A stretch of 64,000 nucleotides of DNA, taken from an uncultured Verrucomicrobiota bacterium. Its GTDB lineage: Bacteria > Verrucomicrobiota > Verrucomicrobiia > Limisphaerales > UBA1319. The stretch is from assembly GCA_903845125.1 (NCBI GenBank), contig CAIMWS010000344.1, forward strand, positions 24,290 to 88,289, read 5' to 3'. The position numbers and the translations under genes were made by a program. The notes under the pieces are model-generated. The model was not told the origin of the DNA. It saw only the letters and a program-made list of their open reading frames with translations, and did not search any database. This document shows, one piece after another, positions 1 to 64,000 of this stretch (its first letter is position 1; the number at the start of each line of letters is the position of its first letter).

Positions 1-603
1 GATGAACGGCCCCTCTGCGCGCCGGCTGGCGCGATGGATCATCCGCGCCAGCATGCCTTTGCCGACGCCGCTTTCGCCCGTTATCAGCACGGTCGAATCC
101 AGCGGGGCGATGCGCACCACCGTCTCGAGTAATTGCCGGGCCACCGGGGATTCGCCGGCGAAATCGCTGTCCGGCGCGGGCCGGGCCACGGTTTCCCGCA
201 GCTGCCGGTTTTCCAGCAGAGCGCGGCCCATCCGCGAGGCGGAGGCCATGAGGGCCAGCAATTCATCCAGGTCAATCGGTTTGGTGATGTATTCAAGCGC
301 GCCGGCCTTCATGGCGGCCACGGCGTCTTTTACCTCTCCCGCAGCCGACATGATGACCACTGGCATGTCGGGAAAATGCTGTTTCAGATGCTTCAGCACC
401 TCCATGCCGTCCATTTCAGGCATGCGGAGATCCACCAGCGCACAGCTAAAACCACTGTGCGCGAGGGTGATGGCCTGCTTGCCGTCGCAGGCGAGCACCG
501 GCTCAAAACCAAACCGGAGCAGGTTGTAGTCCAACACCCGGCGAATCGTTTCGTCGTCGTCAACAACGAGTATGCGTTTATTATGCTGGCTCAAGCTGGC
601 CAT
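1..603 (-). CDS. sigma-54-dependent (NtrC-family) response regulator, N-terminal 201 codons; 3' end lies beyond the window edge
   Basis: Not in the ORF track because it runs off the left edge. Reverse complement from ATG (603-601) reads MASLSQHNKRILVVDDDETIRRVLDYNLLRFGFEPVLACDGKQAITLAHSGFSCALVDLRM..., a CheY-like receiver. It continues to ...DSTVLITGESGVGKGMLARMIHRASRRAEGPFI, the Walker A segment of a sigma-54-interaction AAA+ domain. Confidence 0.85.
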   Translation of the reverse strand, partial: MASLSQHNKRILVVDDDETIRRVLDYNLLRFGFEPVLACDGKQAITLAHSGFSCALVDLRMPEMDGMEVLKHLKQHFPDMPVVIMSAAGEVKDAVAAMKAGALEYITKPIDLDELLALMASASRMGRALLENRQLRETVARPAPDSDFAGESPVARQLLETVVRIAPLDSTVLITGESGVGKGMLARMIHRASRRAEGPFI

Positions 604-752
604 GCGTCCGCCTATTGCATCCTGTGTGGTGGATTTTTACCAGCCAATTATGCGCTTGAATGAGGATTTTAACTCCCTAGCAATAGGTTCAAATGCCCCT
701 GGTGGATTGCTTCCCGGCTAAAAAGCCTGACCTCGGCGGCCCGACTTTGGCC

Positions 753-1544
753 CTATTTGCCTCCGGAACCACCTGGCCGCTCTTCCAGGAGGGATGGGGA
801 TGGAGCAACCACCGCTTGCCGGACCTCCTCGATGGTGCGGGCGCGGCTTTGAACCAGTTGCCGGATCATGGTTTGGCCATGTTTAAAATGGCTGGGATCC
901 ACCAGTTGGGAGGCTTCGAGATGGAGCCTACCTTGATGGTAAAGAAGGCGGTGGGGCTGATCACCCTGGCTTTCCCAAACTTGAATCACTCTCCTGGGGC
1001 CAGACCAACCGGCGGTGTGCAGAAACAGGACCAGGTTCATCCCCACAAAATCCGCCTCCGGCACGCCGTTTTCACCGCAGATCTGCGCCCGGGCTTCCTC
1101 CAAGGTATTCGCATGGAGGTTGGTGGCCAGAAGGTGTCCGTGCCGTTTCAATTGGAAATAAGCGCGTAACTCACCGCCCCAGAGGTAGGCGTAATAATCG
1201 CCGGGGCCAATCTCATGGCAAAGATGGCAGGCGCGTCGTTTTTCCAGGAATCCCCGCTGGATGGCGGCCATTCCGTCGGCGGGGAGCAATTCCACCCCTT
1301 CGGGCACAAAGTTCAACAAGGCACCCATGACCGTGGTCTTGCCGGCTCCGCCCGGGCTGGCGCCCACCATGAAGGAGGCGCCCAGTCGCAGAGCGGCGGC
1401 CAGGTAAGCCGCCAGATCCTCCGTCAGCGTGCGGGTCTCCAGGAGGTCCACCATGGAGAGCATGCGTCCCCCCCGCTGGTTGCAGCGGTTGATCTCCCGG
1501 CAATGTCGCTCCAAGGCGTTTGAGCCGGGCTCAGGATTTTCCAT
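753..1544 (-). CDS. single-domain P-loop ATPase resembling the C-terminal domain of GspE/VirB11/CpaF secretion-type ATPases
   Basis: 263-aa ORF with ATG at 1544. Walker A is GASPGGAGKTTVMGALLNFVP, and RHGHLLATNLHANTLEEARAQI resembles the His-box of T2SS/T4SS ATPases. Its start overlaps the stop of the upstream LarA-like gene by 14 nt. Confidence 0.6.
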   Translation of the reverse strand: MENPEPGSNALERHCREINRCNQRGGRMLSMVDLLETRTLTEDLAAYLAAALRLGASFMVGASPGGAGKTTVMGALLNFVPEGVELLPADGMAAIQRGFLEKRRACHLCHEIGPGDYYAYLWGGELRAYFQLKRHGHLLATNLHANTLEEARAQICGENGVPEADFVGMNLVLFLHTAGWSGPRRVIQVWESQGDQPHRLLYHQGRLHLEASQLVDPSHFKHGQTMIRQLVQSRARTIEEVRQAVVAPSPSLLEERPGGSGGK

Positions 1545-2802
1545 TTTGGAGGTAAGGGATGGTCAGGGGGCCTTGCGGCAGCACAGCCACCCGGGCGGCC
1601 GGGCCCAGGCGGTCCAGCCGGCGGGAAATTTCACCGCTGATATCGTGGCACGGTTCCAGCAGTGCGGCCCGCACGGCGCCGTCCGGCAGGGAGCTTTTGA
1701 CCAGCACCCCGGCCTGGCACTGGATTTGCGCCTGGATCTGGATTTGCCACAGGTCGGGGGCTCGGAGCCCGTTTTTCACCCGCTCCAGGAATTCCCGGGG
1801 ACTGCTCACGGAGCGCAACAAGCGCTCGTAGTGGCTGCCGGCGGGCAATCCCTCCCGGCATTCCGCCGCCAAAATAATCGTGCCCCCTGGCTTGACCACC
1901 CGCGCGGCCGCACTCATGCCCTTGACCCCTTGATACAGGTTCAAGTCCAGCGGATAGCCGCTGTTGGTGGTCACCACCATGTCGAACGGCTCCGGCACCG
2001 CCTGCATCGCCGAACGCCGCACAAAATCGGTTCCGGCCCGGTGCGCGGCCAGCAGATCCCCGGCGAACACTCCGGTGATCTCCTTCCGCGAATTCAGGGT
2101 GACGTTGAGCAGGAAACTCTCCCCCGCCAGCAGCGCTCCGTCCCGCATCTCCTCCCAGAGCGGGTTGCCTTCGGTGACTCCGAACGCGGCGTTGGGATGG
2201 CTGATGGGCCCGGCCCCGTGGTTATGCATCACGGTCTGGAGCCCGGCCACCCCCGGCAGGATGGCCTTGGGGCCGCCGCTGAACCCCGCGAAGAAATGGG
2301 GCTCGATGAAGCCCGTAAGAATCCGCACCCCGGCCTCCACCAGGTGGCGGTTGAGCAGGATGGGGGTGCCCTGCCGGGTGCGGCCGACATTCACCAGGGC
2401 GGCGGGATTTTCCGGTTCGTGGTTCAGCACCCGCCAGCCACGCACCACCTCCGGCGTGAGCATTTTCTCCAGCTCCGCCGGCGTGTTGGGCCGGTGCGTG
2501 CCCAGGCCGTTGAGCAGGGTGATCCGCTCCCTTGGGATATCCTTCAGATATTCCAGGAGCCAGGGGATCAGCCGGTGGTTGGGGGTCGCCCGCGTGATAT
2601 CGGTGAAGACCACGCAGACCCGGCTATCAGGCCGGAGCCATTCCCGCAGCGGCCGGCAGCCGAGGGGATGTTCCAGCGCTTCCCGGACGGCAGCCTGCTC
2701 ATCCCCCAAGCCGGGCCAATGGTTCGGCTCGATCACCGTCGTCCGCTCCCCGGGGACTTCTATGGGCAGCCAGCCCTCGCCGTAGGCCAGGTTCACATTC
2801 AT
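1531..2802 (-). CDS. LarA-family (DUF2088) protein, nickel-pincer-cofactor-dependent 2-hydroxyacid racemase/epimerase-like
   Basis: 423-aa ORF with ATG at 2802. The N-terminus MNVNLAYGEGWLPIEVPGERTTVIEP...VCVVFTDITRATPN... and overall length are typical of lactate racemase LarA homologues. The antisense ORFs here are R/G/P-rich shadows. Confidence 0.8.
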   Translation of the reverse strand: MNVNLAYGEGWLPIEVPGERTTVIEPNHWPGLGDEQAAVREALEHPLGCRPLREWLRPDSRVCVVFTDITRATPNHRLIPWLLEYLKDIPRERITLLNGLGTHRPNTPAELEKMLTPEVVRGWRVLNHEPENPAALVNVGRTRQGTPILLNRHLVEAGVRILTGFIEPHFFAGFSGGPKAILPGVAGLQTVMHNHGAGPISHPNAAFGVTEGNPLWEEMRDGALLAGESFLLNVTLNSRKEITGVFAGDLLAAHRAGTDFVRRSAMQAVPEPFDMVVTTNSGYPLDLNLYQGVKGMSAAARVVKPGGTIILAAECREGLPAGSHYERLLRSVSSPREFLERVKNGLRAPDLWQIQIQAQIQCQAGVLVKSSLPDGAVRAALLEPCHDISGEISRRLDRLGPAARVAVLPQGPLTIPYLQNGKS

Positions 2803-3036
2803 CGGTTTGTGCGTGTCGTGTCTCGTTTATAGCTCCAGCAAACCATGGATTTCCCCGCCGGTCAAACCTGCACCTGCCGGCCATGTCAGCGGCGGCACCT
2901 TTTTCCCAGCCGGCGCCTGGGTACGTATAAAATACGCAGGTGAGTCTTTTGCCAACCGGCTGGCCCCGGCTTACTGTGTCCGGCAGGAGCGGGCCTGCGC
3001 AGTAGCTCTGCCCGTTCGTGAAAAAAACCGAAATCC

Positions 3037-3152
3037 CAAACCGCAAGAACCCTATGACAAACCTGCACCGTCTGGCCCTCCTGGGCCTCGCCCTGGTGGG
3101 CGTCAATCTGCAACTTCCCGCCGCCGATCCCCCGGCGCTGGATGATAATCTA
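3037..3152 (+). repeat. homogenised 5' segment of paralogue 1 (near-identical to 4094..4209)
   Basis: By-eye alignment at offset 1057 nt covers 17 nt of leader plus the first 99 nt of coding sequence. The two copies differ at only 3 positions, whereas the rest of the two genes is clearly diverged. Confidence 0.85.
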
Positions 3153-4067
3153 AAAAATGTTTCCAAGTATCTGGGCCAGTGGGCTTACAAGTGGAAAAAT
3201 GAAACCAACGGCCAGTTTATGAAAGGGGAGTTTTTGTTAGAACCCGGACTGGGCGGAAAAATCATCCTCTACCGGGAAAGAATGCTCGATGGCGATAAAA
3301 CCGCCCTTTCCTGGATTGGTTTCACTTATTGGCATCCGCGAATGAAATCCCTCCTGTTTTGGAATTGCGCCTCGGATGGCGGCTATGCCTCCGGGTTGCA
3401 GACCAAGCGCGGCGATGATTTCACCTTTTATTGGCGCGGATTTGATGCCAAAGGCGAGCTGGCAGCCGGCCTGGGAACGGATGAATGGAAGGAAGACGAC
3501 ACCTTTGTGACGCAGGGAACCCACACCGTCACCAACGGGATTCCCAAGCCGGACAGCCAGAAAATGATTATGAAGCGGCTTCAAAACAAGGGGATTTCCG
3601 TGTCAGTTCCGGCCCCTTTGCAGGAGCACCTGAAGCCGATGGAAAAATACCTGGGCAAATGGAATGTGGAATGGGCCGAAAAGGGGAACACCGGGAAAGC
3701 GGTTTACATTGCGCAAGCCGAGGCCGGTGGAGCCGCCATTTATGGCGCCCTCTACAGCTCATTGGATGCGGTCAATGAACCGGCCTGGCTGGCCAGTGTC
3801 ACCTATTGGCGGCCGGAGATTCAGTCCCTCGCCAGCATCACTTTCCTGGGGGACGGCGGAGGCGCCGAAGCCCTTGTAGCCAAAACCGGAGAGGAGCAGT
3901 TGGAGCAGACCGTTGGCTATGATCCCCAAGGCAAGCTCACTACCAGCATAACGCGGACGCAATGGAACGGTAAAGACACCTTTACTGTCCAATCCCTCCA
4001 GCTTGTGGTTGGCGGCGAAGTCCAGCCGGACGGCACGAAATATACTTTAACCCGCATTAAGGAATAG
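3054..4067 (+). CDS. secreted protein with two DUF1579-like repeats (paralogue 1)
   Basis: ATG at 3054 is preferred over GTG 3018 because the paralogue starts at the equivalent ATG. Signal peptide is MTNLHRLALLGLALVGVNLQLPAA. There are two internal repeats, each beginning KYLGQW/KYLGKW and containing a YW(H/R)P motif. Confidence 0.75.
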   Translation: MTNLHRLALLGLALVGVNLQLPAADPPALDDNLKNVSKYLGQWAYKWKNETNGQFMKGEFLLEPGLGGKIILYRERMLDGDKTALSWIGFTYWHPRMKSLLFWNCASDGGYASGLQTKRGDDFTFYWRGFDAKGELAAGLGTDEWKEDDTFVTQGTHTVTNGIPKPDSQKMIMKRLQNKGISVSVPAPLQEHLKPMEKYLGKWNVEWAEKGNTGKAVYIAQAEAGGAAIYGALYSSLDAVNEPAWLASVTYWRPEIQSLASITFLGDGGGAEALVAKTGEEQLEQTVGYDPQGKLTTSITRTQWNGKDTFTVQSLQLVVGGEVQPDGTKYTLTRIKE

Positions 4068-4093
4068 GCGCTCCGGCCCGGGCATACTCAGAA

Positions 4094-4209
4094 CAAACCG
4101 AAAGAACCCTATGACAAACCTGCACCGTCTGGCCCTCCTGGGCCTCGCCCTGGCGGGCGTCAATCTGCAACTTCCCGCCGCCGATTCCCCGGCGCTGGAT
4201 GATAATCTC
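4094..4209 (+). repeat. homogenised 5' segment of paralogue 2 (near-identical to 3037..3152)
   Basis: See 3037..3152. Confidence 0.85.
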
Positions 4210-5124
4210 AAATTCTTCACCAAATACTTGGGCCAGTGGGCCTACAAGTGGAAGAATGAAACCAACGGCCAATGGATGAGCGGATATATTTCCACCGAGA
4301 TTGGGCTGGGCGGAAAAACCATAATGTTTAAGGAAAGGCTGTTCAATGGGGACAAAACCGTCAGTTCATCGATCGGGTTCAATTATTGGCATCCCCGTGC
4401 GAAAACCGTCCTGGGGTGGGGATGCGGAACGGATGGCGGACATGCTTGCGGGATTCAGACCCGGTATGGCGAGAATTTATCAGGCCTTTGGTTGGGCTGG
4501 GATGATAAGGGCCAGTTGGGCGCGAACCTGGGAATCGATGAGTGGAAGGACAACGATACCTTTGTCTGGCAGGCAACGCTTTCCAGCACCAACGGAATTG
4601 CCAAACCGGATTCCCAGCGGGTCATCATCCAGCGGGTGAAAAAACAGGCCTTCCCGCCTGAGGAAAAACCGGCCTTGCGCGACAACCTGAAACCGATGGA
4701 AAGATACCTCGGCCAATGGAATGTGGAATGGGTTGAGAATGGGAAGGCCATGAAAGCGGTAACCAGCGTGACGGTGGCCGCCGGCGGAACGGCCACTTTG
4801 GCCACCATGTCCAATATCGTGGACTCCGTCCTGCAGCCAGCCGGATGGGTCGGCATCACCTATTGGCGTTCGGAGTATGATGCCATCGCCACCCTGGATT
4901 TGTATGGCGATGGCGGGTTCTCCGAATCCATCCTGACCAAGGGCGGTGATGAAGTGGTATGGCAGGAAACGGGCTTCACTGGCCGGGGGAAGTATAAGAC
5001 CAGCGTTTGGCGGGACCAGTGGCTCGACCAGGATACCTTTGTCAGCCAGGGCACCCAAACCACCGAGGGTGGCGAATTCAAGCCCGATGGCCCCAAATTC
5101 AGCAATAAACGGATCAAGCCATAG
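4111..5124 (+). CDS. secreted protein with two DUF1579-like repeats (paralogue 2)
   Basis: 337-aa ORF. It has the same signal peptide (MTNLHRLALLGLALAGVNLQLPAA), the same two-repeat layout (KYLGQWAYKWKNE..., RYLGQWNVEWVENG...) and a tandem position 43 nt after paralogue 1. Confidence 0.75.
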   Translation: MTNLHRLALLGLALAGVNLQLPAADSPALDDNLKFFTKYLGQWAYKWKNETNGQWMSGYISTEIGLGGKTIMFKERLFNGDKTVSSSIGFNYWHPRAKTVLGWGCGTDGGHACGIQTRYGENLSGLWLGWDDKGQLGANLGIDEWKDNDTFVWQATLSSTNGIAKPDSQRVIIQRVKKQAFPPEEKPALRDNLKPMERYLGQWNVEWVENGKAMKAVTSVTVAAGGTATLATMSNIVDSVLQPAGWVGITYWRSEYDAIATLDLYGDGGFSESILTKGGDEVVWQETGFTGRGKYKTSVWRDQWLDQDTFVSQGTQTTEGGEFKPDGPKFSNKRIKP

Positions 5125-5331
5125 CCGTCATCTTCGGGATACAGGAAATCCACCAGAGGCACAGGCCGGACCGGAAGCTCCGGTTCCGCCTGCTTTGCGT
5201 TTGCGTGGAAAGCCGGGGGAAACCACTCCTTCCGCCTTCTACCGCCCAGGCCGGACCCGGCAGGTTTAGCCATAAACCGCTGATCCCGCCCATGATTGCT
5301 GCGACCGTGCAGCCCGCTATCCTACGGTGCC

Positions 5332-5362
5332 GTCCCACGCCGAATGTCCCACGCCGAATGTC
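5332..5362. repeat. tandem direct repeat, 14-bp unit GTCCCACGCCGAAT x2 plus GTC
   Basis: Read directly: gtcccacgccgaat gtcccacgccgaat gtc. It lies about 100 nt upstream of the GH51 start codon. Confidence 0.9.
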
Positions 5363-5459
5363 TTGCGCAAAAGGATGCCGCCAGCCAGACTGCGCCCATT
5401 ATCTGAACACACTAATAAGAATTGTCGAAAACGGTTTTGAAACGCTGGTGAACCTGGTT

Positions 5460-7535
5460 ATGAACCTGAAACATATCGCTCCGCTATTCGTGATCGTTCC
5501 TTCGCTGCTCGCCGCGGAGGCGGCCACCCCGCCGGTGATCGTGCTTCCACCCTCCCTGGCTCCCGCCGTGGTGGGGAATACCAACCTGCTGCCGAATCCT
5601 TCCTTCGAGGAGGTGTCGTCCGGCCGCGTGCCCGGTTGGAGCTCCAGATCCTGGCAGGGGCATGGTAACTGCCGATGGGATCTTGCGGTACCCGGGCACT
5701 CCGGTTCCCAGTGCGCCACCATCCGCTCCGAAAAAGGTTCCGATGCGGCTTGGACCGCCACCGTCTCCGTGCAGACCAACACGCTTTACCGGCTCTCCGG
5801 CTGGATCAAAACCCGGGATCTCCGGGGCGCAGTGGGCGCCCTGCTCAACATCCAGAATCTGCAGCAGGTCCGGACCCGGGCGGTGACCGGCACCCGGGAT
5901 TGGACCCCGGTGTCCACCATCTTCTGGACCGGGGAGGCGGCCACCTTGGAGATCAATTGCCTGTTCGGGGGCTGGGGATCCTCCACCGGGCAGGCCTGGT
6001 ACGACGATCTCGCGCTGGAACCGGTGGCCAGCCCGGCGGAGGGGGCGCCGGGGGCCATCCTCACCATCGATACCGATGCGCCTGCCCGGCCTTACAGCCC
6101 GATGCTGTTTGGCGGTTTCATCGAGCATTTCCACGACCAAATCTACGGCGGGCTGTTTGAGCCGGGCTCGCCGCTGGCGGACGCCCAAGGCTTCCGCAAG
6201 GATGTCCTTGCGGCCATGAAGGAGCTGAAGCTCTCCATCGTGCGCTGGCCCGGCGGCTGCTTTGCCAGCGGCTACCACTGGACCAATGGCGTGGGGACCA
6301 TCCGCCAGCCCGTGGCCGACCCGGTCTGGGGCGTGACCGACCCCAACACCTTCGGCACGGATGAATTCGTCGCCTGGTGCCGGTTGGTGGGCTGCGAACC
6401 GTATATCTGCTCCAACGCGGGCAACGGCACACCCGAGGAGATGCGCGATTGGGTCGCCTACTGCAATTCCCCCGGGGGCCGAACTCCGGCGGGGGAGCGG
6501 CGTGAGCCGTTGAATGTCCGGTACTGGAGCATCGGCAACGAAAACTGGGGCGGCCATGAGATCGGCGCCCGGACACCCCAGGAGTGGGGGCCGCTGGTCC
6601 GCCGCTCCGCCGAGTTGATGCGGGCGGCCAGCCCCGGCCTGAAGCTCCTGGCTGCCGCCACCGCGGACCGCGGCTGGACGCTGCCACTGCTCAAGACCGC
6701 CGGGCCGCTGCTCGACTGCGTGGCCATTCATGAATATTGGCTGCCCTGCTGGGCGGACAATATCATGCCCGATTACCTCTCCTGCATCCAGGCCTCCGAG
6801 GGGCCGGAGCGGACCATTACGCGGGTGATCGAACTGCTGGACGAGGCCGGCTTCCGGGGCCGCATCAAAATCGCCTTTGACGAATGGAACCTCCGCGGCT
6901 GGCACCACCCGGGATTCCCACGCAAGGCGCCGGTGGATAGCCGCGATGCCGAGGCCGCCAAGCTGGTCCGGAACCGCGAAAAGAATGCCATCCCCTCCCA
7001 ATACACCATGGCGGACGCCTTGTTCTCGGCCTCCTTCCTGAACGCCTGCCTGCGGCATGCCGAGGACATCGCCATGGCCAACATCGCCCCCATTGTGAAC
7101 ACCCGCGGCCCCCTCTACGTCCACCCCAAGGGATTGGTCAAGCGCACCACCTTCCATGTCCTCGCGATGTATGCCAATGAGCTGGGCCCCCGGTCTGGCC
7201 GGATGGATTTGGATTCGGGCCTGATGGTTTTTGGCGGCCGCACGCTGCCGCTCGTGGACGCCGCGGTCACCGTGGATGAGCCGCGCACCTGCTGGTCGAT
7301 CGCCCTGGTGAACCGCCACCCCACCCAGGCGGCTGCCTGCGTGGTGAAGTTGAAGGAGGTGCCGGTGGAGGGCCGGTTCCCGGCCGTCCTCCTGGCGGGT
7401 GACTCCCCGGAAGCCTACAACGACATCGACCACCCGGACCGGGTCCAAGCCGGGCGGACGCACCTGGATTTTGCCCGGGGCGTGGTTCAATTGCCGCCGC
7501 ACTCCCTGGCCATTGTGAAGGTCCCGGCCAGGTAG
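5460..7535 (+). CDS. GH51 alpha-L-arabinofuranosidase with N-terminal CBM4/9-like domain
   Basis: The ATG at 5460 gives the signal-like MNLKHIAPLFVIVPSLLAAEA. The CBM-like segment is NLLPNPSFEEVSSGRVPGW...AWYDDLALEP. GH51 core motifs are FGGFIEHFHDQIYGGLFEP, VRWPGGCFASGYHW, NTFGTDEF and YWSIGNENWG. Upstream codons of the 5205 ORF look non-coding. Confidence 0.8.
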   Translation: MNLKHIAPLFVIVPSLLAAEAATPPVIVLPPSLAPAVVGNTNLLPNPSFEEVSSGRVPGWSSRSWQGHGNCRWDLAVPGHSGSQCATIRSEKGSDAAWTATVSVQTNTLYRLSGWIKTRDLRGAVGALLNIQNLQQVRTRAVTGTRDWTPVSTIFWTGEAATLEINCLFGGWGSSTGQAWYDDLALEPVASPAEGAPGAILTIDTDAPARPYSPMLFGGFIEHFHDQIYGGLFEPGSPLADAQGFRKDVLAAMKELKLSIVRWPGGCFASGYHWTNGVGTIRQPVADPVWGVTDPNTFGTDEFVAWCRLVGCEPYICSNAGNGTPEEMRDWVAYCNSPGGRTPAGERREPLNVRYWSIGNENWGGHEIGARTPQEWGPLVRRSAELMRAASPGLKLLAAATADRGWTLPLLKTAGPLLDCVAIHEYWLPCWADNIMPDYLSCIQASEGPERTITRVIELLDEAGFRGRIKIAFDEWNLRGWHHPGFPRKAPVDSRDAEAAKLVRNREKNAIPSQYTMADALFSASFLNACLRHAEDIAMANIAPIVNTRGPLYVHPKGLVKRTTFHVLAMYANELGPRSGRMDLDSGLMVFGGRTLPLVDAAVTVDEPRTCWSIALVNRHPTQAAACVVKLKEVPVEGRFPAVLLAGDSPEAYNDIDHPDRVQAGRTHLDFARGVVQLPPHSLAIVKVPAR

Positions 7536-7742
7536 TGGCGGCCGCGCATCTGGCACTGGGCACGGAACCCAAACGGGCCTTGAAAAGAGGCCATGGCGGC
7601 CGCTATTTTCGGATCGGAAAGCCGGACCACCGTTGGACGGATTGCGAAGGGTTTTTATTCAATCCGGGAGACGGTTTAGCTTTCTTTTCGCCGTGAATAT
7701 TATGCTGCCGGCCAAGTCAAAATGGATGGAGAAAGGTGCGTT

Positions 7743-7994
7743 ATGAAAATTAAAGCTTGGTTGATCGCGGTGGGAATAATGCTGGTGGGTGGTGTGGGTT
7801 ATGGCCATCCGCCGGGAAGGGGGCCGGGTGGGCCGCCGGCTTTCCGGCCCGCGCCTCCGCCGGGGCGCGAGGGGCCCCGCATGATGCGGCCGCCACCGCC
7901 GCCTGGTGACGAACTGCCTCCGCCACCTCCGCGGCGTCCTCCTCCTCCTCCGCCCCGGCCCATGCGGCCACCGCCGCCACCGCCCTGTTTCTGA
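7743..7994 (+). CDS. small secreted polyproline-rich protein (83 aa)
   Basis: ATG 7743 is preceded by gagaaagg (SD-like). Signal-like MKIKAWLIAVGIMLVGGVGYG is followed by HPPGRGPGGPPAFRPAPPPGREGPRMMRPPPPPGDELPPPPPRRPPPPPPRPMRPPPPPPCF. Low complexity in GC-rich DNA means coding status is uncertain. Confidence 0.45.
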   Translation: MKIKAWLIAVGIMLVGGVGYGHPPGRGPGGPPAFRPAPPPGREGPRMMRPPPPPGDELPPPPPRRPPPPPPRPMRPPPPPPCF

Positions 7995-8025
7995 CCGGCG
8001 TTAAGGCCGGTGGGTTCCTGCCGTT

Positions 8026-8066
8026 CAGCCGTTCAGGGGGCATCCTCCTGAACGGCTGTTTGCTGT
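8026..8066 (+). terminator. 11-bp perfect hairpin followed by TTTGCTGT; terminator/attenuator-like
   Basis: CAGCCGTTCAG (8026-8036) pairs with CTGAACGGCTG (8048-8058) across an 11-nt loop, followed by a T-rich tail. The left arm is part of a direct duplication, ccgttcag ccgttcag (8021-8036). Confidence 0.4.
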
Positions 8067-8112
8067 AAAAATGGGGGTGGCAAACCCGTGGTGTTTCCAC
8101 CAATCTGTGCCC

Positions 8113-10392
8113 ATGCAACCCTGGAGTTCGTCCCGCGGATTATGGCTGGCCATCGGCCTGCTGTTGGATTTATCGCTACACGGGCAGACGGCGGGCGGCG
8201 TGAAGAGCGCCATCCGGTTCGACCGTGGGGCGGTCACCAACCCCATCGTGATCACCTGGCCCGCCAGCCCGGGCGCCGCCTACCAGGTGAAAGCCGCGCC
8301 GCAGGCCGATGCCGCCTGGGAAGTGGTGACCCCGGCGCCTTTGTTGGCCGCCTCCAACCTCTGGGCCTGGCGGGACGCCGCGGGCCAGCGCGCGCGGTTT
8401 TACCAGGTGGTGAGGTTGGGCGCGGAGGCGGAATTGAACGGCCGGGTCACCGACGCTGTCACCGGCCTGCCGTTGGCCGGAGTGGCCGTGGAGGCCGGTG
8501 GCCTCAGCGCGGCGACGGATGGGGCCGGATACTACACGCTCAATGGGTTGAGCGCCGGCGCGGTGCTGGCCGATTTCAGCGCGGATGCCACCGCCGGCAA
8601 AGCACCCCTCGCCGTTCGTTTCCATAGTTTGGCGCGGGTGAATCCGCAGGCGGTCACCGTGCGGGGATTCCGGCCGGGCTTCCTGGCCTACACCAACACC
8701 CAGGTGCAGCTGGCGGGCTGCGTGCCGACGCGGCTGGATTTCTCACTCTCCCCCTCCGATGTGGGCGGGTTGCGACTGGTGCTCAACTGGGATGCCAACC
8801 CCAGGGATCTGGACGCGCATTTGGTCACGCCGGCCATCGAAGGGACCGCCTGGGAGGTTTCCTACCAGGCCGGCCAGCGGGGGCGGACCAACGCTCCGCC
8901 CTATGCGCAGTTGGATGTGGACCGCAAGGATGGCTTCGGGCCCGAGACGATCACCGTCGCGCGCCGGTTCCCCGGGACCTACCGATTTTACGTCCACAAT
9001 TTCACAGAAGAGCAGGGGGACTCCGGCCGGCTGCGGGATTCCAAGGCGGTGGTGCAGATCTACGGAGACCAGGGATTGCTGCAGACGCTGCACGTGCCCA
9101 CCACGGGGGAAGGGGAGTATTGGGACGTGTGCGCGATCGACGGTGTGACCGGCCGGATCACGGCGCAGGACCGGATTGTGGGGGCCCGGCCCAGTGCGGC
9201 GGGTGCCGCGGGCCGCGGGCGCACCCTCCGGGCCGCCTCCAGTCCGCCGCCCGTGGGCTGTCAGTGGGATTTTGGCGATGGCACGGTGAGCCAGGAGGAG
9301 AATCCGGTGAAAGTGTATGTGCAGCCCGGGGTGTATGCCGTGCAGTTGACGGCGAGCCTGGCCGGGTTTGCCAGCGGAGTGGAAAAGAAGGCGGGCTACA
9401 TCACGGTGTGGTCCCCGCCGGTAATCACCCGGCAACCGGCGGACCAAACGGTGGCTCAGGGAACCAGCGCCACCTTCACGGTGGCGGCCAGCGGGACGGC
9501 CCCGCTGTCGTATCAGTGGCGCAAAGCGGGAGTGGATCTGCCCGGGCAAACCGGCGCGTCGCTGGTTCTGGCCCAGGTGCAGCCGGCTGACGCGGGGGAT
9601 TATACCGTGGCCGTGAGCAATGCGGCGGGGGGGGCGCTGAGCCAGCCCGCCACGTTGACGGTCCAAACGGAGCCGGCGGCGCAGGTTCCCGGCATGGTAT
9701 GGATTCCGGCGGGCACGTTTACGATGGGCAGCCCGGCCACGGATCTGGATCGCTGGTCCGATGAAGGGCCCCAAACCGTGGTGACCTTGAGGCGGGGTTT
9801 TTGGATGGCGAAGTGTGAGACGACGCGGGCCGAGTACCTGTCCGTGATGGGGAGCAATCCCTCCCATTTCACCGGGGATTCGCAGCGGCCCGTGGAGCAG
9901 GTGAGCTGGCTGGACGCCACCAATTACTGCGGGAGGCTGACGGAGCTGGAGCGGGCTGCCGGGCGGCTGCCGGCCGGCTATGTTTACCGGCTGCCCACGG
10001 AGGTGGAATGGGAGTTCGCCTGCCGGGCGGGGGCTGCCACGCGGTTCAGCTATGGGGATGATCCCAATTATGTCAGCCTGGGGGACCATGCCTGGTGTTC
10101 GGAAAATAGCGGCGGCAAAACGCATCCCACGGGACAGAAACTGCCCAATGCCTGGGGCTTGTACGATATGCAGGGGAACGTATGGGAGTGGTGCCAGGAC
10201 TGGTATGCGGATGCCCTGCCGGGCGGGAGTGTGGTTGATCCACCAGGCCCGAATGCGGGTGCGGAGCGCGTGAATCGCGGGGGCAGTTGGAACGACCGTG
10301 GCCGGCACTCCCGGGCGGCGAACCGCAGCAGCTACTGGCCCGAAGCCCGGTTCAGCTTCCTCGGTTTCCGGCCGGTTCTGGCCCAGCCGTGA
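8113..10392 (+). CDS. large secreted multidomain protein ending in an FGE-sulfatase (formylglycine-generating-enzyme-like) domain
   Basis: Signal-like MQPWSSSRGLWLAIGLLLDLSLHG from ATG 8113. Domains in order:
- W...RFYQVVRL module;
- carboxypeptidase-regulatory-like segment (GRVTDAVTGLPLAGVAV);
- YfaP/DUF2135-like segment (LVLNWDANPRDLDAHL...DRKDGFGPE);
- PKD (CQWDFGDGTVSQ);
- Ig I-set (PADAGDYTVAVSNAAG);
- FGE domain (MVWIPAGTFTMGS...GNVWEWCQDWY...RGGSW). Confidence 0.85.
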   Translation: MQPWSSSRGLWLAIGLLLDLSLHGQTAGGVKSAIRFDRGAVTNPIVITWPASPGAAYQVKAAPQADAAWEVVTPAPLLAASNLWAWRDAAGQRARFYQVVRLGAEAELNGRVTDAVTGLPLAGVAVEAGGLSAATDGAGYYTLNGLSAGAVLADFSADATAGKAPLAVRFHSLARVNPQAVTVRGFRPGFLAYTNTQVQLAGCVPTRLDFSLSPSDVGGLRLVLNWDANPRDLDAHLVTPAIEGTAWEVSYQAGQRGRTNAPPYAQLDVDRKDGFGPETITVARRFPGTYRFYVHNFTEEQGDSGRLRDSKAVVQIYGDQGLLQTLHVPTTGEGEYWDVCAIDGVTGRITAQDRIVGARPSAAGAAGRGRTLRAASSPPPVGCQWDFGDGTVSQEENPVKVYVQPGVYAVQLTASLAGFASGVEKKAGYITVWSPPVITRQPADQTVAQGTSATFTVAASGTAPLSYQWRKAGVDLPGQTGASLVLAQVQPADAGDYTVAVSNAAGGALSQPATLTVQTEPAAQVPGMVWIPAGTFTMGSPATDLDRWSDEGPQTVVTLRRGFWMAKCETTRAEYLSVMGSNPSHFTGDSQRPVEQVSWLDATNYCGRLTELERAAGRLPAGYVYRLPTEVEWEFACRAGAATRFSYGDDPNYVSLGDHAWCSENSGGKTHPTGQKLPNAWGLYDMQGNVWEWCQDWYADALPGGSVVDPPGPNAGAERVNRGGSWNDRGRHSRAANRSSYWPEARFSFLGFRPVLAQP

Positions 10393-10511
10393 GCCTTGGC
10401 CTCCGGAACCGCCCATGACGAGCAGCGGCCAGGCCGGTGATTTCTGGATGGCTAATTGCTTTACGCGGCCTGGGAGTTTGGCTAGGTTGCCGTCCCGTAC
10501 GGGCAGAAGGA

Positions 10512-11120
10512 ATGTTCAAGCTCATAAAAAAGTTGATTGCGTGCGTGGTCTTGCTGGTGCTGGGGGCCGTCGGGTATTATTACCTCCGGCAGGCCGACAA
10601 CCGGCGCTGGCTCATGCAGAAGTATGTCGAAGCCAGGGAGCAGCTGCAGACGGGCGAAAAAAAGTATGCCTGGACCGGTTCGGTGGTGATCCTCGAGTTG
10701 GTCAAAGGGGACACTCTGGTGGTCCGCACCGAGCAGCATCCCCGGGTTACGGTGCGGCTGGCGGGGGTGGATGCACCGGAGTTTTCCGTCCAGCCCCGGG
10801 GCAAGGACCAACCCCTCGCTGAGGACAGCAAAAAATTCACCTCCCAACTGGCGCTCAACCAGAGCGGGACGATGGCGATTGTGACCACGGATCATCTCAA
10901 GCGGCCGGTGGTCGTCCTTTGGCTGGGGGAAACGATGGTCAATGCGCGGCTCGTGGAGGAAGGCCTGGCTGAGTATTACGAGGAGTTCGCCTCCGATCTG
11001 CCCGCCAAGATCCGCCATGCCTTGATCAACGCCCAAATCCGCGCCCAGGAAAAACGCCGGGGTATTTGGGGATTGGAGAACTACCAGCGGCCGTCGGATT
11101 TCCGCCTGCGGAAAAGTTGA
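10512..11120 (+). CDS. membrane-anchored staphylococcal-nuclease-like (thermonuclease) protein
   Basis: ATG 10512 gives MFKLIKKLIACVVLLVLGAVGYYYL (TM anchor). SNase hallmark is VRLAGVDAPE, with C-terminal ...AQIRAQEKRRGIWG. Confidence 0.8.
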   Translation: MFKLIKKLIACVVLLVLGAVGYYYLRQADNRRWLMQKYVEAREQLQTGEKKYAWTGSVVILELVKGDTLVVRTEQHPRVTVRLAGVDAPEFSVQPRGKDQPLAEDSKKFTSQLALNQSGTMAIVTTDHLKRPVVVLWLGETMVNARLVEEGLAEYYEEFASDLPAKIRHALINAQIRAQEKRRGIWGLENYQRPSDFRLRKS

Positions 11121-11413
11121 AGCCCGGGCCCGCCGGCCGGAAAAACGCCTTAACGCCCCTCAAGGGGCTCAGTTGTTTTAACGCCGTCGTATTAGGCTGG
11201 CCATTGCTCCGGAAAACGCGTGCGTGACTTTACCCGGCCAGGTTCGACCATGGGCAATTTAACCAGCGTTGATCCGGACCCGGAATGCCCAACCATTGGC
11301 CAAAGTGCTCCCGGCATGGTCTGGTGGTGCGCAAGGATTGATCACCCAGCCGCTCGAATTGGATGCCCCATGGGGTGGTTCAAGGGAATACCTGCCATGA
11401 GCCGCCCGGCGGC

Positions 11414-12757
11414 TCAGCTTTCCTCCGCCCGCCGGTAGGCTTCCGCCAGGAGGGTCACCGGGTGGGCCACGCGCACCTGGAGTTTCCGGGCGCGGGCGCC
11501 GTTGATGAGCTGGAGCAGGCAGCCGGAATTCCCGTTGGCCACCACGGTGGCGCGGGTGGCTTCGATGTTTTTCATCTTCCGATCCTGCAGCACATTGGCC
11601 ATCTCCGGCTGCACGATGTTGTAGATGCCCGCGCTGCCGCAGCACCAGTTGCTTTCCGCCAGCTCCACCAGCTTCAGCTTCGGGATGGCCAGCAGGACTT
11701 TCCGCGGCTGGCTCACCACTTTCTGCCCGTGGCAGAGGTGGCACGATTCGTGGTAGGTCACCACCTGCTCGCAGGCGTTGCGGCTGGGCACCGGCTGGAT
11801 GCCGATTTCGACCAGCCACTCGTGGATGTCCTTGAGCCGGGCATCCCAAAGCCGGGCGCGTTCGTGGTAAACGGGATCATCCTTGAGCAGTTGGTGGTAA
11901 TGCTTCAGGTGGGAGCCACAGCCGCCGGCATTGCTGATGATGGCGTCGAATTGGTCCGGCGGGAACTGGTCCAGCTGGCGCCGCGCCAGCTCTTTGGCCA
12001 GCTCCCATTCGCCATTGTGGCCATGCAGCGAGCCGCAGCAGGATTGGCGGGGCGGGGTGAAGACCTCGCACCCATTGCGGGCCAGCACTTCCACGGTGTC
12101 GCGGTTGATCTCGCTGAAAATCAAATCCTGCGCGCAACCCGTCAACACGGCCACCCGGTATTGGCGCTTCCCCAGGGCGGGGGTGACCGGCTGGATGAGG
12201 TCTGCGGAAAACTTCCGAGGGATGTCCGGGGTCATGGCCTCCAGCTCCCGCAGGCGCTTGGGGAACAGCCGCAACACCCCGCTGATGCGCACCAGCTTCT
12301 GCAGGCCCAGCCGTTGGTAAAGCCGCAGGCAACGCCCCGCCAGCAGGAGCCGGCGCAAGTCCATGAACAGCCATTTGACCGTCAGCCAGCGGATGAACCG
12401 GCGTTTGGGCGAGCGCAGCAATTGGCTGCGCTCCGCCTCGGCCCGGGCTTGCTCGAAGATCTCGGCGTAATTCACCCCGGCCGGGCAGGCGCTCGTGCAG
12501 GCCAGGCAGCCCAGGCAGAAATACATCTCCTCGGCAAACTCCCGGTTCAGAGGCATCTGGCCGTCCATGATGGCCCGCACCAGGGAAATGCGGCCCCGGG
12601 GGCTGTTGCGCTCCAGCTTGGTGGCGGTATAAGTGGGGCAGGTGGGCAGGCACAGCCCGCAATGCATGCATTGCTGGACGGTGGCATAATCCAGATCCTT
12701 CCAGCCTTTGGCCGGAGCGGGTGCGCTGCCGGGGGCCGGCTGGGCATCGCTTACCAT
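11414..12757 (-). CDS. GlcF-like (Fe-S)-binding oxidoreductase with two 4Fe-4S motifs and two CCG domains
   Basis: ATG 12757 gives MVSDAQ.... Motifs are CMHCGLCLPTCPTY and CLGCLACTSACPAG, then CCG-type segments (SCCGSLHG..., NWCCGSAGIYN). This architecture matches the glycolate oxidase iron-sulfur subunit and HdrD-like proteins. The upstream 79 codons of the track ORF look non-coding. Confidence 0.85.
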   Translation of the reverse strand: MVSDAQPAPGSAPAPAKGWKDLDYATVQQCMHCGLCLPTCPTYTATKLERNSPRGRISLVRAIMDGQMPLNREFAEEMYFCLGCLACTSACPAGVNYAEIFEQARAEAERSQLLRSPKRRFIRWLTVKWLFMDLRRLLLAGRCLRLYQRLGLQKLVRISGVLRLFPKRLRELEAMTPDIPRKFSADLIQPVTPALGKRQYRVAVLTGCAQDLIFSEINRDTVEVLARNGCEVFTPPRQSCCGSLHGHNGEWELAKELARRQLDQFPPDQFDAIISNAGGCGSHLKHYHQLLKDDPVYHERARLWDARLKDIHEWLVEIGIQPVPSRNACEQVVTYHESCHLCHGQKVVSQPRKVLLAIPKLKLVELAESNWCCGSAGIYNIVQPEMANVLQDRKMKNIEATRATVVANGNSGCLLQLINGARARKLQVRVAHPVTLLAEAYRRAEES

Positions 12758-12979
12758 ATCCGCCTGTCGTTCGGGTACACTCGTTTCATTCGCTTTCCTT
12801 ATGGTAGCCCCCACCCCCGGCGGGGCAAGGGCAATTTCGCCTCTGGAGGATCCACGCCTGGGCACCGCCGGCGCGATGCCTGGCGCCTGCTCCGTTGAAA
12901 AGGGTGCCTGCGCGCCACCGCGGCGCTCCCTGCAATGGGGTTTGCGGCCGGCGCCCATTCCTGCCAGGCTGGTTGCCAT

Positions 12980-13405
12980 ATGAAGGCGCGCCAACGCAAA
13001 TCATGGGAAGAAACCGCATTGATCCTCGCCGAAACCATTGCCGATTGCCGGTCCCAGGATCCCTATCTACAGGTGGGTGCGTGCGCGGTTTTGACCGATG
13101 ATTCGGTCTGCCTGGGCTACAATGGCCCGCCGCCCAAGGTGGAGATCGACTGGTCGGACCGCGAGCGGCGCGGGGCGCGGATCATCCACGCCGAGGTGAA
13201 CGCCTTGCGCGCCGTCAAGCCGGGCCAGTGCAAATTCCTGGCGGTTACCCATCTGCCCTGCCGCCACTGCATGACCTTCATCGCCTCCAAGGGTATTCGC
13301 CGGATCGTTTTCCGCCAGATCTACGAGCGCGACACGCTTGCCTTCGAGCTGGCCCAGGAATTCGGCATTCAGCTGGTCCAGATTCCCGGCGGGCAGCCGG
13401 CCTGA
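12980..13405 (+). CDS. cytidine/deoxycytidylate (dCMP) deaminase family protein
   Basis: ATG 12980 gives MKARQRKSWEETALILAE.... Zinc-binding motifs are HAEVNAL and PCRHC. Confidence 0.8.
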   Translation: MKARQRKSWEETALILAETIADCRSQDPYLQVGACAVLTDDSVCLGYNGPPPKVEIDWSDRERRGARIIHAEVNALRAVKPGQCKFLAVTHLPCRHCMTFIASKGIRRIVFRQIYERDTLAFELAQEFGIQLVQIPGGQPA

Positions 13406-13535
13406 CCGTACGTTCCATCCTGGCTTTGGTTGAAACCCATGCGGCCGTCGCCGGCCGCTCCGCGGCCAAACCTCCCCTTGCCGAGGCACGCAGCCCCCAG
13501 CACCACGCCGGCCGGGAATGGCCAGTGCCGCAGGT

Positions 13536-14516
13536 TCATGGGTGGACCCCGTTCACGACATTTTCCAGGGGTTCGCCCAGCACCGCCCCGCGGGCGATCC
13601 GGGCGGCGGTGGAGCGCATTTCCGCGATCGATTCCACGCTGCAAAAGGCCGCGTGGCAGGTGACGATCAAGTTCGGGGTGGCGGCCTCCTCCGCGGTTTG
13701 CAGCGGCTCGTCCTCCACCACATCCAGGCCCGCGCCGCCCAGGCGGTTTTCCCGCAGGGCGGCCAGGATGGCCGTTTTCTTGATGATGGCGCCCCGGGCG
13801 GTGTTGACCAGGTAGGCCGTTGGTTTCATCAGGCTCAATTCCCGCTCGGCGATCAAATGGCGGGTCTCCTCGTTCAGCGGGCAGTGGAGGGACACCACGT
13901 CCGCCGTTTGCAGCAGTTCGGGGAGGGTGCGGCAGCGGGCGATGCCCAGGGCTTTGTGCACGCCGTTGGCCAGGTAAGGATCGTAAAACGTCACTTTGAA
14001 ACCGAGGGCCTTGGCCCGCAGTGCCACCGCCGTGCCGATGCGGCCGAGGCCCACCACCCCGAACACCAGCTCCCGCAGCCGCCGGATTTTCGGGGCCACC
14101 CGGATGAGCCAGCCCAGCTTTTTGGCCTCCTCGTTCAGCGGGAACAGCTGGCGGCACAACGCCAAAGCCAGGGCCAGGGCGTGGTCCGCCACCTCCTCGG
14201 TGCCGTAGTCCGGCACGTTGCACACGGCGATGCCCAGGCGGGCGGCGGCGGCGATATCCACCGAATCGAAACCCACCCCGTTGCGCACGATGGCCCGGCA
14301 TTGCCGGAGCGTGCCAATGCCCGCCGCCGTGATGGGGAAATTCTGCCAGGCGATGAGGGCTGTGGCCTGGCGCACCTGCTCGTTGAAATCCGCGTCGCTA
14401 TGGCACCAAAAGCTCTCCACTTCGGCCGCCTCCCCGATGATTTCCTTCTCGATCCGGGCTTCCGGATCGCTGCGCGGGGATACCGCCCAATCCAATATGC
14501 AAATCTTAGGTTTCAT
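13536..14516 (-). CDS. D-isomer-specific 2-hydroxyacid dehydrogenase (CtBP-like), NAD-binding
   Basis: 326-aa ORF. It has the Rossmann motif GVVGLGRIGTAVALRA and a catalytic-region pattern ...VNTARGAIIK...GAGLDVVEDEP. Confidence 0.85.
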   Translation of the reverse strand: MKPKICILDWAVSPRSDPEARIEKEIIGEAAEVESFWCHSDADFNEQVRQATALIAWQNFPITAAGIGTLRQCRAIVRNGVGFDSVDIAAAARLGIAVCNVPDYGTEEVADHALALALALCRQLFPLNEEAKKLGWLIRVAPKIRRLRELVFGVVGLGRIGTAVALRAKALGFKVTFYDPYLANGVHKALGIARCRTLPELLQTADVVSLHCPLNEETRHLIAERELSLMKPTAYLVNTARGAIIKKTAILAALRENRLGGAGLDVVEDEPLQTAEEAATPNLIVTCHAAFCSVESIAEMRSTAARIARGAVLGEPLENVVNGVHP

Positions 14517-14686
14517 GCTTTTACGCGACGGTCATTTTTGCTGATCCAGCGCCGTTTTGGCAAGGTCCGCCTTCATCCGCCAGCGCCGTCGCCCGGGGTG
14601 GTCTGCCGCACCGGATAGCCGCCGCCTTGCCGCGGATCATTTTCTGGTTGCCCGCCCGGAACCGGCGCACTAGGGTTTGGGAAATT

Positions 14687-16042
14687 ATGAAAGAGCATCT
14701 CACACGGCGTCGCTTCATTCACCAAACCGCGGCGGGATCCGCCGCGCTCACCTTGCTGGGCACTGGGATGGCTCCCATGGCCACGGCGGCCGAGGCATCC
14801 AAACCCGCTTTGTTGGGGGGCGCCCCGGTGCATCAGGGAGGCTGGCCCGGTTGGCCGGTCTGGCGCGAAACCTGGGAACCGGCGGTGCTGGAGGTGTTGC
14901 GCAGCGGCCGCTGGTTCCGGGGCAGCGGCGAGCACGTGGCGGAGTTCGAGCTGGCCTACGCCCAGCTGCTGGGCGCCCGGCGCTGCCTGGCCACGGCCAG
15001 CGGCACCACCGCCCTGCTGGTCGCCCTGCAGGTCATGGACGTGGACGCCGGGGACGAGGTCATTGTGTCGCCTTTTACGTTCATCGCCACCTACAATGCC
15101 ATCCTGAACCAAAGAGCCCTCCCGGTTTTCGCCGATACCGATCCGGCCACCCTGACCATCGACCCCGCCACCATCGAAAGCCGGATCACGGAGCGGACGC
15201 GCGCCATCCTGCCGGTGCATATCTACGGCATGCCGTGTGACATGGATCCCATCAACGCGATCGCCAAAAAGCATGGTTTCGCGGTGATTGAGGACGCCTG
15301 CCAGGCCTGGCTGGCTGAGTATAAAGGCCGCAAATGCGGCACGCTGGGCGATCTGGGCTGCTTCAGCTTCCAGAATTCCAAGCACCTGCCCTCCGGGGAA
15401 GGGGGCGCCGTCACCGGGAACAGCGATGACCTGGTGGACCGCTGCCAGGCTTTCCACAATTGCGGCCGCGCTTTCGGTAATTTCAAGGGCAGCGGCAGCT
15501 TCACCCGCGGCAGCAATTTCCGCATGCAGCAGTTCCAGGCGGTCATCCTCCTGCAGCAGTTCGAAAAGCTCACGCGCGAAACTGCGGTGCGGCGGGAGAA
15601 CGCCGAACTCCTCGGGGCCGGTCTGCGGCAGATCCCCGGCATCCAGCCCGCCCGGCTGCCCGAAAACAGCCGCGCGGTCTGGCACCTGTATCCCCTCCGC
15701 TACGACGCCAGCCAATTCCATGGCCTCACGCGTGACCAATTTGTCCGGGCTCTCAATGCCGAGGGCATCCCCTGCGGCGGTGGCTATACCGAGCAGTATA
15801 ACGACGGGTTGCTGGATGAAGCCATCCACTCGCGCGGATTCAAGCGGCTCTTCAGCGAGGCCCGGCTCAAGGCCTACCGGGAAAGTTTCCGGGAGCTTAA
15901 GGGCAACCGCCAGGTCTGCGCCAACACGGTCGGCATGAGCCAGAACCTGCTGCTGGCCGGCCGCGCTGAGGTCAACCACATCGTCGAGGCCATTGGGAAA
16001 ATCCAAGCCCACAGCGAAGCTCTGGCCAAGGCGGCCCGATAA
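14687..16042 (+). CDS. DegT/DnrJ/EryC1/StrS-family PLP aminotransferase with N-terminal twin-arginine (Tat) signal
   Basis: ATG 14687 gives MKEHLTRRRFIHQTAAGSAALTLLGTGMAPMATAAEA (T-R-R-x-F motif plus h-region plus AxA). The DegT core includes ATASGTTALLVAL, DEVIVSPFTFIAT and FSFQNSKHLPSGEGG (PLP lysine region). Confidence 0.85.
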   Translation: MKEHLTRRRFIHQTAAGSAALTLLGTGMAPMATAAEASKPALLGGAPVHQGGWPGWPVWRETWEPAVLEVLRSGRWFRGSGEHVAEFELAYAQLLGARRCLATASGTTALLVALQVMDVDAGDEVIVSPFTFIATYNAILNQRALPVFADTDPATLTIDPATIESRITERTRAILPVHIYGMPCDMDPINAIAKKHGFAVIEDACQAWLAEYKGRKCGTLGDLGCFSFQNSKHLPSGEGGAVTGNSDDLVDRCQAFHNCGRAFGNFKGSGSFTRGSNFRMQQFQAVILLQQFEKLTRETAVRRENAELLGAGLRQIPGIQPARLPENSRAVWHLYPLRYDASQFHGLTRDQFVRALNAEGIPCGGGYTEQYNDGLLDEAIHSRGFKRLFSEARLKAYRESFRELKGNRQVCANTVGMSQNLLLAGRAEVNHIVEAIGKIQAHSEALAKAAR

Positions 16043-16053
16043 TCCATAACGGC

Positions 16054-16806
16054 ATGGATTTGGGCTTGCAGGACAAAGTGGTGCTGGTCACCGGCGGCTC
16101 GCGCGGCCTGGGCGCGGTGATTTGCCGCATGTTTGCCGCCGAGGGGGCCCGGGTAGGTGTTAATTACTGTCGCAGCCGGGCCGAGGCCGAGGCCCTGGCC
16201 GGCGGAATCGGCTCCGGCCGGGCGGCCCCCATCCCCGGAGATATCGGCCGGGAGGCGGATATCGCGGCGATCTTCGACCGCCTGGAGCAGGCGCTGGGGC
16301 CGGTGGACGTGCTGGTGAACAACGCCGCCCATTGCCCGGGCGGCCCGCTCGAAAAATATACCCGCGCGGAGTGGGAGCATACCTTTGCGGTCAACGTCAC
16401 CGGGGCCTTCCGGGCGGCGCAGGAGTTCATCCTGCGGCTGCGCGCCCGGCGGGCGCCGGGGTGGATCGTCAATATCGCCTCCACCTCGGCTTTCCTCGGT
16501 TCCACCTCGGGCCATTTGCCCTATGACGCCAGCAAGGGCGCCCTGATCTCCATGACCCACGCCCTGGCCCGGGAAGTGGCAAGGGAAGGCATTCACGTGA
16601 ACTCCGTCGCCCCGGGCATGGTCCTGACCGAGATGGTGGCCAAGGTATGGGAGGCGCGCAAAGAGCAATACCTGGCCCGGATTCCCCTCCACCGCATCGC
16701 GCAGCCGGAGGAGGTCGCCCGGGTGGTGGTTTTCCTCGCCTCGCCTGCCGCCAGCTACATGACCGGCGCCACCGTGGATGTCAGCGGGGGGCTGTTGATG
16801 CATTGA
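16054..16806 (+). CDS. short-chain dehydrogenase/reductase (FabG-like SDR)
   Basis: Contains VLVTGGSRGLG (TGxxxGxG), NNAA, and the YDASKGAL catalytic Y-x3-K. Confidence 0.85.
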   Translation: MDLGLQDKVVLVTGGSRGLGAVICRMFAAEGARVGVNYCRSRAEAEALAGGIGSGRAAPIPGDIGREADIAAIFDRLEQALGPVDVLVNNAAHCPGGPLEKYTRAEWEHTFAVNVTGAFRAAQEFILRLRARRAPGWIVNIASTSAFLGSTSGHLPYDASKGALISMTHALAREVAREGIHVNSVAPGMVLTEMVAKVWEARKEQYLARIPLHRIAQPEEVARVVVFLASPAASYMTGATVDVSGGLLMH

Positions 16807-16999
16807 AGCAAGTAGCAAAATGCCTGGAACTGGGAACTGGCAGCCCCGGCTCCTGGCTCCTTCGCCCGGGCGCCTCGGAAATTCAAGGGGCGGCGGTTTG
16901 AACTTGCCGAGCTGATGGGTTCTGGGCTATTCATAACCCATCAGACAAAAACGGAAAACGTTACCAACTTAAGAGATTAAGGATTCTAAAGATATTGCT

Positions 17000-18067
17000 A
17001 TGAATAAGATGACCCTGTGTTTGGCTGGCTTTTGTGCGGCCGTGGCGGCGGCGGATGTGGTGTCCACCCGGGCGGCTGCCCCCAAGGCGGAGCTGCTGGT
17101 GGCACTGCCGGACTATTGCAACACCCCCGACGGCATGGCGCTGATGAAAGACCGCAGCATTATTGTTTCGGTCCCCAATTTCAACGACGAGACCAAGCCG
17201 CCGGTGCTCATGCGGATCACCCCGGGCAACAAGGCGGAGAAATTTTATGAGTTCGCTACGCCTTTCCCGGGCCTGCCCAAGGGGGTGGACCGCATCGCGC
17301 CCATGGGCATCGTCGCCTCCCCGGCGGGTGATCTCTTCTTCGCCGACATGCAATACATGAAGGACAAGAACCAGAAATCCCGGATGTGGAAGCTGGTGGT
17401 CAAGAACGGCAAGGTCGAGAAAATGGTGCTCGTGGCCAGCGGCTTCAATGTCGCCAACGGCCTCGCCATCCACAGCGGCAACGTCTATATTACGGAGTCC
17501 GTGCTGGAGGAAGGTTCGCAGCCGCTGACGAGCGCCGTGCTGCGGTTCAAGCTCAACGAGGAGGCCGTGGTGCTCAAAACCCCGCTGAAGAATGATCCGC
17601 ACATCGTCACCACCTTCAAAAGCTACAAAACCGACTGGAACTTCGGCGCGGATGGCATTGAATTCGACAGCAAAGGCAACCTGTTTGTAGGCCTGTTCGG
17701 CGACGGCGTGATGCACAAGATCATCTTCAACAAGGACGGCAGCGTGAAGAGCAACGAGGTCTTCACCAAGGCCCCCGGCAAGCTCATCAATTGCGACGGC
17801 ATGCACCGCGACGCCGCCAACAACCTCTACGTGGCCGACTCCGCCGCCAACGCCGTCCAGATCATCCGGCCCAACGGCGCCGTCGATACCCTCTGGCAGA
17901 ACGAGGACGTGAAGGACAAGCTGACCGGCCAGCTCGACCAGCCCTGCGAGGCCCTGGTCCGCGGCAACGAAATCATCGTTTCCAACATGGACTGGCCGTT
18001 CCCCAAATTCAAGAACACCAAGTACCAGCTGCCGGCCACGCTGTCGGTCATCAAGCTCAACAAGTAA
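17000..18067 (+). CDS. secreted SMP-30/gluconolactonase/LRE-like six-bladed beta-propeller protein
   Basis: Signal peptide is MNKMTLCLAGFCAAVAAADV. Repeated blade-like segments are PDGMALMKDRSIIV, PMGIVASPAGDLFFAD, ANGLAIHSGNVYITE, ADGIEFDSKGNLFVG and CDGMHRDAANNLYVAD. Confidence 0.7.
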   Translation: MNKMTLCLAGFCAAVAAADVVSTRAAAPKAELLVALPDYCNTPDGMALMKDRSIIVSVPNFNDETKPPVLMRITPGNKAEKFYEFATPFPGLPKGVDRIAPMGIVASPAGDLFFADMQYMKDKNQKSRMWKLVVKNGKVEKMVLVASGFNVANGLAIHSGNVYITESVLEEGSQPLTSAVLRFKLNEEAVVLKTPLKNDPHIVTTFKSYKTDWNFGADGIEFDSKGNLFVGLFGDGVMHKIIFNKDGSVKSNEVFTKAPGKLINCDGMHRDAANNLYVADSAANAVQIIRPNGAVDTLWQNEDVKDKLTGQLDQPCEALVRGNEIIVSNMDWPFPKFKNTKYQLPATLSVIKLNK

Positions 18068-18081
18068 CCCTGAGACGTCAT

Positions 18082-18483
18082 ATGTCGCAAGCGAACAAGG
18101 ATCTGGTCCGGCGTTATTACGCCGAGGCGATGAGCGGCTTGGCGGGGATTGACCAAGTCGTCAGCGCCGGTTTCGTGGATCATCATTTCCCGCCCGGCCT
18201 GCCCCCCGGCCCGGCCGGCGTGCGCCAGTTTTTCACGGGCATCCTCGGCGGTGTTTTCAGCGACATGAAGATCGAATTCGATTTTCTGCTCGCCGAAGGC
18301 GACAAGGTGGATTGCCACTTTGCCCTCCTGGCCAGGCACACCGGCGAGTTCGCCGGCTATAAGCCCAAGGGCAACCCGATCCGCTGCCCCGCCATCAGCA
18401 CCTTCCGCGTGGAAAACGGCAAGCTGGCCGAGGCTTGGGAAATCTTCGACAGCGGCGGCCTCTTCAAGCAGATGGAAGCTTGA
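18082..18483 (+). CDS. SnoaL-like / predicted ester cyclase family protein
   Basis: ATG 18082 lies 14 nt after the previous stop. MSQANKDLVRRYYAEAMSG...FVDHHFP...FRVENGKLAEAWEIFD is typical of NTF2-fold SnoaL-like proteins. The upstream part of track ORF 17791 overlaps the previous gene out of frame. Confidence 0.7.
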   Translation: MSQANKDLVRRYYAEAMSGLAGIDQVVSAGFVDHHFPPGLPPGPAGVRQFFTGILGGVFSDMKIEFDFLLAEGDKVDCHFALLARHTGEFAGYKPKGNPIRCPAISTFRVENGKLAEAWEIFDSGGLFKQMEA

Positions 18484-18535
18484 GGCCCGGACCCCATAAC
18501 TTGGATTACTGACGGCCATTCAAAACCCTCACCGC

Positions 18536-18562
18536 GCGCGGAGCCACCGGGTGGCTCCGCGC
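18536..18562. other. perfect 12-bp-stem hairpin/palindrome in the SnoaL-gldA spacer
   Basis: GCGCGGAGCCAC cgg GTGGCTCCGCGC. No T-tract follows on either strand. Confidence 0.8.
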
Positions 18563-18611
18563 CTGGTGGCGGTGCCCGATCAACCTGAACTCTTCTGGAA
18601 AAAACTCGTTT

Positions 18612-19724
18612 ATGAATCTGACTTTTATCGCGCCCCGAAAATATGTGCAGGGCCGCAATTTGCTGAGCGAAGCCGGCGCCTTGATCAAGCTCGTCGGCAA
18701 AAAACCGATCGTCCTGTGGGATGCCCGCGTCAAGAGCATCCTCGGCGAACGTTTCCTGGCCAGCCTCAAAGAGGCTGCCTTGGAAATCTCCGACGTCGAT
18801 TTCCGCGGCGACTCCACCAAGGCCGAGGCAGCCCGGGTGGCGCAAATCGCCAGGGACCGCGGCGCGGATGTCATTGTGGGCCTCGGTGGCGGCAAGACGC
18901 TGGATACCGCCAAGGCGGCCGCGGCCGCCACGGGTCTCAAAATGGTTTCCTGCCCCACGGTGGCCTCCACGGACTCCCCCACCAGTTCCTACACCGTCTG
19001 GTATGACGAAAAAGGGGCCTGCCTCGGATTCGAGAGTTGGGGTGTCAATCCCGACCTCGTGCTGGTGGACAGCCAGGTGATCGCCGAGGCGCCCGTCCGT
19101 TCCTTTGTGGCGGGCATGGGCGACGCTTTATCAACCTGGGTGGAGGCGGAGGTGGTCCAATCCACCTGCGGCCCCAACCTCGCGGGCGGCCGTTCCACGC
19201 TGGTGGCCATGGCCATCGCCCGCCTGGGCTACGACACGCTGATGGAATACGGGATCGAAGCCCGGCGTTCCGTCGAGCGAAAGCTGGTAACCCACGCCGT
19301 CGAGAAAGTCATCGAGGCCAACATCCTGATGTCCGGCCTGGGCTTTGAAAGCTGTGGGGTGGCCACCGCGCACATGATTGCCAATTGCCTGCCCGGATTC
19401 CCCGAATGCCACGGCCTCATGCACGGCGAGGAGGTCGCTTTCGGCATAATCAGCCAGTTCTGCCTCGATGAGACCATGCCCACCGAGGAAATGTACCGGA
19501 TCGTGGATTTCATGATCGCGGTCGGCCTGCCGGTGACCTTTGCCGAGATCGGCCTGGCGGGCGTGGCGCGGGAGCGCCTCAAGACGGTGGGCGACACCTG
19601 TGCCGGCCCTGGTTCCCTGTGCTCAAATCACCCCTTCAAGGTGACCTCGGAAATGATCGTCGATGCCATGATCGCCGCGGACGCCCTGGGCCAGGAACGC
19701 AAAAAGCGGATGGCCGCCGCGTAA
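18612..19724 (+). CDS. gldA: glycerol dehydrogenase (iron-containing alcohol dehydrogenase family)
   Basis: 370 aa. Typical GldA features are APRKYVQGRN, GLGGGKTLDTAKA, VPTVASTDSPTS-like CPTVASTDSPTS, and metal-ligand His residues in ATAHMIAN...HGEEVAFG. Confidence 0.85.
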   Translation: MNLTFIAPRKYVQGRNLLSEAGALIKLVGKKPIVLWDARVKSILGERFLASLKEAALEISDVDFRGDSTKAEAARVAQIARDRGADVIVGLGGGKTLDTAKAAAAATGLKMVSCPTVASTDSPTSSYTVWYDEKGACLGFESWGVNPDLVLVDSQVIAEAPVRSFVAGMGDALSTWVEAEVVQSTCGPNLAGGRSTLVAMAIARLGYDTLMEYGIEARRSVERKLVTHAVEKVIEANILMSGLGFESCGVATAHMIANCLPGFPECHGLMHGEEVAFGIISQFCLDETMPTEEMYRIVDFMIAVGLPVTFAEIGLAGVARERLKTVGDTCAGPGSLCSNHPFKVTSEMIVDAMIAADALGQERKKRMAAA

Positions 19725-19972
19725 CCACTGAAGTGAGCGGACGGATTGGGGGGGTGATCTCGCCGGTCACCCACTCATCCGCCCAGGGACCCCTCTGCTG
19801 GCAGGGCGGCTCTCCGCTGCCCGCCGCTATACCTTCTGGAAATCCTCCACCGGCCCTCCGCCGAGTGAGGGGCGCGGCGCGCCAATAGTTTCTGGTGGCG
19901 CAAATGATAAACCAGCCGCCCGGCACCTTCCCTTGGCTTGCCATGGGCCGGTGGGGCCTTCATCATCCCGGG

Positions 19973-22900
19973 ATGAATAAAGCGAATTTCCGATCCAGGG
20001 TTTGGGTGCTGGCGGGCGTGGCCGTGTGGGGTTGGCTGGGCTGGGCGGAGGCCGCCCGGGGCGCCATCGAACTGATCGCGGATTACCGGCTCGGGGCCGG
20101 GATGCCGCAGGTGACCTATGCGGGTGGGCCGGAGATCCTGCGGGATGCAACCGGCAAGGGCCAGGAGCTGCGGCGGGAGGGCAATCCGCGTTTCCTGGCT
20201 TCGGCCCCGGCGGCGTCCTTTGCCCGGGGGATGGGCGCGTTGGAGTTCGATGGCGAACACGCTGCCTACGTGAGGAAAGGGGCGCTGTTCGGTGCCCACG
20301 ACCGGTTTGGCTTGGAGGTCTGGGCCCGGGCGGCGGAGCAGTCGGCCCGGGGCTTGAAGGGAATCGTGGCCAACGGCCACGGTGGTCTGGGGTATGTGCT
20401 GGGCCAGATGGGGGATCGCTGGGTGGCCTTCGTGGGCTGCGTGGGCGCGTTCGATCTCGGCCCCGTGATGCCGGGCCAATGGACTCACCTGGCGCTGGTC
20501 AACGACGGGCGGGAACTGGTCGCTTACTTGAACGGCGAGCGGGTGCGGTCGGCGGCCTCGACGCCCTCGGTGGCGCCGCAGTTCCAGATCGGCACCGCGG
20601 CGGGTCCGAACGAGCATTTCAAGGGGCTGGTACACGCCGTACGCGTGTTCACTTTTGCGCCGGGCCGGTTCGACCCGGCGGGAGATTTCCTGCTGGACAA
20701 CGAGGAACGGCTGAAAACCGCGCAGCGGCGGCGGGAGGAGCAGGCGGCCTTCATCAAGCGCCTGGGCCAGCCCCAGCCGGGGCTGATGGTGGTGGGGAAG
20801 CTCGACCCCACCCCCGCCGCGGGGGATTGGCTCATCCGGCCGCCCGGCCAGCCGGTGCGGTTGCAGGTGGAGCCGGCGGCGGACGGGCTGTCCGCGCGGC
20901 TGGCGCTGGGCAATGGGCTGGTGAGCCGCGCATTTTACGCGGGGCCCAACCTGGCCTGCTACAGTTACCGCCAGCTGGGCAACGGGGCGGAGTTCATCCG
21001 CGCGGTGAAGCCGGAGATGCGGATCAAGCTGGACGGGATCTGGTATGAGGTGGGGGGGCTGGTGGGCCAGCCGGAGCGCAGCTACCTGGTGGAGGAATGG
21101 CTCACCGCGATGCGCAGCGCGCCCAATAAATTCCGGTTCACCGGCCTGACCACCGGGCAGCCGGTCGAACGCCACCCGTGGCGGCCCAAGTTCAACGCCC
21201 CGGCACTTCCCTGGCCACCCCGTGGGCTGCGGGTGTCCATGCACTATGCTCCGCCGGAGGCGGCGGATCCCCGGCACCGGCAGCTGCGGCTGACCGTGCA
21301 TTACGAGCTGTATGAGGGCATCCCGGTGCTGTCGAAGGCCTTCACCCTGGAAACGGGGACGGGCAGCCCGGTGGTGGTGGACGAGATTGAGACGGAACTG
21401 CTCGCGGTGCCGCAGGACCAGATCAACAACCTCCATTCCGAAAGTGACTACTCCTTCCACCTCGCCAACCACGCCCCGGACGATTGCCACGCCATGGGCG
21501 ACCATTCCCAGGCCATTCAATGGGATGCCCCGGCCTACCGGGCCGGGCGCACCACCACGGACTGGCGGGTGGACCCCGAGCACGATTCGTGGGCGCACCC
21601 GACGGCCATCGAGGACAAGTTCCTGGGGCACACCTTCCGCAACCTGATGGTCAGCCGGATTCCCTCCGGCCCCGCGGAGCAGGTGGCGGCCGGCCGGCGG
21701 TTTGCCTCGCACATCACCTTCGAGCTGCTCCAGGACAGCAGCGACCGCGAGCGGCGCGCGCTGGGCGTGCGGCGGATGTACCGCACCCTCTGCCCGCAGG
21801 TCAATGAAAGCCTGCTGGCGGCGGGGTCGCCTTCCCATGACGACAGCCTGATCCGGAAACTCCTCGACCAGATGGGCGAGCTGGGCTTGGAGGCCTACAT
21901 CATAACCTGCTGGCCGGGCGTGAGCCACGATAACCTGGACCCGGCTTACGTGGCCAAGTGGAAGGCCCTGGCGGATTATGCCCGGGCCAGGGGCATCATC
22001 ATGAGCGGCTACGAGTTGATGGTGGCTTCGCGCGGGCGCGGCGCGGCGCACGATTGTGTGGATCCGGCGACCGGCAAACCGGGCAGCCCCTTTGGGCAGT
22101 CCCTCTGCCTGGGCACCCAGTGGGCCGACGATTATTTCAGCCGCGTCTGGAAATTCATCGACCAGACCGGGTTTATGAATATCGCCGTCGACGGCCCCTA
22201 CCACGGCTGCCCGTGCGCCGCCACCAACCACCTGCACCACCGGGGCCTGGCGGATTCGCAATGGGTTCAGTGGCAGCGCCAGAAGGCGATGTTTGAGGAG
22301 GAGCAGCGCCGGGGGATGTCCGCCGGGGCGCCCGACTGGTATTTCTGGAACGGGCAGTCCAGCACCAGCCTGGGCTTCCGCGAGGCCAGCGCCAACCTGC
22401 CCCGCGAGCTGGGGCTGCTGCTCTACCGCCAATACATCTATGACGGCACATGGATCAAGCCCCCGACCATGGGCGGCATGGGCCTCGGCCTGATCGGAAC
22501 CTATACGGACGATCCCCGCGCCATGCTCGAGCCGCTGGACCACAACCTCCCCTGGTATGAGCTGAACCTGGTCCAGTTGCTGGGCTCGGGCTGCCAGGTC
22601 AATCTCCGTGCCCACCGCCTTTACGACACCGAACGCACCCGGCAGATGGTGGCGAAATGGCTGGCGTGGTACAAGCGCTACCGGCCCATCCTCACCTCGG
22701 ACATCATCCATGTGCGGCGGCCTGACGGCCGGGATATCGACTGCCTCATGCACGCCAATTCGCAGCTGCCGGAGAAAGGGCTGGTATTGTTCTTCAATCC
22801 CCTGGGTGAAACCATCACCCGCACCGTGCGCCTGCCCCTGTATTACACCGGCTTGGGGGCCACGGCGTGGATCCGGGAACAGGAGGGCGTCCCCCAGCGC

Positions 22901-22993
22901 TACGAATTGGACCGGGAATACCACGTGGCGCTGACCGTCACGCTGCCGCCCCGCGGAGTGACCTGGTTTGTGGTCACCGGCGAGGAAAAGTGA
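19973..22993 (+). CDS. secreted LamG/concanavalin-like lectin domain protein with large C-terminal putative glycosidase-like region
   Basis: ATG 19973 gives MNKANFRSRVWVLAGVAVWGWLGWAEA. The LamG-like segment is ...GQWTHLALVNDGRELVAYLNGERV...FKGLVHAVRVF. The C-terminal ~600 aa has sensible composition but I do not recognise it precisely. The 1085-aa antisense ORF is a shadow. Confidence 0.7.
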   Translation: MNKANFRSRVWVLAGVAVWGWLGWAEAARGAIELIADYRLGAGMPQVTYAGGPEILRDATGKGQELRREGNPRFLASAPAASFARGMGALEFDGEHAAYVRKGALFGAHDRFGLEVWARAAEQSARGLKGIVANGHGGLGYVLGQMGDRWVAFVGCVGAFDLGPVMPGQWTHLALVNDGRELVAYLNGERVRSAASTPSVAPQFQIGTAAGPNEHFKGLVHAVRVFTFAPGRFDPAGDFLLDNEERLKTAQRRREEQAAFIKRLGQPQPGLMVVGKLDPTPAAGDWLIRPPGQPVRLQVEPAADGLSARLALGNGLVSRAFYAGPNLACYSYRQLGNGAEFIRAVKPEMRIKLDGIWYEVGGLVGQPERSYLVEEWLTAMRSAPNKFRFTGLTTGQPVERHPWRPKFNAPALPWPPRGLRVSMHYAPPEAADPRHRQLRLTVHYELYEGIPVLSKAFTLETGTGSPVVVDEIETELLAVPQDQINNLHSESDYSFHLANHAPDDCHAMGDHSQAIQWDAPAYRAGRTTTDWRVDPEHDSWAHPTAIEDKFLGHTFRNLMVSRIPSGPAEQVAAGRRFASHITFELLQDSSDRERRALGVRRMYRTLCPQVNESLLAAGSPSHDDSLIRKLLDQMGELGLEAYIITCWPGVSHDNLDPAYVAKWKALADYARARGIIMSGYELMVASRGRGAAHDCVDPATGKPGSPFGQSLCLGTQWADDYFSRVWKFIDQTGFMNIAVDGPYHGCPCAATNHLHHRGLADSQWVQWQRQKAMFEEEQRRGMSAGAPDWYFWNGQSSTSLGFREASANLPRELGLLLYRQYIYDGTWIKPPTMGGMGLGLIGTYTDDPRAMLEPLDHNLPWYELNLVQLLGSGCQVNLRAHRLYDTERTRQMVAKWLAWYKRYRPILTSDIIHVRRPDGRDIDCLMHANSQLPEKGLVLFFNPLGETITRTVRLPLYYTGLGATAWIREQEGVPQRYELDREYHVALTVTLPPRGVTWFVVTGEEK

Positions 22994-23175
22994 AAGGGCG
23001 CGCCGGCCGGGCGGTCCGCTGCCCGCCGGCAAACCGTTCGGAAATTCAACGGCGGGGCTCCCGGGAGCGAGCGCCCTGCCCGCCGCAGGCCATCGGCTGC
23101 CCGCACCCCGGGGTCGCCATCAGGCCGATCCGCAGCTTGACAAACACCCTCCACCCCGGTAGGCATTTCCCGCTC

Positions 23176-23199
23176 GATCATAAACAATCGTTTATAATC
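23176..23199. promoter_or_regulatory. imperfect 24-bp palindrome (core ATAAAC-N4-GTTTAT) overlapping a TATAAT box; candidate TetR operator/promoter
   Basis: gatcATAAACaatcGTTTATaatc lies 12-35 nt upstream of the TetR ATG (23211). TATAAT is at 23193-23198. Confidence 0.4.
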
Positions 23200-23210
23200 A
23201 GGCGTATAAC

Positions 23211-23900
23211 ATGAAACGCGCGAGGAAATACAAGGATGCGGAGGAACGCAAGGCCCGCTTGCTGAAAACCGCGGCGGGATGCTTCGCGCGCCACGGTTAT
23301 GAGAAGGCCGGTTTGCGCGAGATTTGCGCCAAGGCCGGAGCGAACCTCGCCGCCATCAAATATTATTTCACGAACAAGCGGGGGCTTTACCGGGAGGTGT
23401 TGATTTCGTCCCACAGCCAGATGATCGAAAACGAGGCCATGCCGATGCCGGTCCCGGGGCAAACGGCGGCGGAAGCTTTGCGCCAGTGGGTGCATTTTTT
23501 CCTGCGCGCCTTTGTTTTTAAGCAGACCAAACGCCCCCAACTGGCGCTCATCATCGCCCGGGAAATGATCCAGCCGACTTCCTTCCTGGGCGAATTGGTG
23601 ACCCTGTTCATCCGGCCCATCCGGGACCGGGTTCTGGACATTGTGACGGCCCTGACCGGCCCGGAGCTCCCGGCCGAGCTGCGCCAAATCCTCTGCCATA
23701 ACGTGATTGGCGCCTGCCTTCACTATGATCACGCTCATCTGGTCCTGGAGCGCCTCGGCTTCAAGCGGCCCAACGGGCCTGGAGAAGTGGCCCGGCTGGC
23801 TGATCTCCTGGCCGATTTCATCCTGGGCGGCATCCGGCATTGCGTGGCGGCTCGCGCCCAGCCTTGCGAAACGCCGCGCCGGCGCCAGGAAACTTGGTGA
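23211..23900 (+). CDS. TetR/AcrR-family transcriptional regulator
   Basis: N-terminal HTH is RKARLLKTAAGCFARHGYEKAGLREICAKAGANLAAIKYYFTNKRGLY. It sits directly upstream of the efflux genes. Confidence 0.85.
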   Translation: MKRARKYKDAEERKARLLKTAAGCFARHGYEKAGLREICAKAGANLAAIKYYFTNKRGLYREVLISSHSQMIENEAMPMPVPGQTAAEALRQWVHFFLRAFVFKQTKRPQLALIIAREMIQPTSFLGELVTLFIRPIRDRVLDIVTALTGPELPAELRQILCHNVIGACLHYDHAHLVLERLGFKRPNGPGEVARLADLLADFILGGIRHCVAARAQPCETPRRRQETW

Positions 23901-23921
23901 TCTGAAGCCCGATAGTTGCTT

Positions 23922-25025
23922 ATGAAAACCGTGCAAAAACTGATTCCCGCCGCGGGCGGCCTGGTGGCCATCGCGGCCATCGCTGCGGTCGCCGCGTTCG
24001 CCTCCACCAGCCAAAAAGCTCCGCCGGCGGCCGCCACACCCCCGCCGGCAGACGCTCCGGCCACGGTGGTCCTGGCGCCGGTGGAGGAACGCAATATCCC
24101 CAACTACCTGTTGCTGACCGGGGAACTTAAAGCGGACCAGGAATCCTTGGTGGCGGCGGATGCGGCGGGAAAAGTGACGGCCTGCCCCATCGAACGGGGC
24201 GCCAAGGTGGCCAGGGGCGACACGCTCGTCCAGTTGGACAACCGGGCGGCGCAGCTCGCTTTGCGGGAGGCGGAGGCGATGGTGGAATTGGCCAAAGCCC
24301 GCTCGGAACTCGCGCGGGGGGATCGGGACCGCAACGAACCCCTGGTCAAGACCAAAGCGATTGCCGAGGCTGATTTCCAGCGTTTCCATGCCGAGTCGCA
24401 GGCGCGCCAGGCGGACCTCCAGGCGGCCCTGGTGCGGCTGGATGCCGCCCGCAAAAACCTGGGGGATATGACGATCACCGCCCCTTTTTCCGGGATCATC
24501 TCCGAACGGTTGGTGCAGGTGGGGGAATATGTGCGGCTGGAGACCGGCGTCGCGCGCCTGGTGGCCATGGACCATTTGCGGCTGGAGTTGCATGTGCCGG
24601 AGCCGGTGGTGGCCAGGGTGGCCGCGGGCCGCCCGGTCGCCTTTGGCGTCAGCGCCCATCCGGAGACCGATTTTTCCGGAAAAATCAAACATGTCGGCGC
24701 CGCCGTCCGCGAGGCCTCGCGGGATCTCGTGATTGAAGCGGAAGTGGACAATCGCGACCTCCGGCTGCGCCCCGGCATGTTTGCCTCCGCCCGGCTCCTG
24801 CTGGAGGATGCCCCGGGGCTGGCAGTCCCCAAATCCGCCCTGCGCCGGGACGATGCCGCGTGCAAAGTGCTGGTCGTTCAAAACGGGCGTCTGGCGGAGC
24901 GGTTGGTGGACGTCGGGGAAATGGCCGGGGATTGGGTGCACATCCGGCATGGTCTGGCCAAGGGCGAAAAAGTGGTTCTCAATCCCTCCCGGGAGTTGAA
25001 AAACGGCCGGCCGGTGCAGCTGTAA
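23922..25025 (+). CDS. RND efflux periplasmic adaptor (membrane fusion protein, HlyD family)
   Basis: ATG 23922 (track start 23916 is TTG). It has an N-terminal anchor, a lipoyl-like hairpin (VKADQESLVAADAAGKV...GDTLVQLD), a coiled coil and a beta-barrel (ITAPFSGIISERLVQVGEYV). Confidence 0.85.
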   Translation: MKTVQKLIPAAGGLVAIAAIAAVAAFASTSQKAPPAAATPPPADAPATVVLAPVEERNIPNYLLLTGELKADQESLVAADAAGKVTACPIERGAKVARGDTLVQLDNRAAQLALREAEAMVELAKARSELARGDRDRNEPLVKTKAIAEADFQRFHAESQARQADLQAALVRLDAARKNLGDMTITAPFSGIISERLVQVGEYVRLETGVARLVAMDHLRLELHVPEPVVARVAAGRPVAFGVSAHPETDFSGKIKHVGAAVREASRDLVIEAEVDNRDLRLRPGMFASARLLLEDAPGLAVPKSALRRDDAACKVLVVQNGRLAERLVDVGEMAGDWVHIRHGLAKGEKVVLNPSRELKNGRPVQL

Positions 25026-25044
25026 GGGAAGGGATCATAAGCCT

Positions 25045-28000
25045 ATGCAATGGCTCGCCGCAGTATGTGTCAAAAGGCCGGTGTTCGCCTCGGTGATCGT
25101 GCTGGTGTTCGTGGTGATCGGCCTGGCTGGCTATTCCCGGCTCTCCGTGGACCGTTTTCCCAAGGTGGATTTCCCCAACGTTTCGGTGCTCACGCGCCTG
25201 GCCGGGGCCACGCCGAAGGAAATCGAGGCGGAGGTGACGGATAAGATCGAGGAAGCGGTCAACACCATAGCCGGCATCGACGATTTGCGATCGTTCTCCA
25301 GCGAGGGCATCTCGCAGATCATTGTTTCGTTCGTGCTGGATAAAAACATCGATGTGGCGGCCCAGGAAGTGCGCGACCGCGTGAACCGGGTTTTGTCCCA
25401 GCTGCCCAAAGGCATCGACCAGCCGATTGTCGAAAAGCTGGACCCGGATTCGTCCCCGGTCTTGAACCTGGCCCTGGTGGCCGACCGGCCGGTGCGGGAA
25501 ATCACGGAGTATGCGGACAAGGTGTTGCGGCGGCAGATCGAAGGGGTCCCCGGTGTGGGCCAGGTCACGCTGTTGGGCGGGCGCAAGCGGCAGATCAACG
25601 TCTGGCTCGATCCGATCCGGCTGCAGGCCTTCGGCTTGACCGGGGTGGATGTGCAGCGCGCCTTCGCGCAGCAGAACGTGCAGATCCCCAGCGGCTCGAT
25701 CAAGAACGATGCCAACGAACGCAACCTGCGGGTGCGCGGCAAGGCCGAATCCATCGAGGAAATCGCCCGGTTGGTGGTGCGGCGGCAAAACAACCGGCTG
25801 ATCCGGGTGGAAGATGTGGCCCGCGTGGAGGACGGGGAGCAGGAGGCCGATTCGGTGGCCCGGAAAAACGGGGTGAGCACGGTCCTGCTCTCGATCCGGC
25901 GCCAGTCGGGCGAAAACACCATCACCGTGGTGGACGCCATCAAAGACCGCGTCGAAAGCATCCAGAAGCTGCTGCCGGAGGGCTACCGGGTCGACGTGGT
26001 CCGGGATAATTCGCTGGTCATCCGCACCAGCACCGGCGTGGTCAAGGAGCACCTCCTGCTCGGTGCCTTGCTGGCCGCGCTGGTCGTGTTGCTGTTCCTG
26101 GGCAACAGCCGCGCCACGATCATCTCCGCCCTGGCCATCCCCACCTCCATCATTTCCAGCTTCGGCATCATGTGGGTGGCCAATCTCACCTTGAACGAGA
26201 TCAGCCTGCTGGCGCTGGCGCTGGCGGTGGGCATCGTGATCGATGACGCCATCATCGTGGTGGAGAACATCTTCAAGCACGTCGAGGAACACGGCGAGGA
26301 GCCCCACGCGGCGGCGGTGATCGGCACCCAGGAGATCGGCATGGCGGTCATGGCCTCGACCTTGTCGTTGATCGCCGTCTTCCTGCCGGTGGCCTTCCTG
26401 GGCGGCATCGTGGGCATGTTCCTGAAAAGCTTCGGGCTGACGATGTCTTTTTCCATTGCCGTTTCCCTGCTGGTCAGTTTCACCCTGGCGCCTTCGCTGG
26501 CGGCGCGGCTGTTCAAAGCCGGTGGGCGGGCGGGCCTGGACCAGCGCCTGGAGCACCTGGTGAACCTGTTTTACCGCCCGCTGGAGCGCGGCTATATCTG
26601 GCTGCTCCAACGTGCGCTGCACCACCGCTGGGTGGTGGTCCTGGGCTCCCTGGCCGCCATGTTTTCCTGCGGGCCCTTGATGAAATCGGTCGGCAAAGAC
26701 TTCCTGCCCCCCAACGAGGAGGCCCAATTCCTGGTCAGCGTGCGCGCCCCGGAGGGAACCAGCCTAGCGAGTACCGACCTGCTGGCCGGGCAAATTGCGC
26801 AGGAAGTACGCCGCTTGCCGGAAGTCGAATACACCCTGGTGACCATCGGGGACAACGACCAGCGCACGCCCAACCTGGCCACCGTTTACGTCCGGCTGTG
26901 CGATCCCTCCCGCCGGAAGAAAGGCCAGGTCAGGATCATGGACCAGGTCCGGCGCGAGCTGCTCCCGCAACTGCCGCCCGAGCTGCGGGTGAGCGTGCAG
27001 GAGGTTCCGCCCTTCAACACCGGCATGGCCAGTTCCACGATGCAATATGTCATCGCCGGCCCCAGCCTGGAGCGGCTCACCGAGGTGGCCGCGGCCGCCA
27101 CCCGCGAGATGAAAAACCTGCCTGGCATCCGGGATGTCGATTCGGATTTGATCACCGGCAAACCGGAAATCACCGTGACCGCCGACCGCAGCAAAGCTGG
27201 GCAGATGGGGATCAGCATCGCGGATCTGTCGAATACGCTGCGGTTGCTGGTGGGCGGCCTGGAAGTCTCGACCTACGAGGAGGGCGGGGAGCAATACGAC
27301 ATCCGGCTCCGCGCCGGTGAAAAATTCCGCAACGATCCGCAGGCGTTGAGCCTGGTGTCGGTTCCCGCGCCGGCCGCGGTGCCGGTCTCCTTGATGAACG
27401 TCGTGCACCTGGGGGCCCAGGAGGGCCCCGCCCAGATCAACCGGCTCAACCGGCGGCGCCAGGTGACCTTGCTGGCCAACACCGCGCCCGGCTTCAGCGA
27501 GCAGGCCGTCCTGGACGGCGTGGAGGAAATCGTGAAAAAACAGCAGCTATCCTCCGAGTATTTCGCCGGCCCCACCGGCCGCAGCAAGGAGATGAAACAG
27601 GTCGTCTCGCGCTTTATCACCGCCTTCCTGCTTGCCTTTGTGTTCATGTACCTGATCCTCGCCGCCCAGTTTGAATCCTGGCTGCATCCGGCCACCATCC
27701 TGCTGGCGCTGCCGCTGACGCTCCCCTTCGCTCTGCTGGGATTGATCCTGATGGGGCAGTCCTTCAACATCTTTTCCGCGCTGGGGATCCTGGTGCTGTT
27801 CGGGGTGGTGAAAAAGAACGGCATCCTCCAGATCGACCACATGAACCAGTTGCGGGAGCGCGGGGTGCCGCGCGAGGAGGCCATTCTGACCGCCAACCGG
27901 GACCGCTTGCGCCCCATCCTGATGACCACGGGCGCCTTTGTGGCGGGCATGATCCCTATGATGATGGCCTCCGGCGTTGGCAGCGCCTTCCATAACGCGG

Positions 28001-28176
28001 CGGCCGGGGTCGTGGTGGGGGGCCAGACGCTCTCCCTGCTCCTGACCTTGCTGGCCATCCCGGTGTTTTACTCCTTGTTTGACGACGCCATCGCGTGGGT
28101 CCGCTCCGCCCGCTCGAAATCTACGGCCGCGGTGGAGCCTGGCCTCCCTCCGGTTGCCAAGCCGCAGCCTCAATAA
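25045..28176 (+). CDS. RND efflux permease (AcrB/HAE family)
   Basis: 1043 aa. The start MQWLAAVCVKRPVFASVIVLVFVVIGLAGY is typical, with twelve-TM/two-large-loop organisation and VGIVIDDAIIVVENI. Confidence 0.9.
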   Translation: MQWLAAVCVKRPVFASVIVLVFVVIGLAGYSRLSVDRFPKVDFPNVSVLTRLAGATPKEIEAEVTDKIEEAVNTIAGIDDLRSFSSEGISQIIVSFVLDKNIDVAAQEVRDRVNRVLSQLPKGIDQPIVEKLDPDSSPVLNLALVADRPVREITEYADKVLRRQIEGVPGVGQVTLLGGRKRQINVWLDPIRLQAFGLTGVDVQRAFAQQNVQIPSGSIKNDANERNLRVRGKAESIEEIARLVVRRQNNRLIRVEDVARVEDGEQEADSVARKNGVSTVLLSIRRQSGENTITVVDAIKDRVESIQKLLPEGYRVDVVRDNSLVIRTSTGVVKEHLLLGALLAALVVLLFLGNSRATIISALAIPTSIISSFGIMWVANLTLNEISLLALALAVGIVIDDAIIVVENIFKHVEEHGEEPHAAAVIGTQEIGMAVMASTLSLIAVFLPVAFLGGIVGMFLKSFGLTMSFSIAVSLLVSFTLAPSLAARLFKAGGRAGLDQRLEHLVNLFYRPLERGYIWLLQRALHHRWVVVLGSLAAMFSCGPLMKSVGKDFLPPNEEAQFLVSVRAPEGTSLASTDLLAGQIAQEVRRLPEVEYTLVTIGDNDQRTPNLATVYVRLCDPSRRKKGQVRIMDQVRRELLPQLPPELRVSVQEVPPFNTGMASSTMQYVIAGPSLERLTEVAAAATREMKNLPGIRDVDSDLITGKPEITVTADRSKAGQMGISIADLSNTLRLLVGGLEVSTYEEGGEQYDIRLRAGEKFRNDPQALSLVSVPAPAAVPVSLMNVVHLGAQEGPAQINRLNRRRQVTLLANTAPGFSEQAVLDGVEEIVKKQQLSSEYFAGPTGRSKEMKQVVSRFITAFLLAFVFMYLILAAQFESWLHPATILLALPLTLPFALLGLILMGQSFNIFSALGILVLFGVVKKNGILQIDHMNQLRERGVPREEAILTANRDRLRPILMTTGAFVAGMIPMMMASGVGSAFHNAAAGVVVGGQTLSLLLTLLAIPVFYSLFDDAIAWVRSARSKSTAAVEPGLPPVAKPQPQ

Positions 28177-28406
28177 TTGAACAGATCCGTGAGGGCATAG
28201 TTGCGGCTGGTGGCGCGGTTCAAGGCGGCGAGGATCTTGTCCTGCACCCGCGGCGTCAACCGCCGGCCTTTCCAGGCGCGCGACACCATTTTGTGGGTGA
28301 TCTGATCGGTGGAAGCCGCCACCAGATCGTGCGGTTTCAAGTGGAGCTCCTGCAGGATGGCCGCCAGCGGCTGCTCACCCAGGTTGCGTTCGATATCGTT
28401 ATCCAT
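28170..28406 (-). CDS. small conserved-looking hypothetical protein (78 aa)
   Basis: ATG 28406 gives MDNDIERNLGEQPLAAILQELHLKPHDLVAASTDQITHKMVSRAWKGRRLTPRVQDKILAALNRA.... Composition is balanced and helix-turn-helix-like. Its 3' end overlaps the RND stop convergently by 7 nt. Confidence 0.5.
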   Translation of the reverse strand: MDNDIERNLGEQPLAAILQELHLKPHDLVAASTDQITHKMVSRAWKGRRLTPRVQDKILAALNRATSRNYALTDLFNY

Positions 28407-29109
28407 TTGGAGTCAGGTAAAGCCAGACCATGGGCAAAACAGCAGCAGCAACCCCTTGGCTGGCGAATAAAAAACAATAAGCAAGGAGCGGCTGACAGGG
28501 CGCAATCATTCACCCAGCACCCCCACCGCCCGGTGACCTTACTTTGAGATGGTTCCTGGCGCAAGCGTGCTGAGTAAGCACCTCCGCGATTTTGGCGTGA
28601 ATCAGGTTCCGGATTCCCCCCGCTATTGGGAGGGGGATGGTCGGGCTTGCCGACCGCGAAAACGCGGGAAAAATCCACGCATGCAGGGGAAACCGTGTCC
28701 GGCCAGGCGGAAACACGCGTGGAAACTGCACTCCAGCTGATATAGAAGTGCTTATTCAATAAACAATGGATGCTTATGTTAATGCTGGCATCGAAAATGC
28801 TATAGAAATTGCTATGAACAATCGGCCCAATCTTGTGGGGGTGGCCAAGACGACCATGCTGGCCGTCTTGGCCAAACGCCGGGGCAGGCGGTTTCCGCCC
28901 GCGGCGAAGCCATCTGACTGCAAAATTGCGAATCCGCCAGGCGGCGGAAAAGCAGGTGCCTCTGGCATCTTTCCTGCTCAATGATGGGTCCGGCCCAAGG
29001 GGAATCCGCTTGGAATTTTGTGTTTCGCAAACGGGGGAATTGGTTTACTTTGCTTCGTCTGTGGTGGTTGGGCAGGAAAGGGGCTGGAGCCGCCGCCCGG
29101 GCACGCTGA

Positions 29110-29376
29110 ATGAACATGGAACAGTATTTGGAATATATGGGTGATTTGGACCTGAGCAACGAACACTTGGAAACGTGCGTTGCTTGTGGCCGACGCTTTC
29201 CCTTGATGGAATTGCAGTTGGACGGGGATGGCCAGTTCCGCTGCGCGAAGGACAGCCAGGGGGCCAATCCCGCCACGGTGGCCCAGGCCAACAAGATGCT
29301 GGTCGACCATTACGGACGCAAACCCGGCCCGGCGCCCAGCTTGAAAACCGGCCGTCCAGGATGGGGCAGACGCTGA
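29110..29376 (+). CDS. small hypothetical protein with CxxC...C motif (88 aa)
   Basis: MNMEQYLEYMGDLDLSNEHLETCVACGRRFPLMELQLDGDGQFRCAKD.... The N-terminal half has reasonable composition, but the C-terminal tail is G/P/R-rich and abuts the convergent RmlD-like gene. Confidence 0.3.
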   Translation: MNMEQYLEYMGDLDLSNEHLETCVACGRRFPLMELQLDGDGQFRCAKDSQGANPATVAQANKMLVDHYGRKPGPAPSLKTGRPGWGRR

Positions 29377-29381
29377 TCCGG

Positions 29382-30239
29382 CTAAAACTCCGCCGTTGGA
29401 TTGGCCGCCAGCCATTCCCCAAGGCCGGGCAGCTGGAAAGGCAAAAGGGCTTGGATTTTGGCGCAATTCAGGGAGGTGTCCGGCGCCCGGGGAGGTCCTT
29501 CGTATTGACGCAGGGAGCCAGCCTCGATCCGGGGATGCAACTGCGGCCAGCGATCTGCCACCAACCGGCCGATTTCCCAGCGGGAAAGACGCGCACTGCC
29601 CGCGAGATGAAATAAACCGCAAGCTCCGGAGGCGGCCAGGCTCCATACCGCCCGGGCGGTGACCGCCGCCGGCAAAGGCGCGCGGTATTCGTCCGTGAAC
29701 AGCCGCAGGACGCGGCCAGCCAGCCAGCCCCGGCGCATTTCTTCATTGAAGCCGCGATCTCCCGTGGGCGAAGTCCCGCCATTGAGCGAAGTGCGGATCA
29801 CCGTGTGCCGGGGATTTTCCAGCACCATCCGCTCCGCCACAGCCTTGGTTTCACCGTAAACATTCAAGGGATTCACCGCCGCTGATTCGTCGTAAAAGCC
29901 GGTTTTTCCGTCGAACACGAGGTCCGTGGAAAAAAACAGGAACGGAATATTCGCCGCCACGCCAGCCAGCCTCTGCGTGGCCTCCACATTCACCTGGCGC
30001 GCCAGGGCAGGGGAGGCCTCGCAAGCGGGGCTTTTGCTCATCGCTGCGCAATGGATGATGAGCTGGGGCGGGCGGGTTTCAAAATATTCCTTTACCGCCG
30101 TTGGATCCACTAGGTTCAGGCGCTGGCGGGTCAAAGGCTCGATTTGGAAATTGGGCGCGAATTGCCCAGCCAGCGCCACCAGTTGGTGGCCGATCAAGCC
30201 GCCCGCTCCCGTTATCCAAGCCAGGGGCCGTGGTTTCAT
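29382..30239 (-). CDS. RmlD-like NAD(P)-dependent reductase (dTDP-4-dehydrorhamnose reductase family SDR)
   Basis: Contains ITGAGGLIGHQL (Rossmann), IIHCAAMSK, FFSTDLVFDG and NVYGETKAVAE (Y-x3-K). Confidence 0.8.
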   Translation of the reverse strand: MKPRPLAWITGAGGLIGHQLVALAGQFAPNFQIEPLTRQRLNLVDPTAVKEYFETRPPQLIIHCAAMSKSPACEASPALARQVNVEATQRLAGVAANIPFLFFSTDLVFDGKTGFYDESAAVNPLNVYGETKAVAERMVLENPRHTVIRTSLNGGTSPTGDRGFNEEMRRGWLAGRVLRLFTDEYRAPLPAAVTARAVWSLAASGACGLFHLAGSARLSRWEIGRLVADRWPQLHPRIEAGSLRQYEGPPRAPDTSLNCAKIQALLPFQLPGLGEWLAANPTAEF

Positions 30240-30281
30240 GGCCTGACGAAGGAGGGCCTGGAATCAGGGGCATTCATGGCC

Positions 30282-30905
30282 TCAGGGAACCAGCGTCGCA
30301 CGGTATCGCCGCTTTTTGTTGAGCGGGGATCCGGCATCCATGAAATAGGCGGGATTGTTGCTCAGGGTCAGCAGGCCCAAAAGCTGCCATTGGTTGGTGT
30401 CCCCGGTGGCCTCGGCATATTCCACACGGTAAACACTCCCCGTCTTGCCCGCCACCACCACGCCGGCACACAGGCGCAGATCCAATACCGCCAGGTGGGC
30501 GATGACCGCGCTGGCGGTGCCCCCGGCATCCGTGACTTTCACCGAGTAGGTTCCCGCCTGCTCCGGTTGGATGCCGGGCAGGTGCAGCGTGCCGTTGGTG
30601 GCTCCCGGCAGGTCGCTGCCGTTTAATTGCCATTGGAACTGCAAGGGGGTTTTTCCGGTGGCGGCGGCTTCCAAGACCGTTTCGGCGCCCAGTTGCACGG
30701 TTTGAAACCGGCCCGGAGTCAGAATGACCGGCCCGGATGAAGGGGGTTCATTGGCCACCGCCAGCCTGCCGGGGCCGGCCGCGTCGGAGGCTTCCCGGCC
30801 AATATCGCGTGGGGCAGCCGCCGGAAGTGCCTGGGCCGCAAAGCACCCGGCTGCCAGCGCCAGACCCAACCCCAAGCGCAGCCGCCGGACGTTTCTCCAG
30901 CTCAT
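30282..30905 (-). CDS. secreted Ig (I-set)-domain protein with C-terminal W...RYR module
   Basis: ATG 30905 gives MSWRNVRRLRLGLGLALAAGCFAAQA. The Ig I-set segment is LQFQWQLNGSDLPGATNGTLHLPGIQPEQAGTYSVKVTDAGG. The terminal module is YRVEYAEATGDTNQWQLLG...FMDAGSPLNKKRRYRATLVP. Confidence 0.65.
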   Translation of the reverse strand: MSWRNVRRLRLGLGLALAAGCFAAQALPAAAPRDIGREASDAAGPGRLAVANEPPSSGPVILTPGRFQTVQLGAETVLEAAATGKTPLQFQWQLNGSDLPGATNGTLHLPGIQPEQAGTYSVKVTDAGGTASAVIAHLAVLDLRLCAGVVVAGKTGSVYRVEYAEATGDTNQWQLLGLLTLSNNPAYFMDAGSPLNKKRRYRATLVP

Positions 30906-31221
30906 ATTGTTAAAACTCCTGCTGATAACCGCCGGGCCGGTTTGGGCCGGTCCTGGACACCCTTTGGCGCCGGACCAAACCGGCTGGCATATATCCATTA
31001 AAGGCCATCGCGGCACGGAGTCAAATCCCCAATTTGCCCATCCCAGCCGCCCGCTACCCTGTGTTTGGGCGGACTTCCCGGCGGCTGCCGCACTCGAATT
31101 TACAGGATTTCACACTTGCCAAGGTAATTATTTCCATTAGATAATTAGATTCCGACAAGAGGAGAATCAGGCCGGCGATTTTTCCATGGCCGGCTTGGGG
31201 CATTCCCAACCGAATTAATAT

Positions 31222-33636
31222 ATGAAATCAGGTGTCAGACAAAAGGCTTGCTGCGCATCAGTGATGGTGATGGTCTTTTGCACGGTGCAAACAACCGCCC
31301 AAACCAAAACGGTGGTCATTGGCTGGAACGACCTGGGCATGCATTGTATGGATGGCCGGGACGAGTCCGTTTTTTCCCTGCTGCCACCCTTTAACACGAT
31401 TCACGCGCAGGTGATCCAGGATGGCAAGTTGGCCACCGGCACGAACAGCCTGGCGGCCACCTATGAAGCGGTGGCTGACCCGCAGGGATCCATCAACACC
31501 ACCTCCCAGGGGAAGGTGAATTTCTGGAATTTTGCGCCGGTTCTGTTCGGCACGAACCTGGCGCCGGACCTGGGATTGGGCGGTTACGCGATGCCGGGCC
31601 CCGGCAACCACCCGCAAAAAATGGGTTTCAGTTCCGCCCTCAAATGGTTCTCGGCCGAAGGCATCCCGATCGTGCCCTACGATGACGCCGGGCAAAATAA
31701 CCCCTACCCGATGCTGCGGCTCACGGCCCGCAACGCCGCCGGGACCGGCCTGGCCCAGGCGGACATCGTGCTCCCCGTCTCGGACGAGATGGATTGCCGT
31801 ACCTGCCATCAATCCGGCGCTTCGCCCGAAGCCAAACCAAGGGGAGGCTGGGCATGGCACTATGACCGCCAAAAGGATTACAAACTGAATATTTTGCGCC
31901 TGCACGACGAACACCTCCAATTCTACAACTATTATGCCGGCCACCTGGCTCAGGCCGGGTACGACACCAACGGTTTGTATGCGACCGTGCAACAGGGCCA
32001 ACCGATTCTGTGCGCGCGCTGCCACCAATCCAACGCCTTGCCCGGCTCTGGCCACAGCCGGTTGACGCCGCTGACCCAGGCCATCCACAACCGCCACACC
32101 TATGTGAGCGATCCCACGACCGGCATGGTTCTGAATGCCTCCGACAACCGTTCGGCTTGCTACCGGTGTCACCCAGGTTCCGACACCCGCTGCCTGCGCG
32201 GGGCGATGGGCTCGGCGGTGGGGCCGGATGGCCGCCTGGCGATGCAATGCCAAAGCTGCCATGGCGCCATCAGCCGGGTGGCTGCGGCCAGCCGCACGGG
32301 CTGGCTGGACGAGCCGCAATGCCAGAACTGCCACACCGGTGACGCCGTCACCAACCGCGGCCTGCTGCGATACACCTCGGTTTTCGACGCCTCCAACCAG
32401 GTGCGGCAGGCGGCCAGCACCCGGTTCGCCACCCAGACCAATGTGCCATCCACCGGCTTTTCCCTCTACCGGTTCTCCCAGGGGCACGGGGGCCTGGCTT
32501 GTTCGGCGTGCCATGGGCCGCCGCACGCGGAATATCCTTCCAGCGAGCCCAACGACAATGTTCAAAGCCAGGCTCTGCAGGGGCATGGGGGCACGGTGAG
32601 CGAATGCACCGTCTGCCACCCGGCCATGCCCAACACGGCCAACGGCGGTCCCCACGGCTTGCATGCCATCGGGCAGGCCTGGGTGGGCGCGCATCCCGGT
32701 TACGCCGAGCGCAACGGCACCGCCACCTGCAAGCCTTGCCATGGCGCGGATTACCGTGGAACGGTGCTTTCGCAAGCCCTGGCGGACCGGACCTTGAGCG
32801 CCATGGGAACCAAGCGTTTCTGGCGCGGATTCCAGATCGGCTGCTACACCTGCCATAACGGACCGAGCAATGACAATGCCAACCCCAATCGGGCTCCCGC
32901 GGTCCAAAATGTCAGCCTTCAAACCACTTACAGCCAGTCAGCCACGGTGAACCTGGGCGGCACGGATGCGGATGGCAATACCCTGGTTTTCCGCATCGTC
33001 ACGCAGCCGGTTCACGGCACGGTGGGACTCTCCAACCGCGTGGCGACTTATTACCCGGAAACCGGTTACACCGGGGCCGACTCCTTCACTTTTGCGGCGC
33101 GCGACGGCTCCACGGATTCCAACCTGGGAACCGTGAATGTGACCGTGACGGCCGGGCTTTACACTTTGGAAAGCTCCGTGCTGGCTCCCACCCAGGCGGC
33201 CGCCCGGCAAATGATTCCCTTCTGGGCCAGGTTGAAAACCAGCGCCCCCTCGGTGCCGGTGGAATTCAACTGGGACTTCGGAGATAACACCGCCCCGGGC
33301 CGGGATCAGTATGCGACGCACCTTTATGCCGCCGCGGGCGTCTACCAATGGCAGTTGGTGGCCAAGGCTGGCGGCCTCTCCTCCACCAACCAGGGCACCG
33401 TGGAGGTCAGCGCGGTCCAGGATGCTCCGGTCCTCCAGGCCGACCGGCAAGGCAGCCAGTTGGTGTTAAGCTGGCCCGGATCGTTGACCGGCTTCATCCT
33501 GCAATCCACCAGCGTGCTGGGCCCGCAAGCAGCCTGGTTGCCCGCGCCTGAACCGGCGGTCCTGACCGGCGGCCAATACCGCTCGACCAATCAATTCGGC
33601 AATCAGCCCCGGTATTTCCGGCTGGCGCGGCCGTGA
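31222..33636 (+). CDS. secreted nine-haem c-type cytochrome fused to cadherin/Ig-like, PKD-like and W...FYRL modules
   Basis: 804 aa. There are nine CxxCH motifs: CRTCH, CARCH, CYRCH, CQSCH, CQNCH, CSACH, CTVCH, CKPCH and CYTCH. These are followed by DADGNTLVFRIVTQPVHGTVG...YTGADSFTFAARDGS, then FNWDFGDNTAPGRDQYATHLYAAAGVYQWQL, then ...LVLSWPG...PRYFRLARP. Confidence 0.85.
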   Translation: MKSGVRQKACCASVMVMVFCTVQTTAQTKTVVIGWNDLGMHCMDGRDESVFSLLPPFNTIHAQVIQDGKLATGTNSLAATYEAVADPQGSINTTSQGKVNFWNFAPVLFGTNLAPDLGLGGYAMPGPGNHPQKMGFSSALKWFSAEGIPIVPYDDAGQNNPYPMLRLTARNAAGTGLAQADIVLPVSDEMDCRTCHQSGASPEAKPRGGWAWHYDRQKDYKLNILRLHDEHLQFYNYYAGHLAQAGYDTNGLYATVQQGQPILCARCHQSNALPGSGHSRLTPLTQAIHNRHTYVSDPTTGMVLNASDNRSACYRCHPGSDTRCLRGAMGSAVGPDGRLAMQCQSCHGAISRVAAASRTGWLDEPQCQNCHTGDAVTNRGLLRYTSVFDASNQVRQAASTRFATQTNVPSTGFSLYRFSQGHGGLACSACHGPPHAEYPSSEPNDNVQSQALQGHGGTVSECTVCHPAMPNTANGGPHGLHAIGQAWVGAHPGYAERNGTATCKPCHGADYRGTVLSQALADRTLSAMGTKRFWRGFQIGCYTCHNGPSNDNANPNRAPAVQNVSLQTTYSQSATVNLGGTDADGNTLVFRIVTQPVHGTVGLSNRVATYYPETGYTGADSFTFAARDGSTDSNLGTVNVTVTAGLYTLESSVLAPTQAAARQMIPFWARLKTSAPSVPVEFNWDFGDNTAPGRDQYATHLYAAAGVYQWQLVAKAGGLSSTNQGTVEVSAVQDAPVLQADRQGSQLVLSWPGSLTGFILQSTSVLGPQAAWLPAPEPAVLTGGQYRSTNQFGNQPRYFRLARP

Positions 33637-33792
33637 TCCCCACCAGCGCTTTTGCCCCAGTGCATTGAAAGCGGGTTGGCCGGGCCCACCGCCGGGGCTG
33701 GCCGGCCCGGAGCCGCCGGTGGTGCTCATTATCTCCATTGAAAACGGGGTGGGGAATCCCTATCCTGGAGGTGTGGAAACATTTGTTTTGCC

Positions 33793-34965
33793 ATGAAAGA
33801 ATCCGGGTTCCCATTCCCGGCTATCGTCGGCCAGGACGCCTTGAAAGCCGCCCTGTTGCTCAACGCGGTGGATCCCGCCATTGGCGGGGTTTTGATCCGG
33901 GGGCACAAAGGCACGGGCAAATCCACTGCCGCCCGGGCCTTGGGCAGCCTGCTGCCCGCCATTGAAGTGTTGGAAGGATGCCCGTTCAACTCCAGCCCGG
34001 CGGCCCCTTTTCTGCTGGATGACCTCCGGCCCGGGGGCGCCGCGGTTCAACGCCCGACGCCCTTTGTGGAACTGCCGCTCAATACCACCGAGGACCGCCT
34101 GGTGGGAACCCTGCACCTGGAAAAGGCCCTCGCCACCGGGCGCCGTCAATTCGAGCCCGGCCTGCTCGCCGCCGCCAATCGGGGTATCTTATATGTCGAT
34201 GAAGTCAACCTGCTGGATGACCACCTGGTGGATCTGCTGCTGGACGCCGCCGCTTCGGGCAGGAATTGCGTGGAGCGGGAGGGCATATCCCTGTCGCATC
34301 CCGCCCGGTTCATGCTGGTCGGCACCATGAATCCGGAGGAGGGGGAATTACGGCCCCAGTTCCTGGATCGGTTTGGCTTGTGCGTCACGGTGGAGCAAAT
34401 CACGGATCTGGAGGCCCGCCAGGAAATCCTGCGCCGCCGCCTGGCTTACGAGGCCGATCCGGCACTTTTTGCCACCCTGTGGGACACCGACTGCCAGCTT
34501 TACGCGGAGCAAATCCGGACGGCCCGCCAAAACCTGGCCGCCACCCGCTGGGACGACCGGTTCCTGGAGTGGACCGTCCGCCTTTGCCGGGGATTGGCGG
34601 TGCAAGGCCATCGGGCGGACATCACCTTGCTCAAGACCGCCCGCGCCCATGCGGCATTCCTGGAAAAATCCGAACTCGACCAGGACGATCTGGCGGCGGC
34701 GGCCCGGCTGGCCCTGCCGCATCGCATGCCAGCTTCCCCGCTCGCCTCGCCCCTGCTGATGCGCGAGCAGTTGGACCGCGCCTTGAAGCAGCTTTTCACG
34801 GGCCAAGCCGACCCGGAAGAGGCCGATTCCGGGGAGCCGTCGGAAGACTTGGAGGATCTGGCTCAAACCATGCAAATCCCCGGGGCCTGCGCCGCCGGCA
34901 GCATTGTCCTGGCCTTCTTAAAAAAAAAGAGCTTGAGACAGCCATCCAGCCCGATCTGCAAATAA
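33793..34965 (+). CDS. ChlI/BchI-like AAA+ ATPase (Mg-chelatase subunit I family), zero-frame product
   Basis: The N-terminus FPFPAIVGQDALKAALLLNAVDPAIGGVLIRGHKGTGKSTAARAL is diagnostic of ChlI/BchI. Walker B is ILYVDEVNLLDDHLVD, with FMLVGTMNPEEGELRPQFLDRFG. The C-terminus has an acidic linker, then FLKKK over an A9 run, and a stop 12 codons later. Confidence 0.85.
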   Translation: MKESGFPFPAIVGQDALKAALLLNAVDPAIGGVLIRGHKGTGKSTAARALGSLLPAIEVLEGCPFNSSPAAPFLLDDLRPGGAAVQRPTPFVELPLNTTEDRLVGTLHLEKALATGRRQFEPGLLAAANRGILYVDEVNLLDDHLVDLLLDAAASGRNCVEREGISLSHPARFMLVGTMNPEEGELRPQFLDRFGLCVTVEQITDLEARQEILRRRLAYEADPALFATLWDTDCQLYAEQIRTARQNLAATRWDDRFLEWTVRLCRGLAVQGHRADITLLKTARAHAAFLEKSELDQDDLAAAARLALPHRMPASPLASPLLMREQLDRALKQLFTGQADPEEADSGEPSEDLEDLAQTMQIPGACAAGSIVLAFLKKKSLRQPSSPICK

Positions 34966-35783
34966 GCTGCGCGGAATTGGACCTGGAGGATCTGGCCCCG
35001 GGGGGATTGGACCCCGCCCGCCGATCCCGGGTCCGGATCGCCTCCCGTACGGGTCGTTACCTCAAAGCCGGTCCCATCAAGGCCGGGGAGCACGGCTTTG
35101 ACCTCGCCTGGGCTGCCACTTTGCGCGCCTCCGCGCTGCGCCGCGTGGTCGAATCAAGCTTGGATTCCCGGGTAATCCGGGCCGATTGGCGTAAAAAATT
35201 GCGCTATCGGACGTGCGACCGCCTTCTGGTGTTCGTGGTGGATGCCTCGGATTCCATGGCCACCCGTTTGCACCAAAGGCTCCGGGCTGCCAAAGGAGCC
35301 GTCCTGGCCATGTTGCACCAAGCCTATCAAAAACGGAATCAGGTGGCTTTGGTGGCCTTCGGCGGGGAACGCGCCACCGTGGTTTTACCCCCCACCCATA
35401 GCATCCACCTGGCCAGGGAACGGCTGGCGTGGCTGCTAGCAGGCGGTGCCACCCCGCTCGCCATGGGCCTGTTCACATCCTGGCAACTTATTCGCAATGA
35501 AAGGCTTAAACACCCGGAAATCAAACCTACCCTCATCCTGCTCTCGGATGGGGAAGCCAACGTTCCCCTGATTCCGGGCAATCCCCCCTGGGTTGAAGTC
35601 CTGAATCTGGCCGGCCAAATTCGCCAGGACCAAGTGTCCTCGGTGGTTGTGGATGTGGCGAACCGTTGGCATAAATCACCGGTTTTGGATAAACTCGCCG
35701 CCGCACTCGGTTCCCGGCAAATTCATTTGGCGGAAATCAAAGCGAAATATATCGTTAAAGCTGTCGCCGATGTCGCCTTTTAA
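34929..35783 (+). CDS. von Willebrand factor A (vWA) domain region, ChlD C-terminal-like; start unresolved (no ATG) and probably expressed as a fusion with 33793..34929
   Basis: In the -1 frame relative to the ChlI-like ORF: ...RRSRVRIASRTGRYLK...LLVFVVDASDSMA (MIDAS DxSxS)...VALVAFGGERATVVLPPT...GGATPLAMGL...ILLSDGEANV. There is no in-frame ATG between 34266 and the MIDAS motif. The track ORF upstream of 34929 overlaps the ChlI frame and looks non-coding. Confidence 0.7.
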   Translation, partial: ELETAIQPDLQISCAELDLEDLAPGGLDPARRSRVRIASRTGRYLKAGPIKAGEHGFDLAWAATLRASALRRVVESSLDSRVIRADWRKKLRYRTCDRLLVFVVDASDSMATRLHQRLRAAKGAVLAMLHQAYQKRNQVALVAFGGERATVVLPPTHSIHLARERLAWLLAGGATPLAMGLFTSWQLIRNERLKHPEIKPTLILLSDGEANVPLIPGNPPWVEVLNLAGQIRQDQVSSVVVDVANRWHKSPVLDKLAAALGSRQIHLAEIKAKYIVKAVADVAF

Positions 35784-35985
35784 AGTTACCCCAATGAACT
35801 ATTTGAAAGTTACTTGCGATCCGGCTTGGTCGCAGATAGGATATGGGCAGGTGGTCTAACTGGGCAGGGGGCCGGGAAATTTTGAAAAATGCCGTAAAAA
35901 GTTAAATATCCGGTTGACATCCTCGTCTCAGTGCTTAGACTTGGCGCAAAGTGTTTGTGGAAACTGTACCTATTGGATTAAAATT

Positions 35986-36798
35986 ATGAAACGCGAGAGA
36001 AGCCTTTTTCTGAAATGGGCAGCTTATGGCGCCGCTCTTTTTATTGCGTCAGCAGCCATAACTGCCGAAGCTCAAAGCAAGTCCGGGTCCGCCAAAGTTC
36101 AGTCTGTCCGGGGAACCGCACAATTTCAAGAGGCGGGTGGCCAGTGGGCGAATCTAACCGTGGGTAAAATCCTCGGGCCCGGAGCCGTGATCAAAACCGC
36201 CCTGGGCTCCGTCGTGGATCTCTATTTGAAGCAAAACGGGCCGGTGGTGCGGGTAACTGAAGATACCACCCTTTCCCTTGAAAAACTGCTTTATGATGAA
36301 ACCGCCGATGGCGCCGTGATTCAAACCTTGCTCGACCTCAAAAACGGCCGGATTCTGGGGAACGTAAAGAAATTGGCTTCTGCCTCCAAATACGAGGTTA
36401 AGATTCCTACGGGCACGGTTGGTATTCGTGGCACTACTTACGACATCAGCACCCGGGGTATCGTGCATGTGTTCCAAGGCTCGGTCTTGATCACCTTGAC
36501 GGGTGCCAACGGAGTAGTTACGTGGAGTGGCACCGTGAACGCGGGTCAGACCTTCACCGCCGGTGTTGCCGGTGCCCCGCCGACCGTCGGTCCCACCCCC
36601 ACCGGGGTAACCCAGCAGGGAACTGTCTTCCGGGATGTGGTGAACACAATTTTGACGGACAATGGTGAAACCATCACGGTAACACCCACGACTCCCACTG
36701 GGACTCCGACCGGCGAGACCACGACGCCTCCCGACCAAAATCCGCCGAACCCGCCGACGTCACCCATCAGCCCTGGTGGCAATCCGCCGCCCCAGTAA
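35986..36798 (+). CDS. secreted FecR-domain protein with Thr/Pro-rich tail
   Basis: ATG 35986 gives MKRERSLFLKWAAYGAALFIASAAITAEA. The FecR-like beta segment is VRGTAQFQEAGGQWANLTVGKILGPGAVIKT...VKIPTGTVGIRGTTYDI. The C-terminal tail is TPTTPTGTPTGETTTPPDQNPPNPPTSP. Confidence 0.75.
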   Translation: MKRERSLFLKWAAYGAALFIASAAITAEAQSKSGSAKVQSVRGTAQFQEAGGQWANLTVGKILGPGAVIKTALGSVVDLYLKQNGPVVRVTEDTTLSLEKLLYDETADGAVIQTLLDLKNGRILGNVKKLASASKYEVKIPTGTVGIRGTTYDISTRGIVHVFQGSVLITLTGANGVVTWSGTVNAGQTFTAGVAGAPPTVGPTPTGVTQQGTVFRDVVNTILTDNGETITVTPTTPTGTPTGETTTPPDQNPPNPPTSPISPGGNPPPQ

Positions 36799-36829
36799 AT
36801 GAAAACCGGTTAGGTAGAGTTTTTAAACG

Positions 36830-36864
36830 AAACCCAGAGTGGTGCCAAACCGCTCTGGGTTTTT
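36830..36864 (+). terminator. Rho-independent terminator-like hairpin between the FecR gene and the cyclase gene
   Basis: AAACCCAGAG (36830-36839) pairs with CTCTGGGTTT (36853-36862) across a structured 13-nt loop and runs into TTTTT (36860-36864). The cyclase ATG is at 36871. Confidence 0.6.
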
Positions 36865-36870
36865 GGCTTC

Positions 36871-39438
36871 ATGGGTGAAAAAACCAAAACTGTGCGGATC
36901 AACCTGCCTTGGGTGATGACCCTGGTGGTGGTGGGCGTCCTGGTGGTTTTGCAGGTCATAGCCCATTACTGGCCCGGTTTTTTCATCAATCAGCTCGATA
37001 ATATCAGTTACGATTGGCGGGTGCAGATTGCGAGCAAGCATTCCCCGCCACTGTCCACTAACCTGGCGGTGGTGGCTGTGGATGAGCTCACCCGCGATTG
37101 GTTAGGCAAAGGAGAATTAAAAGAGGGAACGACGGGCACCGTTTTCCGGGCGGATTGGCCGTATCCAAGACATTTGCATGGCCGTATTGTTCGTGAGTTG
37201 AAGGCCCAGGGCGCCCATGCGGTGGCTTTTGACGTTATGTTCGCCGAGCGTCACCCTGATAATCCCGCGGTGCCAATGCCTTTGGCTGACGCCTCCAAAC
37301 TCGGTTTTTCCCCGGCCGAAATCGAAAAACTCACACCGATTCCCTACTCGCCCATTGTTCCCCAAAAACAGCCCGATACCCCCGAGGTGAATAAGGTGCC
37401 GGATATTCCCGGGGTGAGCGTGGAATCCGATGAATTTTTCGCCATCGCCAATCGCCAGGCCGGCAACGTGATCCTGGCGGCCAATTCTGCGGAAAACGTG
37501 GTTCCGGATCTCCTTTTTCGGACCAATGCGGCGGGGATCGCCGATATTTCCTCCTTTCCGGACGGGGATGGTATTTTGCGCCGTATCAAACCATTCACGG
37601 ACATTCCCATTTGGGAACCCACTCTTAAACAAGTCGTGGAAAATGAAGGTTTTCAGACTTCGAATTACGACATAAAAACCAACCAGATCGTTTTCACCCA
37701 TGTGGAGGCGGGCAAAACCAACCGGTTGGTCGTGCCTATTGGCCAGGATGGCAACTACTGCCTCAAGGATTTTTACCGGGTGGATCTCCAGCCATTGAGC
37801 GCGGACCAGCGCCAGGCAGCGGAAGCCATGCTGGCGCGCCGGGCCAAACCGTACACGATGCAACGGGTATGGAATATGGGGATAGTCTTGGGCGCCCAAT
37901 TCCTTGGCTTGGACTTGGATCGTGCCCAGGCTGATCCGGCGGGCAAACTATTTTTGCCCGGAACCAATGGCGTGAACCGGGTGTTGCCCTTGGACCGCCA
38001 GGGTTTTGTGCTGGTGGATTGGTTAACTTCCCGCGACACGGATTTGCCCCGGATGTCTTACGGCCTGGTCTTGCAATTCGACGCGATCCGCAATAGCACC
38101 AACGCGAGCCTGATTTTCAGCAACGTCTTCCAGCAATTAAAAAAAGACGGCCTCTTGAGCCTCCCCGACGACAAACCGTTAAAAGGCAAGCTGGTGGTCA
38201 TTGGGTCTGTGCTATCCGGCAGCAATGTGCGCGATCAGGGGCCAACCCCTTTGGGCGCAAGCACCCTTTACGTCAGCTGCCACTGGAACGTTGCCGATTC
38301 GCTGATCCGCGGCCGGTTTATACGCCAATTCCCGTTGCCGGTGCTGCTCCTGTTGATCATCCTGCCGGCCCTGGCTTCCGCCTGGCTCACCTATAATTTA
38401 CGCGCGCTGGCAGCCTTCAGCAGCGTGATGCTGATCATCGCGGCCTACTTTGGCGTGGGCGTGCTGGCTTACACCTGGCTGCGCTGGCGGTTGCCGATGG
38501 CCATGCCGGTATTGGGCGGGCTGCTGATGACCCATGTCTGCACCATTACCCACCGGGTTGTAAGGGAGCAGAAAGAACGGCGCCGCATTAAATCCATTTT
38601 TGAAAAAGTGGTTTCCCCCAACGTAGTGGACGAACTGCTGAGCGCGGAATCCCTGGCCTTGGGCGGGGCGCGGCGCGAAGTCACCGTGCTTTTTTCCGAT
38701 GTGCGCGGCTTCACGGAAATGACCGACCAAAGCCAGGCCCGGGCCGATGATTATGTGCGCGAGCGGAACCTCAGCAACCGCGAGGCGGCCGAGGTTTATG
38801 ACGAGCAGGCGCGCGAAGTGCTGGCCACTGTAAACCTGTTTCTCACGACGGTGGTGGGGCACGTCATCAATAATCGAGGCACCTTTGACAAATACATCGG
38901 CGATTGTGTGATGGCTTTCTGGGGGGCGCCTACCTCCAACCCCCGCCATGCGGTTGATGCCGTCCGCGCCGCCATCGCGGCCCAGCGCGCCATGCACCGG
39001 CTCAATCTCGACCGCGAAGCCGAAAACCAGCGGCGGCAGCAGGAAAACACGGTCCGCGTCGCCAAGGGCCAGCCGCCCCTGCCTTCGCTCGCGGTGCTCT
39101 CCTTGGGCACCGGCATCAATACCGGAACGGTCACTGCCGGTCTGATGGGCTCGGACCAGACCCAGGTGAATTACACCGTGTTCGGCCGGGAGGTGAACCT
39201 GGCCAGCCGCCTGGAGGGCGTTTCCGGCCGGGGGCGCATCATCATCAGCGCCACCACCTTTGCTTCCCTGCAGGCGGAGAATCCGGAATTGGCCAGCAGC
39301 TGTATGCCGTTGGTGCCGGTGCATGTCAAAGGCTTCCTTAAACCGGTCCCGGTTTACGAGGTTCCCTGGCGCGGGGAGGCAGCGCCCGCCTTGCCGGCGC
39401 CGGCCGCGGGCGAAACCGCCCCCCCCGCCAAAACGTAA
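36871..39438 (+). CDS. CHASE2-sensor class III adenylate/guanylate cyclase
   Basis: 855 aa. The N-terminal TM is VMTLVVVGVLVVLQVIAHYW, followed by a large extracytoplasmic CHASE2-like region, three further TM segments and the cyclase homology domain (VTVLFSDVRGFTEMTD, FDKYIGDCVMAFWGAP, GINTGTVTAGLMGS, YTVFGREVNLASRLEG). Confidence 0.85.
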   Translation: MGEKTKTVRINLPWVMTLVVVGVLVVLQVIAHYWPGFFINQLDNISYDWRVQIASKHSPPLSTNLAVVAVDELTRDWLGKGELKEGTTGTVFRADWPYPRHLHGRIVRELKAQGAHAVAFDVMFAERHPDNPAVPMPLADASKLGFSPAEIEKLTPIPYSPIVPQKQPDTPEVNKVPDIPGVSVESDEFFAIANRQAGNVILAANSAENVVPDLLFRTNAAGIADISSFPDGDGILRRIKPFTDIPIWEPTLKQVVENEGFQTSNYDIKTNQIVFTHVEAGKTNRLVVPIGQDGNYCLKDFYRVDLQPLSADQRQAAEAMLARRAKPYTMQRVWNMGIVLGAQFLGLDLDRAQADPAGKLFLPGTNGVNRVLPLDRQGFVLVDWLTSRDTDLPRMSYGLVLQFDAIRNSTNASLIFSNVFQQLKKDGLLSLPDDKPLKGKLVVIGSVLSGSNVRDQGPTPLGASTLYVSCHWNVADSLIRGRFIRQFPLPVLLLLIILPALASAWLTYNLRALAAFSSVMLIIAAYFGVGVLAYTWLRWRLPMAMPVLGGLLMTHVCTITHRVVREQKERRRIKSIFEKVVSPNVVDELLSAESLALGGARREVTVLFSDVRGFTEMTDQSQARADDYVRERNLSNREAAEVYDEQAREVLATVNLFLTTVVGHVINNRGTFDKYIGDCVMAFWGAPTSNPRHAVDAVRAAIAAQRAMHRLNLDREAENQRRQQENTVRVAKGQPPLPSLAVLSLGTGINTGTVTAGLMGSDQTQVNYTVFGREVNLASRLEGVSGRGRIIISATTFASLQAENPELASSCMPLVPVHVKGFLKPVPVYEVPWRGEAAPALPAPAAGETAPPAKT

Positions 39439-39814
39439 AGCAGCCGTCACCCGTCTCGCTTCAAGGTTGCGCCAGTCCGTGGAAAACCATCCTGCAATGG
39501 GCCTTTGAGCATACCCACGTTTTTGTATTGGAATCGGGGAGGTTTGGAACCTTCCCGCCAATGCCCCGGAAAGTTACGTCCCAACCGCAGGCAATTCCAA
39601 CTTGGAAAGAAATGCCGACCCGCGCACTCCAAAACCGGGCGGAGACCGGAACAAGCCGAATGCGATGCGAGCCACGGAGGGTGCGTGAGCTTTTGGATTG
39701 CGGCGCCGGGGCACCGCTTTGGATTCCTGGCTGGTTGCTGGCGGTTGGCCACCCACTGGCCAAAAGGCCGCCATTGCCTTGGCCACGGTTTCTGCTTTCC
39801 CTTTTCTGTATGTT

Positions 39815-39836
39815 CCACGGAATCCGTGGTTTATTT
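39815..39836 (+). terminator. short terminator-like hairpin in a 520-nt convergent spacer
   Basis: CCACGG aat CCGTGG is followed by TTTATTT. It lies 377 nt after the cyclase stop. Confidence 0.4.
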
Positions 39837-39958
39837 CCATATTTTGCCGCTTTTTGCCGACCTTCCCTGGTCAACGCGGACAGCCAACCAAATGGAGGGG
39901 GTTGGTGGTTCCCAAAAGTGTAGCTGTTGGCTGGGCGATCCGGGCGATTTTCCACCGG

Positions 39959-41539
39959 CTAGGGCTGTGCCGGTTCATGGAAAGCCTCCACTTGATAGGT
40001 TTGCACCCGCGCGCCCGGTTGGCGCCAGGCGCCCGCTTCGCAGCCGGCTTTGAGCGCCAGCGAGTCGAGAAACCCGGTTTTATCAGGTATCTGGCTCCAC
40101 ACCTGCGGCAGGTAGGTGGCACCCCGCCCGCCGATCTGCAGCAGCACACCGTCCACTCCAGGCCGCAGCTTGGCCAGCAGATCCGCGGGGGAACTGAATA
40201 CGAGCGGCTTGGGTTCGGTGAGCACGCTGATTTCGATGCGCAACCCCCCGGTTTCCCCAGCCTTCACCGGTGGGAATCGCGGATCGCGCAGGGCGGCGTT
40301 GCGCGCGTTCTCCATGATCGCCAGGTAAAGTGGTTGCTGGGGCAGGATGTGGCCGATGCAACCGCGCAACTCACCCCGGCTGGTCAGCGTGACAAAGCAT
40401 CCTTTAGGCTCCCGCAGCCGGGCCGGAATACTTTCCGGGGCCGGCTCCTGGAGGGAGCCGCCGGCGGCCACTTCCACGAGGGTTTTGCGAGCCAGTTCCA
40501 GCAACCGTTTTTGGTCGTCCGCCGAATAAGTCGGGGTTTCCTGGCTGAAGAAGGCGATCGCTGCATACCCCACCACGGAGTGCCCATCGCCGGACACTTC
40601 GCCGCTGTGCCGGTATTGCAGCAGCACCGGCTGCCAGTGGCGCAGGCGGGCCAGATGGAGCAGGGCCAGCACCGGCCCCTTGCCGCAGGCCTCCTGGGCG
40701 GCCATCTGTTCCACGTCCAAATCCAGGATGGCTTTAAGGCAGCGTTGGTCCAGGCTTTTGGCTTCACCCGCCGGATGATAATGGCTCAAATCCGTGCTGG
40801 CCACAACCAGGGCCGAGCCATCCATGTAGTTGGCCAATGTCTTCGCCACCGCCTCCGGAGATACTTCCCCGAAAATGACCGGCGCCAGCTGGAAACGGGG
40901 CAGCACGCGTTGCAGGAAGGGCACCTGGACCTCGGTTGCGTGCTCCCAGGTGTCGGGCGTCTCCTCACCCGGCGGCGGCGCCGCTTTGGGAGATTCCCGC
41001 TGCCAGGCCGGCCGCTGCACCCGGCCTTTCGGCTCGCCGACAAACGGGGGCAGTTTGGTCAATTCCTGGAGCACAGGCGACAACTCCACCAAGCCCAGGG
41101 GGGTACGATAGGCGTTCGCTGAAGGGATGAACGCTCCCTCAAAGGCCGCGTAATGGCTGGGCGACAGCAGGAATACGGTCTGGAAATCCCGTCCTTGGGC
41201 CAGCTTGTAGCCCCAGGCGACCGTCGCGCCCGAATAGCGGTAGCCCGCGTGCGGGCAAATCAAAGCCCGCAGCTGCCCGGTGGTTCCCCCCGGTGCGGCC
41301 GCCAGGTATTCATCGATGGTCCGGGAAAGCTCGGCCCGGTCCAGCGGGTAAAACAGGCCCGCCACGGCCGGTTCCCGGATCCGCAGGCCGCGGGATTTGG
41401 CCGCCTCCAGCGGGGCGGTTTCAGCCGCGCGGTTGCGGGGTTGGGAATCCAGGCGGGCGAATCCGGCAGCGAGGAGGATGGAAGCCCCCAACACCCCGCC
41501 CAGCAGCGCGGAGCCCAGCCAGCCGGATTGTTGTTTCAT
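39959..41539 (-). CDS. fusion of Memo-like (AmmeMemoRadiSam system protein B) and AMMECR1 (protein A) domains with N-terminal hydrophobic anchor
   Basis: ATG 41539 is preceded by gaggaaaagg (track start 41566 is TTG). The anchor is MKQQSGWLGSALLGGVLGASILLAAGF. The Memo region is AGLFYPLDRAEL...ALICPHAGYRYSG...LLSPSH. The AMMECR1 region is GCFVTLTSRGELRGCIGHI...NAALRDPRFPPV. Confidence 0.85.
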   Translation of the reverse strand: MKQQSGWLGSALLGGVLGASILLAAGFARLDSQPRNRAAETAPLEAAKSRGLRIREPAVAGLFYPLDRAELSRTIDEYLAAAPGGTTGQLRALICPHAGYRYSGATVAWGYKLAQGRDFQTVFLLSPSHYAAFEGAFIPSANAYRTPLGLVELSPVLQELTKLPPFVGEPKGRVQRPAWQRESPKAAPPPGEETPDTWEHATEVQVPFLQRVLPRFQLAPVIFGEVSPEAVAKTLANYMDGSALVVASTDLSHYHPAGEAKSLDQRCLKAILDLDVEQMAAQEACGKGPVLALLHLARLRHWQPVLLQYRHSGEVSGDGHSVVGYAAIAFFSQETPTYSADDQKRLLELARKTLVEVAAGGSLQEPAPESIPARLREPKGCFVTLTSRGELRGCIGHILPQQPLYLAIMENARNAALRDPRFPPVKAGETGGLRIEISVLTEPKPLVFSSPADLLAKLRPGVDGVLLQIGGRGATYLPQVWSQIPDKTGFLDSLALKAGCEAGAWRQPGARVQTYQVEAFHEPAQP

Positions 41540-41562
41540 GGCAGTACCTTTTCCTCGCGGCG

Positions 41563-42582
41563 TCAACCGGCGCCGGGTGGTTTGACGTCGGCAAAAATGA
41601 TAACCCCCGCGCTGGTCTGCAGCAAACTCAAAACCGTGGCTTCCACCTGCTGCCCGACGAGGTGCTGCGCCTGGTTGACCACCACCATGGTGCCATCCTG
41701 CATATATCCTACTCCCTGGCCTTTGTCCTTGCCTTCACGCACAACCTTAAGGTTCAAGACCTCGCCCGGCAGAGTTACCGGCTTGAGCGCCACCGTCAGT
41801 TCGTGGAGGTTGACGTGGTTGACCGATTGGAGCGAGGCGATCTTGCTCAGGTTGTAATCGGTGGTGTAGAGCTTGGCGTTGAGCATGCGGGCCAGCCGGA
41901 TCAGCTTGGCGTCCACTTCGGTTTCGTTGAGGATGTCGCTCTCGTGGATTTTGACCTCGTTTTTCGTGTTGCGCTGGATCCGGTTGAGCATATCCAGCCC
42001 ACGGCGGCCCCGGGCGCGTTTGATGGGATCCTTTGAGTCGGCGATTTGCTGCAGCTCCTTCAACACGAAGCGCGGCACCACCACGACCCCTTCCACAAAC
42101 CGGGCCTCGATCAGGTCCGCCACCCGGCCGTCAATAATGGCGCTCGTATCCAACAGGAGCAGGTTGTCCGGCCGGTTTTGGGAGGAGAAGCGCACGAACG
42201 GAATGATCAGGTAAAAATCCTCCTTGTTGCTGCGCATGGCCAGTATCATGCCGATGTAGCCAAAAAAGACGAAAACGCTCAGGCGGATGATCCATTGGAC
42301 CGGCTGGTCGGCGAACATGAACAGCTTGGAATTGTCGATCATCCACGCGATCAAGGTGCCCAGCACCAGGCCGAACGTGGCGGCCGAGAAGGCCCGCAAC
42401 GAAAAGCCCTTGAGCATTTCGTCCAGAGCAATCATCAGGCCGCCAAAGCCAAAGCCGATGCCAATGCCGGCGAGGGGCCCGCCGTGGATTATAACCGGTT
42501 GTACCTCCTCAATCGCATAACCGCCGGTGATGCATAACAGTAAAAAAAATATCCGCAATACCCAAATTCCGCCCGTGGCCAT
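41563..42582 (-). CDS. membrane-anchored PIN/TRAM-domain protein (YacL-like)
   Basis: There are four N-terminal TM segments. The PIN region is LLLLDTSAIIDGRVADLIEARFVEGVVVVPRFVLKELQ...LYTTDYNL. The C-terminal TRAM-like region is PGEVLNLKVVREGKDKGQGVGYMQDGTMVVV. The ATG directly abuts the TAA of the upstream gene. Confidence 0.8.
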   Translation of the reverse strand: MATGGIWVLRIFFLLLCITGGYAIEEVQPVIIHGGPLAGIGIGFGFGGLMIALDEMLKGFSLRAFSAATFGLVLGTLIAWMIDNSKLFMFADQPVQWIIRLSVFVFFGYIGMILAMRSNKEDFYLIIPFVRFSSQNRPDNLLLLDTSAIIDGRVADLIEARFVEGVVVVPRFVLKELQQIADSKDPIKRARGRRGLDMLNRIQRNTKNEVKIHESDILNETEVDAKLIRLARMLNAKLYTTDYNLSKIASLQSVNHVNLHELTVALKPVTLPGEVLNLKVVREGKDKGQGVGYMQDGTMVVVNQAQHLVGQQVEATVLSLLQTSAGVIIFADVKPPGAG

Positions 42583-43572
42583 TTACTTCCCTTTCTGTGC
42601 GCCCGGGTCAGTCCATCCTCGCGGCTTGTATGGCAGCCCGTGCTGGTTTATGTTCCTGCTTAACAAGGTTAAATTACTCACCAGCAAAGTAAAGTTCGAT
42701 TGCCACATCTGGTTGGTCAGCAGGCTCGCCACCACCCCCTCGCCGCCCACCAGGCTGCCCAGCAGCTGGCGCGTGTTCTGGCTGGACAAATCGAGGTTGG
42801 TGACGATGGACTCGATCTCTGGTCGGTGGTTGCGCAGCAGTTCCTCCAGCTGGGAGGCGATATACACCCCTTTGCTCGACAGCGGTGGCAGGTTGCTGAT
42901 CGCCAGGTTCAGCGCGTTGCTGTTGACGGTGATGAGGCCATCCACCTTGTCCAGGGCCAGCGGCACCTTGGCCGTCAGCACCGCGGCGTTGCTGACAATG
43001 GTGGTCAACCCCTCGAGGTTTTGGGTGGTGACCAGCATGTGGTCGATCCGCTTGACCACCCCGGTCACGCTGTTCAAAACCCCGCCGAAATCCTTGATGA
43101 GGTCCATCACGTTGCGCGCAGCGTCCTGGATGTTGAACACGCCCCGGCAATTCTTCACGACGTGGCCGGTGGTCAGCGGGCTGGTCACCACGCCATCGGC
43201 CGGCGGTTTGATCAGGATGTAGCTCTCCCCCAGGATGCCGGCAAAATCAATCGAGAATTCGTATTCGGGATAGAGGGGATACTTCCGGTTGTCATACTTG
43301 ATGGAGATCACCACGGCCTGGTCCTTCCACTCGAAATCCTGCACGAAGCCGATCCGGCACCCGGAAAGGCGCACATCCGCCCCGCGCTTCAGGTCGCCGC
43401 AATCCGTGGTGCGCAGCGAGATGGTGGCCATGCCCCAGGAAAAGACATTTTCTTTGCCGGCGAAGACCAGGATCAGGATGCCAGTCACAAACAGGCCGAA
43501 CAGCATGAAGAAGCCCACCCGAAAGGCGTGGGATTGGTCCGATTTTTGATGGTGCAGGGTGCCAGATTCCAT
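42583..43572 (-). CDS. MlaD/MCE-domain protein (third MCE protein of the operon)
   Basis: ATG 43572 gives MESGTLHHQKSDQSHAFRVGFFMLFGLFVTGILILVF (TM). The MCE-like beta domain is LKRGADVRLSGCRIGFVQDF...VVISIKYD.... It has a long helical C-terminus. Confidence 0.75.
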   Translation of the reverse strand: MESGTLHHQKSDQSHAFRVGFFMLFGLFVTGILILVFAGKENVFSWGMATISLRTTDCGDLKRGADVRLSGCRIGFVQDFEWKDQAVVISIKYDNRKYPLYPEYEFSIDFAGILGESYILIKPPADGVVTSPLTTGHVVKNCRGVFNIQDAARNVMDLIKDFGGVLNSVTGVVKRIDHMLVTTQNLEGLTTIVSNAAVLTAKVPLALDKVDGLITVNSNALNLAISNLPPLSSKGVYIASQLEELLRNHRPEIESIVTNLDLSSQNTRQLLGSLVGGEGVVASLLTNQMWQSNFTLLVSNLTLLSRNINQHGLPYKPRGWTDPGAQKGK

Positions 43573-43576
43573 AGGT

Positions 43577-44389
43577 TTACTCGTTTTCTTCTTTATATCG
43601 CCGCAAATATTCCAGGATTTCAGGCTGGTTGGAGGACAGGAATTCCTCCACGGTCCCGTCGAAAATAAGGTTGCTCGCCGCCGGATCCCGGCAATCCTCC
43701 GGCTGCACACCCTTCAGCATCAGCACCCGGTTGCGGATCCGCTTCAGGGTCCGCACGTCGTGGGTGATCACGATCGAAGTGGGCTTCTTTTTCTCCCAGA
43801 CCCGCAGGATCAGGTCGTCGATCACGTTGGAATAGACCGGATCCAGCTCGGAGGTGGGTTCGTCATAGAGCAGGATCTTGGGCGAGGCCACAATGGCCCG
43901 GGCCAGGCCCACCCGCTTGCGCATTCCCCCGGAAAGCTCCGCCGGCTTTTTGTCGTGGTCGCGGACATCCTCCAGCCCCACCATGGCCAGGGCCTCCACG
44001 GCGAGTTGATCGATCTCCGCCGGCGCCAGCAGCCCCTCCCGCTGCAGCCGGAAGCTCACGTTGCCCTTGACCGTCAAGTAATCGATCAACGCCCCCCCCT
44101 GGAAGAGCACGCCGAAATTCTTCTGCACCTCCAGCAGCTCGCGGTCATCGAGTTCCCCGAGGCTTTTATCGGCGATCCGCACCTCGCCGTGGTCCGGTCT
44201 CTCCAGGCCCACCAGGTGGCGCAGCAGCACGCTTTTGCCGCAGCCGCTGTTGCCGACGATGGCCAGGATTTCCCCCGGGCGCACGTTGAAGGAGACCTGG
44301 TGCAGCACCGGTTTGGCGCCGAACGCTTTCGTCAGGCGGTCGACGGCTAGGTTGTGGCAGGCAAAAGGTGCGGGTCCGGTCATGGCCAT
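43577..44389 (-). CDS. ABC transporter ATP-binding protein (MlaF-like)
   Basis: Walker A is GNSGCGKSVLLRHL, the signature is LSGGMRKRVGLARAI and Walker B is ILLYDEPTSELD. It has a ~50-aa C-terminal extension. Confidence 0.9.
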   Translation of the reverse strand: MAMTGPAPFACHNLAVDRLTKAFGAKPVLHQVSFNVRPGEILAIVGNSGCGKSVLLRHLVGLERPDHGEVRIADKSLGELDDRELLEVQKNFGVLFQGGALIDYLTVKGNVSFRLQREGLLAPAEIDQLAVEALAMVGLEDVRDHDKKPAELSGGMRKRVGLARAIVASPKILLYDEPTSELDPVYSNVIDDLILRVWEKKKPTSIVITHDVRTLKRIRNRVLMLKGVQPEDCRDPAASNLIFDGTVEEFLSSNQPEILEYLRRYKEENE

Positions 44390-44395
44390 AAGCGC

Positions 44396-45157
44396 TTAAA
44401 ACACGTTGACGAGGTTCTTGAGGCACAGGGTCAGGAAAAAATTCGAGATCAGGATCGCGATCGAGGCGGTGACCACCGATTCGGTGGTGGATATGCCCAC
44501 CCCCTCAGCGCTTTTTTCGCAATGCATTCCTTTGTAGCAGCTGATCGAGGAGATCAAGGCCCCGAAGAAAACCGACTTGATGAAGCCGATCAATACGTGG
44601 CCCATGTGGGTGTAGCGGATCATGTTGTAGTAGGCGTAGAAAAAGTTCATGCCCAGGATCGCCGATCCTGCCACAAAGCCGGCGATGATCCCCAGGGAAA
44701 TCGATTCCGCCACCAGGATGGGGGAGACGGCCATGGTGGCCACCACGCGGGGTGCCACCAGGTAATCGAAAGGATGGGTGCCCAAGGTGCGGAGCGCGTC
44801 GATCTGGTGGTTGGCGTTCATGGTCCCCAAGTGGGCCGTGATGGACGCCCCCACCCGGCCAGCCATCATCAGGGCTGTCAGCACCGGGCCCAGTTCAGTG
44901 CACATGGCCACCCCCACGACTGCCATGGAGGCGCTCTCCATCTTCAGCTTCTCGAATTGCAGGTAGGTCTGCGCGCAGAGCACCATGCCGGTGAACGCTC
45001 CGGTGATCATGATCACCGACTGGGATTTGACCCCCAGGTGGAACATCTGCTTGATGATCTCGGTTTTTTCGCGGGCGAGTTTGAGATGGAAAAAGGAGCT
45101 GAAGATCTGCCTCACAAAGATCATCAATTTCCCCAGTTCGACAATCATGGTCCTCAT
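44396..45157 (-). CDS. ABC transporter permease (MlaE family)
   Basis: 253 aa. Typical MlaE segments are ITGAFTGMVLCAQTY, ELGPVLTALMMAGRVGASITA, ANHQIDALRTLGTHP and LVAPRVVA. Confidence 0.9.
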   Translation of the reverse strand: MRTMIVELGKLMIFVRQIFSSFFHLKLAREKTEIIKQMFHLGVKSQSVIMITGAFTGMVLCAQTYLQFEKLKMESASMAVVGVAMCTELGPVLTALMMAGRVGASITAHLGTMNANHQIDALRTLGTHPFDYLVAPRVVATMAVSPILVAESISLGIIAGFVAGSAILGMNFFYAYYNMIRYTHMGHVLIGFIKSVFFGALISSISCYKGMHCEKSAEGVGISTTESVVTASIAILISNFFLTLCLKNLVNVF

Positions 45158-46191
45158 GGTTTGGATTTTCGGTTCTCCTTCAGTTCGGGATTGAATGCCA
45201 GGCCAAACTGGGTCATCCGCGCGTTAAAACACTGCAGCTGGCGGCTCATGAATTTGAACTCGCTCCGGAATGGTTTGTTGTACATAAACAGGCCCGCCAG
45301 GCCGCGGCCCGTGCGCAGGGATTTCCGCGCCTGCGCCAGCAAAAGCTCGCCCTGGCCCAAACTGCGCTGGATGGAGTCCACCGCCTCCTTGACCGGTTCC
45401 GCCAGGCTCTGGAATTCCCGGGCCACCAGGGCCAGGTGGTTGGTCAGCCGCCGGTAATTTTCCAGCGTGGCTTGCACGTGGGCTTCATTGGCCTGCCCCA
45501 CCTCCGAGGCATGCGCCTTTAATTCACCCAACTCCCCACCGATCCGCTCCAGGTTGGTTTTGATCAGGCTGGCATCCCGGGTGACCTGCGGCGACGCCAG
45601 CGTGGCGCTGACCTTGCGCGTGGTGATGCCCAGCAGTTTCCCGGCCTGGCTGAAGCCTGCCAGGTAGCCGGAGACCTCCCCGAAGATATTGCCCATCTCC
45701 AGCGACGCCTGCCCATAAACATTGTCGCTGTTCTTCAGGAATGCCTTGGGCACCCGCGGGGGGCTGATCGACACCACCTGGTCCGCCAGCAAATTGACCT
45801 TGTCGATCGAAAATATGGCATTGGTGGGGATCAGGATGCGGCCGGCGGTGTCGAATGGATCCTGGATGACGGTGATGCCCACGAGGTTGTTGGTCTGGTT
45901 CGCCGCGGGGATCCGGCAGTATTTCTTGAAGATCCGCAGGCGGATGACCGCCCGGGGCTGGGCGGTGTTCTGCACCGGCTGGATGTGCTCCACCCGCCCC
46001 ACCATCACGCCGCCGAACATGACCGGCGAATGCCGGGTGATGCCGCCGGTGTTGGAGGTGATGAAAGCCAGTTCGTAATTGGCGGAGGCCGACAGGTAAG
46101 TGGTGTAGCCCACTGAAACCGCCACGATGATCAGGCAGGCCACCATGAAGTTGGCGCTGAAAAACCAGCGCCTGGACTGTTCACCGGCCAT
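45154..46191 (-). CDS. MlaD/MCE-domain protein (second)
   Basis: ATG 46191 gives MAGEQSRRWFFSANFMVACLIIVAVSVGY (TM). The MCE-like region is ITRHSPVMFGGVMVGRVEHIQPV...VIRLRI. It has a long helical C-terminus. ATGA overlap with mlaE-like start. Confidence 0.75.
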   Translation of the reverse strand: MAGEQSRRWFFSANFMVACLIIVAVSVGYTTYLSASANYELAFITSNTGGITRHSPVMFGGVMVGRVEHIQPVQNTAQPRAVIRLRIFKKYCRIPAANQTNNLVGITVIQDPFDTAGRILIPTNAIFSIDKVNLLADQVVSISPPRVPKAFLKNSDNVYGQASLEMGNIFGEVSGYLAGFSQAGKLLGITTRKVSATLASPQVTRDASLIKTNLERIGGELGELKAHASEVGQANEAHVQATLENYRRLTNHLALVAREFQSLAEPVKEAVDSIQRSLGQGELLLAQARKSLRTGRGLAGLFMYNKPFRSEFKFMSRQLQCFNARMTQFGLAFNPELKENRKSKP

Positions 46192-47149
46192 GGCAATCCT
46201 TGCATTCGGATTTGGGTTTTTGCCGCCCCGCCAGGAAGTTTTCCACACCGGCCACCGAGCTGCGCAGGCGGTCCTCCCATTGCTGGCGGTTAGTGATGTC
46301 GCACGCCAGCGTTCGCAAAGCCTCCGAAGCCGCCACCTTGCGGGTGGTTTCCAGGACGCTCACGGCCAGGTTGGAAGCGCCGCCCACCGGTTGGTCGATC
46401 CGCTCCCACTGGCCGCCCGCCAGCTGGTTGGACAGGGAGGCGACCGTTTTCGGAAGTCCGCTAATGGTGGCGGTGAGATTGGATCCGTGGGCATCGGGCC
46501 AGGCCAGCCATTGTTCCGCCTGGTGGAAGGCCCCGGTGGGGCTGGACCAATGCTTGATCATGCCGGAGATGGCTGCAATGGATTGGGTGGACACCAGGGG
46601 GATTTTTTCGATGGATTCCGGGGCCCACTGGTTGGTGCTTTTCCGGTAGCGATGCAGCGCTTCATTGATCCGGCGTCCCATGTCCGAAAAGCTCACCGGC
46701 TCGAGGCAGGGGACCGTTTCGGCATCCACCAGCAGGCGCGATCCCATGTGGCCGGGGGTCACGTTGACCACCTGGTCTCCCAGCAACCCTTCCGGCAGCA
46801 CCGCAAACGCCGAGTTGGCCCCAATGTCAAACTGCCGTTCGATTTTCACCTTGATCTGGATGCGGTTTTGGATCTCGTTCCAGATCAGGCGGTCCACCCA
46901 GCCAATTTTGACGCCCGATAAACGGACCTCGGATCGGGCCGGGACCAGCGTGCCGGCATTGGCCGTCTGCAGGTTCAGTTCGTAGGTGTCGAAATTATAA
47001 TGGGCCGGATTGGTGAAAAACCAGGCGAGCGCGATGATCAGGCTGAAACCGAAAATCCCAAACGCCAGCACTGCCCGCGTGAAGGCGGCCAGGCTTGGCG
47101 GCTTCGCTCCGGCCGCCCTTTGGATTTGAGTCGCCGGCCTCAAAATCAT
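46181..47149 (-). CDS. MlaD/MCE-domain protein (first)
   Basis: The TM is AFTRAVLAFGIFGFSLIIALAWFF. The MCE-like region is LVPARSEVRLSGVKIGWVDRLIWNEIQNRIQIKVKIE. It overlaps the next MCE gene by 11 nt. Confidence 0.75.
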   Translation of the reverse strand: MILRPATQIQRAAGAKPPSLAAFTRAVLAFGIFGFSLIIALAWFFTNPAHYNFDTYELNLQTANAGTLVPARSEVRLSGVKIGWVDRLIWNEIQNRIQIKVKIERQFDIGANSAFAVLPEGLLGDQVVNVTPGHMGSRLLVDAETVPCLEPVSFSDMGRRINEALHRYRKSTNQWAPESIEKIPLVSTQSIAAISGMIKHWSSPTGAFHQAEQWLAWPDAHGSNLTATISGLPKTVASLSNQLAGGQWERIDQPVGGASNLAVSVLETTRKVAASEALRTLACDITNRQQWEDRLRSSVAGVENFLAGRQKPKSECKDCHGR

Positions 47150-47329
47150 GAATGGATCCGTTTGCCCATGGTTTGCCTTTGGCTCAGCTGTTTCCAGCCC
47201 TTACGACTAGCAAAAAGCCTGGGTTCAAGCAAGCAAAAGCCGGACCCTGTCCAAAGCCGGCCCCGGCAGTGAGGACGGCCGGGGACCCGTCAGGGGGTGG
47301 CTGAACCGGGCCGATCCTGCACAAGGCTG

Positions 47330-47348
47330 GTTCCGGAATTTCCGGAAC
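47330..47348. promoter_or_regulatory. perfect 19-bp palindrome GTTCCGGAA-T-TTCCGGAAC in a divergent intergenic region; candidate operator
   Basis: Read directly. It lies in the ~490-nt spacer between the Mce operon start (47149, minus) and the thioredoxin-fold gene start (47644, plus). Confidence 0.35.
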
Positions 47349-47643
47349 TTCAGCAGCGGGGTAGGGCAGGGGAACCGCGCTTGCGGCCCGCATTGAAGCC
47401 TGCGGCGATCGAATCCTCCCCCTGCAGCCACCGTTCGAACTCCCCCGGCTTGGCTGAGGCCAAGCATTTGAGGTGGAATTGATTGCGCCGCAGATGGTGG
47501 GCCCAGCCGGGGGGAGCGAACCGCGGCCATATTTGAACCGGTCGGCAAGCGGTGGATGATGAAGGTCTGGCGCAAGTAGATACAGCCGGCACGGACAATA
47601 CTGCGGTTGCCAATCGTTCCCGGAGGCAGTAAGTTGCCACGCA

Positions 47644-48252
47644 ATGAATGCACGGCTTTGGCTGATGGCCTTGGTGGTTTTGCTGGGCGCTCCGGAGAGC
47701 CGGGCGTTTGTGCATGCCCGGATCGGCAGTGTCATTGAAAATGCTGAAATGAAGGCGCTGGCGGGTGGCACGCAACCGCTCCTCTCCAACGCCACCGCCA
47801 ATGTTTTCATTTTTTTCAAGCCCGGGCAGGAGAATTCGCGCCGGGCGCTGGCCAGTTTGGCCGCCTGCCAGAAGGAATTGACCGGCAAATCCATCCGCTG
47901 GGTGGCCGTGGTTTCGGACCGGTTTTCCAAGCTGGAGGTGGAAAAGGAAGTGAAAGCGGCTGGGATCTCCATGCCGATCCTGGTGGATGCCGCGGATGTC
48001 CTGTATGGCCGGCTCGGTGTGGTGCTTTGTCCCGTCGTGGGCATTACGGATCAGGATCATAAACTGGCGGCTTATGAACCTTTCCGGAAGGTCAACTTCC
48101 AGGAAATCATCCGCGCGCGCATCCGTTTTTTGCTCAGGGAAATTAATTCCCGGGAGCTGGAGCGGGTGATTAAACCGCCTCGCGCCACCCAGAACGCCCA
48201 GGCTGGGAAACGGGACCAGCCGGGAGCGGATCGAGCCATCCCTGGGGCTTGA
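47644..48252 (+). CDS. secreted thioredoxin-fold (TlpA/redoxin-like) protein lacking the CxxC motif
   Basis: Signal peptide is MNARLWLMALVVLLGAPESRA. The redoxin-like layout is VFIFFKPGQENSRRAL (where CxxC would sit) ...SIRWVAVVSD...ISMPILVDAADVLYGRLGV...PVVGITDQDHKL. The overlapping minus ORF 47184..48044 is rejected. Confidence 0.6.
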   Translation: MNARLWLMALVVLLGAPESRAFVHARIGSVIENAEMKALAGGTQPLLSNATANVFIFFKPGQENSRRALASLAACQKELTGKSIRWVAVVSDRFSKLEVEKEVKAAGISMPILVDAADVLYGRLGVVLCPVVGITDQDHKLAAYEPFRKVNFQEIIRARIRFLLREINSRELERVIKPPRATQNAQAGKRDQPGADRAIPGA

Positions 48253-48317
48253 GGCCCCAGCAACAACCGGAAGTTTTTATCCCAAATTAAACAACCTCAA
48301 CCAAACAAACCTACACA

Positions 48318-49130
48318 GTGAACCAAAAACATACCTGCCTCAGAACCAGTTTGCTCATCGCCACCCTCGGGGTCATCAGCTCCACCGGGCCCTCCAGCGC
48401 GGATGCCGCCCAGGAAAAACCGGCTGCCCCGGCCACGCAGGCCGCCGGCCAGCCCGCCGCCAGCGCCGCCCAAGGCTTCCCCAGCAGCCAGGGTTTCAGC
48501 GGCAAAGTCGTGGAAACGATGAATGCCGCCAGCTACACCTATGTGCTGGTGGACACCGGCAGTAAAAAGCTGTGGGCGGCGGCGCCCCAGTTCCAGGTGA
48601 AGGTGGGGGATGCCATCACCATTGAAGGCGGCCTGCCGATGGAGAAATACCACAGCAAGACTTTGAACCGCGAGTTCGAGGTGGTTTATTTTACCGGCCG
48701 CGCCCTGGTGGGCGGCGCCCAGGCCAGCGCCGCCTTGCCCAGCGCCAGCCTTCCGGAAGGCCATCCCCCCCTGACCGGCGCCGCGGCGCCGGCGGCCAAA
48801 ATCGACTTCGCCGGCCTCAAGAAGGCCGCCGGGGGCAAAACCGTTTCGGAAATTTACGCCGTCCGGCCCAAGCTCGCCGGCCAGAAAGTGGCTGTGCGCG
48901 GGAAAGTGGTGAAGTACAACGCCATGATCATGGGCAAGAACTGGCTCCATTTGCAGGACGGCACCGGCACCCCGGGCAGCAATGATCTCACCGTCACCAC
49001 CGTTTCCGAGGCCAAGGTGGGCAACACGATCGTGGCCACCGGTACTATCGCTATCGATAAGGATTTCGGCGCCGGCTACAAATTCAGCGTGATCCTCGAA
49101 GACGCGAAGGTGGTGGTGGAACCGAAATAG
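48318..49130 (+). CDS. secreted protein with two OB-fold-like repeats
   Basis: GTG start at 48318 with signal-like LRTSLLIATLGVISSTGPSSADA and an A/P/Q-rich linker. The two similar halves are GKVVETMNAASYTYVLVDTG...VKVGDAITIEG and VAVRGKVVKYNAMIMGKNWLHLQDGTG...AKVGNTIVATG. Confidence 0.6.
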   Translation: MNQKHTCLRTSLLIATLGVISSTGPSSADAAQEKPAAPATQAAGQPAASAAQGFPSSQGFSGKVVETMNAASYTYVLVDTGSKKLWAAAPQFQVKVGDAITIEGGLPMEKYHSKTLNREFEVVYFTGRALVGGAQASAALPSASLPEGHPPLTGAAAPAAKIDFAGLKKAAGGKTVSEIYAVRPKLAGQKVAVRGKVVKYNAMIMGKNWLHLQDGTGTPGSNDLTVTTVSEAKVGNTIVATGTIAIDKDFGAGYKFSVILEDAKVVVEPK

Positions 49131-49205
49131 CCCGCCTGGCGGACTCAACGGTGCCCCTGACGGCTCAGTTTTTCCGCCCGGCCGGATAATCCGCTGGCAG
49201 CGAGG

Positions 49206-50309
49206 TTACTTGGGATTGCCCAGGAATTCCGGCAGATGGAATTCCTTGCCCTCGACGATGTGATCGATGGCGCTGGTAACCTGCGGGCTGGATATGGCCT
49301 GGATGCGCGCTGGCGGATAACCGATGGAGGCGAAATCCACCAGGCTCCCTTGCGCCCGGTGGCAGTCCGTGCAGTGCAACGTGGGATTGCGCCGCTGCGG
49401 GTGAATCTGCTGAAGCAGCTGTTTTTTCTGCTCTTCACCCAGGGCATTGCGCTGGCTCAGAAAATCCCGCACCGCCGATTCATTTCCGGTATTCCTTAAG
49501 AACGGCTTCCGGGCGCCGGCCTCCAGCAAGGCCAGCTTGGCGCCATATTCTCCACGGAAATGCCCTTGGACTGCATCGCGGGTCACCTTGACCAGGCGGC
49601 GGAATTCATCGCTGGTGACGCGAACCGCCGCCAGGTGCTCCGCCAGGGCGGAGAGCTCGGTTTCCCCGTGGGCCTCGGTGGAGGCGGCCCGGAGCAGCCG
49701 CACGATGCCGGCCTGGTCCTGCACCGTGAAATTCGTGGCGCCGCGCGTGGCCGGGCTCGTCAGCCATTCAAAAGCCCGCAGCAAGGATGGGGCTTCAGTG
49801 AGCGTCTTGCCCGACTTCAAATCATACCAGGCCAGCGCCAGTGGTTTCTGGTCCGTACGCACATGGCACACTCCGCAATGCAGGCTGGTGGCGTGCATGT
49901 TCAGGAAGGCCCGGTCGGCCTTGTTCTTGCCGTGCGGCAGGGGATCGTGGCATTGGCTGATGGTGCACCCGTTCAGCCGGTCGCTCTGGAAGCCTTCGTC
50001 CAACCGGTGATAATGAGAGAGCGGGCTGCGCCGGTTCGCGGCGGTGGTTCCCGCCGCGGCGGCGGTTTCCGGGCGCAGCAGGACCGATTCGCTGAGCCGG
50101 GTGGGAACGTCCGTGATCCGGGCGGGCGGGCGGGCGGGCAGCATCAAGGAGGAAATGAGATAATAGCAGGCCTGGCCGCTCAGGCCGAGGATGATCGTGA
50201 TCAGCAGCAAAGCGTAACAGCGTTTGCCCAGGCCCCAGAGCAGCCGGCCCGCCAGCGCCAGGGCGCCGCCGGTCTTCCCCGGATTGTTGGATCCAGCGTC
50301 GTGGCTCAT
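49206..50309 (-). CDS. membrane-anchored c-type cytochrome (two CxxCH plus one Cx4CH motif)
   Basis: The TM is CYALLLITIILGLSGQACYYLISSL. Motifs are CTISQCH (Cx4CH), CGVCH and CTDCH. ATGA overlap with the upstream multihaem/cyt b gene. Confidence 0.75.
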   Translation of the reverse strand: MSHDAGSNNPGKTGGALALAGRLLWGLGKRCYALLLITIILGLSGQACYYLISSLMLPARPPARITDVPTRLSESVLLRPETAAAAGTTAANRRSPLSHYHRLDEGFQSDRLNGCTISQCHDPLPHGKNKADRAFLNMHATSLHCGVCHVRTDQKPLALAWYDLKSGKTLTEAPSLLRAFEWLTSPATRGATNFTVQDQAGIVRLLRAASTEAHGETELSALAEHLAAVRVTSDEFRRLVKVTRDAVQGHFRGEYGAKLALLEAGARKPFLRNTGNESAVRDFLSQRNALGEEQKKQLLQQIHPQRRNPTLHCTDCHRAQGSLVDFASIGYPPARIQAISSPQVTSAIDHIVEGKEFHLPEFLGNPK

Positions 50310-52246
50310 ATGGAAGCCTCCTCCCGTTCGCCATCTTCGGTGATGCCCAGCGACCTGGCTACCTCCCGCACCTGGTCGGAATGCCCTTCGCTCATTTCGG
50401 CCACGGGCGTGTCGCCGGTGATGGTCGCCAGCGACAAGGGGAATACGTTCGGCGCGAGCATGACGTTGACAATGTGCAGGATGCCCACATGAATGATCGC
50501 CAGAAACGCCTCAAAGGTGTGCGCGATCAAGGCGAAATTCAGCACGCGGCCCGAGAGGAAATGCGAGCTGATTTCGGCACCCCAGAGCATGAATCCGGTG
50601 GCGCCCAGCAGCACGGTGCCCCAGAAGACCCCGATGTACTCAAATTTTTCCTTGATGCTGAAGCGTCCGAAAGTGGGCCGTTCCTTGCGCAGGTGCAGCA
50701 GGTGGGCCAGTAGTTGGACAAAATCGAGGACATCGCGCGGGCCAATCCACAGCGGCAGGGAGATGACGGATTGGATCCAGCTCACCGGCCGGCCGGCGCG
50801 GGCTTCGAACCGCCGCTTCAGATACATGGTCGCCAGGATGTAAACGCCATGCCCGGCCAGCCCGGCCACGAGCAATACCCCGCCCCAGTGGTGGATCATG
50901 CGGGCCACGTTCAGGCCGCCGAAGCTGTCGATCAGGAACCGCGACCATTCCCGGTCGGCAAATTTCAGCGGGAACCCCGTCAGCACCAGCAGGGTGAACA
51001 GGATGGCCAGGAACCAATGCTGCAGCCGCTGGGCGATGGTGAAGCGCATCAGCCGTTTCCGGCCCTCGGGATGCGCCAGCACCGCGCGGGTGAGATGCTC
51101 CATGCGCCGATCGTGGTGGTGCGCCCAGCCTACGACCTGGGGGAATAGCTCGAGCACGCAGATCGCCATGGATGGCCCGAAGGTGGCGATGGTCAGCAGG
51201 ATGAAGGCCGCCGCCAGCCAGAACTCCATGGTTCCCCGGATGGAGGGCAGGTCCAAATGCACGCCCGCGGCTCCCAGGGGGGCGTCCGCCCCCGGATGGC
51301 AGGCCGCATTGCGGCAGGTGTCCGCCACGCGCACCGAGCTTACCGAAGAGGCCGGGTTCTCCGGCTTGAGCATGAGGTGGGCATTGGCGCCCGGGGCGAT
51401 GTGGCAGGAGAGGCAGTTCGCCGTTTTTTCGTCGCCCAACAGGGCGGCCTTGCCGTGGAAGCTGAGGATGTAGCTGCTCACGGAATCCTTCATTTTGAAT
51501 TGGTCGCGCACCGCCGGATCGCTGTGGCAAACGGAGCAGACCTGGGCCATTTCCAGGGTCGGCCGCGCGGTTTGCAGGCGGGCGGCCATATGCCGCAGGT
51601 AATAGGCGGTATCGGCTGGCGTTTGCCGCTGGTGGCAAACATCGCAGCGGTCGTAAGTCCGCGTCCCCAATTCCTTCAGCACCGGGATCGAGCCGGTGGG
51701 ATCCCGGAAAACCGGCTCATCGTGGCAAAAAAGGCATTTCGACTGCCCCGAGCCTAGCAACCGCCCTTTGATCTCCCCGACTTTCTTCAGCACCTCGCTG
51801 GTGTGAACCCCTTTTTCCATCATCTCCGCCACATTGCGGTGGCTGAAGCGCTGCTCCGTTACCCCGGGTGTGCCCACATGGCAATTCTTGGTGCAATCGA
51901 CTTTGGAAATCGTCTTGTGGGGCACCACGGCCACCTCGCTACGCTCGTGGCAATCGGTGCAGGATATCACCGCGTGCGGCCCCAGGCGCTGGTGGACATA
52001 TTCCGGCTGCACGAAGAACACGTGGGAGACATCGTTGCTATAGTTGAAATAGCTTAGACCGCGGTATTGGTGGCAGAAAAGGCAGTTATCCGGGTCATCC
52101 GCGCGGGCCGGAGAGGCCGCGCACCAGAGGAATATCACCCCGGCCAGTGCCCGCATCAAGCCGCGCAACAGCCCCTGCCCCAGTGGTTTGCTCCGTCCAG
52201 ACCTCATGCGCGCAACTTCTGAAACCCATGGCTTTGGCGCCAGCAT
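50306..52246 (-). CDS. multihaem c-type cytochrome domain fused to a membrane di-haem cytochrome b (FdnI/HydC-like) domain; CbcL-like architecture
   Basis: The N-terminal periplasmic half has CLFCH, CTDCH, CTKNCH (Cx3CH), CLFCH, CDVCH, CSVCH, CLSCH and CRNAACH (Cx4CH). The C-terminal half has ~5 TM helices with conserved His (QRLQHWFLAILF, ARMIHHWGGVLL, LIAHTFEAFLAIIHVGILH). The start may instead be an internal Met (52207). Confidence 0.85.
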   Translation of the reverse strand: MLAPKPWVSEVARMRSGRSKPLGQGLLRGLMRALAGVIFLWCAASPARADDPDNCLFCHQYRGLSYFNYSNDVSHVFFVQPEYVHQRLGPHAVISCTDCHERSEVAVVPHKTISKVDCTKNCHVGTPGVTEQRFSHRNVAEMMEKGVHTSEVLKKVGEIKGRLLGSGQSKCLFCHDEPVFRDPTGSIPVLKELGTRTYDRCDVCHQRQTPADTAYYLRHMAARLQTARPTLEMAQVCSVCHSDPAVRDQFKMKDSVSSYILSFHGKAALLGDEKTANCLSCHIAPGANAHLMLKPENPASSVSSVRVADTCRNAACHPGADAPLGAAGVHLDLPSIRGTMEFWLAAAFILLTIATFGPSMAICVLELFPQVVGWAHHHDRRMEHLTRAVLAHPEGRKRLMRFTIAQRLQHWFLAILFTLLVLTGFPLKFADREWSRFLIDSFGGLNVARMIHHWGGVLLVAGLAGHGVYILATMYLKRRFEARAGRPVSWIQSVISLPLWIGPRDVLDFVQLLAHLLHLRKERPTFGRFSIKEKFEYIGVFWGTVLLGATGFMLWGAEISSHFLSGRVLNFALIAHTFEAFLAIIHVGILHIVNVMLAPNVFPLSLATITGDTPVAEMSEGHSDQVREVARSLGITEDGEREEASI

Positions 52247-52429
52247 TCGGGAGATGCTTTATTCGCTTGGAAAGAGGCACAGAGCATTTTCTGGTGCATG
52301 GTCTGAATTTTTAACTGGCGGCTTTTCCGCGTCAAGCCTCGTCTTCAAGTCCGCCCGAGGCGGGGGTGGGCTTTTCACCCGCAAGAATTTTGCTGTTCCC
52401 GGCGGGCTGGAAAACCGTAACGTGGAAGG

Positions 52430-54451
52430 ATGTCAGAGGCGGAAAACATGCCCGGTTCATGGACCGCACCCGATTTGCGGATCGATTACACAAAGGAGCT
52501 GAACCCCGCACAATGTGCGGCGGTGACCGCTCCCCCCGGCCCCGCGCTGGTGATCGCCGGAGCCGGCTCCGGCAAAACCCGGGTGCTCACCTACCGGGTC
52601 GCTTTCCTGCTGGAGCAAGGCATCCCCCCGGAGCGCATCCTGCTGCTCACTTTCACCAACCGCGCTGCCCGCGAAATGATGGAGCGGGTGACCCGGCTCC
52701 TGGGCCGGGAGCTGCCGGATTTGTGGGGGGGTACTTTTCATTCCATCGGCCATCGCTTTTTGCGGCGCCATGCCGAAGCCGCCGGCTGCCAGCCCAATTT
52801 CACCATCCTGGACCGGGAGGACGCCGAAAAGCTGCTGGCCCAGTGCGTGGAGGAACTGAACCTGGATGCGACCGGCCGTTTCCCCAAAAAGGAGGTGCTG
52901 GCCAGCCTTATTTCCCTGGCGGCCAATGCCCGGGAAACCATCGCGCAGGTCATCAGCCGTCAATTCAGCTGGCTGGCGGAATCCGCCGGGGAAGTCCAGT
53001 CCCTGGCCGGCCATTACCAGGCCCGGAAGCGGGCCGGCAACCTGGTGGATTTCGACGATTTGCTGGTGCTCTGGCTCGAGCTGCTGGAAAAGGACGCCGG
53101 CTTGCGGGAGCGTTACCAGCGCCAGTTCCAATTCATCCTGATTGACGAATACCAGGACACCAACCGCCTGCAAAACGCCCTGGTGGAGCTGCTGGCGGGG
53201 CGGCACCAGAATATCCTGGCCGTGGGGGACGACGCCCAGAGCATTTACTCCTGGCGTGGGGCCCACTTCCTGAACATCCTGGAATTCCCCAAGCGCCACC
53301 CCACCGCCCAGGTTTACAAAATCGAAACCAACTACCGCAGCACCCCGGAAATCCTGGACGTGGCCAATGAAAGCATCGCCCGCAACGTCCATCAACACCC
53401 CAAGGATCTCAACGCGGAACGGCGGTCCGGCTTGAAACCAGTATATGTGAAGTGCCTGAACAGCCGCCAGCAGGCCGTGCTGGTGGCCTCCCAGATCCAC
53501 CGGCTCTGGAATGAAGAAGGGGTGCCGCTGGGGGAAATGGCCATCCTCTACCGCTCCCATTTCCACGCCATGGATCTGCAGCTGGAGCTGCGTCAGCGCC
53601 AGATCCCCGCCGAGGTCACCAGCGGCGTGCCTTTTTTCGAGCAGGCCCACGTCAAGGATGTGGCCGCCCACCTGCGTTTGGTGAATAATCCGGAGGATGA
53701 ATTCTCCTTTCTGCGTGTGGCGCAGTTGATGCCCGGCATCGGCCAAAAAAGCGCCCGCAAACTCTGGGGCCGCTACCGGGACGCCCGCCGGGCATTCGGG
53801 GCCGGGCCGGACCCGGCGCTGGACCTGCGCGGCCTGGAGGCCTGCGAACCGTTGGCGCCCGCCAAAGGCCGGGCGGCCTGGAAGCAGTTCACCGAAACCA
53901 TGCGGCAATTGCACGAAAAAGCCCCCGGCCAGCCCCCGGCGGACCTGATCGGGCTGGTTTTGGATGCCGGGTACAGCGAATACCTGAAATTGACCTTTGC
54001 CAATGCCCCGGCCCGCCTTGAGGATCTCCGCGGGCTCAAGGAATACGCCCGCAAATACCGCAAACTGGACGATTTCCTCGGCGATCTGGCGCTCCAAACC
54101 AGCCTCACGGAACCCACCTCCGCCGCCAGCCCCCCGCGGGACCAGGCGGTGCGCCTCTCCACCATCCACCAGGCCAAGGGCCTCGAGTTCAGCGTCGTGT
54201 TCCTCATCATGCTGTGCGAAAACTTCTTCCCCTCCGCCCCGGCGGTGGAATCCGGGCGGGAGGAGGTGCTGGAGGAGGAGCGCCGGTTGTTTTACGTGGC
54301 CGTGACCCGCGCCAAGGATTTCCTGTTCCTCGTCTCCCCCCTGATCCCCAATGTGCGCGACGCGGACCACCGCCGTGCCCTGCCTTCCCGCTTCGTGGGG
54401 GAACTCTCCCTGGATAAGCTGGAGGAAGTGGATCTCACCACCTGCACCTGA
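52430..54451 (+). CDS. UvrD/PcrA/Rep-family ATP-dependent DNA helicase
   Basis: LNPAQCAAVTAPPGPALVIAGAGSGKTRVLTYRVAFLL (motif I), LLLTFTNRAAREM, FILIDEYQDTN (motif II), LAVGDDAQSIYSWRGA, YRST, and VRLSTIHQAKGLEF...VAVTRAK. Confidence 0.9.
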   Translation: MSEAENMPGSWTAPDLRIDYTKELNPAQCAAVTAPPGPALVIAGAGSGKTRVLTYRVAFLLEQGIPPERILLLTFTNRAAREMMERVTRLLGRELPDLWGGTFHSIGHRFLRRHAEAAGCQPNFTILDREDAEKLLAQCVEELNLDATGRFPKKEVLASLISLAANARETIAQVISRQFSWLAESAGEVQSLAGHYQARKRAGNLVDFDDLLVLWLELLEKDAGLRERYQRQFQFILIDEYQDTNRLQNALVELLAGRHQNILAVGDDAQSIYSWRGAHFLNILEFPKRHPTAQVYKIETNYRSTPEILDVANESIARNVHQHPKDLNAERRSGLKPVYVKCLNSRQQAVLVASQIHRLWNEEGVPLGEMAILYRSHFHAMDLQLELRQRQIPAEVTSGVPFFEQAHVKDVAAHLRLVNNPEDEFSFLRVAQLMPGIGQKSARKLWGRYRDARRAFGAGPDPALDLRGLEACEPLAPAKGRAAWKQFTETMRQLHEKAPGQPPADLIGLVLDAGYSEYLKLTFANAPARLEDLRGLKEYARKYRKLDDFLGDLALQTSLTEPTSAASPPRDQAVRLSTIHQAKGLEFSVVFLIMLCENFFPSAPAVESGREEVLEEERRLFYVAVTRAKDFLFLVSPLIPNVRDADHRRALPSRFVGELSLDKLEEVDLTTCT

Positions 54452-54514
54452 GGGTTGGGAGCGGATCCGCGTGGCCACCAGGCGGCGCCCCGCGGAGGCA
54501 CCTCAAAAAAACGC

Positions 54515-54541
54515 TAAAGGGTTTTTCCAGGCTGCCGATAA
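54515..54541 (+). promoter_or_regulatory. sigma-28 (FliA)-type promoter of the flagellin gene
   Basis: TAAA (54515-54518), then exactly 15 nt, then GCCGATAA (54534-54541). This is a full match to the TAAA-N15-GCCGATAA class. It is located ~140 nt upstream of the flagellin ATG. Confidence 0.7.
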
Positions 54542-54622
54542 TAATGGCGTAACTAGGGTTGCCAGCCACCCGAAAGAGCTGGCGAGGAACAATGGCGGAC
54601 GCCTCCAAGAATGGTTCGCCAC

Positions 54623-54677
54623 GCGGCATGGATGCCGCAAGAAAAAAACCCCGCAAGGGGGACTCATGGAAGGAGTC
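54623..54677 (+). promoter_or_regulatory. two GGA-loop hairpins in the flagellin 5' leader, the second covering the Shine-Dalgarno; CsrA-binding-site-like
   Basis: Hairpin 1 is GCGGCA-UGGA-UGCCGC (54623-54638). Hairpin 2 is GACUC-AUGGAAG-GAGUC (54661-54677) and contains the AAGGAG SD, 3 nt before ATG 54681. Both present CAUGGA. Confidence 0.45.
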
Positions 54678-54680
54678 GTT

Positions 54681-55511
54681 ATGGTTATCAATACAAATAC
54701 ATCTGCCGCCAGCTCAGCCCGCCTGCTCAATGATTCGTCTGTCAAACTGTCCAAATCGCTTGCCCGTTTGTCTTCGGGATCCCGCATCGTCTCCCCGGAA
54801 GATGACGCCGGCGGCATGGCCGTTTCCCTGCGGTTCGACGCCCAGATCAACCGCATCCGCGCGGCCAGCTCCAATGTCAGCAACGCGGTGGCCTACAGCC
54901 AGACCCAGGACGGTTTCCTCGGCCGGGTGCAGACTGCCCTGGACCGCATGAGCGAGCTGTCCGTGCTCTCCCAGGACATCACCAAAACGGACACGGACCG
55001 CCAGAAATACGACACGGAATTCAGCACCCTCAAGGATTACATCCTCAACATCGGCAGCAAGAATTTCAACGGGGTCTCCCTGTTCGACGGAGCCGCCCGG
55101 GAAGTGACCATCGACAGCGACAACGGCGTTTCCACCGCCACCGGCCAGAGCTGGAACATGTCCGGCGTGAGCCTCGGTTCCACCTCCTATTCCAGCGCCA
55201 TCGCCAGCACGGTGAGCGTGAGCACGGCGGCTTCGGCCAAATCCGCGCTGGACCTCGTGCAGACCGCCATCAACCAGCTGGCCACGGATCGGGCCCAAGT
55301 GGGGGCCAATATTTCCCGGCTGAACCATACGAACACACAATTAGCCGTTCTGAAAGACAACATGGCCTCCGCCAACAGCCGCATCAAGGATGTGAACGTG
55401 GCGGAGGAAAGCACTGAATTTGCCCGGTATAACATCCTGGTACAGGCGGGGACTTCGATGCTGGCGCAAGCCAACTCCAGCGCGCAGTCCGCCCTGAGAC
55501 TGCTCCAATAA
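54681..55511 (+). CDS. fliC: flagellin
   Basis: ATG 54681 follows AAGGAG. The N-terminus is MVINTNTSAASSARLLNDSSVKLSKSLARLSSGSRIVSPEDDAGGMAVS. The C-terminus is ...RAQVGANISRLNHTNTQLAVLKDNMASANSRIKDVNVAEESTEFARYNILVQAGTSMLAQANSSAQSALRLLQ. These are the canonical D0/D1 flagellin termini. The upstream part of track ORF 54351 is leader. Confidence 0.9.
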   Translation: MVINTNTSAASSARLLNDSSVKLSKSLARLSSGSRIVSPEDDAGGMAVSLRFDAQINRIRAASSNVSNAVAYSQTQDGFLGRVQTALDRMSELSVLSQDITKTDTDRQKYDTEFSTLKDYILNIGSKNFNGVSLFDGAAREVTIDSDNGVSTATGQSWNMSGVSLGSTSYSSAIASTVSVSTAASAKSALDLVQTAINQLATDRAQVGANISRLNHTNTQLAVLKDNMASANSRIKDVNVAEESTEFARYNILVQAGTSMLAQANSSAQSALRLLQ

Positions 55512-55548
55512 TCCAGGCTGTTCGCTCGGGCGGATAACCAAACGACCA

Positions 55549-55579
55549 GGCGGCGCGGGTGCGCCGCCGATTGCTTTTT
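55549..55579 (+). terminator. Rho-independent terminator of the flagellin gene
   Basis: GGCGGCGC gggt GCGCCGCC (8-bp GC stem) is followed by gattgcTTTTT, 38 nt after the stop codon. Confidence 0.7.
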
Positions 55580-55700
55580 CCCCGGGGCGCTCCCGTAAAA
55601 AACGCGAACGGCAAGGCAGGATTGCATCCACCTGGAATCCGGAATATATTGGCTCCAATGACAACAACCTTGAAGATGGTGGTTCAACCTCACTCGCGCC

Positions 55701-56030
55701 ATGCTATCCAAAACCATTGAAGAAATCGAAAGCCGCCTGGCGGATGCCCATATTCCCGCGGACCATAAAACTGATTTGCTGCGGTTGCTGGAAACCTTGA
55801 AAGGCGAGATTTCCGACCTCGCTGAAACCCACCAGGAACACGCGCAAAGCATCACCGGCTTCGCCTCGGTATCCACCCACGAAGCGATCCGTTCGGAGAA
55901 AAACCCCGATTTGCTCAAATACGCCATCTCCGGCATGTCCGAATCCGTGGCCGAATTCGAAAAATCCCATCCCCGCCTGGTGGAGATCGTCAACTCCATC
56001 GCCACCACGCTCTCTAATTTAGGCATCTAA
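55701..56030 (+). CDS. small helical protein (DUF4404-like, from memory)
   Basis: 109 aa: MLSKTIEEIESRLADAHIPADHKTDLLRLLETLKGEISDLAETHQEHAQSI...VAEFEKSHPRLVEIVNSIATTLSNLGI. Composition is balanced. The family assignment is uncertain. Confidence 0.55.
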   Translation: MLSKTIEEIESRLADAHIPADHKTDLLRLLETLKGEISDLAETHQEHAQSITGFASVSTHEAIRSEKNPDLLKYAISGMSESVAEFEKSHPRLVEIVNSIATTLSNLGI

Positions 56031-56104
56031 TCAGGCCGTCGGGGGGGATTGCCGGCGCCGTGGACATGCTTGACCCTGCCCCGCGTTGCGGGCAACGTGT
56101 CCGC

Positions 56105-57031
56105 ATGTTTAGGATGATTGGCGGGGACCATCAGGAATATGGGCCGGTTACAGCCGACACCCTTCGTCACTGGATCCGCGATGGCCGCGCCAATGCCCAC
56201 TCGCGGGTGCGGGAAGCAGAAGGCGACTGGAAGCCGTTGGGCAGCCTGCGTGATTTCGCCCCCGAATTAATGGCCCAGGCCTCGAAGCTGGAAAACCGGC
56301 GTACCTGGGTGGTGCCGCTTTCCAACGAGGAGTATGCCGAGGAAATCCTGGAGTGTGATTACGCCATCAATGTCGGCGCCTGCCTTCACCGCAGCTGGAT
56401 CCTGTTACGGGCCAACCTGCTGCCGCTGACCATCGCCACGACGCTGGCCATCGCCACCGTGGCCTGCATCAATGCCCTGCCCATCATCGGCTTGATCGCC
56501 AGCTTGATCCTCCTGGGGCCCTTGTGGGGCGGCCTGTTTTCCATCTACCTCAAAAGGCTGCGTGGCCAGGTGTGCGATTTCTCCGAGGTTTACGGCGGGG
56601 TCAGCGGCAAATACCTCCAGCTCATGCTGGCCATGGTGGTCAGCTTCTGCCTGATGGCCATCAGCGGCCTCATCACCATTTCTTCGTTGGTGATGGCCGC
56701 GGTCATGGGCACCAAGTTCCCCGCCCCGGCCTTGGTCTTCGCCTCCCTGATCGGCATCCTGCCTTTCATTTATTTCGCCGTCTGCTGGATGTTCACCGTG
56801 CCGTTGGTCATTGATAAAAACCTTGAGTTCTGGCCGGCCATGGAGTTGAGCCGCAAAAAGGTCAACCAGCATTGGTGGGAAGTTTTCCGTCTGCTGGTGG
56901 CGGGCTTGGTGGTGGCGCTGGCCGGAGTTCTGGGGCTGGGGATTGGGGTATTCATCACCATCCCGGTGTTCATTGGCGCCGTAGCCTGCACCTACGAGGA
57001 CATCTTCACCACCCCTACCACGCTCATGTAA
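56105..57031 (+). CDS. membrane protein with N-terminal GYF_2-like domain
   Basis: MFRMIGGDHQEYGPVTADTLRHWIRDGRANAHSRVREAEGDWKPLGSL resembles the GYF_2/DUF4339 module. It is followed by ~5 TM helices. The start is ambiguous (GTG 56060, ATG 56066, 56105 or 56114). Confidence 0.65.
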   Translation: MFRMIGGDHQEYGPVTADTLRHWIRDGRANAHSRVREAEGDWKPLGSLRDFAPELMAQASKLENRRTWVVPLSNEEYAEEILECDYAINVGACLHRSWILLRANLLPLTIATTLAIATVACINALPIIGLIASLILLGPLWGGLFSIYLKRLRGQVCDFSEVYGGVSGKYLQLMLAMVVSFCLMAISGLITISSLVMAAVMGTKFPAPALVFASLIGILPFIYFAVCWMFTVPLVIDKNLEFWPAMELSRKKVNQHWWEVFRLLVAGLVVALAGVLGLGIGVFITIPVFIGAVACTYEDIFTTPTTLM

Positions 57032-57140
57032 CCCCTGCCTTGGGGGCGGAAGTGATGGGGTGGCGGTGCGGCCCGTGGGAATTCAAATTGCTTTATGCTG
57101 TCCAACGATTATAATCGTGTGGACACAGAAAGGATAAACC

Positions 57141-57848
57141 ATGTTTTGCCAAAAATGCGGTGTTCAAATCCCGGATGATTCCCGCCATTGTTCCCATTGC
57201 GGCACTCCGACCGCCAACGCGGCCACCGCCGCCAGCGGGGCTAATTCCGCGGCGGCGGTGACTGAAAAAATCCGCGAGGCATCCCAGGATGCCTTGGCTG
57301 CCTTCAAACAATTCGCCATGGACCCGATCGGCGGTTTGCCGGTGGCGTTCGGCAGCCTGGGCAAAGCCCGGGCGCTCACTGCCGGGGTTGCTTTTGGCGT
57401 GTTTTTTGCCCTGTGCGTCATGGTCACTTTTTTCATGGCGGTGCCCAATATCCTCCGGCCGCCCCCGCTCAGAATTCTGCTGGGTGGCCTGATGCCATTC
57501 GTCAGCATTTCCGGGGCCAATGCCCTGGCGCGCATGGCTTTCAAAGGCGAAGGCCAATTTGAAAGCGACATTTTCATTGCCGGATCCTCCCTGGTGCCGG
57601 CCGGTTTGCTCTGCCTGGTGGTGGGTTTGCTGGGCAGCGCGATCACCAGCCTTTGGATGATCCTTTCCGTTTTCGCGCTCACCACCACCATTCTCATGCT
57701 GTATTCCGGATTCACCCGCATCATCAAATTATCGGATCGGGCAGTGGTTCTGGCCCTGCCCTGCATCCTGATCGTCAGCTTCTGGCTCACCCGGATCATG
57801 CTGGCGACTTCGCTGCGCGGGGGCAGCGGCCTGCCGCCCGGCTTTTGA
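57141..57848 (+). CDS. zinc-ribbon membrane protein
   Basis: ATG follows aaaggataaacc. MFCQKCGVQIPDDSRHCSHCGTP is a CxxC...CxxC zinc ribbon. It is followed by ~5 TM helices. Confidence 0.65.
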   Translation: MFCQKCGVQIPDDSRHCSHCGTPTANAATAASGANSAAAVTEKIREASQDALAAFKQFAMDPIGGLPVAFGSLGKARALTAGVAFGVFFALCVMVTFFMAVPNILRPPPLRILLGGLMPFVSISGANALARMAFKGEGQFESDIFIAGSSLVPAGLLCLVVGLLGSAITSLWMILSVFALTTTILMLYSGFTRIIKLSDRAVVLALPCILIVSFWLTRIMLATSLRGGSGLPPGF

Positions 57849-57896
57849 TCCCGCCCCCTCATCCGCCAGCCAAGCTGCCAAACCAAGCCCGGGACC

Positions 57897-58940
57897 ATGT
57901 ATTGCCGGAAATGCGGGATCCAAATCCCTGATGACGCTGCCGCCTGTGCGCATTGTGGCGCCCCGGTGGGTGGAGCCGCCCCGGCCGGCGCCGGCGCCAA
58001 TCTGTTCGAAACCGGCCGGCAGCATGCCCGGACCATCCTTGCCGATCTGCAGCAGATGGATTTGCAAAAGGAAATCCTGCCCATCGACCGCTCCAACGCC
58101 CGGATGTTGCGCAACGATTTTGTGTTTTGGGCGGTGACGGCTTTGGGCATCGTCCCTTTGGTGATTGTCAGCCTGCAAAACGAGCGCGACCAACTCACCT
58201 GTTTCGCCCTGTTTTATGCCGTGCTGTGGGGCGTGATCTTCAAGAACTTCATCATCAAGGACCAGGAGAGCTATCTCTTCCATTTCGGCGCCCTGTTTTT
58301 TACCGGCATCGTGGGCATGAACCTGCTGCTGGCCTTTTACCAATGGGTGGTGCCCGGGTTCCTGCTCAAGTTGGTGGAGCATCCGGATCCGGTGATCCGC
58401 CTGCTCGGTTTTGTGTTCCAGGTCGGCATTGGCGAGGAAATCTGCAAGGCGTTGCCGGTCCTGCTCTATATTTACTGGAAAAAGTAGGGATTCAATCCGA
58501 TTTCCGCGGTGCTGCTCGCCGCTTTCTCCGGACTCGGTTTTGCCGCCTTTGAAAACATGTCGTACGGCCAGAAGGCGATCTTGAACAGCTTCGGCCTCAC
58601 CTACCAATACGGCGTCCGGGGCTTGGTGACCGGGGTGCAAAGCGCCATGATCGCCTCCATGCTGAGATCCCTTTCCCTGGTGTTTTGCCACGCCGTTTGG
58701 GCGGGCATTTTCGCCTATTTCATCGCGAGCGCCTTTGCCACCAAAAAACGCATGGGTGCGCTGATCCTCATCGGCCTGCTCCTCTCGGCCACGCTCCATG
58801 GCCTCTACGACTGGCTCTGCGGTGTGCAAATGACCCTGGCCACGGTGGTGGTGGGCTTCAGCTTTGTGCTGTTCTACGGCTACGCCATCAAGATAAAGCT
58901 CGCCTGGGCGCCGGGGGGCGGCGATATCTCCCGCACCTAA
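57897..58940 (+). pseudogene. zinc-ribbon + PrsW-family intramembrane protease interrupted by one in-frame TAG (58485-58487)
   Basis: Track ORFs 57897..58487 and 58509..58940 are in the same frame. Across the stop the sequence reads ...GIGEEICKALPVLLYIYWKK*GFNPISAVLLAAFSGLGFAAFENMSY...HAVWAGIFAY...HGLYDW. The EExxK motif lies before the TAG. The GFAxxEN and His motifs lie after it. Confidence 0.6.
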
Positions 58941-58976
58941 CGGGAAGCCGCTTCCGCCTGGCCCGGCTGCCCCCGC

Positions 58977-60455
58977 TTATTTTTTGCGCGCGCCGCGGGA
59001 TGGTTTGCCAGCCTTGATCCGCAAGGCGATGTCTTCCTGGAAATCCGGGGATGCCAGCTGGGCCACGCCCGCGCGGACCTCGAACGCCGCCGTTTTTTCC
59101 ACCATCCCGCTGCGGGGATTCAGCCATTCGGCCTGATACTGGCCGGCCGGCATTTCCAGCCGGAGATCCGCCCGGCCGACGCCTTTGATATAGATGGCGT
59201 ATTCCTTGCCCGGCAGCACGAGCGCCCGGGCCAGGCTGCCCGCGGGCAGCCCCCCTTTGAAGATATAATTGTCCGGTTTCAGGTGGATGAAATCGAAGCT
59301 GTGGATGAAATCCCTCAGGATTTCCAATTGCCTGCGCAGGATGGGATTGCCGCCGCCCGGTTGCCGGGCCGGGTAGGCGAAGGTTCCGTCCTCCCAGCCC
59401 ACCGCGAACGAATAATCGAGGTTGTTGTACAGCGCGCCCCCGGCGATCATGAATTCCCAGCCTTCATATCGGTAGTGGATGTTGTTGGTCCCTTTGAAGC
59501 CCGTCTCGTTGTCGCCGATGGCTTTCTTAAGGCCGTAATTCTGGTTCACCGTGTCCGGTGGGTTCGCATAATGGAAGTTGAATATGGAAACCGCCGGGTG
59601 CGGCTTCGTCACCTTGGCGGAGCCATTGGCGATGTTTTGGGAAATCAGGTGCTGGTATTTGAACTTCTTTTCCGCCTCCACCAGGGTGTCCACGATGTGG
59701 TGTTGCCAGGCCATCGTCACGCCGCCAAAATAGGGCTCATTGCACACCTCGTAGTAAATATTGTCGGCCTCCTTTAACTCGAGCACGATCTTGCGCACCA
59801 GGGCGTCGTGGATGTCCAGCAGCCCGCCGTGCTGGTCCAGCGTGTAAACATTCGTGCGCGCCACCCCGCCCAGCCCGTTGATGTTGTTCAGCACATTTTG
59901 CGGGCTCAGGTTCCATTGCGCCTCCTCGTAGAAGGGGCAAAACAGGTTGATCTCCACCACGATGCCCCGCTTCCCGGCCTGGCTCACGAAATCCTTCAGC
60001 CGTTTGAAGTAAGCAGCGTCCCACCGGGTCAGGTCGAACTTGTTGCCGCCATTGGCATAGCCATTGGTGGCGCTCCGGGCCCAGGGGCAGATGAACCGCT
60101 CGCGCACCGGCGCCAGCGTGTTGCTCGTGATGTTGAAAGCGCCCGCCGGCTCCACATATGAGCCGGTGAACAACCGGGTCAGATTCAGCTTGTTGGATTT
60201 CAACGTATCCAGGTATTTGACGTAATTGAAATCCAGGTTCAGCACCGCCCCGTAATGCTCCCCGGAGGTGATCAGCACCTCAGGCTTGCCACGAAACATA
60301 AAGTAATGGGGGTTTTGCGGGTGCAAGGCCAGCGGAGCGGCGGACCGGACCGCCGGCGGACTGGCCAGCATCCAGCACCAGGTCATGCCAGCCAGGCCCC
60401 AGTAGCGCAGGCCTCCCTGTAGAAGTCGTTGCTTCATCCATTGCGTTGTTCTCAT
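58977..60455 (-). CDS. secreted clan GH-A (GH5-like) TIM-barrel glycosidase with C-terminal beta-sandwich
   Basis: ATG 60455 is preceded by aaaggag. Signal-like MRTTQWMKQRLLQGGLRYWGLAGMTWCWMLASPPAVRSA. The catalytic-acid motif is IYYEVCNEPYFGG, with a second acidic motif region GDNETGF. The upstream 75 codons of the track ORF are rejected. Confidence 0.7.
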   Translation of the reverse strand: MRTTQWMKQRLLQGGLRYWGLAGMTWCWMLASPPAVRSAAPLALHPQNPHYFMFRGKPEVLITSGEHYGAVLNLDFNYVKYLDTLKSNKLNLTRLFTGSYVEPAGAFNITSNTLAPVRERFICPWARSATNGYANGGNKFDLTRWDAAYFKRLKDFVSQAGKRGIVVEINLFCPFYEEAQWNLSPQNVLNNINGLGGVARTNVYTLDQHGGLLDIHDALVRKIVLELKEADNIYYEVCNEPYFGGVTMAWQHHIVDTLVEAEKKFKYQHLISQNIANGSAKVTKPHPAVSIFNFHYANPPDTVNQNYGLKKAIGDNETGFKGTNNIHYRYEGWEFMIAGGALYNNLDYSFAVGWEDGTFAYPARQPGGGNPILRRQLEILRDFIHSFDFIHLKPDNYIFKGGLPAGSLARALVLPGKEYAIYIKGVGRADLRLEMPAGQYQAEWLNPRSGMVEKTAAFEVRAGVAQLASPDFQEDIALRIKAGKPSRGARKK

Positions 60456-60544
60456 GGCTCCTTTATAAGTCCTGACCTCTGCCAAGAAAAGCAGATATGA
60501 GCGGCAGACGGGAGCCGCCTTTTTGCCGGCGGCTCGCGCGGGCT

Positions 60545-61645
60545 TCAGCTGCCCTTGCCCGCCAGCCATTCCCCGAGCGGCAGTTCCAACTGCTGGCTGG
60601 GCGGCCCCAGGTTGCTCACGCCCAGCCCCATCAGCCGCAGGGGCCGGGTCACCAGCTGGTGCCGGGCCAGCAGGGTGCAACCCAAGCGGTAAATGTCCCG
60701 CGCCTCCGCCACCGGCTCCTCCAGGGTGAACTGCCGGGTGAGCGTGGTGAAATCCCCGTAACGCACCCGCACCTGGACCGTTTTGGCGGCCAGGCTTTTG
60801 CGCTTGAGATCCGCGGCGATCTCCGCGGCCTGCCGCCGCAGGATGGCGCGCAGTGTGGGCCGGTCGTCCGTATCCTGCAAAAAGGTCTCCTCGCAGCTGA
60901 CGCTTTTGACTTCCTCGCTGAGGTCCAGCGGGCGTTCGTCCTCGCCCCAGGCGAATTGCCGCAACACGGGAGCAAAGGACCCCACCAGCGCCCGCAGGTC
61001 GCCCGCATGATCCCGCAGGTCGCCCACGGTGTGGATGCCTGCCTGGCCCAGAATGTTTGCCGTCACCTTGCCCACCCCATACAGCACTTTGACCGGCAAT
61101 GGCCGCAGAAATTCCTTTTTTTCCGACTCCGGAATCAAGGTGAGCCCATCCGGCTTTTGGTAATCGCTGGCCAGTTTGGCGAGCAGTTTGTTGGCGGCCA
61201 CGCCCACGCTCGCCGTCAGCCGGCGCTCCTCCCGGATGCGCTCCTTCAATGCCCGGGCCAGGGGCATTGCCCGCCTCAAGCTGTCATCCGCATCCGTCCC
61301 CTGGCATTGCGCTGAATAATCCAGATACGCCTCGTCCACGGACACTGGTTCGACGATGGCCCCGCTACCCGCCACCATGGCCATGATCTGCCGTGATTCC
61401 TCCTGGTAAGCGTCCATCCGGGGCCGGATGAATATGCCCCGGGGACAAAGCCGCCCGGCTGTCATCGAGGGCATGGCCGAACGGACCCCGTATTTGCGGG
61501 CCTCATAACTGGCGGCGCAAACCACCCCCCGCTGCGTGGGCGGACTGCCCACAATGACCGGTTGGCCGCGCAGCGCGGGATCATCCCGCTGCTCCACGGA
61601 CGCATAAAACGCGTCCATATCCAGATGCAGAATCACCCGGTGCAC
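60545..61645 (-). CDS. dinB: DNA polymerase IV (Y-family)
   Basis: GTG start. (M)HRVILHLDMDAFYASVEQRDDPALRGQPVIVGS...GVVCAASYEARKYGVRSAMP...VSVDEAYLD...SVGVAANKLLAKLASDYQKPDG are classic DinB motifs. Confidence 0.9.
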   Translation of the reverse strand: MHRVILHLDMDAFYASVEQRDDPALRGQPVIVGSPPTQRGVVCAASYEARKYGVRSAMPSMTAGRLCPRGIFIRPRMDAYQEESRQIMAMVAGSGAIVEPVSVDEAYLDYSAQCQGTDADDSLRRAMPLARALKERIREERRLTASVGVAANKLLAKLASDYQKPDGLTLIPESEKKEFLRPLPVKVLYGVGKVTANILGQAGIHTVGDLRDHAGDLRALVGSFAPVLRQFAWGEDERPLDLSEEVKSVSCEETFLQDTDDRPTLRAILRRQAAEIAADLKRKSLAAKTVQVRVRYGDFTTLTRQFTLEEPVAEARDIYRLGCTLLARHQLVTRPLRLMGLGVSNLGPPSQQLELPLGEWLAGKGS

Positions 61646-61655
61646 ACGCAGAGCA

Positions 61656-62759
61656 TCACTGGTAGGAAATTGTCAGGAAATTGGTGCCGCCGGTGATCGC
61701 CGTGATGCGCCGGGATACCGTATCTTGCAGCCGATAAAAACGTGGCCCGGAAGGAATGGCCACCTGTAAGGTTTTGGCCCCGGCATCCGCCACGGCGCCT
61801 GCTTCAAAAGCATAATTCCCATCCAGCCGTTCAGCTGACCATAGCTCAGGCGGGATCGCCTGGGCCAGGATCTGCTGGATCCACGCAACATAACTGGATA
61901 TGCGGGTGGCATAGAAAGCGCTGGGCTGCATCTGGGGTGTTTCCACCGTAAAGGCCCAGCCGTTGGTCTCCTGCCCATACAATCCGCCTTTGTCGATGAT
62001 CGCGGCGTAAAATCCGTCTCCCTGGCTGTTGGTGTTGAACAGGGCTTCCACCGCCCAATTGATGCCGGCGAGCTTCCACGTTGCGCCATCCAGCATGAAT
62101 ACTCCGCCCCCTGAATCACCGGCCGACAAAGTGGCCTCATTTTCGCCGCCGTTGGTGTCGAAGTCCATTTTCAGGACCTCCGCCGAGCTGTCTGGATCCA
62201 CCAGTGTCATGCTCACCCGGTTTTGCCCCCAGCGCATCAGATTGTCACTGGCTCCCCAATACCAGCCTTTCAGCTCATGGTCGTAGCTGGAGGCGGTGCT
62301 GACCGGTCCGCCCCGCGGGCAGCCCCGCCCCATGATCACCACGGCCCGCCCAATTTCATTCCGGCGGGTATAGAGCGGCGCGTAGGAGGGCAGCGTTTCC
62401 CGGACCCGCCAGATCCGCAAATCGGCCTGGGGATGTTCAAAGGCGGCGGTGGTGGTGCAGGTCATTCCGCCATACACAAAGGCTCCCCCCACCGCGCCAA
62501 ACACATGTTTGGCGGTGATGAAGTAATGCGGGGCAATGGCGGTGCCACAAAACAAGCTCCACTGGCCCTGATAATTCCAACCGCTGCCGGCGAGAGTGCC
62601 GGCCGGGGGGCTGGTATTGTGCGTGGGGTCCCCGGTGGCATAAAAGATCATTCCCCTGGCGGTTCCCGCACCCTGGCCGGCCAGCAGGATCAGCAATAGG
62701 CCTGCCCCCCGCCAAAAAGGCTGCCGTCGGACCGCGAATTGACTGCTGTTTGCGCGCAT
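61656..62759 (-). CDS. secreted trypsin-like (S1) serine protease with C-terminal FYRL module
   Basis: The signal is FWRGAGLLLILLAGQGAGTARG. The catalytic triad context is ITAKHVF (His), ADLRIWRV (Asp) and SAGDSGGGVF (Ser). The C-terminus is ...IPSGPRFYRLQD.... Confidence 0.75.
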   Translation of the reverse strand: MRANSSQFAVRRQPFWRGAGLLLILLAGQGAGTARGMIFYATGDPTHNTSPPAGTLAGSGWNYQGQWSLFCGTAIAPHYFITAKHVFGAVGGAFVYGGMTCTTTAAFEHPQADLRIWRVRETLPSYAPLYTRRNEIGRAVVIMGRGCPRGGPVSTASSYDHELKGWYWGASDNLMRWGQNRVSMTLVDPDSSAEVLKMDFDTNGGENEATLSAGDSGGGVFMLDGATWKLAGINWAVEALFNTNSQGDGFYAAIIDKGGLYGQETNGWAFTVETPQMQPSAFYATRISSYVAWIQQILAQAIPPELWSAERLDGNYAFEAGAVADAGAKTLQVAIPSGPRFYRLQDTVSRRITAITGGTNFLTISYQ

Positions 62760-62890
62760 CTGGCCGGTAATCTAATTGTGAACTCCGGTGGCCGTCAAAT
62801 ACCATGCAGCTTCCCCTGGTTCCTGTGCCGACGACCGTCTTGAAGGATTCATTGGATCACCGCCTCCAAAGCCACGCCCAATGGTACGGT

Positions 62891-63250
62891 TCAACCCCGG
62901 TCCGCCAGTTGCCGTTCCGGGAATGGCCCGGGAACCACCTGGTGCTGGGAGCCGGCGGCCCAGGCCGGTTGTTCCAGGCCGGTGCGGCGCCAGTGGAATC
63001 GCGCCAGCCGGATCGTTACCCCCGCCGCCAGGCCAGCCAGGAGGCCAGCGGCGCCGCAGCGCAACCACACCGGCAGCATCATCCAAAAAACGATCAGCGC
63101 CAGCCCCCCCGCCGCCAGCATCACGGTTTCGCCCAGGGTGATGGCCCAGGCCAGCCAGACCGGGGGCATCGAAACGGTCCGGCAGGCTGCGTGCGAAGTT
63201 TGCCGGGCGTTGAGCGGAGGATCCATGGTGGGTGTGTTCATGGGGGTCAC
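62891..63250 (-). CDS. small two-TM membrane protein, hypothetical
   Basis: The GTG start overlaps the upstream TGA (GTGA). The hydrophobic segments are PPVWLAWAITLGETVMLAAGGLALIVFWMMLPVWL and AAGLLAGLAAGVTI. Support is weak in GC-rich DNA. Confidence 0.35.
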   Translation of the reverse strand: MTPMNTPTMDPPLNARQTSHAACRTVSMPPVWLAWAITLGETVMLAAGGLALIVFWMMLPVWLRCGAAGLLAGLAAGVTIRLARFHWRRTGLEQPAWAAGSQHQVVPGPFPERQLADRG

Positions 63251-64000
63251 TTGGCGGGCGGTGGGGGGGTATCCTGGGGTAGGGCGGCGGGGACGGCGGG
63301 ATTTCCATTCCGGGCCTCATGGCCGTTTTTGCGCACCAGGACGAGCGCGTTGGCCATGGGCCGCTCCCGGCCCTCCGAGGGGTTGTTCATGACCTGGCCG
63401 TAAACCCAGCAGGTGGCCGAGCCGCCCCCATCCAGGTTCATCCCCTCCACGCAGCCCAGTTTCACCAGGTAATCGGCCAGTTCCCGCCAGGTCATGCCCA
63501 CGGAAAGGTTGATCTGGCGGCCATCGACTTCCACCAGGAAGAGGTATTCCTGGTTCCAGCCTACGGCCGTGCGCGGATGGCGGACTCCGGCATCCAGGCC
63601 GGCCACCGGTTGGCCGCCGCGGACCAGCACCGGCCCGCCGCTCAACGCCGTGCGGACGCCGTTCAAGGCGGGTTGGGTCTGGGTGGAAACGGCCAGGAGC
63701 GTGCCCGGGGGGGCCTCCGGCGCCTTGGCGGCGACCTGCGGCCCCAGCGATAACACCAGGGTATCCGCGGAGAGCGGCGCATTGCCCTGCCGGCGGACCT
63801 CGCGCACCCGCGCGGCATAGGTCTGGCTGGCGCTCAGCGGCAGCCAGGGACCAGATCCCGCCGCCTCCAAAATCCATTCCACCCCGCCGACGGTGTGGGT
63901 GGAGGAGCCGGTGGCGGCGGTGTAAAGCACGGCGGCGGCAGCGGCCCGCTCCTCATTGAGGCCCACCGGCAGCCGGGTGCCATTGGGCCAGGCCACCTCG
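63247..64000 (-). CDS. phosphodiester glycosidase (NAGPA/DUF2233) family protein, C-terminal part; 5' end beyond the window
   Basis: ...HPRTAVGWNQEYLFLVEVDGRQINLSVGMTWRELADYLVKLGCVEGMNLDGGGSATCW is the typical NAGPA-domain core. The track 'M' at 63996 is a GTG, and the frame stays open to the window edge. Confidence 0.7.
   Translation of the reverse strand, partial: EVAWPNGTRLPVGLNEERAAAAAVLYTAATGSSTHTVGGVEWILEAAGSGPWLPLSASQTYAARVREVRRQGNAPLSADTLVLSLGPQVAAKAPEAPPGTLLAVSTQTQPALNGVRTALSGGPVLVRGGQPVAGLDAGVRHPRTAVGWNQEYLFLVEVDGRQINLSVGMTWRELADYLVKLGCVEGMNLDGGGSATCWVYGQVMNNPSEGRERPMANALVLVRKNGHEARNGNPAVPAALPQDTPPPPAK

Follow-up and report, generated by a model that had tools for sequence, protein, structure and literature searches.

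The 64-kb stretch of DNA analyzed here (the window) carries two overlapping forward-strand reading frames that meet at a run of nine A's (Table 1). The first, ORF1, begins at ATG 33793 and encodes a BchI/ChlI-like AAA+ ATPase with Pfam matches to Mg_chelatase, AAA_5, and AAA_lid_2. Its residues 6 to 318 align with positions 21 to 333 of the 350 residues of BchI (1G8P; E = 5e-93), and a public protein (P0246) is identical to it. The C-terminal part consists of a linker of about 60 residues and an 11-residue tail, SLRQPSSPICK. As would be required of a small subunit, the zero-frame product is a complete ATPase with both Walker motifs intact.

Read from ATG 33793, the zero frame crosses the A run as TTA AAA AAA AAG, contains two in-phase heptamers, A_AAA_AAA (34920 to 34926) and A_AAA_AAG (34923 to 34929), and ends after 11 further sense codons at TAA 34963 to 34965. 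An earlier note on this DNA, made from the sequence alone, had described an ATPase frame with the Walker A motif GHKGTGKST that closes soon after the run, a correctly phased A_AAA_AAG, and an acidic linker in the upstream frame ahead of the slip site, and each of these descriptions holds.

Table 1. Features of the ChlI-like/vWA locus and its putative shift site, in window coordinates
Feature	Position	Strand	Basis
Promoter-like match TTGAAA-17-TATCCT (9/12), weak candidate upstream of ORF1	33738..33766	+	Consensus match only
ORF1, zero frame: BchI/ChlI-like AAA+ ATPase, 390 aa by standard decoding	33793..34965	+	Translation; Pfam
Walker A, GHKGTGKST	33901..33927	+	Motif in translation
Walker B region, ILYVDEVNLL	34186..34215	+	Motif; aligned to BchI
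Acidic linker stretch, ADPEEADSGEPSEDLEDL	34807..34860	+	Translation
Putative shift site: A9 run (34920-34928) and G (34929)	34920..34929	+	Sequence; retained in relatives
Overlap 3' of the shift site: zero frame SLRQPSSPICK and TAA; −1 frame ELETAIQPDLQI	34929..34965	+	−1 frame colinear with fused homologues
Portion of the 663-aa product read in the −1 frame, 284 aa: vWA domain with MIDAS, preceded by a segment containing RRSRVRIASRTGRYLKA	34929..35783	+	Pfam; BchD match; substitutions

From 34929, the −1 frame reads ELETAIQPDLQ and stays open as far as TAA 35781 to 35783, as had been proposed, encoding a vWA domain with the motifs DASDS (MIDAS, within 35235 to 35261), GGATPL, and LLSDGEAN. 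It holds no ATG from 34266 to the MIDAS motif, the first one (35256) lying inside the motif itself; CTG 34956 and TTG 34977 are present as the near-cognate candidates listed before. Joined to the zero frame at the run, it yields a conceptual fusion of 379 + 284 = 663 residues, in which Pfam VWA_2 and VWA fall on residues 479 to 636 and the C-terminal half matches the vWA domain of BchD (2X31; E = 3e-19). Computing both frames reproduced the product lengths given in the earlier note, 390 residues with no slip and 663 with a −1 slip, and the fusion is laid out as an AAA+ module, an acidic linker, and a vWA/MIDAS domain.

Composition was considered as an argument for the A run and dropped, because dinucleotide-preserving shuffles yield 0.65 A9 runs per window (at least one in 39 of 100 shuffles) and AAA is the commoner lysine codon in the window's genes (145, versus 113 for AAG). 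The significance of A9 lies in its position and in its conservation in relatives.

Colinearity with single-chain homologues

The fusion aligns in one stretch with TIGR02442, "putative cobaltochelatase" (residues 6 to 646 against model positions 1 to 640/641, 654.1 bits), and over residues 15 to 654 with the BchD-ChlD model TIGR02031, in both cases scoring below the NCBIfam equivalog cut-off (654.1 versus 779.45 and 427.9 versus 499.55, respectively). The best database matches are single chains of 640 to 720 residues that cover 97 to 100% of the fusion. Homologues of about 670 residues align across FLKKK|ELET without a gap (window, VLAFLKKKELETAIQPD; P0002, VFSFLKKKTTETVVDAD; P0003, LFSFLAKKETERVFEAD), and the question raised earlier, whether homologues span the KKK|ELE junction as single polypeptides, can be answered in the affirmative. 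The −1 frame is colinear with the fused homologues from the first codon past the run (ELETAIQPD versus ETERVFEAD). At the corresponding lysines, a fused relative reads CAA AAG AAG AAA GAA, which interrupts the A run, and a run of nine or more A's occurs in 1 of 40 fused genes among the matches listed.

Conservation of the split and of the A run

Seven distinct alleles of at least 90% identity were found in NCBI, ENA, JGI, and several Logan short-read assemblies, and ORF1 is 390 residues long in all seven. Loci of 93 to 95% nucleotide identity keep A9+G with zero indels over 1,991 nt, and A9G is likewise intact at L087 and L088 (92.9% identical over 1,991 nt, ungapped). The comparison of orthologous loci that the earlier note had called for gave the same picture at greater distance: a relative with 62% amino acid identity (L083) retains A9G in an identical phase, with its stop 11 codons past the run. 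The subgroup to which the window belongs includes the Spirochaetaceae loci L004 and L040. A scan of JGI metagenomes with the vWA half confirmed no relatives.

Among the matches listed, from which closer relatives among species representatives may be missing, the two halves are related by a −1 transition at 19 of 80 GTDB loci, and these 19, which come from other phyla, have the same kind of A run inside the ORF overlap. When L081 to L083 are counted with these 19 GTDB loci (among the matches listed), an in-phase A-rich heptamer is present in the overlap at 21 of the 22 loci with a −1 transition. At L001, L002, L004, L009, and L017, where the overlap spans only 25 to 34 nt, the shift is thereby confined to the run. 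A comparison of the window with L087 places 52 of the 77 ORF1 substitutions at third positions; of the 61 in the downstream frame (ORF2), 34 affect third positions of the −1 frame and 6 affect second positions. Both frames are under purifying selection.

Two explanations would do without recoding. Homopolymers are error prone in both sequencing and replication, and the split might reflect a true A10 that was miscalled, a recent pseudogene, or DNA that varies in phase between A9 and A10. A related locus in a long-read MAG (L005), where A10 is accompanied by a second frame break further on, fits such a reading, which we nevertheless regard as very improbable. The seven alleles come from independent assemblies and all encode 390 residues; none of them is the in-frame A10 allele that phase variation predicts. 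A search of 5.8 billion clusters returned no fused protein of at least 90% identity, the next match after the 390-residue cluster being 55% identical. The split persists to 62% identity and in other phyla, and substitutions are biased toward third positions in both halves. The A-run miscall entertained in the earlier note is excluded in practice by the seven alleles, and on these sequence comparisons artefact and decay appear largely refuted.

It is also improbable that the locus holds two separate genes, a ChlI-like ATPase and a vWA protein initiated or reinitiated at TTG 34977, with the A run incidental. This codon lies 12 nt past the ORF1 stop, and its product would resemble NorD, CoxE, CbbO, and ViaA, adaptors that stand alone. 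Public gene callers do annotate a separate vWA gene of 266 to 268 residues from the equivalent of TTG 34977, AAA+ motors with separate vWA adaptors are common (bioRxiv 10.64898/2026.07.21.739949), and some downstream initiation was seen in reporters (Antonov 2013, PMC3711429). However, already ahead of any start the −1 frame has the character of protein and runs colinear with the fused homologues, the peptide ELETAIQPDLQISCAELDLEDLAPGGLDPAR preceding every candidate internal start. Depending on the locus, the first ATG, GTG, or TTG comes 2 to 63 codons past the run, at no conserved position, and in the window no SD-like sequence precedes TTG 34977 (tgcaaataagctgcgcggaaTTG), in agreement with the earlier note. 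At L001, L002, L004, and L009, the −1 frame opens just 1 to 2 nt before the run. Two separate genes would also leave unexplained why, among the matches listed, 21 of 22 overlaps hold an uninterrupted A run and just 1 of 40 fused genes has a run of nine or more.

Signal and possible mechanism of the proposed shift

The description of the signal as "dnaX-type" applies to the heptamer but not to the cassette around it. In the window, the 25 nt upstream of the run contain no GGAG, GAGG, AGGA, or GGGG, and across 21 loci nothing consistent was found upstream, whether an SD-like element or a nascent-RNA hairpin. Folding of the 121 nt past the run gave z = −0.21 in the window, and the downstream 70 nt at 21 loci gave z values between −2.3 and +1.5 and shared no structure; a downstream stimulatory hairpin was therefore dropped as a candidate, which bears out the earlier remark that neither a convincing hairpin nor an SD-like stimulator could be seen. 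Close relatives differ more in the overlap than they do on average across the gene. Like E. coli dnaX (tau/gamma), the window's gene has an in-phase A_AAA_AAG, an N-terminal AAA+ module shared by both products, and a product ratio that would be set by shifting. Unlike dnaX, it has nine A's rather than six plus G and lacks both an SD-like stimulator upstream and a conserved stem-loop downstream; its shifted product would be the longer of the two, whereas that of dnaX is the shorter.

The same two products could arise if the shift were made mainly by RNA polymerase, through programmed transcriptional realignment, in which nascent RNA would slip on the A9/T9 template and a fraction of the mRNA, carrying ten A's, would encode the 663-residue protein in one frame. 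This possibility concerns the mechanism and not the outcome, could coexist with ribosomal slippage, and is a serious contender, although we give it somewhat less than an even chance. At the frame junction, the homopolymer has nine A's in 19 of the 24 frameshifted loci among the matches listed (ten in 3, eight in 1), a fraction that overstates the number of independent observations because the loci are phylogenetically related. The run begins at codon position 1, 2, or 3 depending on the lineage, and its length is kept regardless of phase. Since seven A's, in whatever phase, would suffice for a ribosomal heptamer, selection appears to act on run length itself; with nine A's conserved irrespective of codon phase, RNA polymerase slippage is an equally good mechanism. 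The lack of a conserved SD-like or hairpin stimulator in the window and the 21 loci points the same way. Reporter shifting in E. coli climbs with run length (10%, 40%, and 63% for 7, 9, and 11 A's), realignment uses homopolymers of at least 8, and T. thermophilus dnaX uses A9 (PMC3711429). The +1 frame at the window's run closes after 2 codons, so A8 or A11 transcripts would still yield a ChlI-sized protein.

Transcriptional slippage on A9 or T9 runs occurs in many IS-element transposases. With these and T. thermophilus dnaX, the window's gene shares a nine-A homopolymer, no need for flanking stimulators, and run length as the conserved feature; unlike them, the chlD recoding family also carries an in-phase ribosomal heptamer. 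Such a heptamer (A_AAA_AAN) accompanies the run at 21 of 22 loci (among the matches listed), which leaves room for ribosomal slippage, and a G directly follows the run at 17 of 24 loci (among the matches listed), giving a dnaX-type AAG in phase-3 loci like the window's. Published work, moreover, describes these signals as ribosomal frameshifting.

A probable frameshift-dependent chlD gene and its client

Whichever machinery makes the shift, gene anatomy, colinearity of the fusion, the conserved run and split, and purifying selection in both frames point to a frameshift-dependent chlD-type gene ("fs-chlD"), and very probably the locus encodes both a 390-residue ATPase and a 663-residue ATPase-vWA fusion from one gene. 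The programmed −1 shift proposed in the earlier note is thus supported by gap-free single-chain homologues and by the conserved run and split. The motor or small subunit, a ChlI/BchI-like AAA+ ATPase of 390 residues, would come from standard decoding of 33793 to 34965. In some expression events, decoding would instead step back by one base within A9 (34920 to 34928), either because two tRNA-Lys slip on A_AAA_AAG during translation or because RNA polymerase inserts one A to produce an A10 mRNA. Decoding would then continue to 35783 and give the 663-residue protein, a ChlD-like adaptor or medium subunit. The motor and adaptor of an I/D-type complex would in this way come from one gene, in a ratio set by the frequency of shifting. 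We infer the shifting in the host organism, the stage (transcription or translation) at which it would occur, and the assembly of both products.

Recoding in chelatase chlD genes is a published phenomenon, of which this locus is a new example and not a new phenomenon. The fs-chlD or "magnesium chelatase" recoding genes have been described by Antonov 2013 (NAR; PMC3711429), who reported 23 Mg-chelatase fs-genes, by Atkins 2016 (PMC5009743), which reports purifying selection on their A_AAA_AAR motifs, and by Kuznetsov 2022 (PMC9227772); the family is also treated by Antonov 2020 (MBE 37:2268), as cited in PMC9227772. As in those genes, ChlI-like and vWA ORFs overlap at −1, an A_AAA_AAR lies in the overlap, the zero-frame stop follows soon after, fused homologues are known, and databases list two adjacent genes. 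The window's locus combines a −1 overlap with a colinear fusion, an in-phase run in the overlap, and conservation of both run and split. It differs in its host, a poorly sampled lineage of the Verrucomicrobiota whose UvrD shares 54 to 57% identity with named Verrucomicrobia proteins; its anatomy departs in nothing.

Of particular interest is the client of such a motor. An AAA+ motor and a vWA/MIDAS adaptor also make up BchI/BchD and ChlI/ChlD (Mg-chelatase) and CobS/CobT (aerobic cobaltochelatase); unlike these pairs, the window's two products come from one gene, and no CobN/ChlH is found in the window. Pfam searches of about 37 ORFs and tblastn with CobN from L007 detected no CobN homologue in the 64-kb window, consistent with the earlier note; Pfam identified none of these ORFs as a tetrapyrrole gene, and Rfam gave no match anywhere in the window, to the cobalamin riboswitch or to any other family. 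A CobN/B12 context was dropped because nothing was found in the window by Pfam, tblastn, or Rfam. The 64-kb window also contains no second ChlI-like gene. Among the matches listed, CobN lies within 6 kb at 0 of 19 frameshifted GTDB loci versus 22 of 61 non-frameshifted ones. When flanking ORFs from the two frameshifted subgroups were clustered all against all, no conserved neighbor emerged as a candidate client, only the gene itself and its antisense shadow ORFs. Spirochaeta thermophila and Brevefilum fermentans are known fs-chlD members with neither a large subunit nor a B12 or chlorophyll pathway (PMC3711429, PMC5009743, PMC9227772).

The default guess for the client is a chelatase subunit of the CobN type whose gene lies outside the window, and a client outside the known chelatase large subunits is a real possibility. 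A broader proposal, which we hold only tentatively and consider rather unlikely as a whole, is that the nine-A homopolymer is itself the signal, independent of stimulators (through polymerase slippage or poly-A sliding), and that the frameshifted genes encode orphan I/D motors with a non-CobN/ChlH client. Its orphan-motor part draws on the difference in cobN adjacency, the sub-cut-off model scores, and the lack of a conserved neighbor.

Comparison across the family sharpens the question of ribosomal versus transcriptional shifting, since nine A's occur in all three codon phases, as well as the question of what an I/D pair without a linked large chelatase subunit acts on; neither point is surprising to recoding specialists. 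Public pipelines split the locus into "ChlI" and "VWA domain protein" and miss the 663-residue product. The locus should instead be annotated as a single recoded gene, and it adds a well-supported instance to the recoding family, with seven alleles and relatives at 62% identity.

Two overlapping frames of a ChlD-type gene

An earlier note on this DNA had proposed that a ChlI-like frame and a vWA frame are joined by a programmed −1 frameshift of the dnaX type, or else by a miscall in a run of A's. Independent derivation gave identical open reading frame coordinates and frames. The zero frame crosses the run as TTA AAA AAA AAG, continues past AAG for SLRQPSSPICK, and then stops. Because (34920 − 33793) mod 3 = 2, both A_AAA_AAA (34920 to 34926) and A_AAA_AAG (34923 to 34929) are in the phase required for −1 tandem slippage. 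Read from G34929, the −1 frame yields ELETAIQPDLQISCAELDLEDL... and ends at TAA 35781 to 35783, giving a conceptual product of 379 + 284 = 663 aa, compared with 390 aa for the unshifted product; the +1 frame at the run meets a stop after two codons. By itself the run is statistically unremarkable in the window: dinucleotide-preserving shuffles predicted 0.65 runs of nine A's per window, and confident genes used AAA more often than AAG for lysine (145 versus 113 codons), so the case is built on the position and conservation of the run rather than on composition. The A8 run listed below lies just within the 5′ end of a PIN-domain ORF, adjoining the end of an MlaD gene.

Features of the chelatase-like locus and other regions of the window
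Feature	Position	Strand	Remark
Multihaem c-type cytochrome	31222-33636	+	804 aa
ORF1, BchI/ChlI-like	33793 (ATG) to TAA 34963-34965	+	390 codons
Walker A	33901-33927	+	
Walker B	34186-34215	+	
Acidic stretch	34807-34860	+	
A9 run, then G	34920-34928	+	longest homopolymer of the window
Zero-frame tail	34929-34965	+	11 codons
MIDAS DASDS	within 35235-35261	+	
FecR-domain protein	35914-36798	+	
CHASE2-domain adenylate/guanylate cyclase	36871-39438	+	855 aa
PIN-domain ORF	41563-42582	−	
A8 run	42542-42549		T8 on minus strand; second-longest A run
Multihaem cytochrome with membrane domain	50306-52246	−	646 aa
UvrD/PcrA helicase	52430-54451	+	
ORFs without Pfam match (examples)	1429-2832, 3018-4067, 4111-5124, 11363-12898, 13518-14618		

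Pfam assigned Mg_chelatase, AAA_5, and AAA_lid_2 to the N-terminal half and VWA_2 and VWA to the C-terminal half. Among NCBIfam profiles, TIGR02442 (“putative cobaltochelatase”) matched residues 6 to 646 of the fusion to profile positions 1 to 640 of 641 in a single stretch (654 bits), TIGR02031 (BchD-ChlD) matched residues 15 to 654, and TIGR02030 (BchI-ChlI) was matched by the N-terminal half alone. The fusion scored under the curated cutoffs of both full-length profiles (779 for TIGR02442 and 499.6 for TIGR02031); it has a ChlD-type architecture and is an equivalog of neither named enzyme. Comparison with solved structures placed residues 6 to 318 with Rhodobacter BchI (1G8P; E = 5e-93) and residues 475 to 649 with the vWA domain of BchD (2X31; E = 3e-19).

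When the fusion was searched against 5.8 billion protein clusters, a check proposed in the earlier note, most hits were 640- to 720-aa single chains with 43 to 55% identity and 97 to 100% query coverage, which pass the junction without a gap. The junction reads VLAFLKKKELETAIQPD in the window and VFSFLKKKTTETVVDAD, LFSFLAKKETERVFEAD, and LFSFLVQKKKERVFEPD in the database proteins P0002, P0003, and P0004. At the one fused locus read at the DNA level (L085, encoding P0004), the lysines are written CAA AAG AAG AAA GAA, an interrupted, nonslippery run.

Conservation of the split and of the A run

The public protein P0246 (NCBI and ENA) is identical to ORF1, and its 90%-identity cluster contains seven full-length members from NCBI, ENA, JGI, and Logan assemblies, 14 to 28 residues different from the window, all 390 aa long with a similar tail. 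Three syntenic loci, L087 (GCA_964409245.1), L088, and L089, share 92.9 to 93.3% nucleotide identity with the window, gap-free across all 1,991 nt in L087 and L088 and across the 1,519 nt present on the short contig of L089. All three carry A9 followed by G, as do L081 and L082 (95.4% nucleotide identity). Even in L083 and L084, with 62% protein identity and different neighbors, the run is TTC ATA AAA AAA AAG and the zero-frame stop follows 11 codons on. Compared with L087, the window has 77 substitutions in ORF1, 52 of them at third codon positions, and 61 in ORF2, of which 34 lie at third and 6 at second positions of the −1 frame; both frames are under purifying selection.

These data in practice exclude the miscall alternative, given the 390-aa alleles across several assemblies and the conserved A9+G in relatives, and likewise a recent pseudogene, given the third-position bias in both frames and the conserved split. 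No fused allele of at least 90% identity was found among the 5.8 billion protein clusters, a result that speaks against phase variation at the DNA level. Past the run, the 11-codon length of the zero-frame tail and its PSSPI residues are retained down to 62% identity in the window, L081, L083, and L087 (SLRQPSSPICK, SLKRPSSPISK, TMKPSSSPIIG); this may reflect nothing beyond the constraint of dual coding with the −1 frame (xQPD/EPD), or the short product's tail may have a role of its own.

When the query was split at the slip site and searched by tblastn against at least 80 GTDB loci (best identity, 57% among the matches listed), the vWA half lay in the −1 frame relative to the AAA+ half in 19 of 80 and in a single fused frame in 40 of 80, among the matches listed. 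The −1 loci listed came from Desulfuromonadales, Thermodesulfobacteriota, Desulfofustis/Desulfopila, Spirochaetaceae, Oceanispirochaeta, and many Chloroflexota. An in-phase A-rich heptamer was found within the ORF overlap in 21 of 22 −1 loci (L081 to L083 plus the GTDB loci among the matches listed), and in five the overlap is merely 25 to 34 nt, so that a shift would hardly be possible elsewhere. The window and the −1 loci listed fall into two subgroups. In one (the window, L081 to L083, L001, L002, L004, and L040, plus the A10 loci L003, L006, and L009) the run lies within the motif PGxxAAGSxxxF(L)KKK, and in the other, from Chloroflexota, within a Lys/Glu-rich linker. In L005, from the long-read MAG MFD03804, ten A's (A10) occupy the FLKKK site (about 7135 to 7145) and homology goes on in the −1 frame after them; a second frame break further downstream probably stems from a homopolymer or indel error in the long-read assembly.

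Just 1 of the 40 fused genes among the matches listed had a run of at least nine A's, in frame, in an AT-rich archaeon. In a Candidatus Methanolliviera MAG (L056, 6282 to 6290), a fused chlD-type gene has an in-frame A9 in its linker (CAA AAA AAA AGG), which could be the reverse arrangement, with slippage truncating the protein as in dnaX, or chance in an AT-rich genome.

Origin and level of the probable shift

Programmed −1 recoding at the A9 run is very likely, supported by the colinear homologues, the conserved split, and the in-phase run of the −1 loci listed. An alternative is that the vWA protein is initiated on its own at TTG 34977, and public gene callers do place a 266- to 268-aa gene at the equivalent of this codon. 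However, the −1 frame matches fused homologues from the first codon past the run, candidate starts lie 2 to 63 codons past it at unconserved positions, and at four loci the −1 frame is open from just 1 to 2 nt ahead of the run. As previously described, the −1 frame of the window has no ATG between 34266 and the MIDAS motif (the earliest is at 35256), leaving the near-cognate codons CTG 34956 and TTG 34977, and no SD-like sequence precedes TTG 34977.

Whether recoding occurs during transcription or translation is roughly an even question. Likeness to E. coli dnaX is limited to the heptamer; the SD-like and hairpin stimulators of a dnaX-type site are missing, in keeping with the earlier note's own caveat. 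No GGAG-like element lies in the 25 nt upstream of the run, folding of the window's next 121 nt was no more stable than that of shuffled sequences (z = −0.21), and RNA folding of 45 nt upstream plus 70 nt downstream gave nothing consistent across 21 loci. The 37-nt overlap also diverges faster than the gene average in close relatives (5 mismatches per 37 nt versus 4.6% overall), unlike a conserved RNA element. Run length was nine A's in 19, ten in 3, and eight in 1 of 24 phylogenetically non-independent loci among the matches listed, with no run of five or more found in the remaining locus (L046), and the codon position at which the run begins (1, 2, or 3) depends on lineage. A ribosomal heptamer requires just seven A's in any of the three phases, so this constancy points to a length-dependent process. 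RNA polymerase slippage could be that process, with nine A's kept across codon phases and a parallel in Thermus dnaX, where RNA polymerase slips on A9 (cited in PMC3711429). Ribosomal slippage independent of stimulators could likewise be length dependent and is also compatible with the constant length.

Neighborhood, possible function, and the fs-chlD family

Homology suggests that the short product would serve as an AAA+ motor and the long product as an adaptor whose vWA/MIDAS domain would engage the client, a motor-adaptor-executor logic described for CobS/CobT/CobN with parallels in NorQ/D, CoxD/E, CbbQ/O, and RavA/ViaA (bioRxiv 10.64898/2026.07.21.739949). The reported absence of a CobN/ChlH-type subunit held for the 64-kb window, which also lacks a second ChlI, tetrapyrrole genes, and any Rfam family at gathering score, hence cobalamin or other riboswitches and tRNAs. 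A CobN gene (Pfam CobN-Mg_chel) lay within 6 kb in 22 of 61 nonframeshifted versus 0 of 19 frameshifted GTDB loci among the matches listed (Fisher P = 0.001, with loci phylogenetically non-independent and some contigs short), and no other conserved neighbors of frameshifted genes were found. A cobN gene may lie elsewhere in the host genome.

The chelatase-like gene stands between a multihaem cytochrome gene and genes for a FecR-domain protein and a CHASE2 cyclase, an order common to all close relatives and absent in L083. The cytochrome, directly upstream (Cytochrome_C7, MtrC/MtrF-like, paired CXXCH), is fused to Big_9, cadherin-like, and PKD domains and is syntenic in L081, L087, and L088. 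The FecR/CHASE2 pair immediately downstream is kept in syntenic loci, and no functional link between it and the chelatase-like gene was found. Elsewhere in the window, a 646-aa protein has multihaem cytochrome domains (MtrC/MtrF-like, Cytochrome_C7) together with a cytochrome b561/Ni_hydr_CYTB membrane domain. The UvrD/PcrA helicase has 54 to 57% identity to proteins of Verrucomicrobia subdivision 3, Verrucomicrobiota, Limisphaerales, and Roseimicrobium, with a 98% match solely in Logan assemblies, and 7 of 20 scanned ORFs (222 to 511 aa) had no Pfam match at E ≤ 1e-5. The genome probably represents a sparsely sampled Verrucomicrobiota-like lineage.

Antonov et al. 2013 (PMC3711429) grouped 23 “magnesium chelatase” genes that share a −1 frameshift, from Pseudomonas, Burkholderia, Delftia, Herpetosiphon, Methanocaldococcus, and Methanococcus. 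These had been annotated as pairs of neighboring genes, and fused homologues exist elsewhere. In E. coli reporters, shifting reached 63% with 11 A's, 40% with nine, and 10% with seven. Atkins et al. 2016 (PMC5009743) summarized the case as ORFs that overlap, with strong purifying selection acting on A_AAA_AAR. In its passages on these genes, Kuznetsov et al. 2022 (PMC9227772) uses the name fs-chlD, citing Antonov 2020 (MBE 37:2268), and lists Spirochaeta thermophila and Brevefilum fermentans as carrying fs-chlD without a large subunit or a chlorophyll/B12 pathway; judged within the 64-kb window, our gene resembles this class. It agrees with the fs-chlD family on every feature examined, which supports its place as a new member of this known recoding family; the phenomenon is already published. 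Specialists may take note of the constant nine A's in all three phases and of the missing cobN linkage, which leave the fs-chlD assignment unchanged. The practical value is that one recoded gene should be annotated here, not two.

Follow-up and report, generated by a model that had tools for sequence, protein, structure and literature searches.

The linkage of the gene for a membrane-anchored PIN/TRAM protein to the genes of an MCE-type transporter is real and clade-wide. In the genome considered here it forms part of a row of seven genes, which probably constitutes one transcription unit composed of three layers of different age.

Structure of the locus

Gene calling identified seven tightly packed open reading frames on the minus strand at positions 39959-47149 of the window (the whole 64-kb stretch of DNA that was analysed). 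From first to last they are:

46181-47149, minus strand: MCE1, 322 aa, first gene of the unit, Pfam MlaD domain
45154-46191, minus strand: MCE2, 345 aa counted from ATG, Pfam MlaD domain
44396-45157, minus strand: MlaE permease, 253 aa, Pfam MlaE domain
43577-44389, minus strand: MlaF-like ABC ATPase, 270 aa, Pfam ABC_tran domain
42583-43572, minus strand: MCE3, 329 aa counted from ATG, Pfam MlaD domain
41563-42582, minus strand: PIN/TRAM protein of the YacL type, 339 aa, Pfam PIN and TRAM domains
39959-41539, minus strand: Memo-AMMECR1 fusion protein, 526 aa from ATG, last gene of the unit

The genes MCE1 and MCE2 overlap by 11 nt, and MCE2 and mlaE share an ATGA overlap. The gaps between mlaE and mlaF and between mlaF and MCE3 are 6 and 4 nt, respectively, and the TAA codon of MCE3 is immediately followed by the ATG codon of the PIN/TRAM gene (0 nt). 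The last gap, upstream of the Memo-AMMECR1 gene, is 23 nt long and contains a ribosome-binding-like motif, GAGGAAAAGG. The unit is separated by 494 nt from a divergent gene upstream and by 520 nt from a convergent gene downstream. A sequence scan revealed no excess of promoter-like or terminator-like sites within the seven-gene unit, and a search against Rfam produced no matches. Given the spacing, with all gaps at most 23 nt, a single transcript would be the parsimonious reading. The open reading frames, Pfam matches and the sequence itself confirm all gene calls, domain assignments and junctions of the preliminary description.

The identical order of seven genes was found on another contig of the same species, L081. 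The same order, interrupted by contig ends, was observed on four more metagenome contigs and on L001, the GTDB representative of the species carrying the unit. Comparison with L001 shows purifying selection on all seven genes, with dN/dS ranging from 0.017 to 0.29. The PIN/TRAM protein, the Memo fusion and the three MCE proteins have no matches to PADLOC models at E 0.01 or better, and by similarity to these models the unit does not qualify as an anti-phage defence system.

Conservation of the MCE-PIN/TRAM pairing

We surveyed gene neighbourhoods by tblastn and HMM searches in 80 species-level loci from Verrucomicrobiota and Omnitrophota-labelled MAGs. The preliminary description had proposed such a check, and for the PIN/TRAM gene the linkage to MlaE/MlaF/MCE indeed extends well beyond this genome, including Omnitrophota-labelled MAGs: an MCE gene directly adjoins it in 65 of 72 species-level loci. 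The full order mlaE-mlaF-mce-PIN/TRAM is retained in 54 of 67 loci. The junctions between mce and the PIN/TRAM gene are ATGA overlaps in 21 of 69 cases, and about 45 of the 69 fall between -4 and +6 nt. Low-GC Omnitrophota-labelled MAGs retain the block at 44-47% identity of the PIN/TRAM proteins; at these Omnitrophota-type loci the outer neighbours are different, with ClpC upstream and IspD downstream. One locus, L068, has the mce-PIN/TRAM pair without mlaEF. Several Verrucomicrobiota loci (L011, L027, L042, L056, L075 and L076) lack an MCE gene beside the PIN/TRAM gene. We found no report of MCE/Mla-PIN/TRAM gene linkage in the literature.

The situation is different in a second PIN/TRAM clade, where Mla/MCE neighbours were observed at none of 80 metagenome loci, and at none of the 55 loci with at least 1 kb of upstream sequence. 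The usual neighbour in this clade is ispD, which some 50 of the 80 loci carry no more than about 3 kb downstream, and the upstream neighbours are RadA, CarD or HtrA. In Bacillus subtilis, yacL is located downstream of radA and disA (PMC6755099). The coupling to MCE is absent in the second clade and in Bacillus and present here and in most PVC/Omnitrophota relatives. Since the PIN/TRAM family also occurs without MCE neighbours in these groups and in some Verrucomicrobiota, its basic function cannot depend on MCE proteins.

The adjacency might have no functional basis and simply reflect an ancestral gene order, created when mlaEF-mce was inserted into an old clpC / radA ... yacL - ispD neighbourhood of the PVC/Omnitrophota ancestor and never broken up. 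This would agree with the ClpC and IspD genes at Omnitrophota-type loci, with ClpC/McsB upstream in some Verrucomicrobiota loci, with the neighbours seen in the second clade, and with the radA-disA-yacL order of B. subtilis. Moreover, functionally unrelated genes downstream of the PIN/TRAM gene in Verrucomicrobiota, DUF2007-like and GlcD-like, are kept about equally often (47-50 loci). On the other hand, the mce-PIN/TRAM junction is mostly an overlap or a few nucleotides, and the pair persists both in the absence of mlaEF and with both outer neighbours changed. Further, in the species considered here the whole neighbourhood has been rearranged, with a synteny break 115 nt upstream, yet the junction is still 0 nt. 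We therefore consider inherited order a possible but rather unlikely explanation of the pairing in general, although it could account for part of the adjacency in Verrucomicrobiota.

Our preferred reading is functional. In the PVC/Omnitrophota branch a YacL-type gene comes directly after mce, usually in translational coupling, and the most likely role of this pairing is obligatory co-expression of a putative inner-membrane RNase with an envelope lipid transporter. The PIN/TRAM protein might serve the transporter in an accessory or regulatory role.

The PIN/TRAM protein

The protein contains PIN (Pfam, E 1.5e-6) and TRAM (E 1.8e-5) domains and four hydrophobic segments in the hydropathy profile; in the AlphaFold model, the PIN domain and the TRAM barrel are accompanied by four TM helices. 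The PIN domain matches Thermus TTHA0540 (PDB 3IX7) in hmmsearch (E 9e-34) and in Foldseek (E 2e-11, 43% identity, target-normalised TM-score 0.92). Across 76 sequences the acidic residues D145, E176 and D242 do not vary, and position 224 is occupied by D in 74 and by E in 2 of them. The gene has the lowest dN/dS of the unit relative to L001, 0.017. Judging by its architecture and homology to TTHA0540, the protein is a member of the PIN.COG4956 (YacL-type) family with an intact acidic site, sharing with it four N-terminal TM helices followed by PIN and TRAM. The predicted product would comprise a four-helix membrane anchor, a cytoplasmic PIN nuclease and a TRAM RNA-binding domain.

Matelska et al. 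2017 (PMC5499597) defined the PIN.COG4956 family, gave it as 'function unknown' and noted that its genomic context differs from that of toxin-antitoxin PIN proteins. In Thermus, global mRNA levels did not change significantly when TTHA0540 was disrupted (PMC4229858).

The transporter and its three MCE proteins

The permease matches the Pfam MlaE domain (PF02405) over its full length with E 1e-66; its score against TIGR00056, 210.3 bits, is just below the cutoff of 212.2. The ATPase matches ABC_tran (PF00005, E 2e-33); judged by position, its orthologue is present in 56 of 67 related loci. The MlaD/MCE domain was identified in MCE1 (E 5e-11), MCE2 (E 8e-9) and MCE3 (E 2e-9), each of which has one N-terminal hydrophobic segment. 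In MCE1, the TM segment (residues 27-45) and the MlaD match (55-133) are followed by a C-terminal tail of about 190 aa. In MCE2, the TM segment occupies residues 10-28 and the MlaD match residues 38-145, with an insertion inside the MCE domain. The AlphaFold model of MCE3 shows a TM helix (13-38), then a beta-barrel (48-143) in which most block pLDDT values exceed 90, and then helices (148-311), about 165 helical residues in total. The tails are of similar length in all three proteins, about 165-200 aa, and those of MCE1 and MCE2 can be aligned over nearly the full length to their counterparts in the conserved MCE family.

With its permease, adjacent ATPase and membrane-anchored MCE protein (PF02470), the locus is, by domain content, an Mla/MCE-type ABC transporter in the broad sense. 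The core layer of the unit would be an MCE-type ABC lipid transporter, made up of the MlaE permease, the MlaF ATPase and an MCE protein anchored in the inner membrane. The MCE systems solved so far lead one to expect, by analogy, that the beta-barrel and long helical tail of this protein build a periplasmic tunnel as a hexamer.

By position, MCE3 is orthologous to the one conserved MCE gene lying ahead of the PIN/TRAM gene in related genomes. Its identity to the orthologues is only about 26% where medians of 39-49% are expected, which makes it a long branch. The same holds for MlaE, with about 55% identity to the orthologues against about 70% expected at equal PIN/TRAM divergence; its dN/dS relative to L001 is 0.03. 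MCE2 can be aligned with the conserved verrucomicrobial MCE family at full length, with 20-23% identity, and a word-indexed search of 5.8 billion clusters produced no homologues beyond its own species cluster. A search of 1.84 billion representative proteins with MCE1 retrieved MCE1 itself and weak MCE-domain matches (at most 37% identity, E 3e-14 or weaker). The dN/dS values relative to L001 are 0.29 for MCE1, 0.22 for MCE2 and 0.10 for MCE3, and the reading frames of MCE1 and MCE2 are intact in every strain seen. By these comparisons, MCE1 and MCE2 are species-specific, orphan-like paralogues under purifying selection.

Among the surveyed loci, three MCE genes occur only in the species represented by L001, and the arrangement cannot be called a conserved design. 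All three paralogues seem to have arisen from the single-MCE family of Verrucomicrobiota, and therefore the expansion would be independent of the actinobacterial Mce proteins. The species layer would consist of the fast-evolving paralogues MCE1 and MCE2 added ahead of mlaE, with MlaE and MCE3 diverging unusually far at the same time. Such a gain with concomitant divergence would fit the conversion of a homo-hexameric ring into a mixed one, e.g. of 2:2:2 composition, and a hetero-oligomeric ring of the three MCE proteins is plausible.

Alternatively, MCE1 and MCE2 may stay outside any mixed ring with MCE3, either forming separate rings that alternate on the same MlaFE motor or being redundant duplicates nearing loss. 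Their faster evolution compared to MCE3 and the lack of orthologues elsewhere are consistent with this. However, their dN/dS values lie far below 1, the frames have been retained, the MCE1/MCE2 and MCE2/MlaE overlaps suggest stoichiometric co-translation, the tail lengths are similar, and MlaE and MCE3 have diverged in concert. There is also a precedent of a mixed ring, the Mce1A-F heterohexamer (PMC9882608). Separate rings or decaying duplicates seem a rather unlikely explanation.

A more specific and rather improbable version of the functional reading makes the PIN/TRAM protein a true partner of the MCE transporter in PVC/Omnitrophota. Its anchor would dock on the TM assembly of MlaE and MCE, and the nuclease would tie the state of lipid transport to specific RNA cleavage; in this species the motor would also drive a three-subunit heteromeric MCE needle. 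If so, the widespread COG4956 family would gain a role in envelope-lipid homeostasis. Elsewhere, COG4956 genes adjoin ispD, a gene of isoprenoid lipid synthesis. It would also mean that a minimal three-subunit heteromeric MCE needle arose independently of the six-subunit mycobacterial one.

The Memo-AMMECR1 fusion

The last gene encodes a fusion of Memo (Pfam, E 1e-46) and AMMECR1 (E 2e-44) with a single N-terminal hydrophobic segment in the hydropathy profile. In terms of the AmmeMemoRadiSam system (TIGR04335/04336/04337), it combines the Memo-like protein B (TIGR04336, 218.7 bits, cutoff 26) with the AMMECR1-like protein A (TIGR04335, 186.8 bits, cutoff 99), both halves scoring above the cutoffs. 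The fusion is widespread in Verrucomicrobiota. Three relatives have it next to a membrane spermidine-synthase-like gene; in two of them (L087, L088) the TIGR04337 radical SAM gene (326-333 bits) follows in the same cluster, which also contains DUF2339. By contrast, tblastn with the relatives' genes found neither the radical SAM partner nor other Memo partner genes in the window, and the usual neighbours of the PIN/TRAM gene are likewise absent from it.

The linkage of this gene to the transporter fails the conservation test that the preliminary description itself had set: the fusion is located beside the PIN/TRAM gene in one of 80 species-level loci, that of this species. On contig L084 of the same species the sequence diverges inside the Memo gene. 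Judging from gene order, the linkage is a local rearrangement, which would have brought the gene beside the PIN/TRAM gene and displaced the usual downstream neighbours. Since the fusion took the place of these neighbours and is parted from its own partners, it is most likely an operon passenger that does not contribute to the working of the transporter.

It is very unlikely that all seven genes form one functional module, in which lipid-trafficking machinery based on a three-subunit MCE ring would be combined with an RNA or modification arm (the PIN/TRAM nuclease and Memo-AMMECR1): the tight junctions, including the 23-nt gap with its ribosome-binding-like motif, the purifying selection and the stability of the arrangement over several metagenome samples of the species speak for it, but the Memo gene has this neighbour in a single species, sits elsewhere with the genes named above and is the site of the L084 divergence, and the set of three MCE genes is equally restricted. 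Of the overall interpretation given in the preliminary description, the conserved PIN/TRAM linkage stands, and the Memo-AMMECR1 linkage and the three-MCE set do not extend beyond one species.

Comparison with known systems

The locus is not an Mla system in the strict sense (orthologues of MlaA-F), as similarity at the equivalog level is lacking for both MlaD and MlaE: the three MCE proteins score 47-50 bits against TIGR04430 (MlaD, cutoff 135), and the permease 165.5 bits against NF033619 (MlaE, cutoff 315). Pfam searches of the seven proteins found no MlaB (STAS), MlaC or MlaA domains. It does resemble the Mla core (MlaFE and MlaD), the 'ancestral MlaEFD core' of Grasekamp et al. 2023 (PMC10665443), in that one MlaE-family permease, one ABC ATPase and a single-pass MCE protein are encoded together. 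The MCE protein here also has a long C-terminal extension that is helical and lacks a beta-barrel, the same features described for PVC MlaD sequences (PMC10665443). However, the Mla core carries one MCE gene and the seven-gene unit carries three, and only in the latter is a PIN/TRAM gene translationally coupled to an MCE gene.

An actinobacterial Mce system was rejected as well, since it needs six MCE and two YrbE genes, whereas three MCE genes and one permease gene are present here; the scores against TIGR00996 (Mtu_fam_mce) are 45-46 bits with the cutoff at 140.5. In the actinobacterial systems, different Mce proteins join into one hexamer and needle, the Mce1A-F heterohexamer with YrbE1A/B (PMC9882608, PMC10517005). 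In both cases a single operon encodes the permease and the ATPase together with several distinct MCE proteins, each of which has one MCE domain and a helical tail. Unlike the actinobacterial operons, however, the MCE genes here flank the permease and ATPase genes on both sides.

Structure of the unit

The seven minus-strand genes at 39959-47149 of the window are best explained as a composite operon. It would consist of three layers: a clade-wide core, mlaE-mlaF-mce with a YacL-type PIN/TRAM gene; an increase to three MCE genes, restricted to this species; and the arrival, likewise species-specific, of a Memo-AMMECR1 gene. All parts of the unit belong to known families. For the conserved coupling of MCE transporter genes to a PIN/TRAM gene of COG4956, no report was found in the searchable literature, where coverage is incomplete and silence is absence of evidence only.

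ORFs and junctions read from the sequence agree with the preliminary description, both in the presence of the seven genes and in the junctions between them: an 11-nt overlap, an ATGA overlap, gaps of 6 nt and 4 nt, a TAA directly followed by ATG, and a 23-nt gap.

Genes of the unit, from 5' to 3' (domains according to Pfam)
46181-47149, minus strand, MCE1, single-domain MCE protein
45154-46191, minus strand, MCE2, single-domain MCE protein
44396-45157, minus strand, MlaE permease
43577-44389, minus strand, ABC ATPase (MlaF)
42583-43572, minus strand, MCE3, single-domain MCE protein
41563-42582, minus strand, PIN + TRAM protein
39959-41539, minus strand, Memo + AMMECR1 fusion

The halves of the fusion are AmmeMemoRadiSam proteins B and A, each above the NCBIfam cutoff. 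The MCE proteins and MlaE score under the NCBIfam equivalog cutoffs of MlaD, MlaE and the mycobacterial Mce family. Hydropathy indicates a single N-terminal membrane segment for the fusion and for each MCE protein, and four membrane segments for the PIN/TRAM protein. The predicted structure of MCE3 consists of a transmembrane helix, a beta-barrel modelled with confidence and a helical part of about 165 residues; that of the PIN/TRAM protein has four transmembrane helices, a PIN domain and a TRAM barrel.

The upstream neighbour is divergent and the downstream neighbour convergent, and thus the unit comprises exactly these seven genes. Promoter-like and terminator-like sites in the region 39000-48500 did not exceed those in shuffled sequence, and none inside the unit was convincing. 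No RNA family was matched in an Rfam scan of the whole window, so no riboswitch or sRNA accounts for the flanking gaps. Membership in a defence system was rejected, as a PADLOC scan of the PIN/TRAM protein, the fusion and the three MCE proteins gave no match.

The PIN/TRAM protein

The YacL-type family PIN.COG4956 is widespread and its domain structure is solved; it is listed as 'function unknown', combines a TRAM domain with four transmembrane helices, and has a genomic context unlike that of toxin-antitoxin PIN domains (PMC5499597). The PIN domain encoded in the window matches the crystal structure 3IX7 of Thermus TTHA0540, disruption of which changed no mRNA level significantly (PMC4229858). 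Of its four acidic active-site residues, three do not vary among 76 sequences; the fourth, D224, is aspartate in 74 of them and glutamate in two. Since this site is conserved, the protein is likely to be an active nuclease. The protein called YacL in E. coli is unrelated, and search matches to it were disregarded.

Conservation of the MCE-PIN/TRAM linkage

One genome per GTDB species was scanned with an alignment of PIN/TRAM homologues, and the 80 best loci (denoted L), with 10-kb flanks, were searched with the seven window proteins (tblastn) and an MCE profile. For the final counts the profile was built from strong MCE members only, leaving out two upstream proteins identified by Pfam as MetRS (L027) and HtrA (L079).

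Of the 72 loci in which upstream sequence reaches 1 kb or more, 65 (L006 included) have an MCE gene directly 5' of PIN/TRAM. Thus the linkage to the transporter genes proposed in the preliminary description extends well beyond the source genome. The complete order mlaE-mlaF-mce-PIN/TRAM is seen in 54 of the 67 loci with sufficient upstream sequence. The MCE stop and the PIN/TRAM start form an ATGA overlap in 21/69 loci, and about 45 of these 69 have a spacing from -4 to +6 nt. The same block is found in low-GC metagenome-assembled genomes (MAGs) labelled Omnitrophota and in two labelled Planctomycetia, the latter labels not being trusted; in tblastn comparisons with the window their PIN/TRAM proteins are 44-47% and MlaE 37-40% identical. 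In L068, labelled Chthoniobacterales, the region 7586-10993 encodes triosephosphate isomerase, a HAD hydrolase, MCE and PIN/TRAM, without mlaE and mlaF. Taken across the loci, this makes the mce-PIN/TRAM pair the most persistent element.

A candidate MCE-PIN/TRAM fusion in L006 (8942-11005) was rejected. It is an in-frame read-through of a spacer of about 150 nt (about 50 codons without a stop), probably due to a lost stop codon or a sequencing error, and a fusion would place the PIN domain on the wrong face of the membrane. The locus was scored as adjacency.

Several MAGs labelled Bifidobacteriaceae, Methylomirabilota, Saccharimonadales, Acidoferrum and the like (among the loci of this kind are L012, L033, L040, L061, L064, L065 and L069) encode PIN/TRAM proteins 66-70% identical to that of the window. 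Given these proteins and the verrucomicrobial gene order, the taxonomic labels are evidently unreliable.

The downstream neighbours in most Verrucomicrobiota are a small DUF2007-like gene and a gene for a GlcD-like FAD oxidase. The main alternative is that the MCE-PIN/TRAM adjacency is inherited gene order without functional meaning. This is on balance unlikely; it keeps a sizeable minority share of the probability because unrelated downstream genes are retained about equally well within Verrucomicrobiota. As to a functional pairing, the PIN/TRAM gene is co-located with the transporter genes through junctions of the translational-coupling type, and its product combines a membrane anchor with an intact nuclease site. 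The protein may act at the inner membrane as a regulator or an accessory factor.

The wider neighbourhood of the PIN/TRAM gene

Seven loci have no MCE neighbour: four from Verrucomicrobiota (L011, L027 with MetRS upstream, L042, L056), the more distant L075 and L076, and L079, where HtrA is encoded upstream and IspD downstream. Metagenome contigs were scanned with an alignment led by the L079 protein, yielding a second clade with 49-66% identity to it. Neither tblastn nor the MCE profile detected MlaE, MlaF or MCE beside PIN/TRAM in any of its 80 loci, of which 55 have at least 1 kb upstream. IspD is encoded within about 3 kb downstream in roughly 50 of the 80, and the upstream genes include those for HtrA, RadA, CarD, Der and a zinc dehydrogenase.

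In the Omnitrophota-type loci the outer neighbours of the block are ClpC upstream and IspD downstream, the latter directly 3' of PIN/TRAM (about 1 kb downstream; L066-L080). ClpC, in some loci with McsB, is encoded about 4-6 kb upstream of PIN/TRAM, 5' of mlaE, in L003, L010, L018, L060, L066, L067, L070-L072 and L080. In Bacillus subtilis, clpC presumably lies further upstream, and ispD downstream, of radA-disA-yacL. There yacL is downstream of radA and disA (PMC6755099). The resemblance of the ClpC...PIN/TRAM-IspD order to these surroundings suggests a very old neighbourhood. Together, the contexts in the second clade and in B. subtilis show an old housekeeping neighbourhood as the setting of the PIN/TRAM family, which adjoins the Mla/MCE block in the PVC/Omnitrophota branch only.

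The Memo-AMMECR1 fusion

Among Verrucomicrobiota such fusions are common, with identities of 53-95% for the 120 best matches listed and of 53-60% for all of these but the closest. On long contigs of three relatives, a large membrane spermidine-synthase-like gene comes after the fusion, succeeded in two of the three by a small ORF, a radical SAM gene scoring as TIGR04337 (the AmmeMemoRadiSam partner) and a gene for a DUF2339 protein. No Mla, MCE or PIN/TRAM genes adjoin the fusion in any of the three. Both its partner genes and the usual PIN/TRAM neighbours are absent from the window.

The preliminary description named a linkage confined to this genome as a refutation, and for the fusion this is what the survey shows: it is 3' of PIN/TRAM in one of the 80 loci, that of the source species. 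Its position is most likely a local accident of gene order, irrelevant to the transporter question.

A metagenome contig of the source species, L084 (2258-4308), matches window 43577-41321 with 100% identity up to a point inside the Memo gene, where the two diverge. What is left is a 75-aa ORF, after which a 551-aa ORF without a Pfam match lies on the opposite strand. A strain variant or insertion would explain this, as would a chimeric assembly.

Strain variation and edges of the unit

Among genome records the closest is L001 (CAYPCQ010000025.1), an uncultured Verrucomicrobiota MAG and the GTDB representative of the source species, with about 95% DNA identity across the operon. One metagenome contig (L081) contains all seven genes in unchanged order, and four more contain portions of it, ending at contig edges. 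All seven genes are under purifying selection.

dN/dS, window versus L001
PIN/TRAM, 0.017
MlaE, 0.03
MCE3, 0.10
Memo-AMMECR1, 0.16
MCE2, 0.22
MlaF, 0.27
MCE1, 0.29

At the upstream gap (window 47150-47643; L001 1-5318), synteny with L001 ends 115 nt upstream of the MCE1 start codon, at window 47264. Beyond this point all further upstream sequence differs between the two strains, and thus the 5' edge of the operon is a rearrangement breakpoint. Further upstream (about 49200-52500) the window encodes two proteins: one of 367 aa, for which no Pfam match is recorded, and one of 646 aa, whose matches to a Ni-hydrogenase cytochrome b family and to an MtrC/MtrF domain are only weak or faint.

Downstream, 520 nt (39439-39958) separate the convergent Memo-AMMECR1 and CHASE2-cyclase genes; L001 has only about 73 nt there, and the metagenome contig L085 differs in this region too. 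The sequence of the gap is unique within the window and contains the palindrome CCACGGAATCCGTGG at 39815-39829. A repeat search found neither repeats nor a mobile element in it, and there was no Rfam match there either. The plus-strand genes at 34246-39438 encode a VWA-domain protein, a FecR-domain protein and a CHASE2 adenylate/guanylate cyclase (855 aa, 36871-39438).

The three MCE genes

In the 80-locus survey, a second or third MCE gene within 10 kb of PIN/TRAM is confined to the source species. A word-indexed search of 5.8 billion protein clusters with MCE2 retrieved only itself and nothing outside its own species; an exhaustive search of 1.84 billion representatives with MCE1 retrieved only itself and weak MCE-domain matches. 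Both are 20-35% identical, over most of their length, to the single conserved verrucomicrobial MCE protein, and are best read, from this similarity, as old or fast-diverged duplicates of its gene.

The positional orthologue, MCE3, shares only about 26% identity with its orthologues elsewhere, as compared with medians of 39-49% for genome pairs at equal PIN/TRAM divergence; MlaE is about 55% identical, about 70% being expected. Given this excess divergence of both, the whole transporter seems to have been remodelled in this lineage, PIN/TRAM staying conservative. Relative to PIN/TRAM, the window's transporter genes (42583-45157) lie on a long branch when set against 55-70 orthologous loci.

In this remodelling a homo-hexameric MCE ring may have given way to a mixed one, which would fit the divergence of the transporter, the overlapping junctions and the similar tail lengths.

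Comparison with known systems

MCE transporters carry lipids between bacterial membranes; to our knowledge, their accessory factors beyond Proteobacteria and Actinobacteria are largely unknown. The clade-wide, translationally coupled MCE-PIN/TRAM pairing is a concrete testable lead for these transporters and for the YacL-type family alike.

A mixed ring has a solved precedent in the Mce1A-F heterohexamer (PMC9882608; also treated in PMC10665443 and PMC12436622). The three-MCE arrangement is found in one uncultured species only and is an independent, small-scale parallel to the actinobacterial systems. If its MCE proteins form one mixed ring, it would be a simpler natural model of a heteromeric ring than the six-gene systems of mycobacteria.

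What the first reader, a model, noticed from the sequence alone, without database searches (positions are those of the whole stretch)
54515..54681. Lone flagellin gene with a perfect sigma-28 promoter and two CAUGGA hairpins in a ~130-nt leader (hag-like CsrA/FliW checkpoint signature)
Seen in the sequence:
- TAAA-N15-GCCGATAA lies at 54515-54541.
- Downstream, GCGGCA-UGGA-UGCCGC (54623-54638) and GACUC-AUGGAAG-GAGUC (54661-54677) each display GGA in a loop.
- The second hairpin engulfs the AAGGAG Shine-Dalgarno, 3 nt before the ATG.
- A strong terminator follows the gene (55549-55579).
- No other flagellar gene is in the 64 kb.

Established knowledge: in Bacillus subtilis hag mRNA, CsrA binds two GGA sites, one of which overlaps the SD. 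FliW/flagellin partner-switching relieves the repression.

Inference: the same post-transcriptional checkpoint may operate here. That would be notable for this lineage, and it is directly testable.
Basis: partly seen in the sequence, partly recalled or inferred. Interest (0 to 1): 0.55.

Follow-up and report, generated by a model that had tools for sequence, protein, structure and literature searches.

The report
Flagellin mRNA leader with CsrA-type hairpins
In front of a flagellin gene of a Verrucomicrobiota bacterium lie a perfect sigma-28 promoter and a ~130-nt folded mRNA leader that is conserved across the phylum. Its two GGA hairpins (one covering the ribosome-binding site) match the CsrA/FliW flagellin checkpoint known from Bacillus and Campylobacter, and they follow a pair of pseudoknots that matches no Rfam family.

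Summary
The window comes from a Verrucomicrobiota genome. Positions 54681-55511 encode a 276-aa flagellin, the only flagellar gene found in the 64 kb.

An exact TAAA-N15-GCCGATAA sigma-28 motif (none in 100 shuffles) precedes a ~131-nt leader. A covariance model finds 57 distinct copies of this leader on 41 Verrucomicrobiota contigs, nearly all directly before flagellin genes.

Both GGA hairpins are conserved with compensatory changes:
- H1 displays CANGGA(Y/A)G in 54/57 copies, which I recognise as the high-affinity CsrA/RsmE motif.
- H2 displays the GGA of the Shine-Dalgarno.

fliW-csrA(-flagellin) operons occur in relatives, once on the same contig as a leader-bearing flagellin. The hag/flaA-like CsrA-FliW reading is therefore supported. 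csrA could not be searched for in this genome itself, and binding is untested.

Each of their four helices shows covariation in an alignment that was not fitted to it. No Rfam family matches.

Some relatives carry 'orphan' leader copies with no flagellin ORF.

Verdict: a known mechanism in a phylum where it has not been studied, with an undescribed extra RNA domain. Moderately interesting.

The parts
54515..54541 (+). Sigma-28 (FliA)-type promoter: -35 TAAA (54515-18), 15-nt spacer, -10 GCCGATAA (54534-41)
   Evidence: Read. Exact match is unique in the window, 0/100 shuffles. A >=10/12 match at the equivalent position occurs in 33/57 related leaders and >=9/12 in 44/57.
54549..54680 (+). Predicted 5' UTR (~131 nt). 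The start at ~54549 is inferred from the usual ~8-nt distance between the -10 element and the TSS.
   Evidence: Inference from the promoter geometry. Covariance models R1 and R2 score 54534-54686 at 100.5 and 83.5 bits. No Rfam family matches.
54556..54583 (+). Pseudoknot 1: helix a GGGU 54556-59 / ACCC 54568-71, crossing helix b GCCAGC 54561-66 / GCUGGC 54578-83. Loops are 1, 1 and 6 nt (the last A-rich).
   Evidence: Pairs verified. Helix a: 85.5% of cells paired, 3/4 pairs changed on both sides, in alignment A3, whose model did not contain it. Helix b: 76.4% paired, 4/5 pairs, in A4, whose model did not contain it. Variants listed: AGGC/GCCU, AAGC/GCUU, UGGC/GCCA; UCGUGA/UCACGG, GCGAUA/UAUCGC.
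54584..54620 (+). Pseudoknot 2: helix c GAGG 54584-87 / CCUC 54602-05, crossing helix d GGCGGAC 54594-600 / GUUCGCC 54614-20
   Evidence: Helix c: 82.7% paired in A3, not fitted; variants CAGG/CCUG, CGGG/CCCG, GGGG/CCCC, GUGG/CCAC. Helix d: 69.6% paired with 7/7 pairs changed on both sides in A4, not fitted. Pairing with own partner beats pairing with other sequences' partners: fully paired 0.81 vs 0.48 (c) and 0.53 vs 0.08 (d).
54623..54638 (+). Hairpin H1, GCGGCA-UGGA-UGCCGC; GGA at 54630-32. Proposed upstream high-affinity CsrA site.
   Evidence: About 90% of cells paired, 5/6 pairs with changes on both sides. Core CANGGA(Y/A)G in 54/57 leaders.
54639..54660 (+). A-rich spacer (54639-48) and clade-specific hairpin hC, CCCC-GCAA-GGGG (54649-60), abutting H2
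   Evidence: Present only in the long-leader clade, with stem variants (CUCC/GGAG, UCCC/GGGA, GCCCC/GGGGC) visible. The same bases read on the minus strand look like a terminator.
54661..54677 (+). Hairpin H2, GACUC-AUGGAAG-GAGUC; GGA at 54668-70 and 54672-74; SD AAGGAG at 54670-75. Proposed CsrA site that occludes the ribosome-binding site.
   Evidence: A homologous hairpin is seen in most of the 57 leaders (GACAA-AUGGAG-UUGUC, UACAA-AUGGAG-UUGUA, GACGAA-AGGA-UUCGUC); no GGA-loop hairpin was found for 6, which still keep the GGAAGGA-type sequence. 85-88% paired, 3-4 of 5 pairs changed on both sides. The last GGA lies 8-15 nt before the AUG in nearly all copies (extremes 6 and the frameshifted L049).
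54681..55511 (+). Flagellin gene (276 aa, short D0/D1-type flagellin)
   Evidence: Pfam Flagellin_N and Flagellin_C. 95% identical to the syntenic MAG locus L002.
55549..55579 (+). Intrinsic terminator: 8 G-C pairs, GGGU loop, U-rich tail

Best explanation
This is a monocistronic late-class flagellin gene of a Verrucomicrobiota bacterium.

Proposed mechanism:
1. RNA polymerase carrying a sigma-28 (FliA)-type sigma factor starts at about 54549 and ends at the terminator at 55549-55579.
2. The ~131-nt leader folds into two modules.
3. The 3' module (H1 at 54623-38, H2 at 54661-77) is a CsrA operator of the hag/flaA type. One CsrA dimer binds the GGA in the H1 loop and the GGA/Shine-Dalgarno in H2, 38-42 nt away, and blocks 30S binding.
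4. FliW that is free of flagellin binds CsrA and lifts the block. Unexported flagellin recaptures FliW. Flagellin synthesis is thereby matched to export.
5. The 5' module (54556-54620) is two tandem H-type pseudoknots beginning a few nucleotides after the predicted 5' end. Its most likely role is a 5'-terminal fold that stabilises this very abundant mRNA and/or holds the operator hairpins in a defined geometry.

Shown here: the promoter motif, the gene, the terminator, conservation and covariation of all helices, and fliW-csrA operons in relatives.

Inferred: the TSS, CsrA binding, FliW antagonism, and the role of the pseudoknots.
For: - Promoter: exact consensus, unique in the window, 0/100 shuffles. 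Recurs at the same offset in most of the 57 related leaders.
- Gene and terminator.
- Leader family: R1 finds 58 copies at E<=1e-6 (57 distinct) on 41 contigs, nearly all ending at the ATG of a full-length flagellin.
- Structure counts: 82% of cells paired versus 34-44% when partners are slid; covariation score 0.38 versus 0.06-0.16; 0/500 shuffles reach it. The MAFFT-only alignment shows the same trend.
- H1 core CANGGA(Y/A)G in 54/57 copies; the last GGA is 8-15 nt from the AUG in nearly all; H1-to-SD GGA spacing is 22-57 nt.
- C. jejuni flaA has the same logic: two stem-loops with ANGGA in the loops, the second covering the RBS, supported there by compensatory changes (PMC4894983). B. subtilis CsrA binds two GGA stem-loops in the hag leader (PMC13443453; PMC6529632).
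- fliW-csrA operons in relatives: L003 and L016 (Pfam FliW 1e-35/8e-34, CsrA 2e-23/2e-24) and L055-L062. 771 FliW homologues at E<=1e-20, several named Verrucomicrobia by their sources.
- The L003 proteins match the solved FliW-CsrA complex 5DMB and B. subtilis CsrA 1T3O.
- L003 has fliW-csrA and a flagellin with the window-type leader (12/12 promoter, same GGGU/ACCC helix) on one contig.
- In L003 the RBS of csrA itself lies in a GGCA-AGGA-UGCC hairpin identical to the H1 core.
Against: - csrA, fliW, fliA and flgM were not found in the window. The rest of this genome could not be searched. The only exact hit elsewhere is a 1351-bp contig, and FliW look-ups did not reach the closest MAG.
- No binding, TSS or expression data exist.
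- For 6 of 57 leaders no GGA-loop hairpin was found near the SD, although the GGAAGGA-type sequence is kept.
- Within the window's own clade the H2 stem is nearly invariant, so its covariation comes from comparison between clades.
- The pseudoknot helices a and c are only 4 bp and fairly conserved. Their own-partner versus cross-partner contrast is modest for helix a (0.67 vs 0.51 fully paired).
- The two covariance-model alignments leave the window-type register of helix c and of H2 off by 1-4 columns. Those were therefore judged with a shift-tolerant script.
- Related sequences can exceed the shuffle controls without any structure (a caveat stated by the tool).
Confidence: 0.75

Rival explanations
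1. The leader is a structured element that works without CsrA. H2 occludes the SD on its own (intrinsic or temperature-dependent translational control). H1 and the pseudoknots serve only mRNA stability, or bind some other protein.
For: The leader is strongly structured (z = -3.2). H2 traps the SD in nearly all copies. No csrA is seen in the window. The 5' domain has no evident link to CsrA (helix c is conserved for pairing, not for GGA).
Against: The H1 loop sequence CANGGA(Y/A)G is invariant in 54/57 copies while its stem varies. That pattern is typical of a protein-recognition loop and coincides with the CsrA/RsmE consensus (my knowledge; ANGGA per PMC4894983). fliW-csrA operons are present throughout the relatives.
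Confidence: 0.14
2. The 5' double-pseudoknot domain is a ligand- or signal-sensing aptamer (riboswitch-like, for example for a motility-related second messenger). It controls the downstream hairpins, with CsrA secondary or absent.
For: Compact pseudoknots with A-rich loops, conserved across a phylum, directly upstream of an SD-sequestering hairpin. No known family matches.
Against: No alternative pairing between the 5' domain and H1/H2 is evident in the alignments. Few unpaired positions are strongly conserved apart from GCCU and the A-runs. No hit to any riboswitch family even at E<=10. The single predicted long-range helix (5' end with the start codon) does not appear conserved on inspection of relatives such as L001.
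Confidence: 0.07
3. The hC hairpin plus A-run (54639-54660) is really a minus-strand intrinsic terminator (CCCCUUGCGGGG followed by a U-run). The rest of the pattern is coincidence.
For: The scan lists a terminator-like site on the minus strand at 54665-54646.
Against: No minus-strand gene ends there. The hairpin sits inside a leader that is conserved on the plus strand and scored by a plus-strand model. hC is absent from half the family while H1 and H2 persist.
Confidence: 0.02

Closest known systems
Bacillus subtilis hag leader with the CsrA-FliW-Hag partner switch
   Same: A sigma-28-class (SigD) flagellin gene. The leader has two GGA stem-loops, one overlapping the SD (PMC13443453, PMC6529632). 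fliW lies next to csrA, and CsrA carries a C-terminal extension. The L003 CsrA aligns with B. subtilis CsrA 1T3O at E = 2e-15.
   Different: The phylum is Verrucomicrobiota. The leader is longer and begins with two conserved pseudoknots. In relatives fliW-csrA is followed by a second, leaderless flagellin and preceded by a sigma-54-type promoter. Nothing has been tested biochemically.
Campylobacter jejuni flaA 5' UTR (SL1/SL2) and the CsrA-FliW network
   Same: Two stem-loops with ANGGA in the loops, the second covering the RBS, supported by compensatory changes (PMC4894983). A sigma-28 major flagellin exists alongside a sigma-54 flagellin (the flaA/flaB sigma assignment is from my knowledge).
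   Different: The flaA UTR is only 45 nt and has no 5' pseudoknot domain. Here the spacing between the sites is 22-57 nt, and a clade-specific extra hairpin (hC) can intervene.
Class 3 sigma-28 promoters of enteric bacteria (e.g. fliC), consensus TAAA-N15-GCCGATAA
   Same: Identical consensus and spacing, upstream of the filament gene.
   Different: The enteric fliC gene is not regulated through FliW, according to the papers read. Here fliA and flgM were not located.
CsrB/RsmY/RsmZ-type CsrA-sequestering sRNAs
   Same: Relevant only to the 'orphan' leader copies in L013, L039 and L009, which keep both GGA hairpins but have no flagellin ORF.
   Different: The orphans hold just the two leader GGA hairpins. 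GGA is not enriched in the rest of the unit, so they are not multi-site sponges.
H-type RNA pseudoknots with A-rich third loops (as in viral frameshift signals and the SAM-II and preQ1-II aptamers)
   Same: The crossing order S1-5', S2-5', S1-3', S2-3'. A short first loop and an A-rich last loop.
   Different: No sequence or model similarity to any Rfam family. Two pseudoknots lie in tandem at the 5' end of a flagellin mRNA. Their function is unknown.

Membership tests
Sigma-28 (FliA)-dependent late flagellar promoter | -35 TAAA and -10 GCCGATAA separated by 15 nt | tested here: met
   12/12 match at 54515-54541
Sigma-28 (FliA)-dependent late flagellar promoter | Located upstream of a late flagellar gene and conserved at orthologous positions | tested here: met
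   Flagellin downstream. >=10/12 in 33/57 and >=9/12 in 44/57 related leaders, with the -10 element ending 103-157 nt before the ATG. One sub-clade (L009, L013, L039) lacks a good match.
Sigma-28 (FliA)-dependent late flagellar promoter | fliA (and flgM) encoded in the genome; TSS ~8 nt after the -10 element | not tested
   Neither gene was looked for outside the window. A TSS needs 5' RACE or dRNA-seq.
CsrA-repressed mRNA leader (hag/flaA type) | Two or more GGA motifs displayed in hairpin loops | tested here: met
   H1 and H2. Both are conserved with compensatory changes.
CsrA-repressed mRNA leader (hag/flaA type) | One GGA site overlaps the Shine-Dalgarno sequence | tested here: met
   GGA at 54668-70 and 54672-74 within or next to AAGGAG 54670-75. 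The last GGA lies 8-15 nt before the AUG in nearly all copies.
CsrA-repressed mRNA leader (hag/flaA type) | Loop sequence fits the A(N)GGA / CANGGANG recognition motif | tested here: met
   CANGGA(Y/A)G in 54/57 H1 copies. ANGGA motif per PMC4894983.
CsrA-repressed mRNA leader (hag/flaA type) | csrA present in the same genome | tested here: inconclusive
   Absent from the 64-kb window, and the rest of the genome is not available. Present in relatives, once on the same contig as a homologous leader (L003).
CsrA-repressed mRNA leader (hag/flaA type) | CsrA binds the leader and blocks ribosome binding | not testable with these tools
   Needs EMSA, footprinting or toeprinting.
FliW-CsrA-flagellin partner switch | fliW encoded next to a csrA with a C-terminal extension | tested here: met
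   Met in relatives only: L003, L016, L055-L062, with CsrA of 79-106 aa. Homology to the solved complex 5DMB. Not testable for the window's own genome.
FliW-CsrA-flagellin partner switch | FliW binds flagellin and CsrA alternately | not testable with these tools
   Needs pull-downs or genetics.
Any described RNA family (Rfam 15) | Match at or near a family's gathering score | tested here: not met
   No hit in the window or in six related loci at gathering score. Best hits in the leader at E<=10 score 10-16 bits against cut-offs of 44-70.
H-type pseudoknot | Two helices in crossing order, each supported by covariation | tested here: met
   Helices a and c are supported in A3, which was fitted only to b, d, H1, H2. 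Helices b and d are supported in A4, which was fitted only to a, c, H1, H2. The crossing order is verified in the window.
H-type pseudoknot | Both helices form at the same time in the RNA | not testable with these tools
   Needs chemical probing or a structure. Alternating conformers are not excluded.
CsrB/RsmZ-type sponge RNA (for the orphan leaders in relatives) | Many GGA hairpins in one non-coding RNA | tested here: not met
   GGA counts in the ~560-nt units are 14-17 versus 12-13 expected. Only the two leader hairpins are present.

The most novel reading that the evidence does not exclude
Verrucomicrobiota flagellin mRNAs carry a previously undescribed, phylum-wide structured leader: two tandem 5' pseudoknots fused to a CsrA operator. 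In some genomes, leader-only copies (followed by a 3-codon ORF and a terminator, in tandem ~555-nt units) are expressed as small RNAs. These would mimic the flagellin mRNA and titrate CsrA or whatever factor recognises the pseudoknots. That would be an mRNA-derived decoy layer on top of the FliW switch.
Probability: 0.35. Interest if true: 0.65.

Novelty: new variant of a known kind. Interest (0 to 1): 0.45.

Why it matters
The CsrA-FliW-flagellin homeostasis module is thought to be the ancestral job of CsrA. It has been dissected only in Firmicutes, Campylobacterota and spirochaetes.

This work supplies a clear, covarying operator signature and fliW-csrA operons in Verrucomicrobiota. That extends the module to the PVC superphylum and offers about 57 natural sequence variants of a CsrA operator for testing recognition rules.

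The conserved double pseudoknot at the 5' end is a candidate new RNA motif. Its role in mRNA stability, localisation or regulation can be tested directly.

The sigma-54 (operonic, leaderless) versus sigma-28 (stand-alone, leader-bearing) split of flagellins parallels Campylobacter flaB/flaA. This suggests an old division of labour between the two flagellin classes.

Tried and rejected
- Rfam. Gathering-score scan of the window, permissive scan of the leader, and gathering-score scan of six related loci. The leader matched no family.
- csrA/fliW in the window's own genome. An exact-protein look-up of the flagellin found only a 1351-bp JGI contig. Six FliW homologues were traced to their contigs, and none belonged to the syntenic MAG CAYPCQ01.
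- Long-range helix. The MFE fold closes the leader by pairing CGUAAC (54548-53) with GUUAUG at the start codon. On inspection it does not appear conserved in relatives such as L001, so it was dropped.
- GGA motifs in the 5' domain as extra CsrA sites. Rejected, because helix c keeps its pairing (CAGG/CCUG, CGGG/CCCG) in sequences that have no GGA there.
- Orphan leaders as CsrB-like multi-GGA sponges. GGA is not enriched outside the leader. RNAalifold on the region downstream of the orphans gave no convincing structure (-1 kcal/mol, no compensatory pair).
- Register problems. A second model (R2), meant to bring helix c and H2 of the window clade into register, did not do so. Those helices were judged with shift-tolerant scripts instead.
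- Literature. A search for CsrA/FliW work on Verrucomicrobia returned only an incidental mention. Mukherjee et al. 2011 is not held in the library.
Full report
OBSERVATION

- TAAA lies at 54515-18 and GCCGATAA at 54534-41, 15 nt apart.
- GCGGCA-UGGA-UGCCGC lies at 54623-38.
- GACUC-AUGGAAG-GAGUC lies at 54661-77, with AAGGAG at 54670-75 and the ATG at 54681.
- A G+C-rich terminator lies at 55549-79.

The ORF 54681-55511 is a 276-aa flagellin (Pfam Flagellin_N and Flagellin_C). The exact promoter motif occurs once in the window and in none of 100 shuffles. Hairpins displaying GGA occur at 0.71 per kb per strand, so about 0.09 are expected in the leader and two are found. The leader folds better than its shuffles (z = -3.2).

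About 55 other ORFs in the window give no flagellar Pfam family. Six-frame phmmer finds no CsrA or FliW in the window. The flagellin is therefore alone within these 64 kb.

ORGANISM AND RELATIVES

A scan of representative genomes with the flagellin returned 53 loci. Almost all are titled Verrucomicrobiota, Verrucomicrobiia, Limisphaerales or Pedosphaera MAGs. L002 is 95% identical and syntenic with the window (UvrD-like helicase, flagellin, DUF4404, GYF-domain protein). That MAG has two more flagellin loci, L001 and L049. 'Lone' is thus a local statement.

THE LEADER IS A CONSERVED RNA FAMILY

The 130 nt upstream of nearly every flagellin in these loci show the same layout. A covariance model built on a MAFFT alignment finds 58 copies at E<=1e-6 (57 distinct) on 41 contigs and only one in the window. 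Nearly all end at the ATG of a full-length flagellin, and many loci have two or three tandem flagellins, each with its own leader. A sigma-28-like motif scoring >=10/12 lies at the equivalent position in 33/57 leaders and >=9/12 in 44/57. Rfam 15 has no matching family.

THE TWO GGA HAIRPINS

H1 is paired in ~90% of cells, and 5 of its 6 pairs show changes on both sides. Examples are GCGGCA/UGCCGC, GGUGAC/GUCACC, CCGACA/UGUCGG and GCAGCA/UGCUGC. Its loop core stays CANGGA(Y/A)G in 54/57 copies. From my own knowledge, CANGGANG is the high-affinity CsrA/RsmE hairpin motif. PMC4894983 reports ANGGA in 324/328 C. jejuni CsrA targets.

H2 is homologous across clades once aligned by its stems. Forms include GACUC-AUGGAAG-GAGUC (window clade), GACAA-AUGGAG-UUGUC, UACAA-AUGGAG-UUGUA and GACGAA-AGGA-UUCGUC. 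It is 85-88% paired, with 3-4 of 5 pairs changed on both sides. For six leaders no GGA-loop hairpin was found near the SD, but they keep the GGAAGGA-type sequence. The last GGA lies 8-15 nt before the AUG in nearly all copies, which is where a Shine-Dalgarno sits. The spacing from the H1 GGA is 22-57 nt, and 38-42 nt in the window.

csrA AND fliW IN THE LINEAGE

Two loci carry fliW-csrA directly upstream of a flagellin: L003 and L016 (Pfam FliW and CsrA). In L003 the same contig also carries, 8 kb downstream, a flagellin with a leader of the window's type. That leader has a 12/12 promoter, the same GGGU/ACCC helix, and the same H2 and hC.

A protein search with the L003 FliW gives 771 homologues at E<=1e-20, several named Verrucomicrobia by their sources. 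Six of them traced to contigs all sit in fliW-csrA pairs, usually followed by a flagellin gene or fragment, often next to flgK/flgL or other flagellar genes. The L003 proteins match the solved FliW-CsrA complex 5DMB and B. subtilis CsrA 1T3O.

I could not test the window's own genome. The flagellin's only exact match elsewhere is a 1351-bp contig.

The 5' half of the leader (54556-54620) is as conserved as the hairpins. In the window it reads as two crossing helix pairs:
- helix a, GGGU 54556-59 / ACCC 54568-71, crossing helix b, GCCAGC 54561-66 / GCUGGC 54578-83;
- helix c, GAGG 54584-87 / CCUC 54602-05, crossing helix d, GGCGGAC 54594-600 / GUUCGCC 54614-20.

All pairs were verified. These are two H-type pseudoknots in tandem, with short first loops and A-rich last loops.

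To limit circularity I used two alignments.
- A3 was fitted to b, d, H1 and H2 only. In it the unfitted helices a and c are 85.5% and 82.7% paired, with 3/4 and 2/4 pairs changed on both sides.
- A4 was fitted to a, c, H1 and H2 only. In it the unfitted helices b and d are 76.4% and 69.6% paired, with 4/5 and 7/7 pairs changed on both sides.

Overall, 82% of cells pair against 34-44% when the partners are slid. The covariation score is 0.38 against 0.06-0.16, and no shuffle in 500 reaches it.

A shift-tolerant script lists the variants:
- helix a: AGGC/GCCU, AAGC/GCUU, UGGC/GCCA, CGGC/GCCG;
- helix b: UCGUGA/UCACGG, GCGAUA/UAUCGC, CCGGGA/UCCCGG;
- helix c: CAGG/CCUG, CGGG/CCCG, GGGG/CCCC, GUGG/CCAC.

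Pairing each 5' strand with its own 3' strand beats pairing it with other sequences' 3' strands for every helix. The margin is modest for helix a.

Caveats:
- Helices a and c are short.
- The sequences are related, which inflates the shuffle controls.
- The window-clade register of helix c and H2 is off in both model alignments.
- Simultaneous formation of the crossing helices cannot be shown in silico.

MECHANISM

Best-supported reading, confidence about 0.75.
1. A sigma-28-type holoenzyme transcribes a monocistronic flagellin mRNA from ~54549 to the terminator.
2. A CsrA dimer bridges the GGA of H1 and the GGA/SD of H2 and blocks initiation.
3. FliW released from exported flagellin antagonises CsrA.

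This is the logic described for B. subtilis hag and C. jejuni flaA (PMC6529632, PMC4894983, PMC7652899). The pseudoknots start a few nucleotides after the predicted 5' end. In the short-leader clade they start right at it. They would most simply act as a 5'-terminal stabiliser or folding scaffold, but that role is inference only.

Rivals are a CsrA-independent structured leader (0.14), a riboswitch-like 5' domain (0.07) and an antisense terminator reading of hC (0.02).

COMPARISON AND NOVELTY

The 3' module meets every sequence-level criterion of a hag/flaA-type CsrA operator. The genome-level criterion (csrA present) is met only in relatives, and binding is untested. The system is regarded as ancestral and widespread (PMC13443453, PMC4894983), so finding it in Verrucomicrobiota is a new member rather than a surprise. 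A full-text search found no work on it in this phylum.

The double pseudoknot has no counterpart in the hag or flaA leaders as described in the papers read, and none in Rfam. Hence 'new variant of a known kind'.

SIDE OBSERVATIONS

- Orphan leaders. In L013 (four copies), L039 and L009 the leader is followed by ATG AGT CCA TAG/TAA (MSP*; L009 has MVT*). About 300 nt without a flagellin ORF follow. In L013 these form tandem ~555-nt units that end in a terminator-like hairpin. They are not GGA-rich beyond the leader and show no clear downstream structure. A decoy role is speculative.
- Two flagellin classes. The fliW-csrA-flagellin operons have sigma-54-type promoters (L055 CTGGCACGCCCGTTGCT, L016 TTGGCACAGCCAGTGCT). 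Their flagellin has no leader and no obvious SD. This suggests two flagellin classes, as with Campylobacter flaB/flaA.
- Possible autoregulation. In L003 the RBS of csrA lies in a GGCA-AGGA-UGCC hairpin identical to the H1 core.

Noticed in passing
L013 4135-4257, 4683-4818, 5239-5378, 7921-8038; L039 8237-8361; L009 9112-9238: 'Orphan' copies of the flagellin leader (both GGA hairpins and mostly both pseudoknots intact). Each is followed by a 3-codon ORF (ATG AGT CCA TAG/TAA; MVT* in L009) and ~300 nt with no flagellin ORF. In L013 they form tandem ~555-nt units ending in a terminator-like hairpin (CUUCGG-AGCGAACG-CCGAAG + UGUUUUAU). They may be leader-mimic sRNAs or decayed duplications. GGA is not enriched downstream, and RNAalifold support is weak.
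   Followed up: partly
L055 5960-5978; L016 9221-9238: Sigma-54-type promoters (TGGCAC-N5-TTGC / GTGC) directly upstream of the fliW-csrA-flagellin operons of relatives. The flagellin after csrA has no structured leader (no R1 hit) and no obvious SD (AAAUCCUAUGG, AAAACCCUAUGG). This gives two flagellin classes: operonic/sigma-54 and stand-alone/sigma-28 with leader.
   Followed up: partly
L003 470-488: The ribosome-binding site of csrA itself lies in a GGCA-AGGA-UGCC hairpin identical to the H1 core, 4 nt before the ATG. This hints that CsrA represses its own translation. It is not seen in L016, where csrA follows fliW closely.
   Followed up: partly
L049 9805-9950 and downstream: In the MAG closest to the window, a third flagellin locus keeps a good leader (79 bits, 12/12 promoter). 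Its ORF stops after 43 codons, its H2 GGA is mutated (CAAAGAAGG) and no GGA-loop hairpin was found near its SD. It is probably a decaying paralogue or an assembly frameshift.
   Followed up: no
window 54646-54665, minus strand: Read on the minus strand, the hC hairpin plus A-run looks like an intrinsic terminator (stem, then a U-run). No minus-strand gene ends there. An A-rich tract before hC recurs in the long-leader clade.
   Followed up: partly
window 54548-54553 with 54678-54683: The MFE fold pairs CGUAAC at the predicted 5' end with GUUAUG, which includes the start codon. On inspection the pairing is not conserved in relatives such as L001, so it was not included in the model.
   Followed up: yes
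L010 (titled Cytophagales MAG) and L045 (titled Poseidoniales archaeon MAG): Contigs binned to non-verrucomicrobial organisms carry verrucomicrobial-type flagellins. L010 also carries two copies of the leader. These are probably binning errors.
   Followed up: no
window 31222-33636 (+) and 50306-52246 (-): Large multihaem cytochrome-like proteins (MtrC/MtrF-like and cytochrome c7 hits, one fused to a cytochrome b561-type membrane domain). These suggest extracellular or periplasmic electron-transfer capacity in this verrucomicrobium.
   Followed up: no
window 42583-47149 (-): An Mla-like ABC transporter cluster with three MlaD-domain genes, MlaE and an ATPase, preceded by a PIN-domain protein.
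   Followed up: no
L009 1376-1497 (-): A SAM-I riboswitch (79 bits) in a related MAG contig. It is unrelated to the finding.
   Followed up: no
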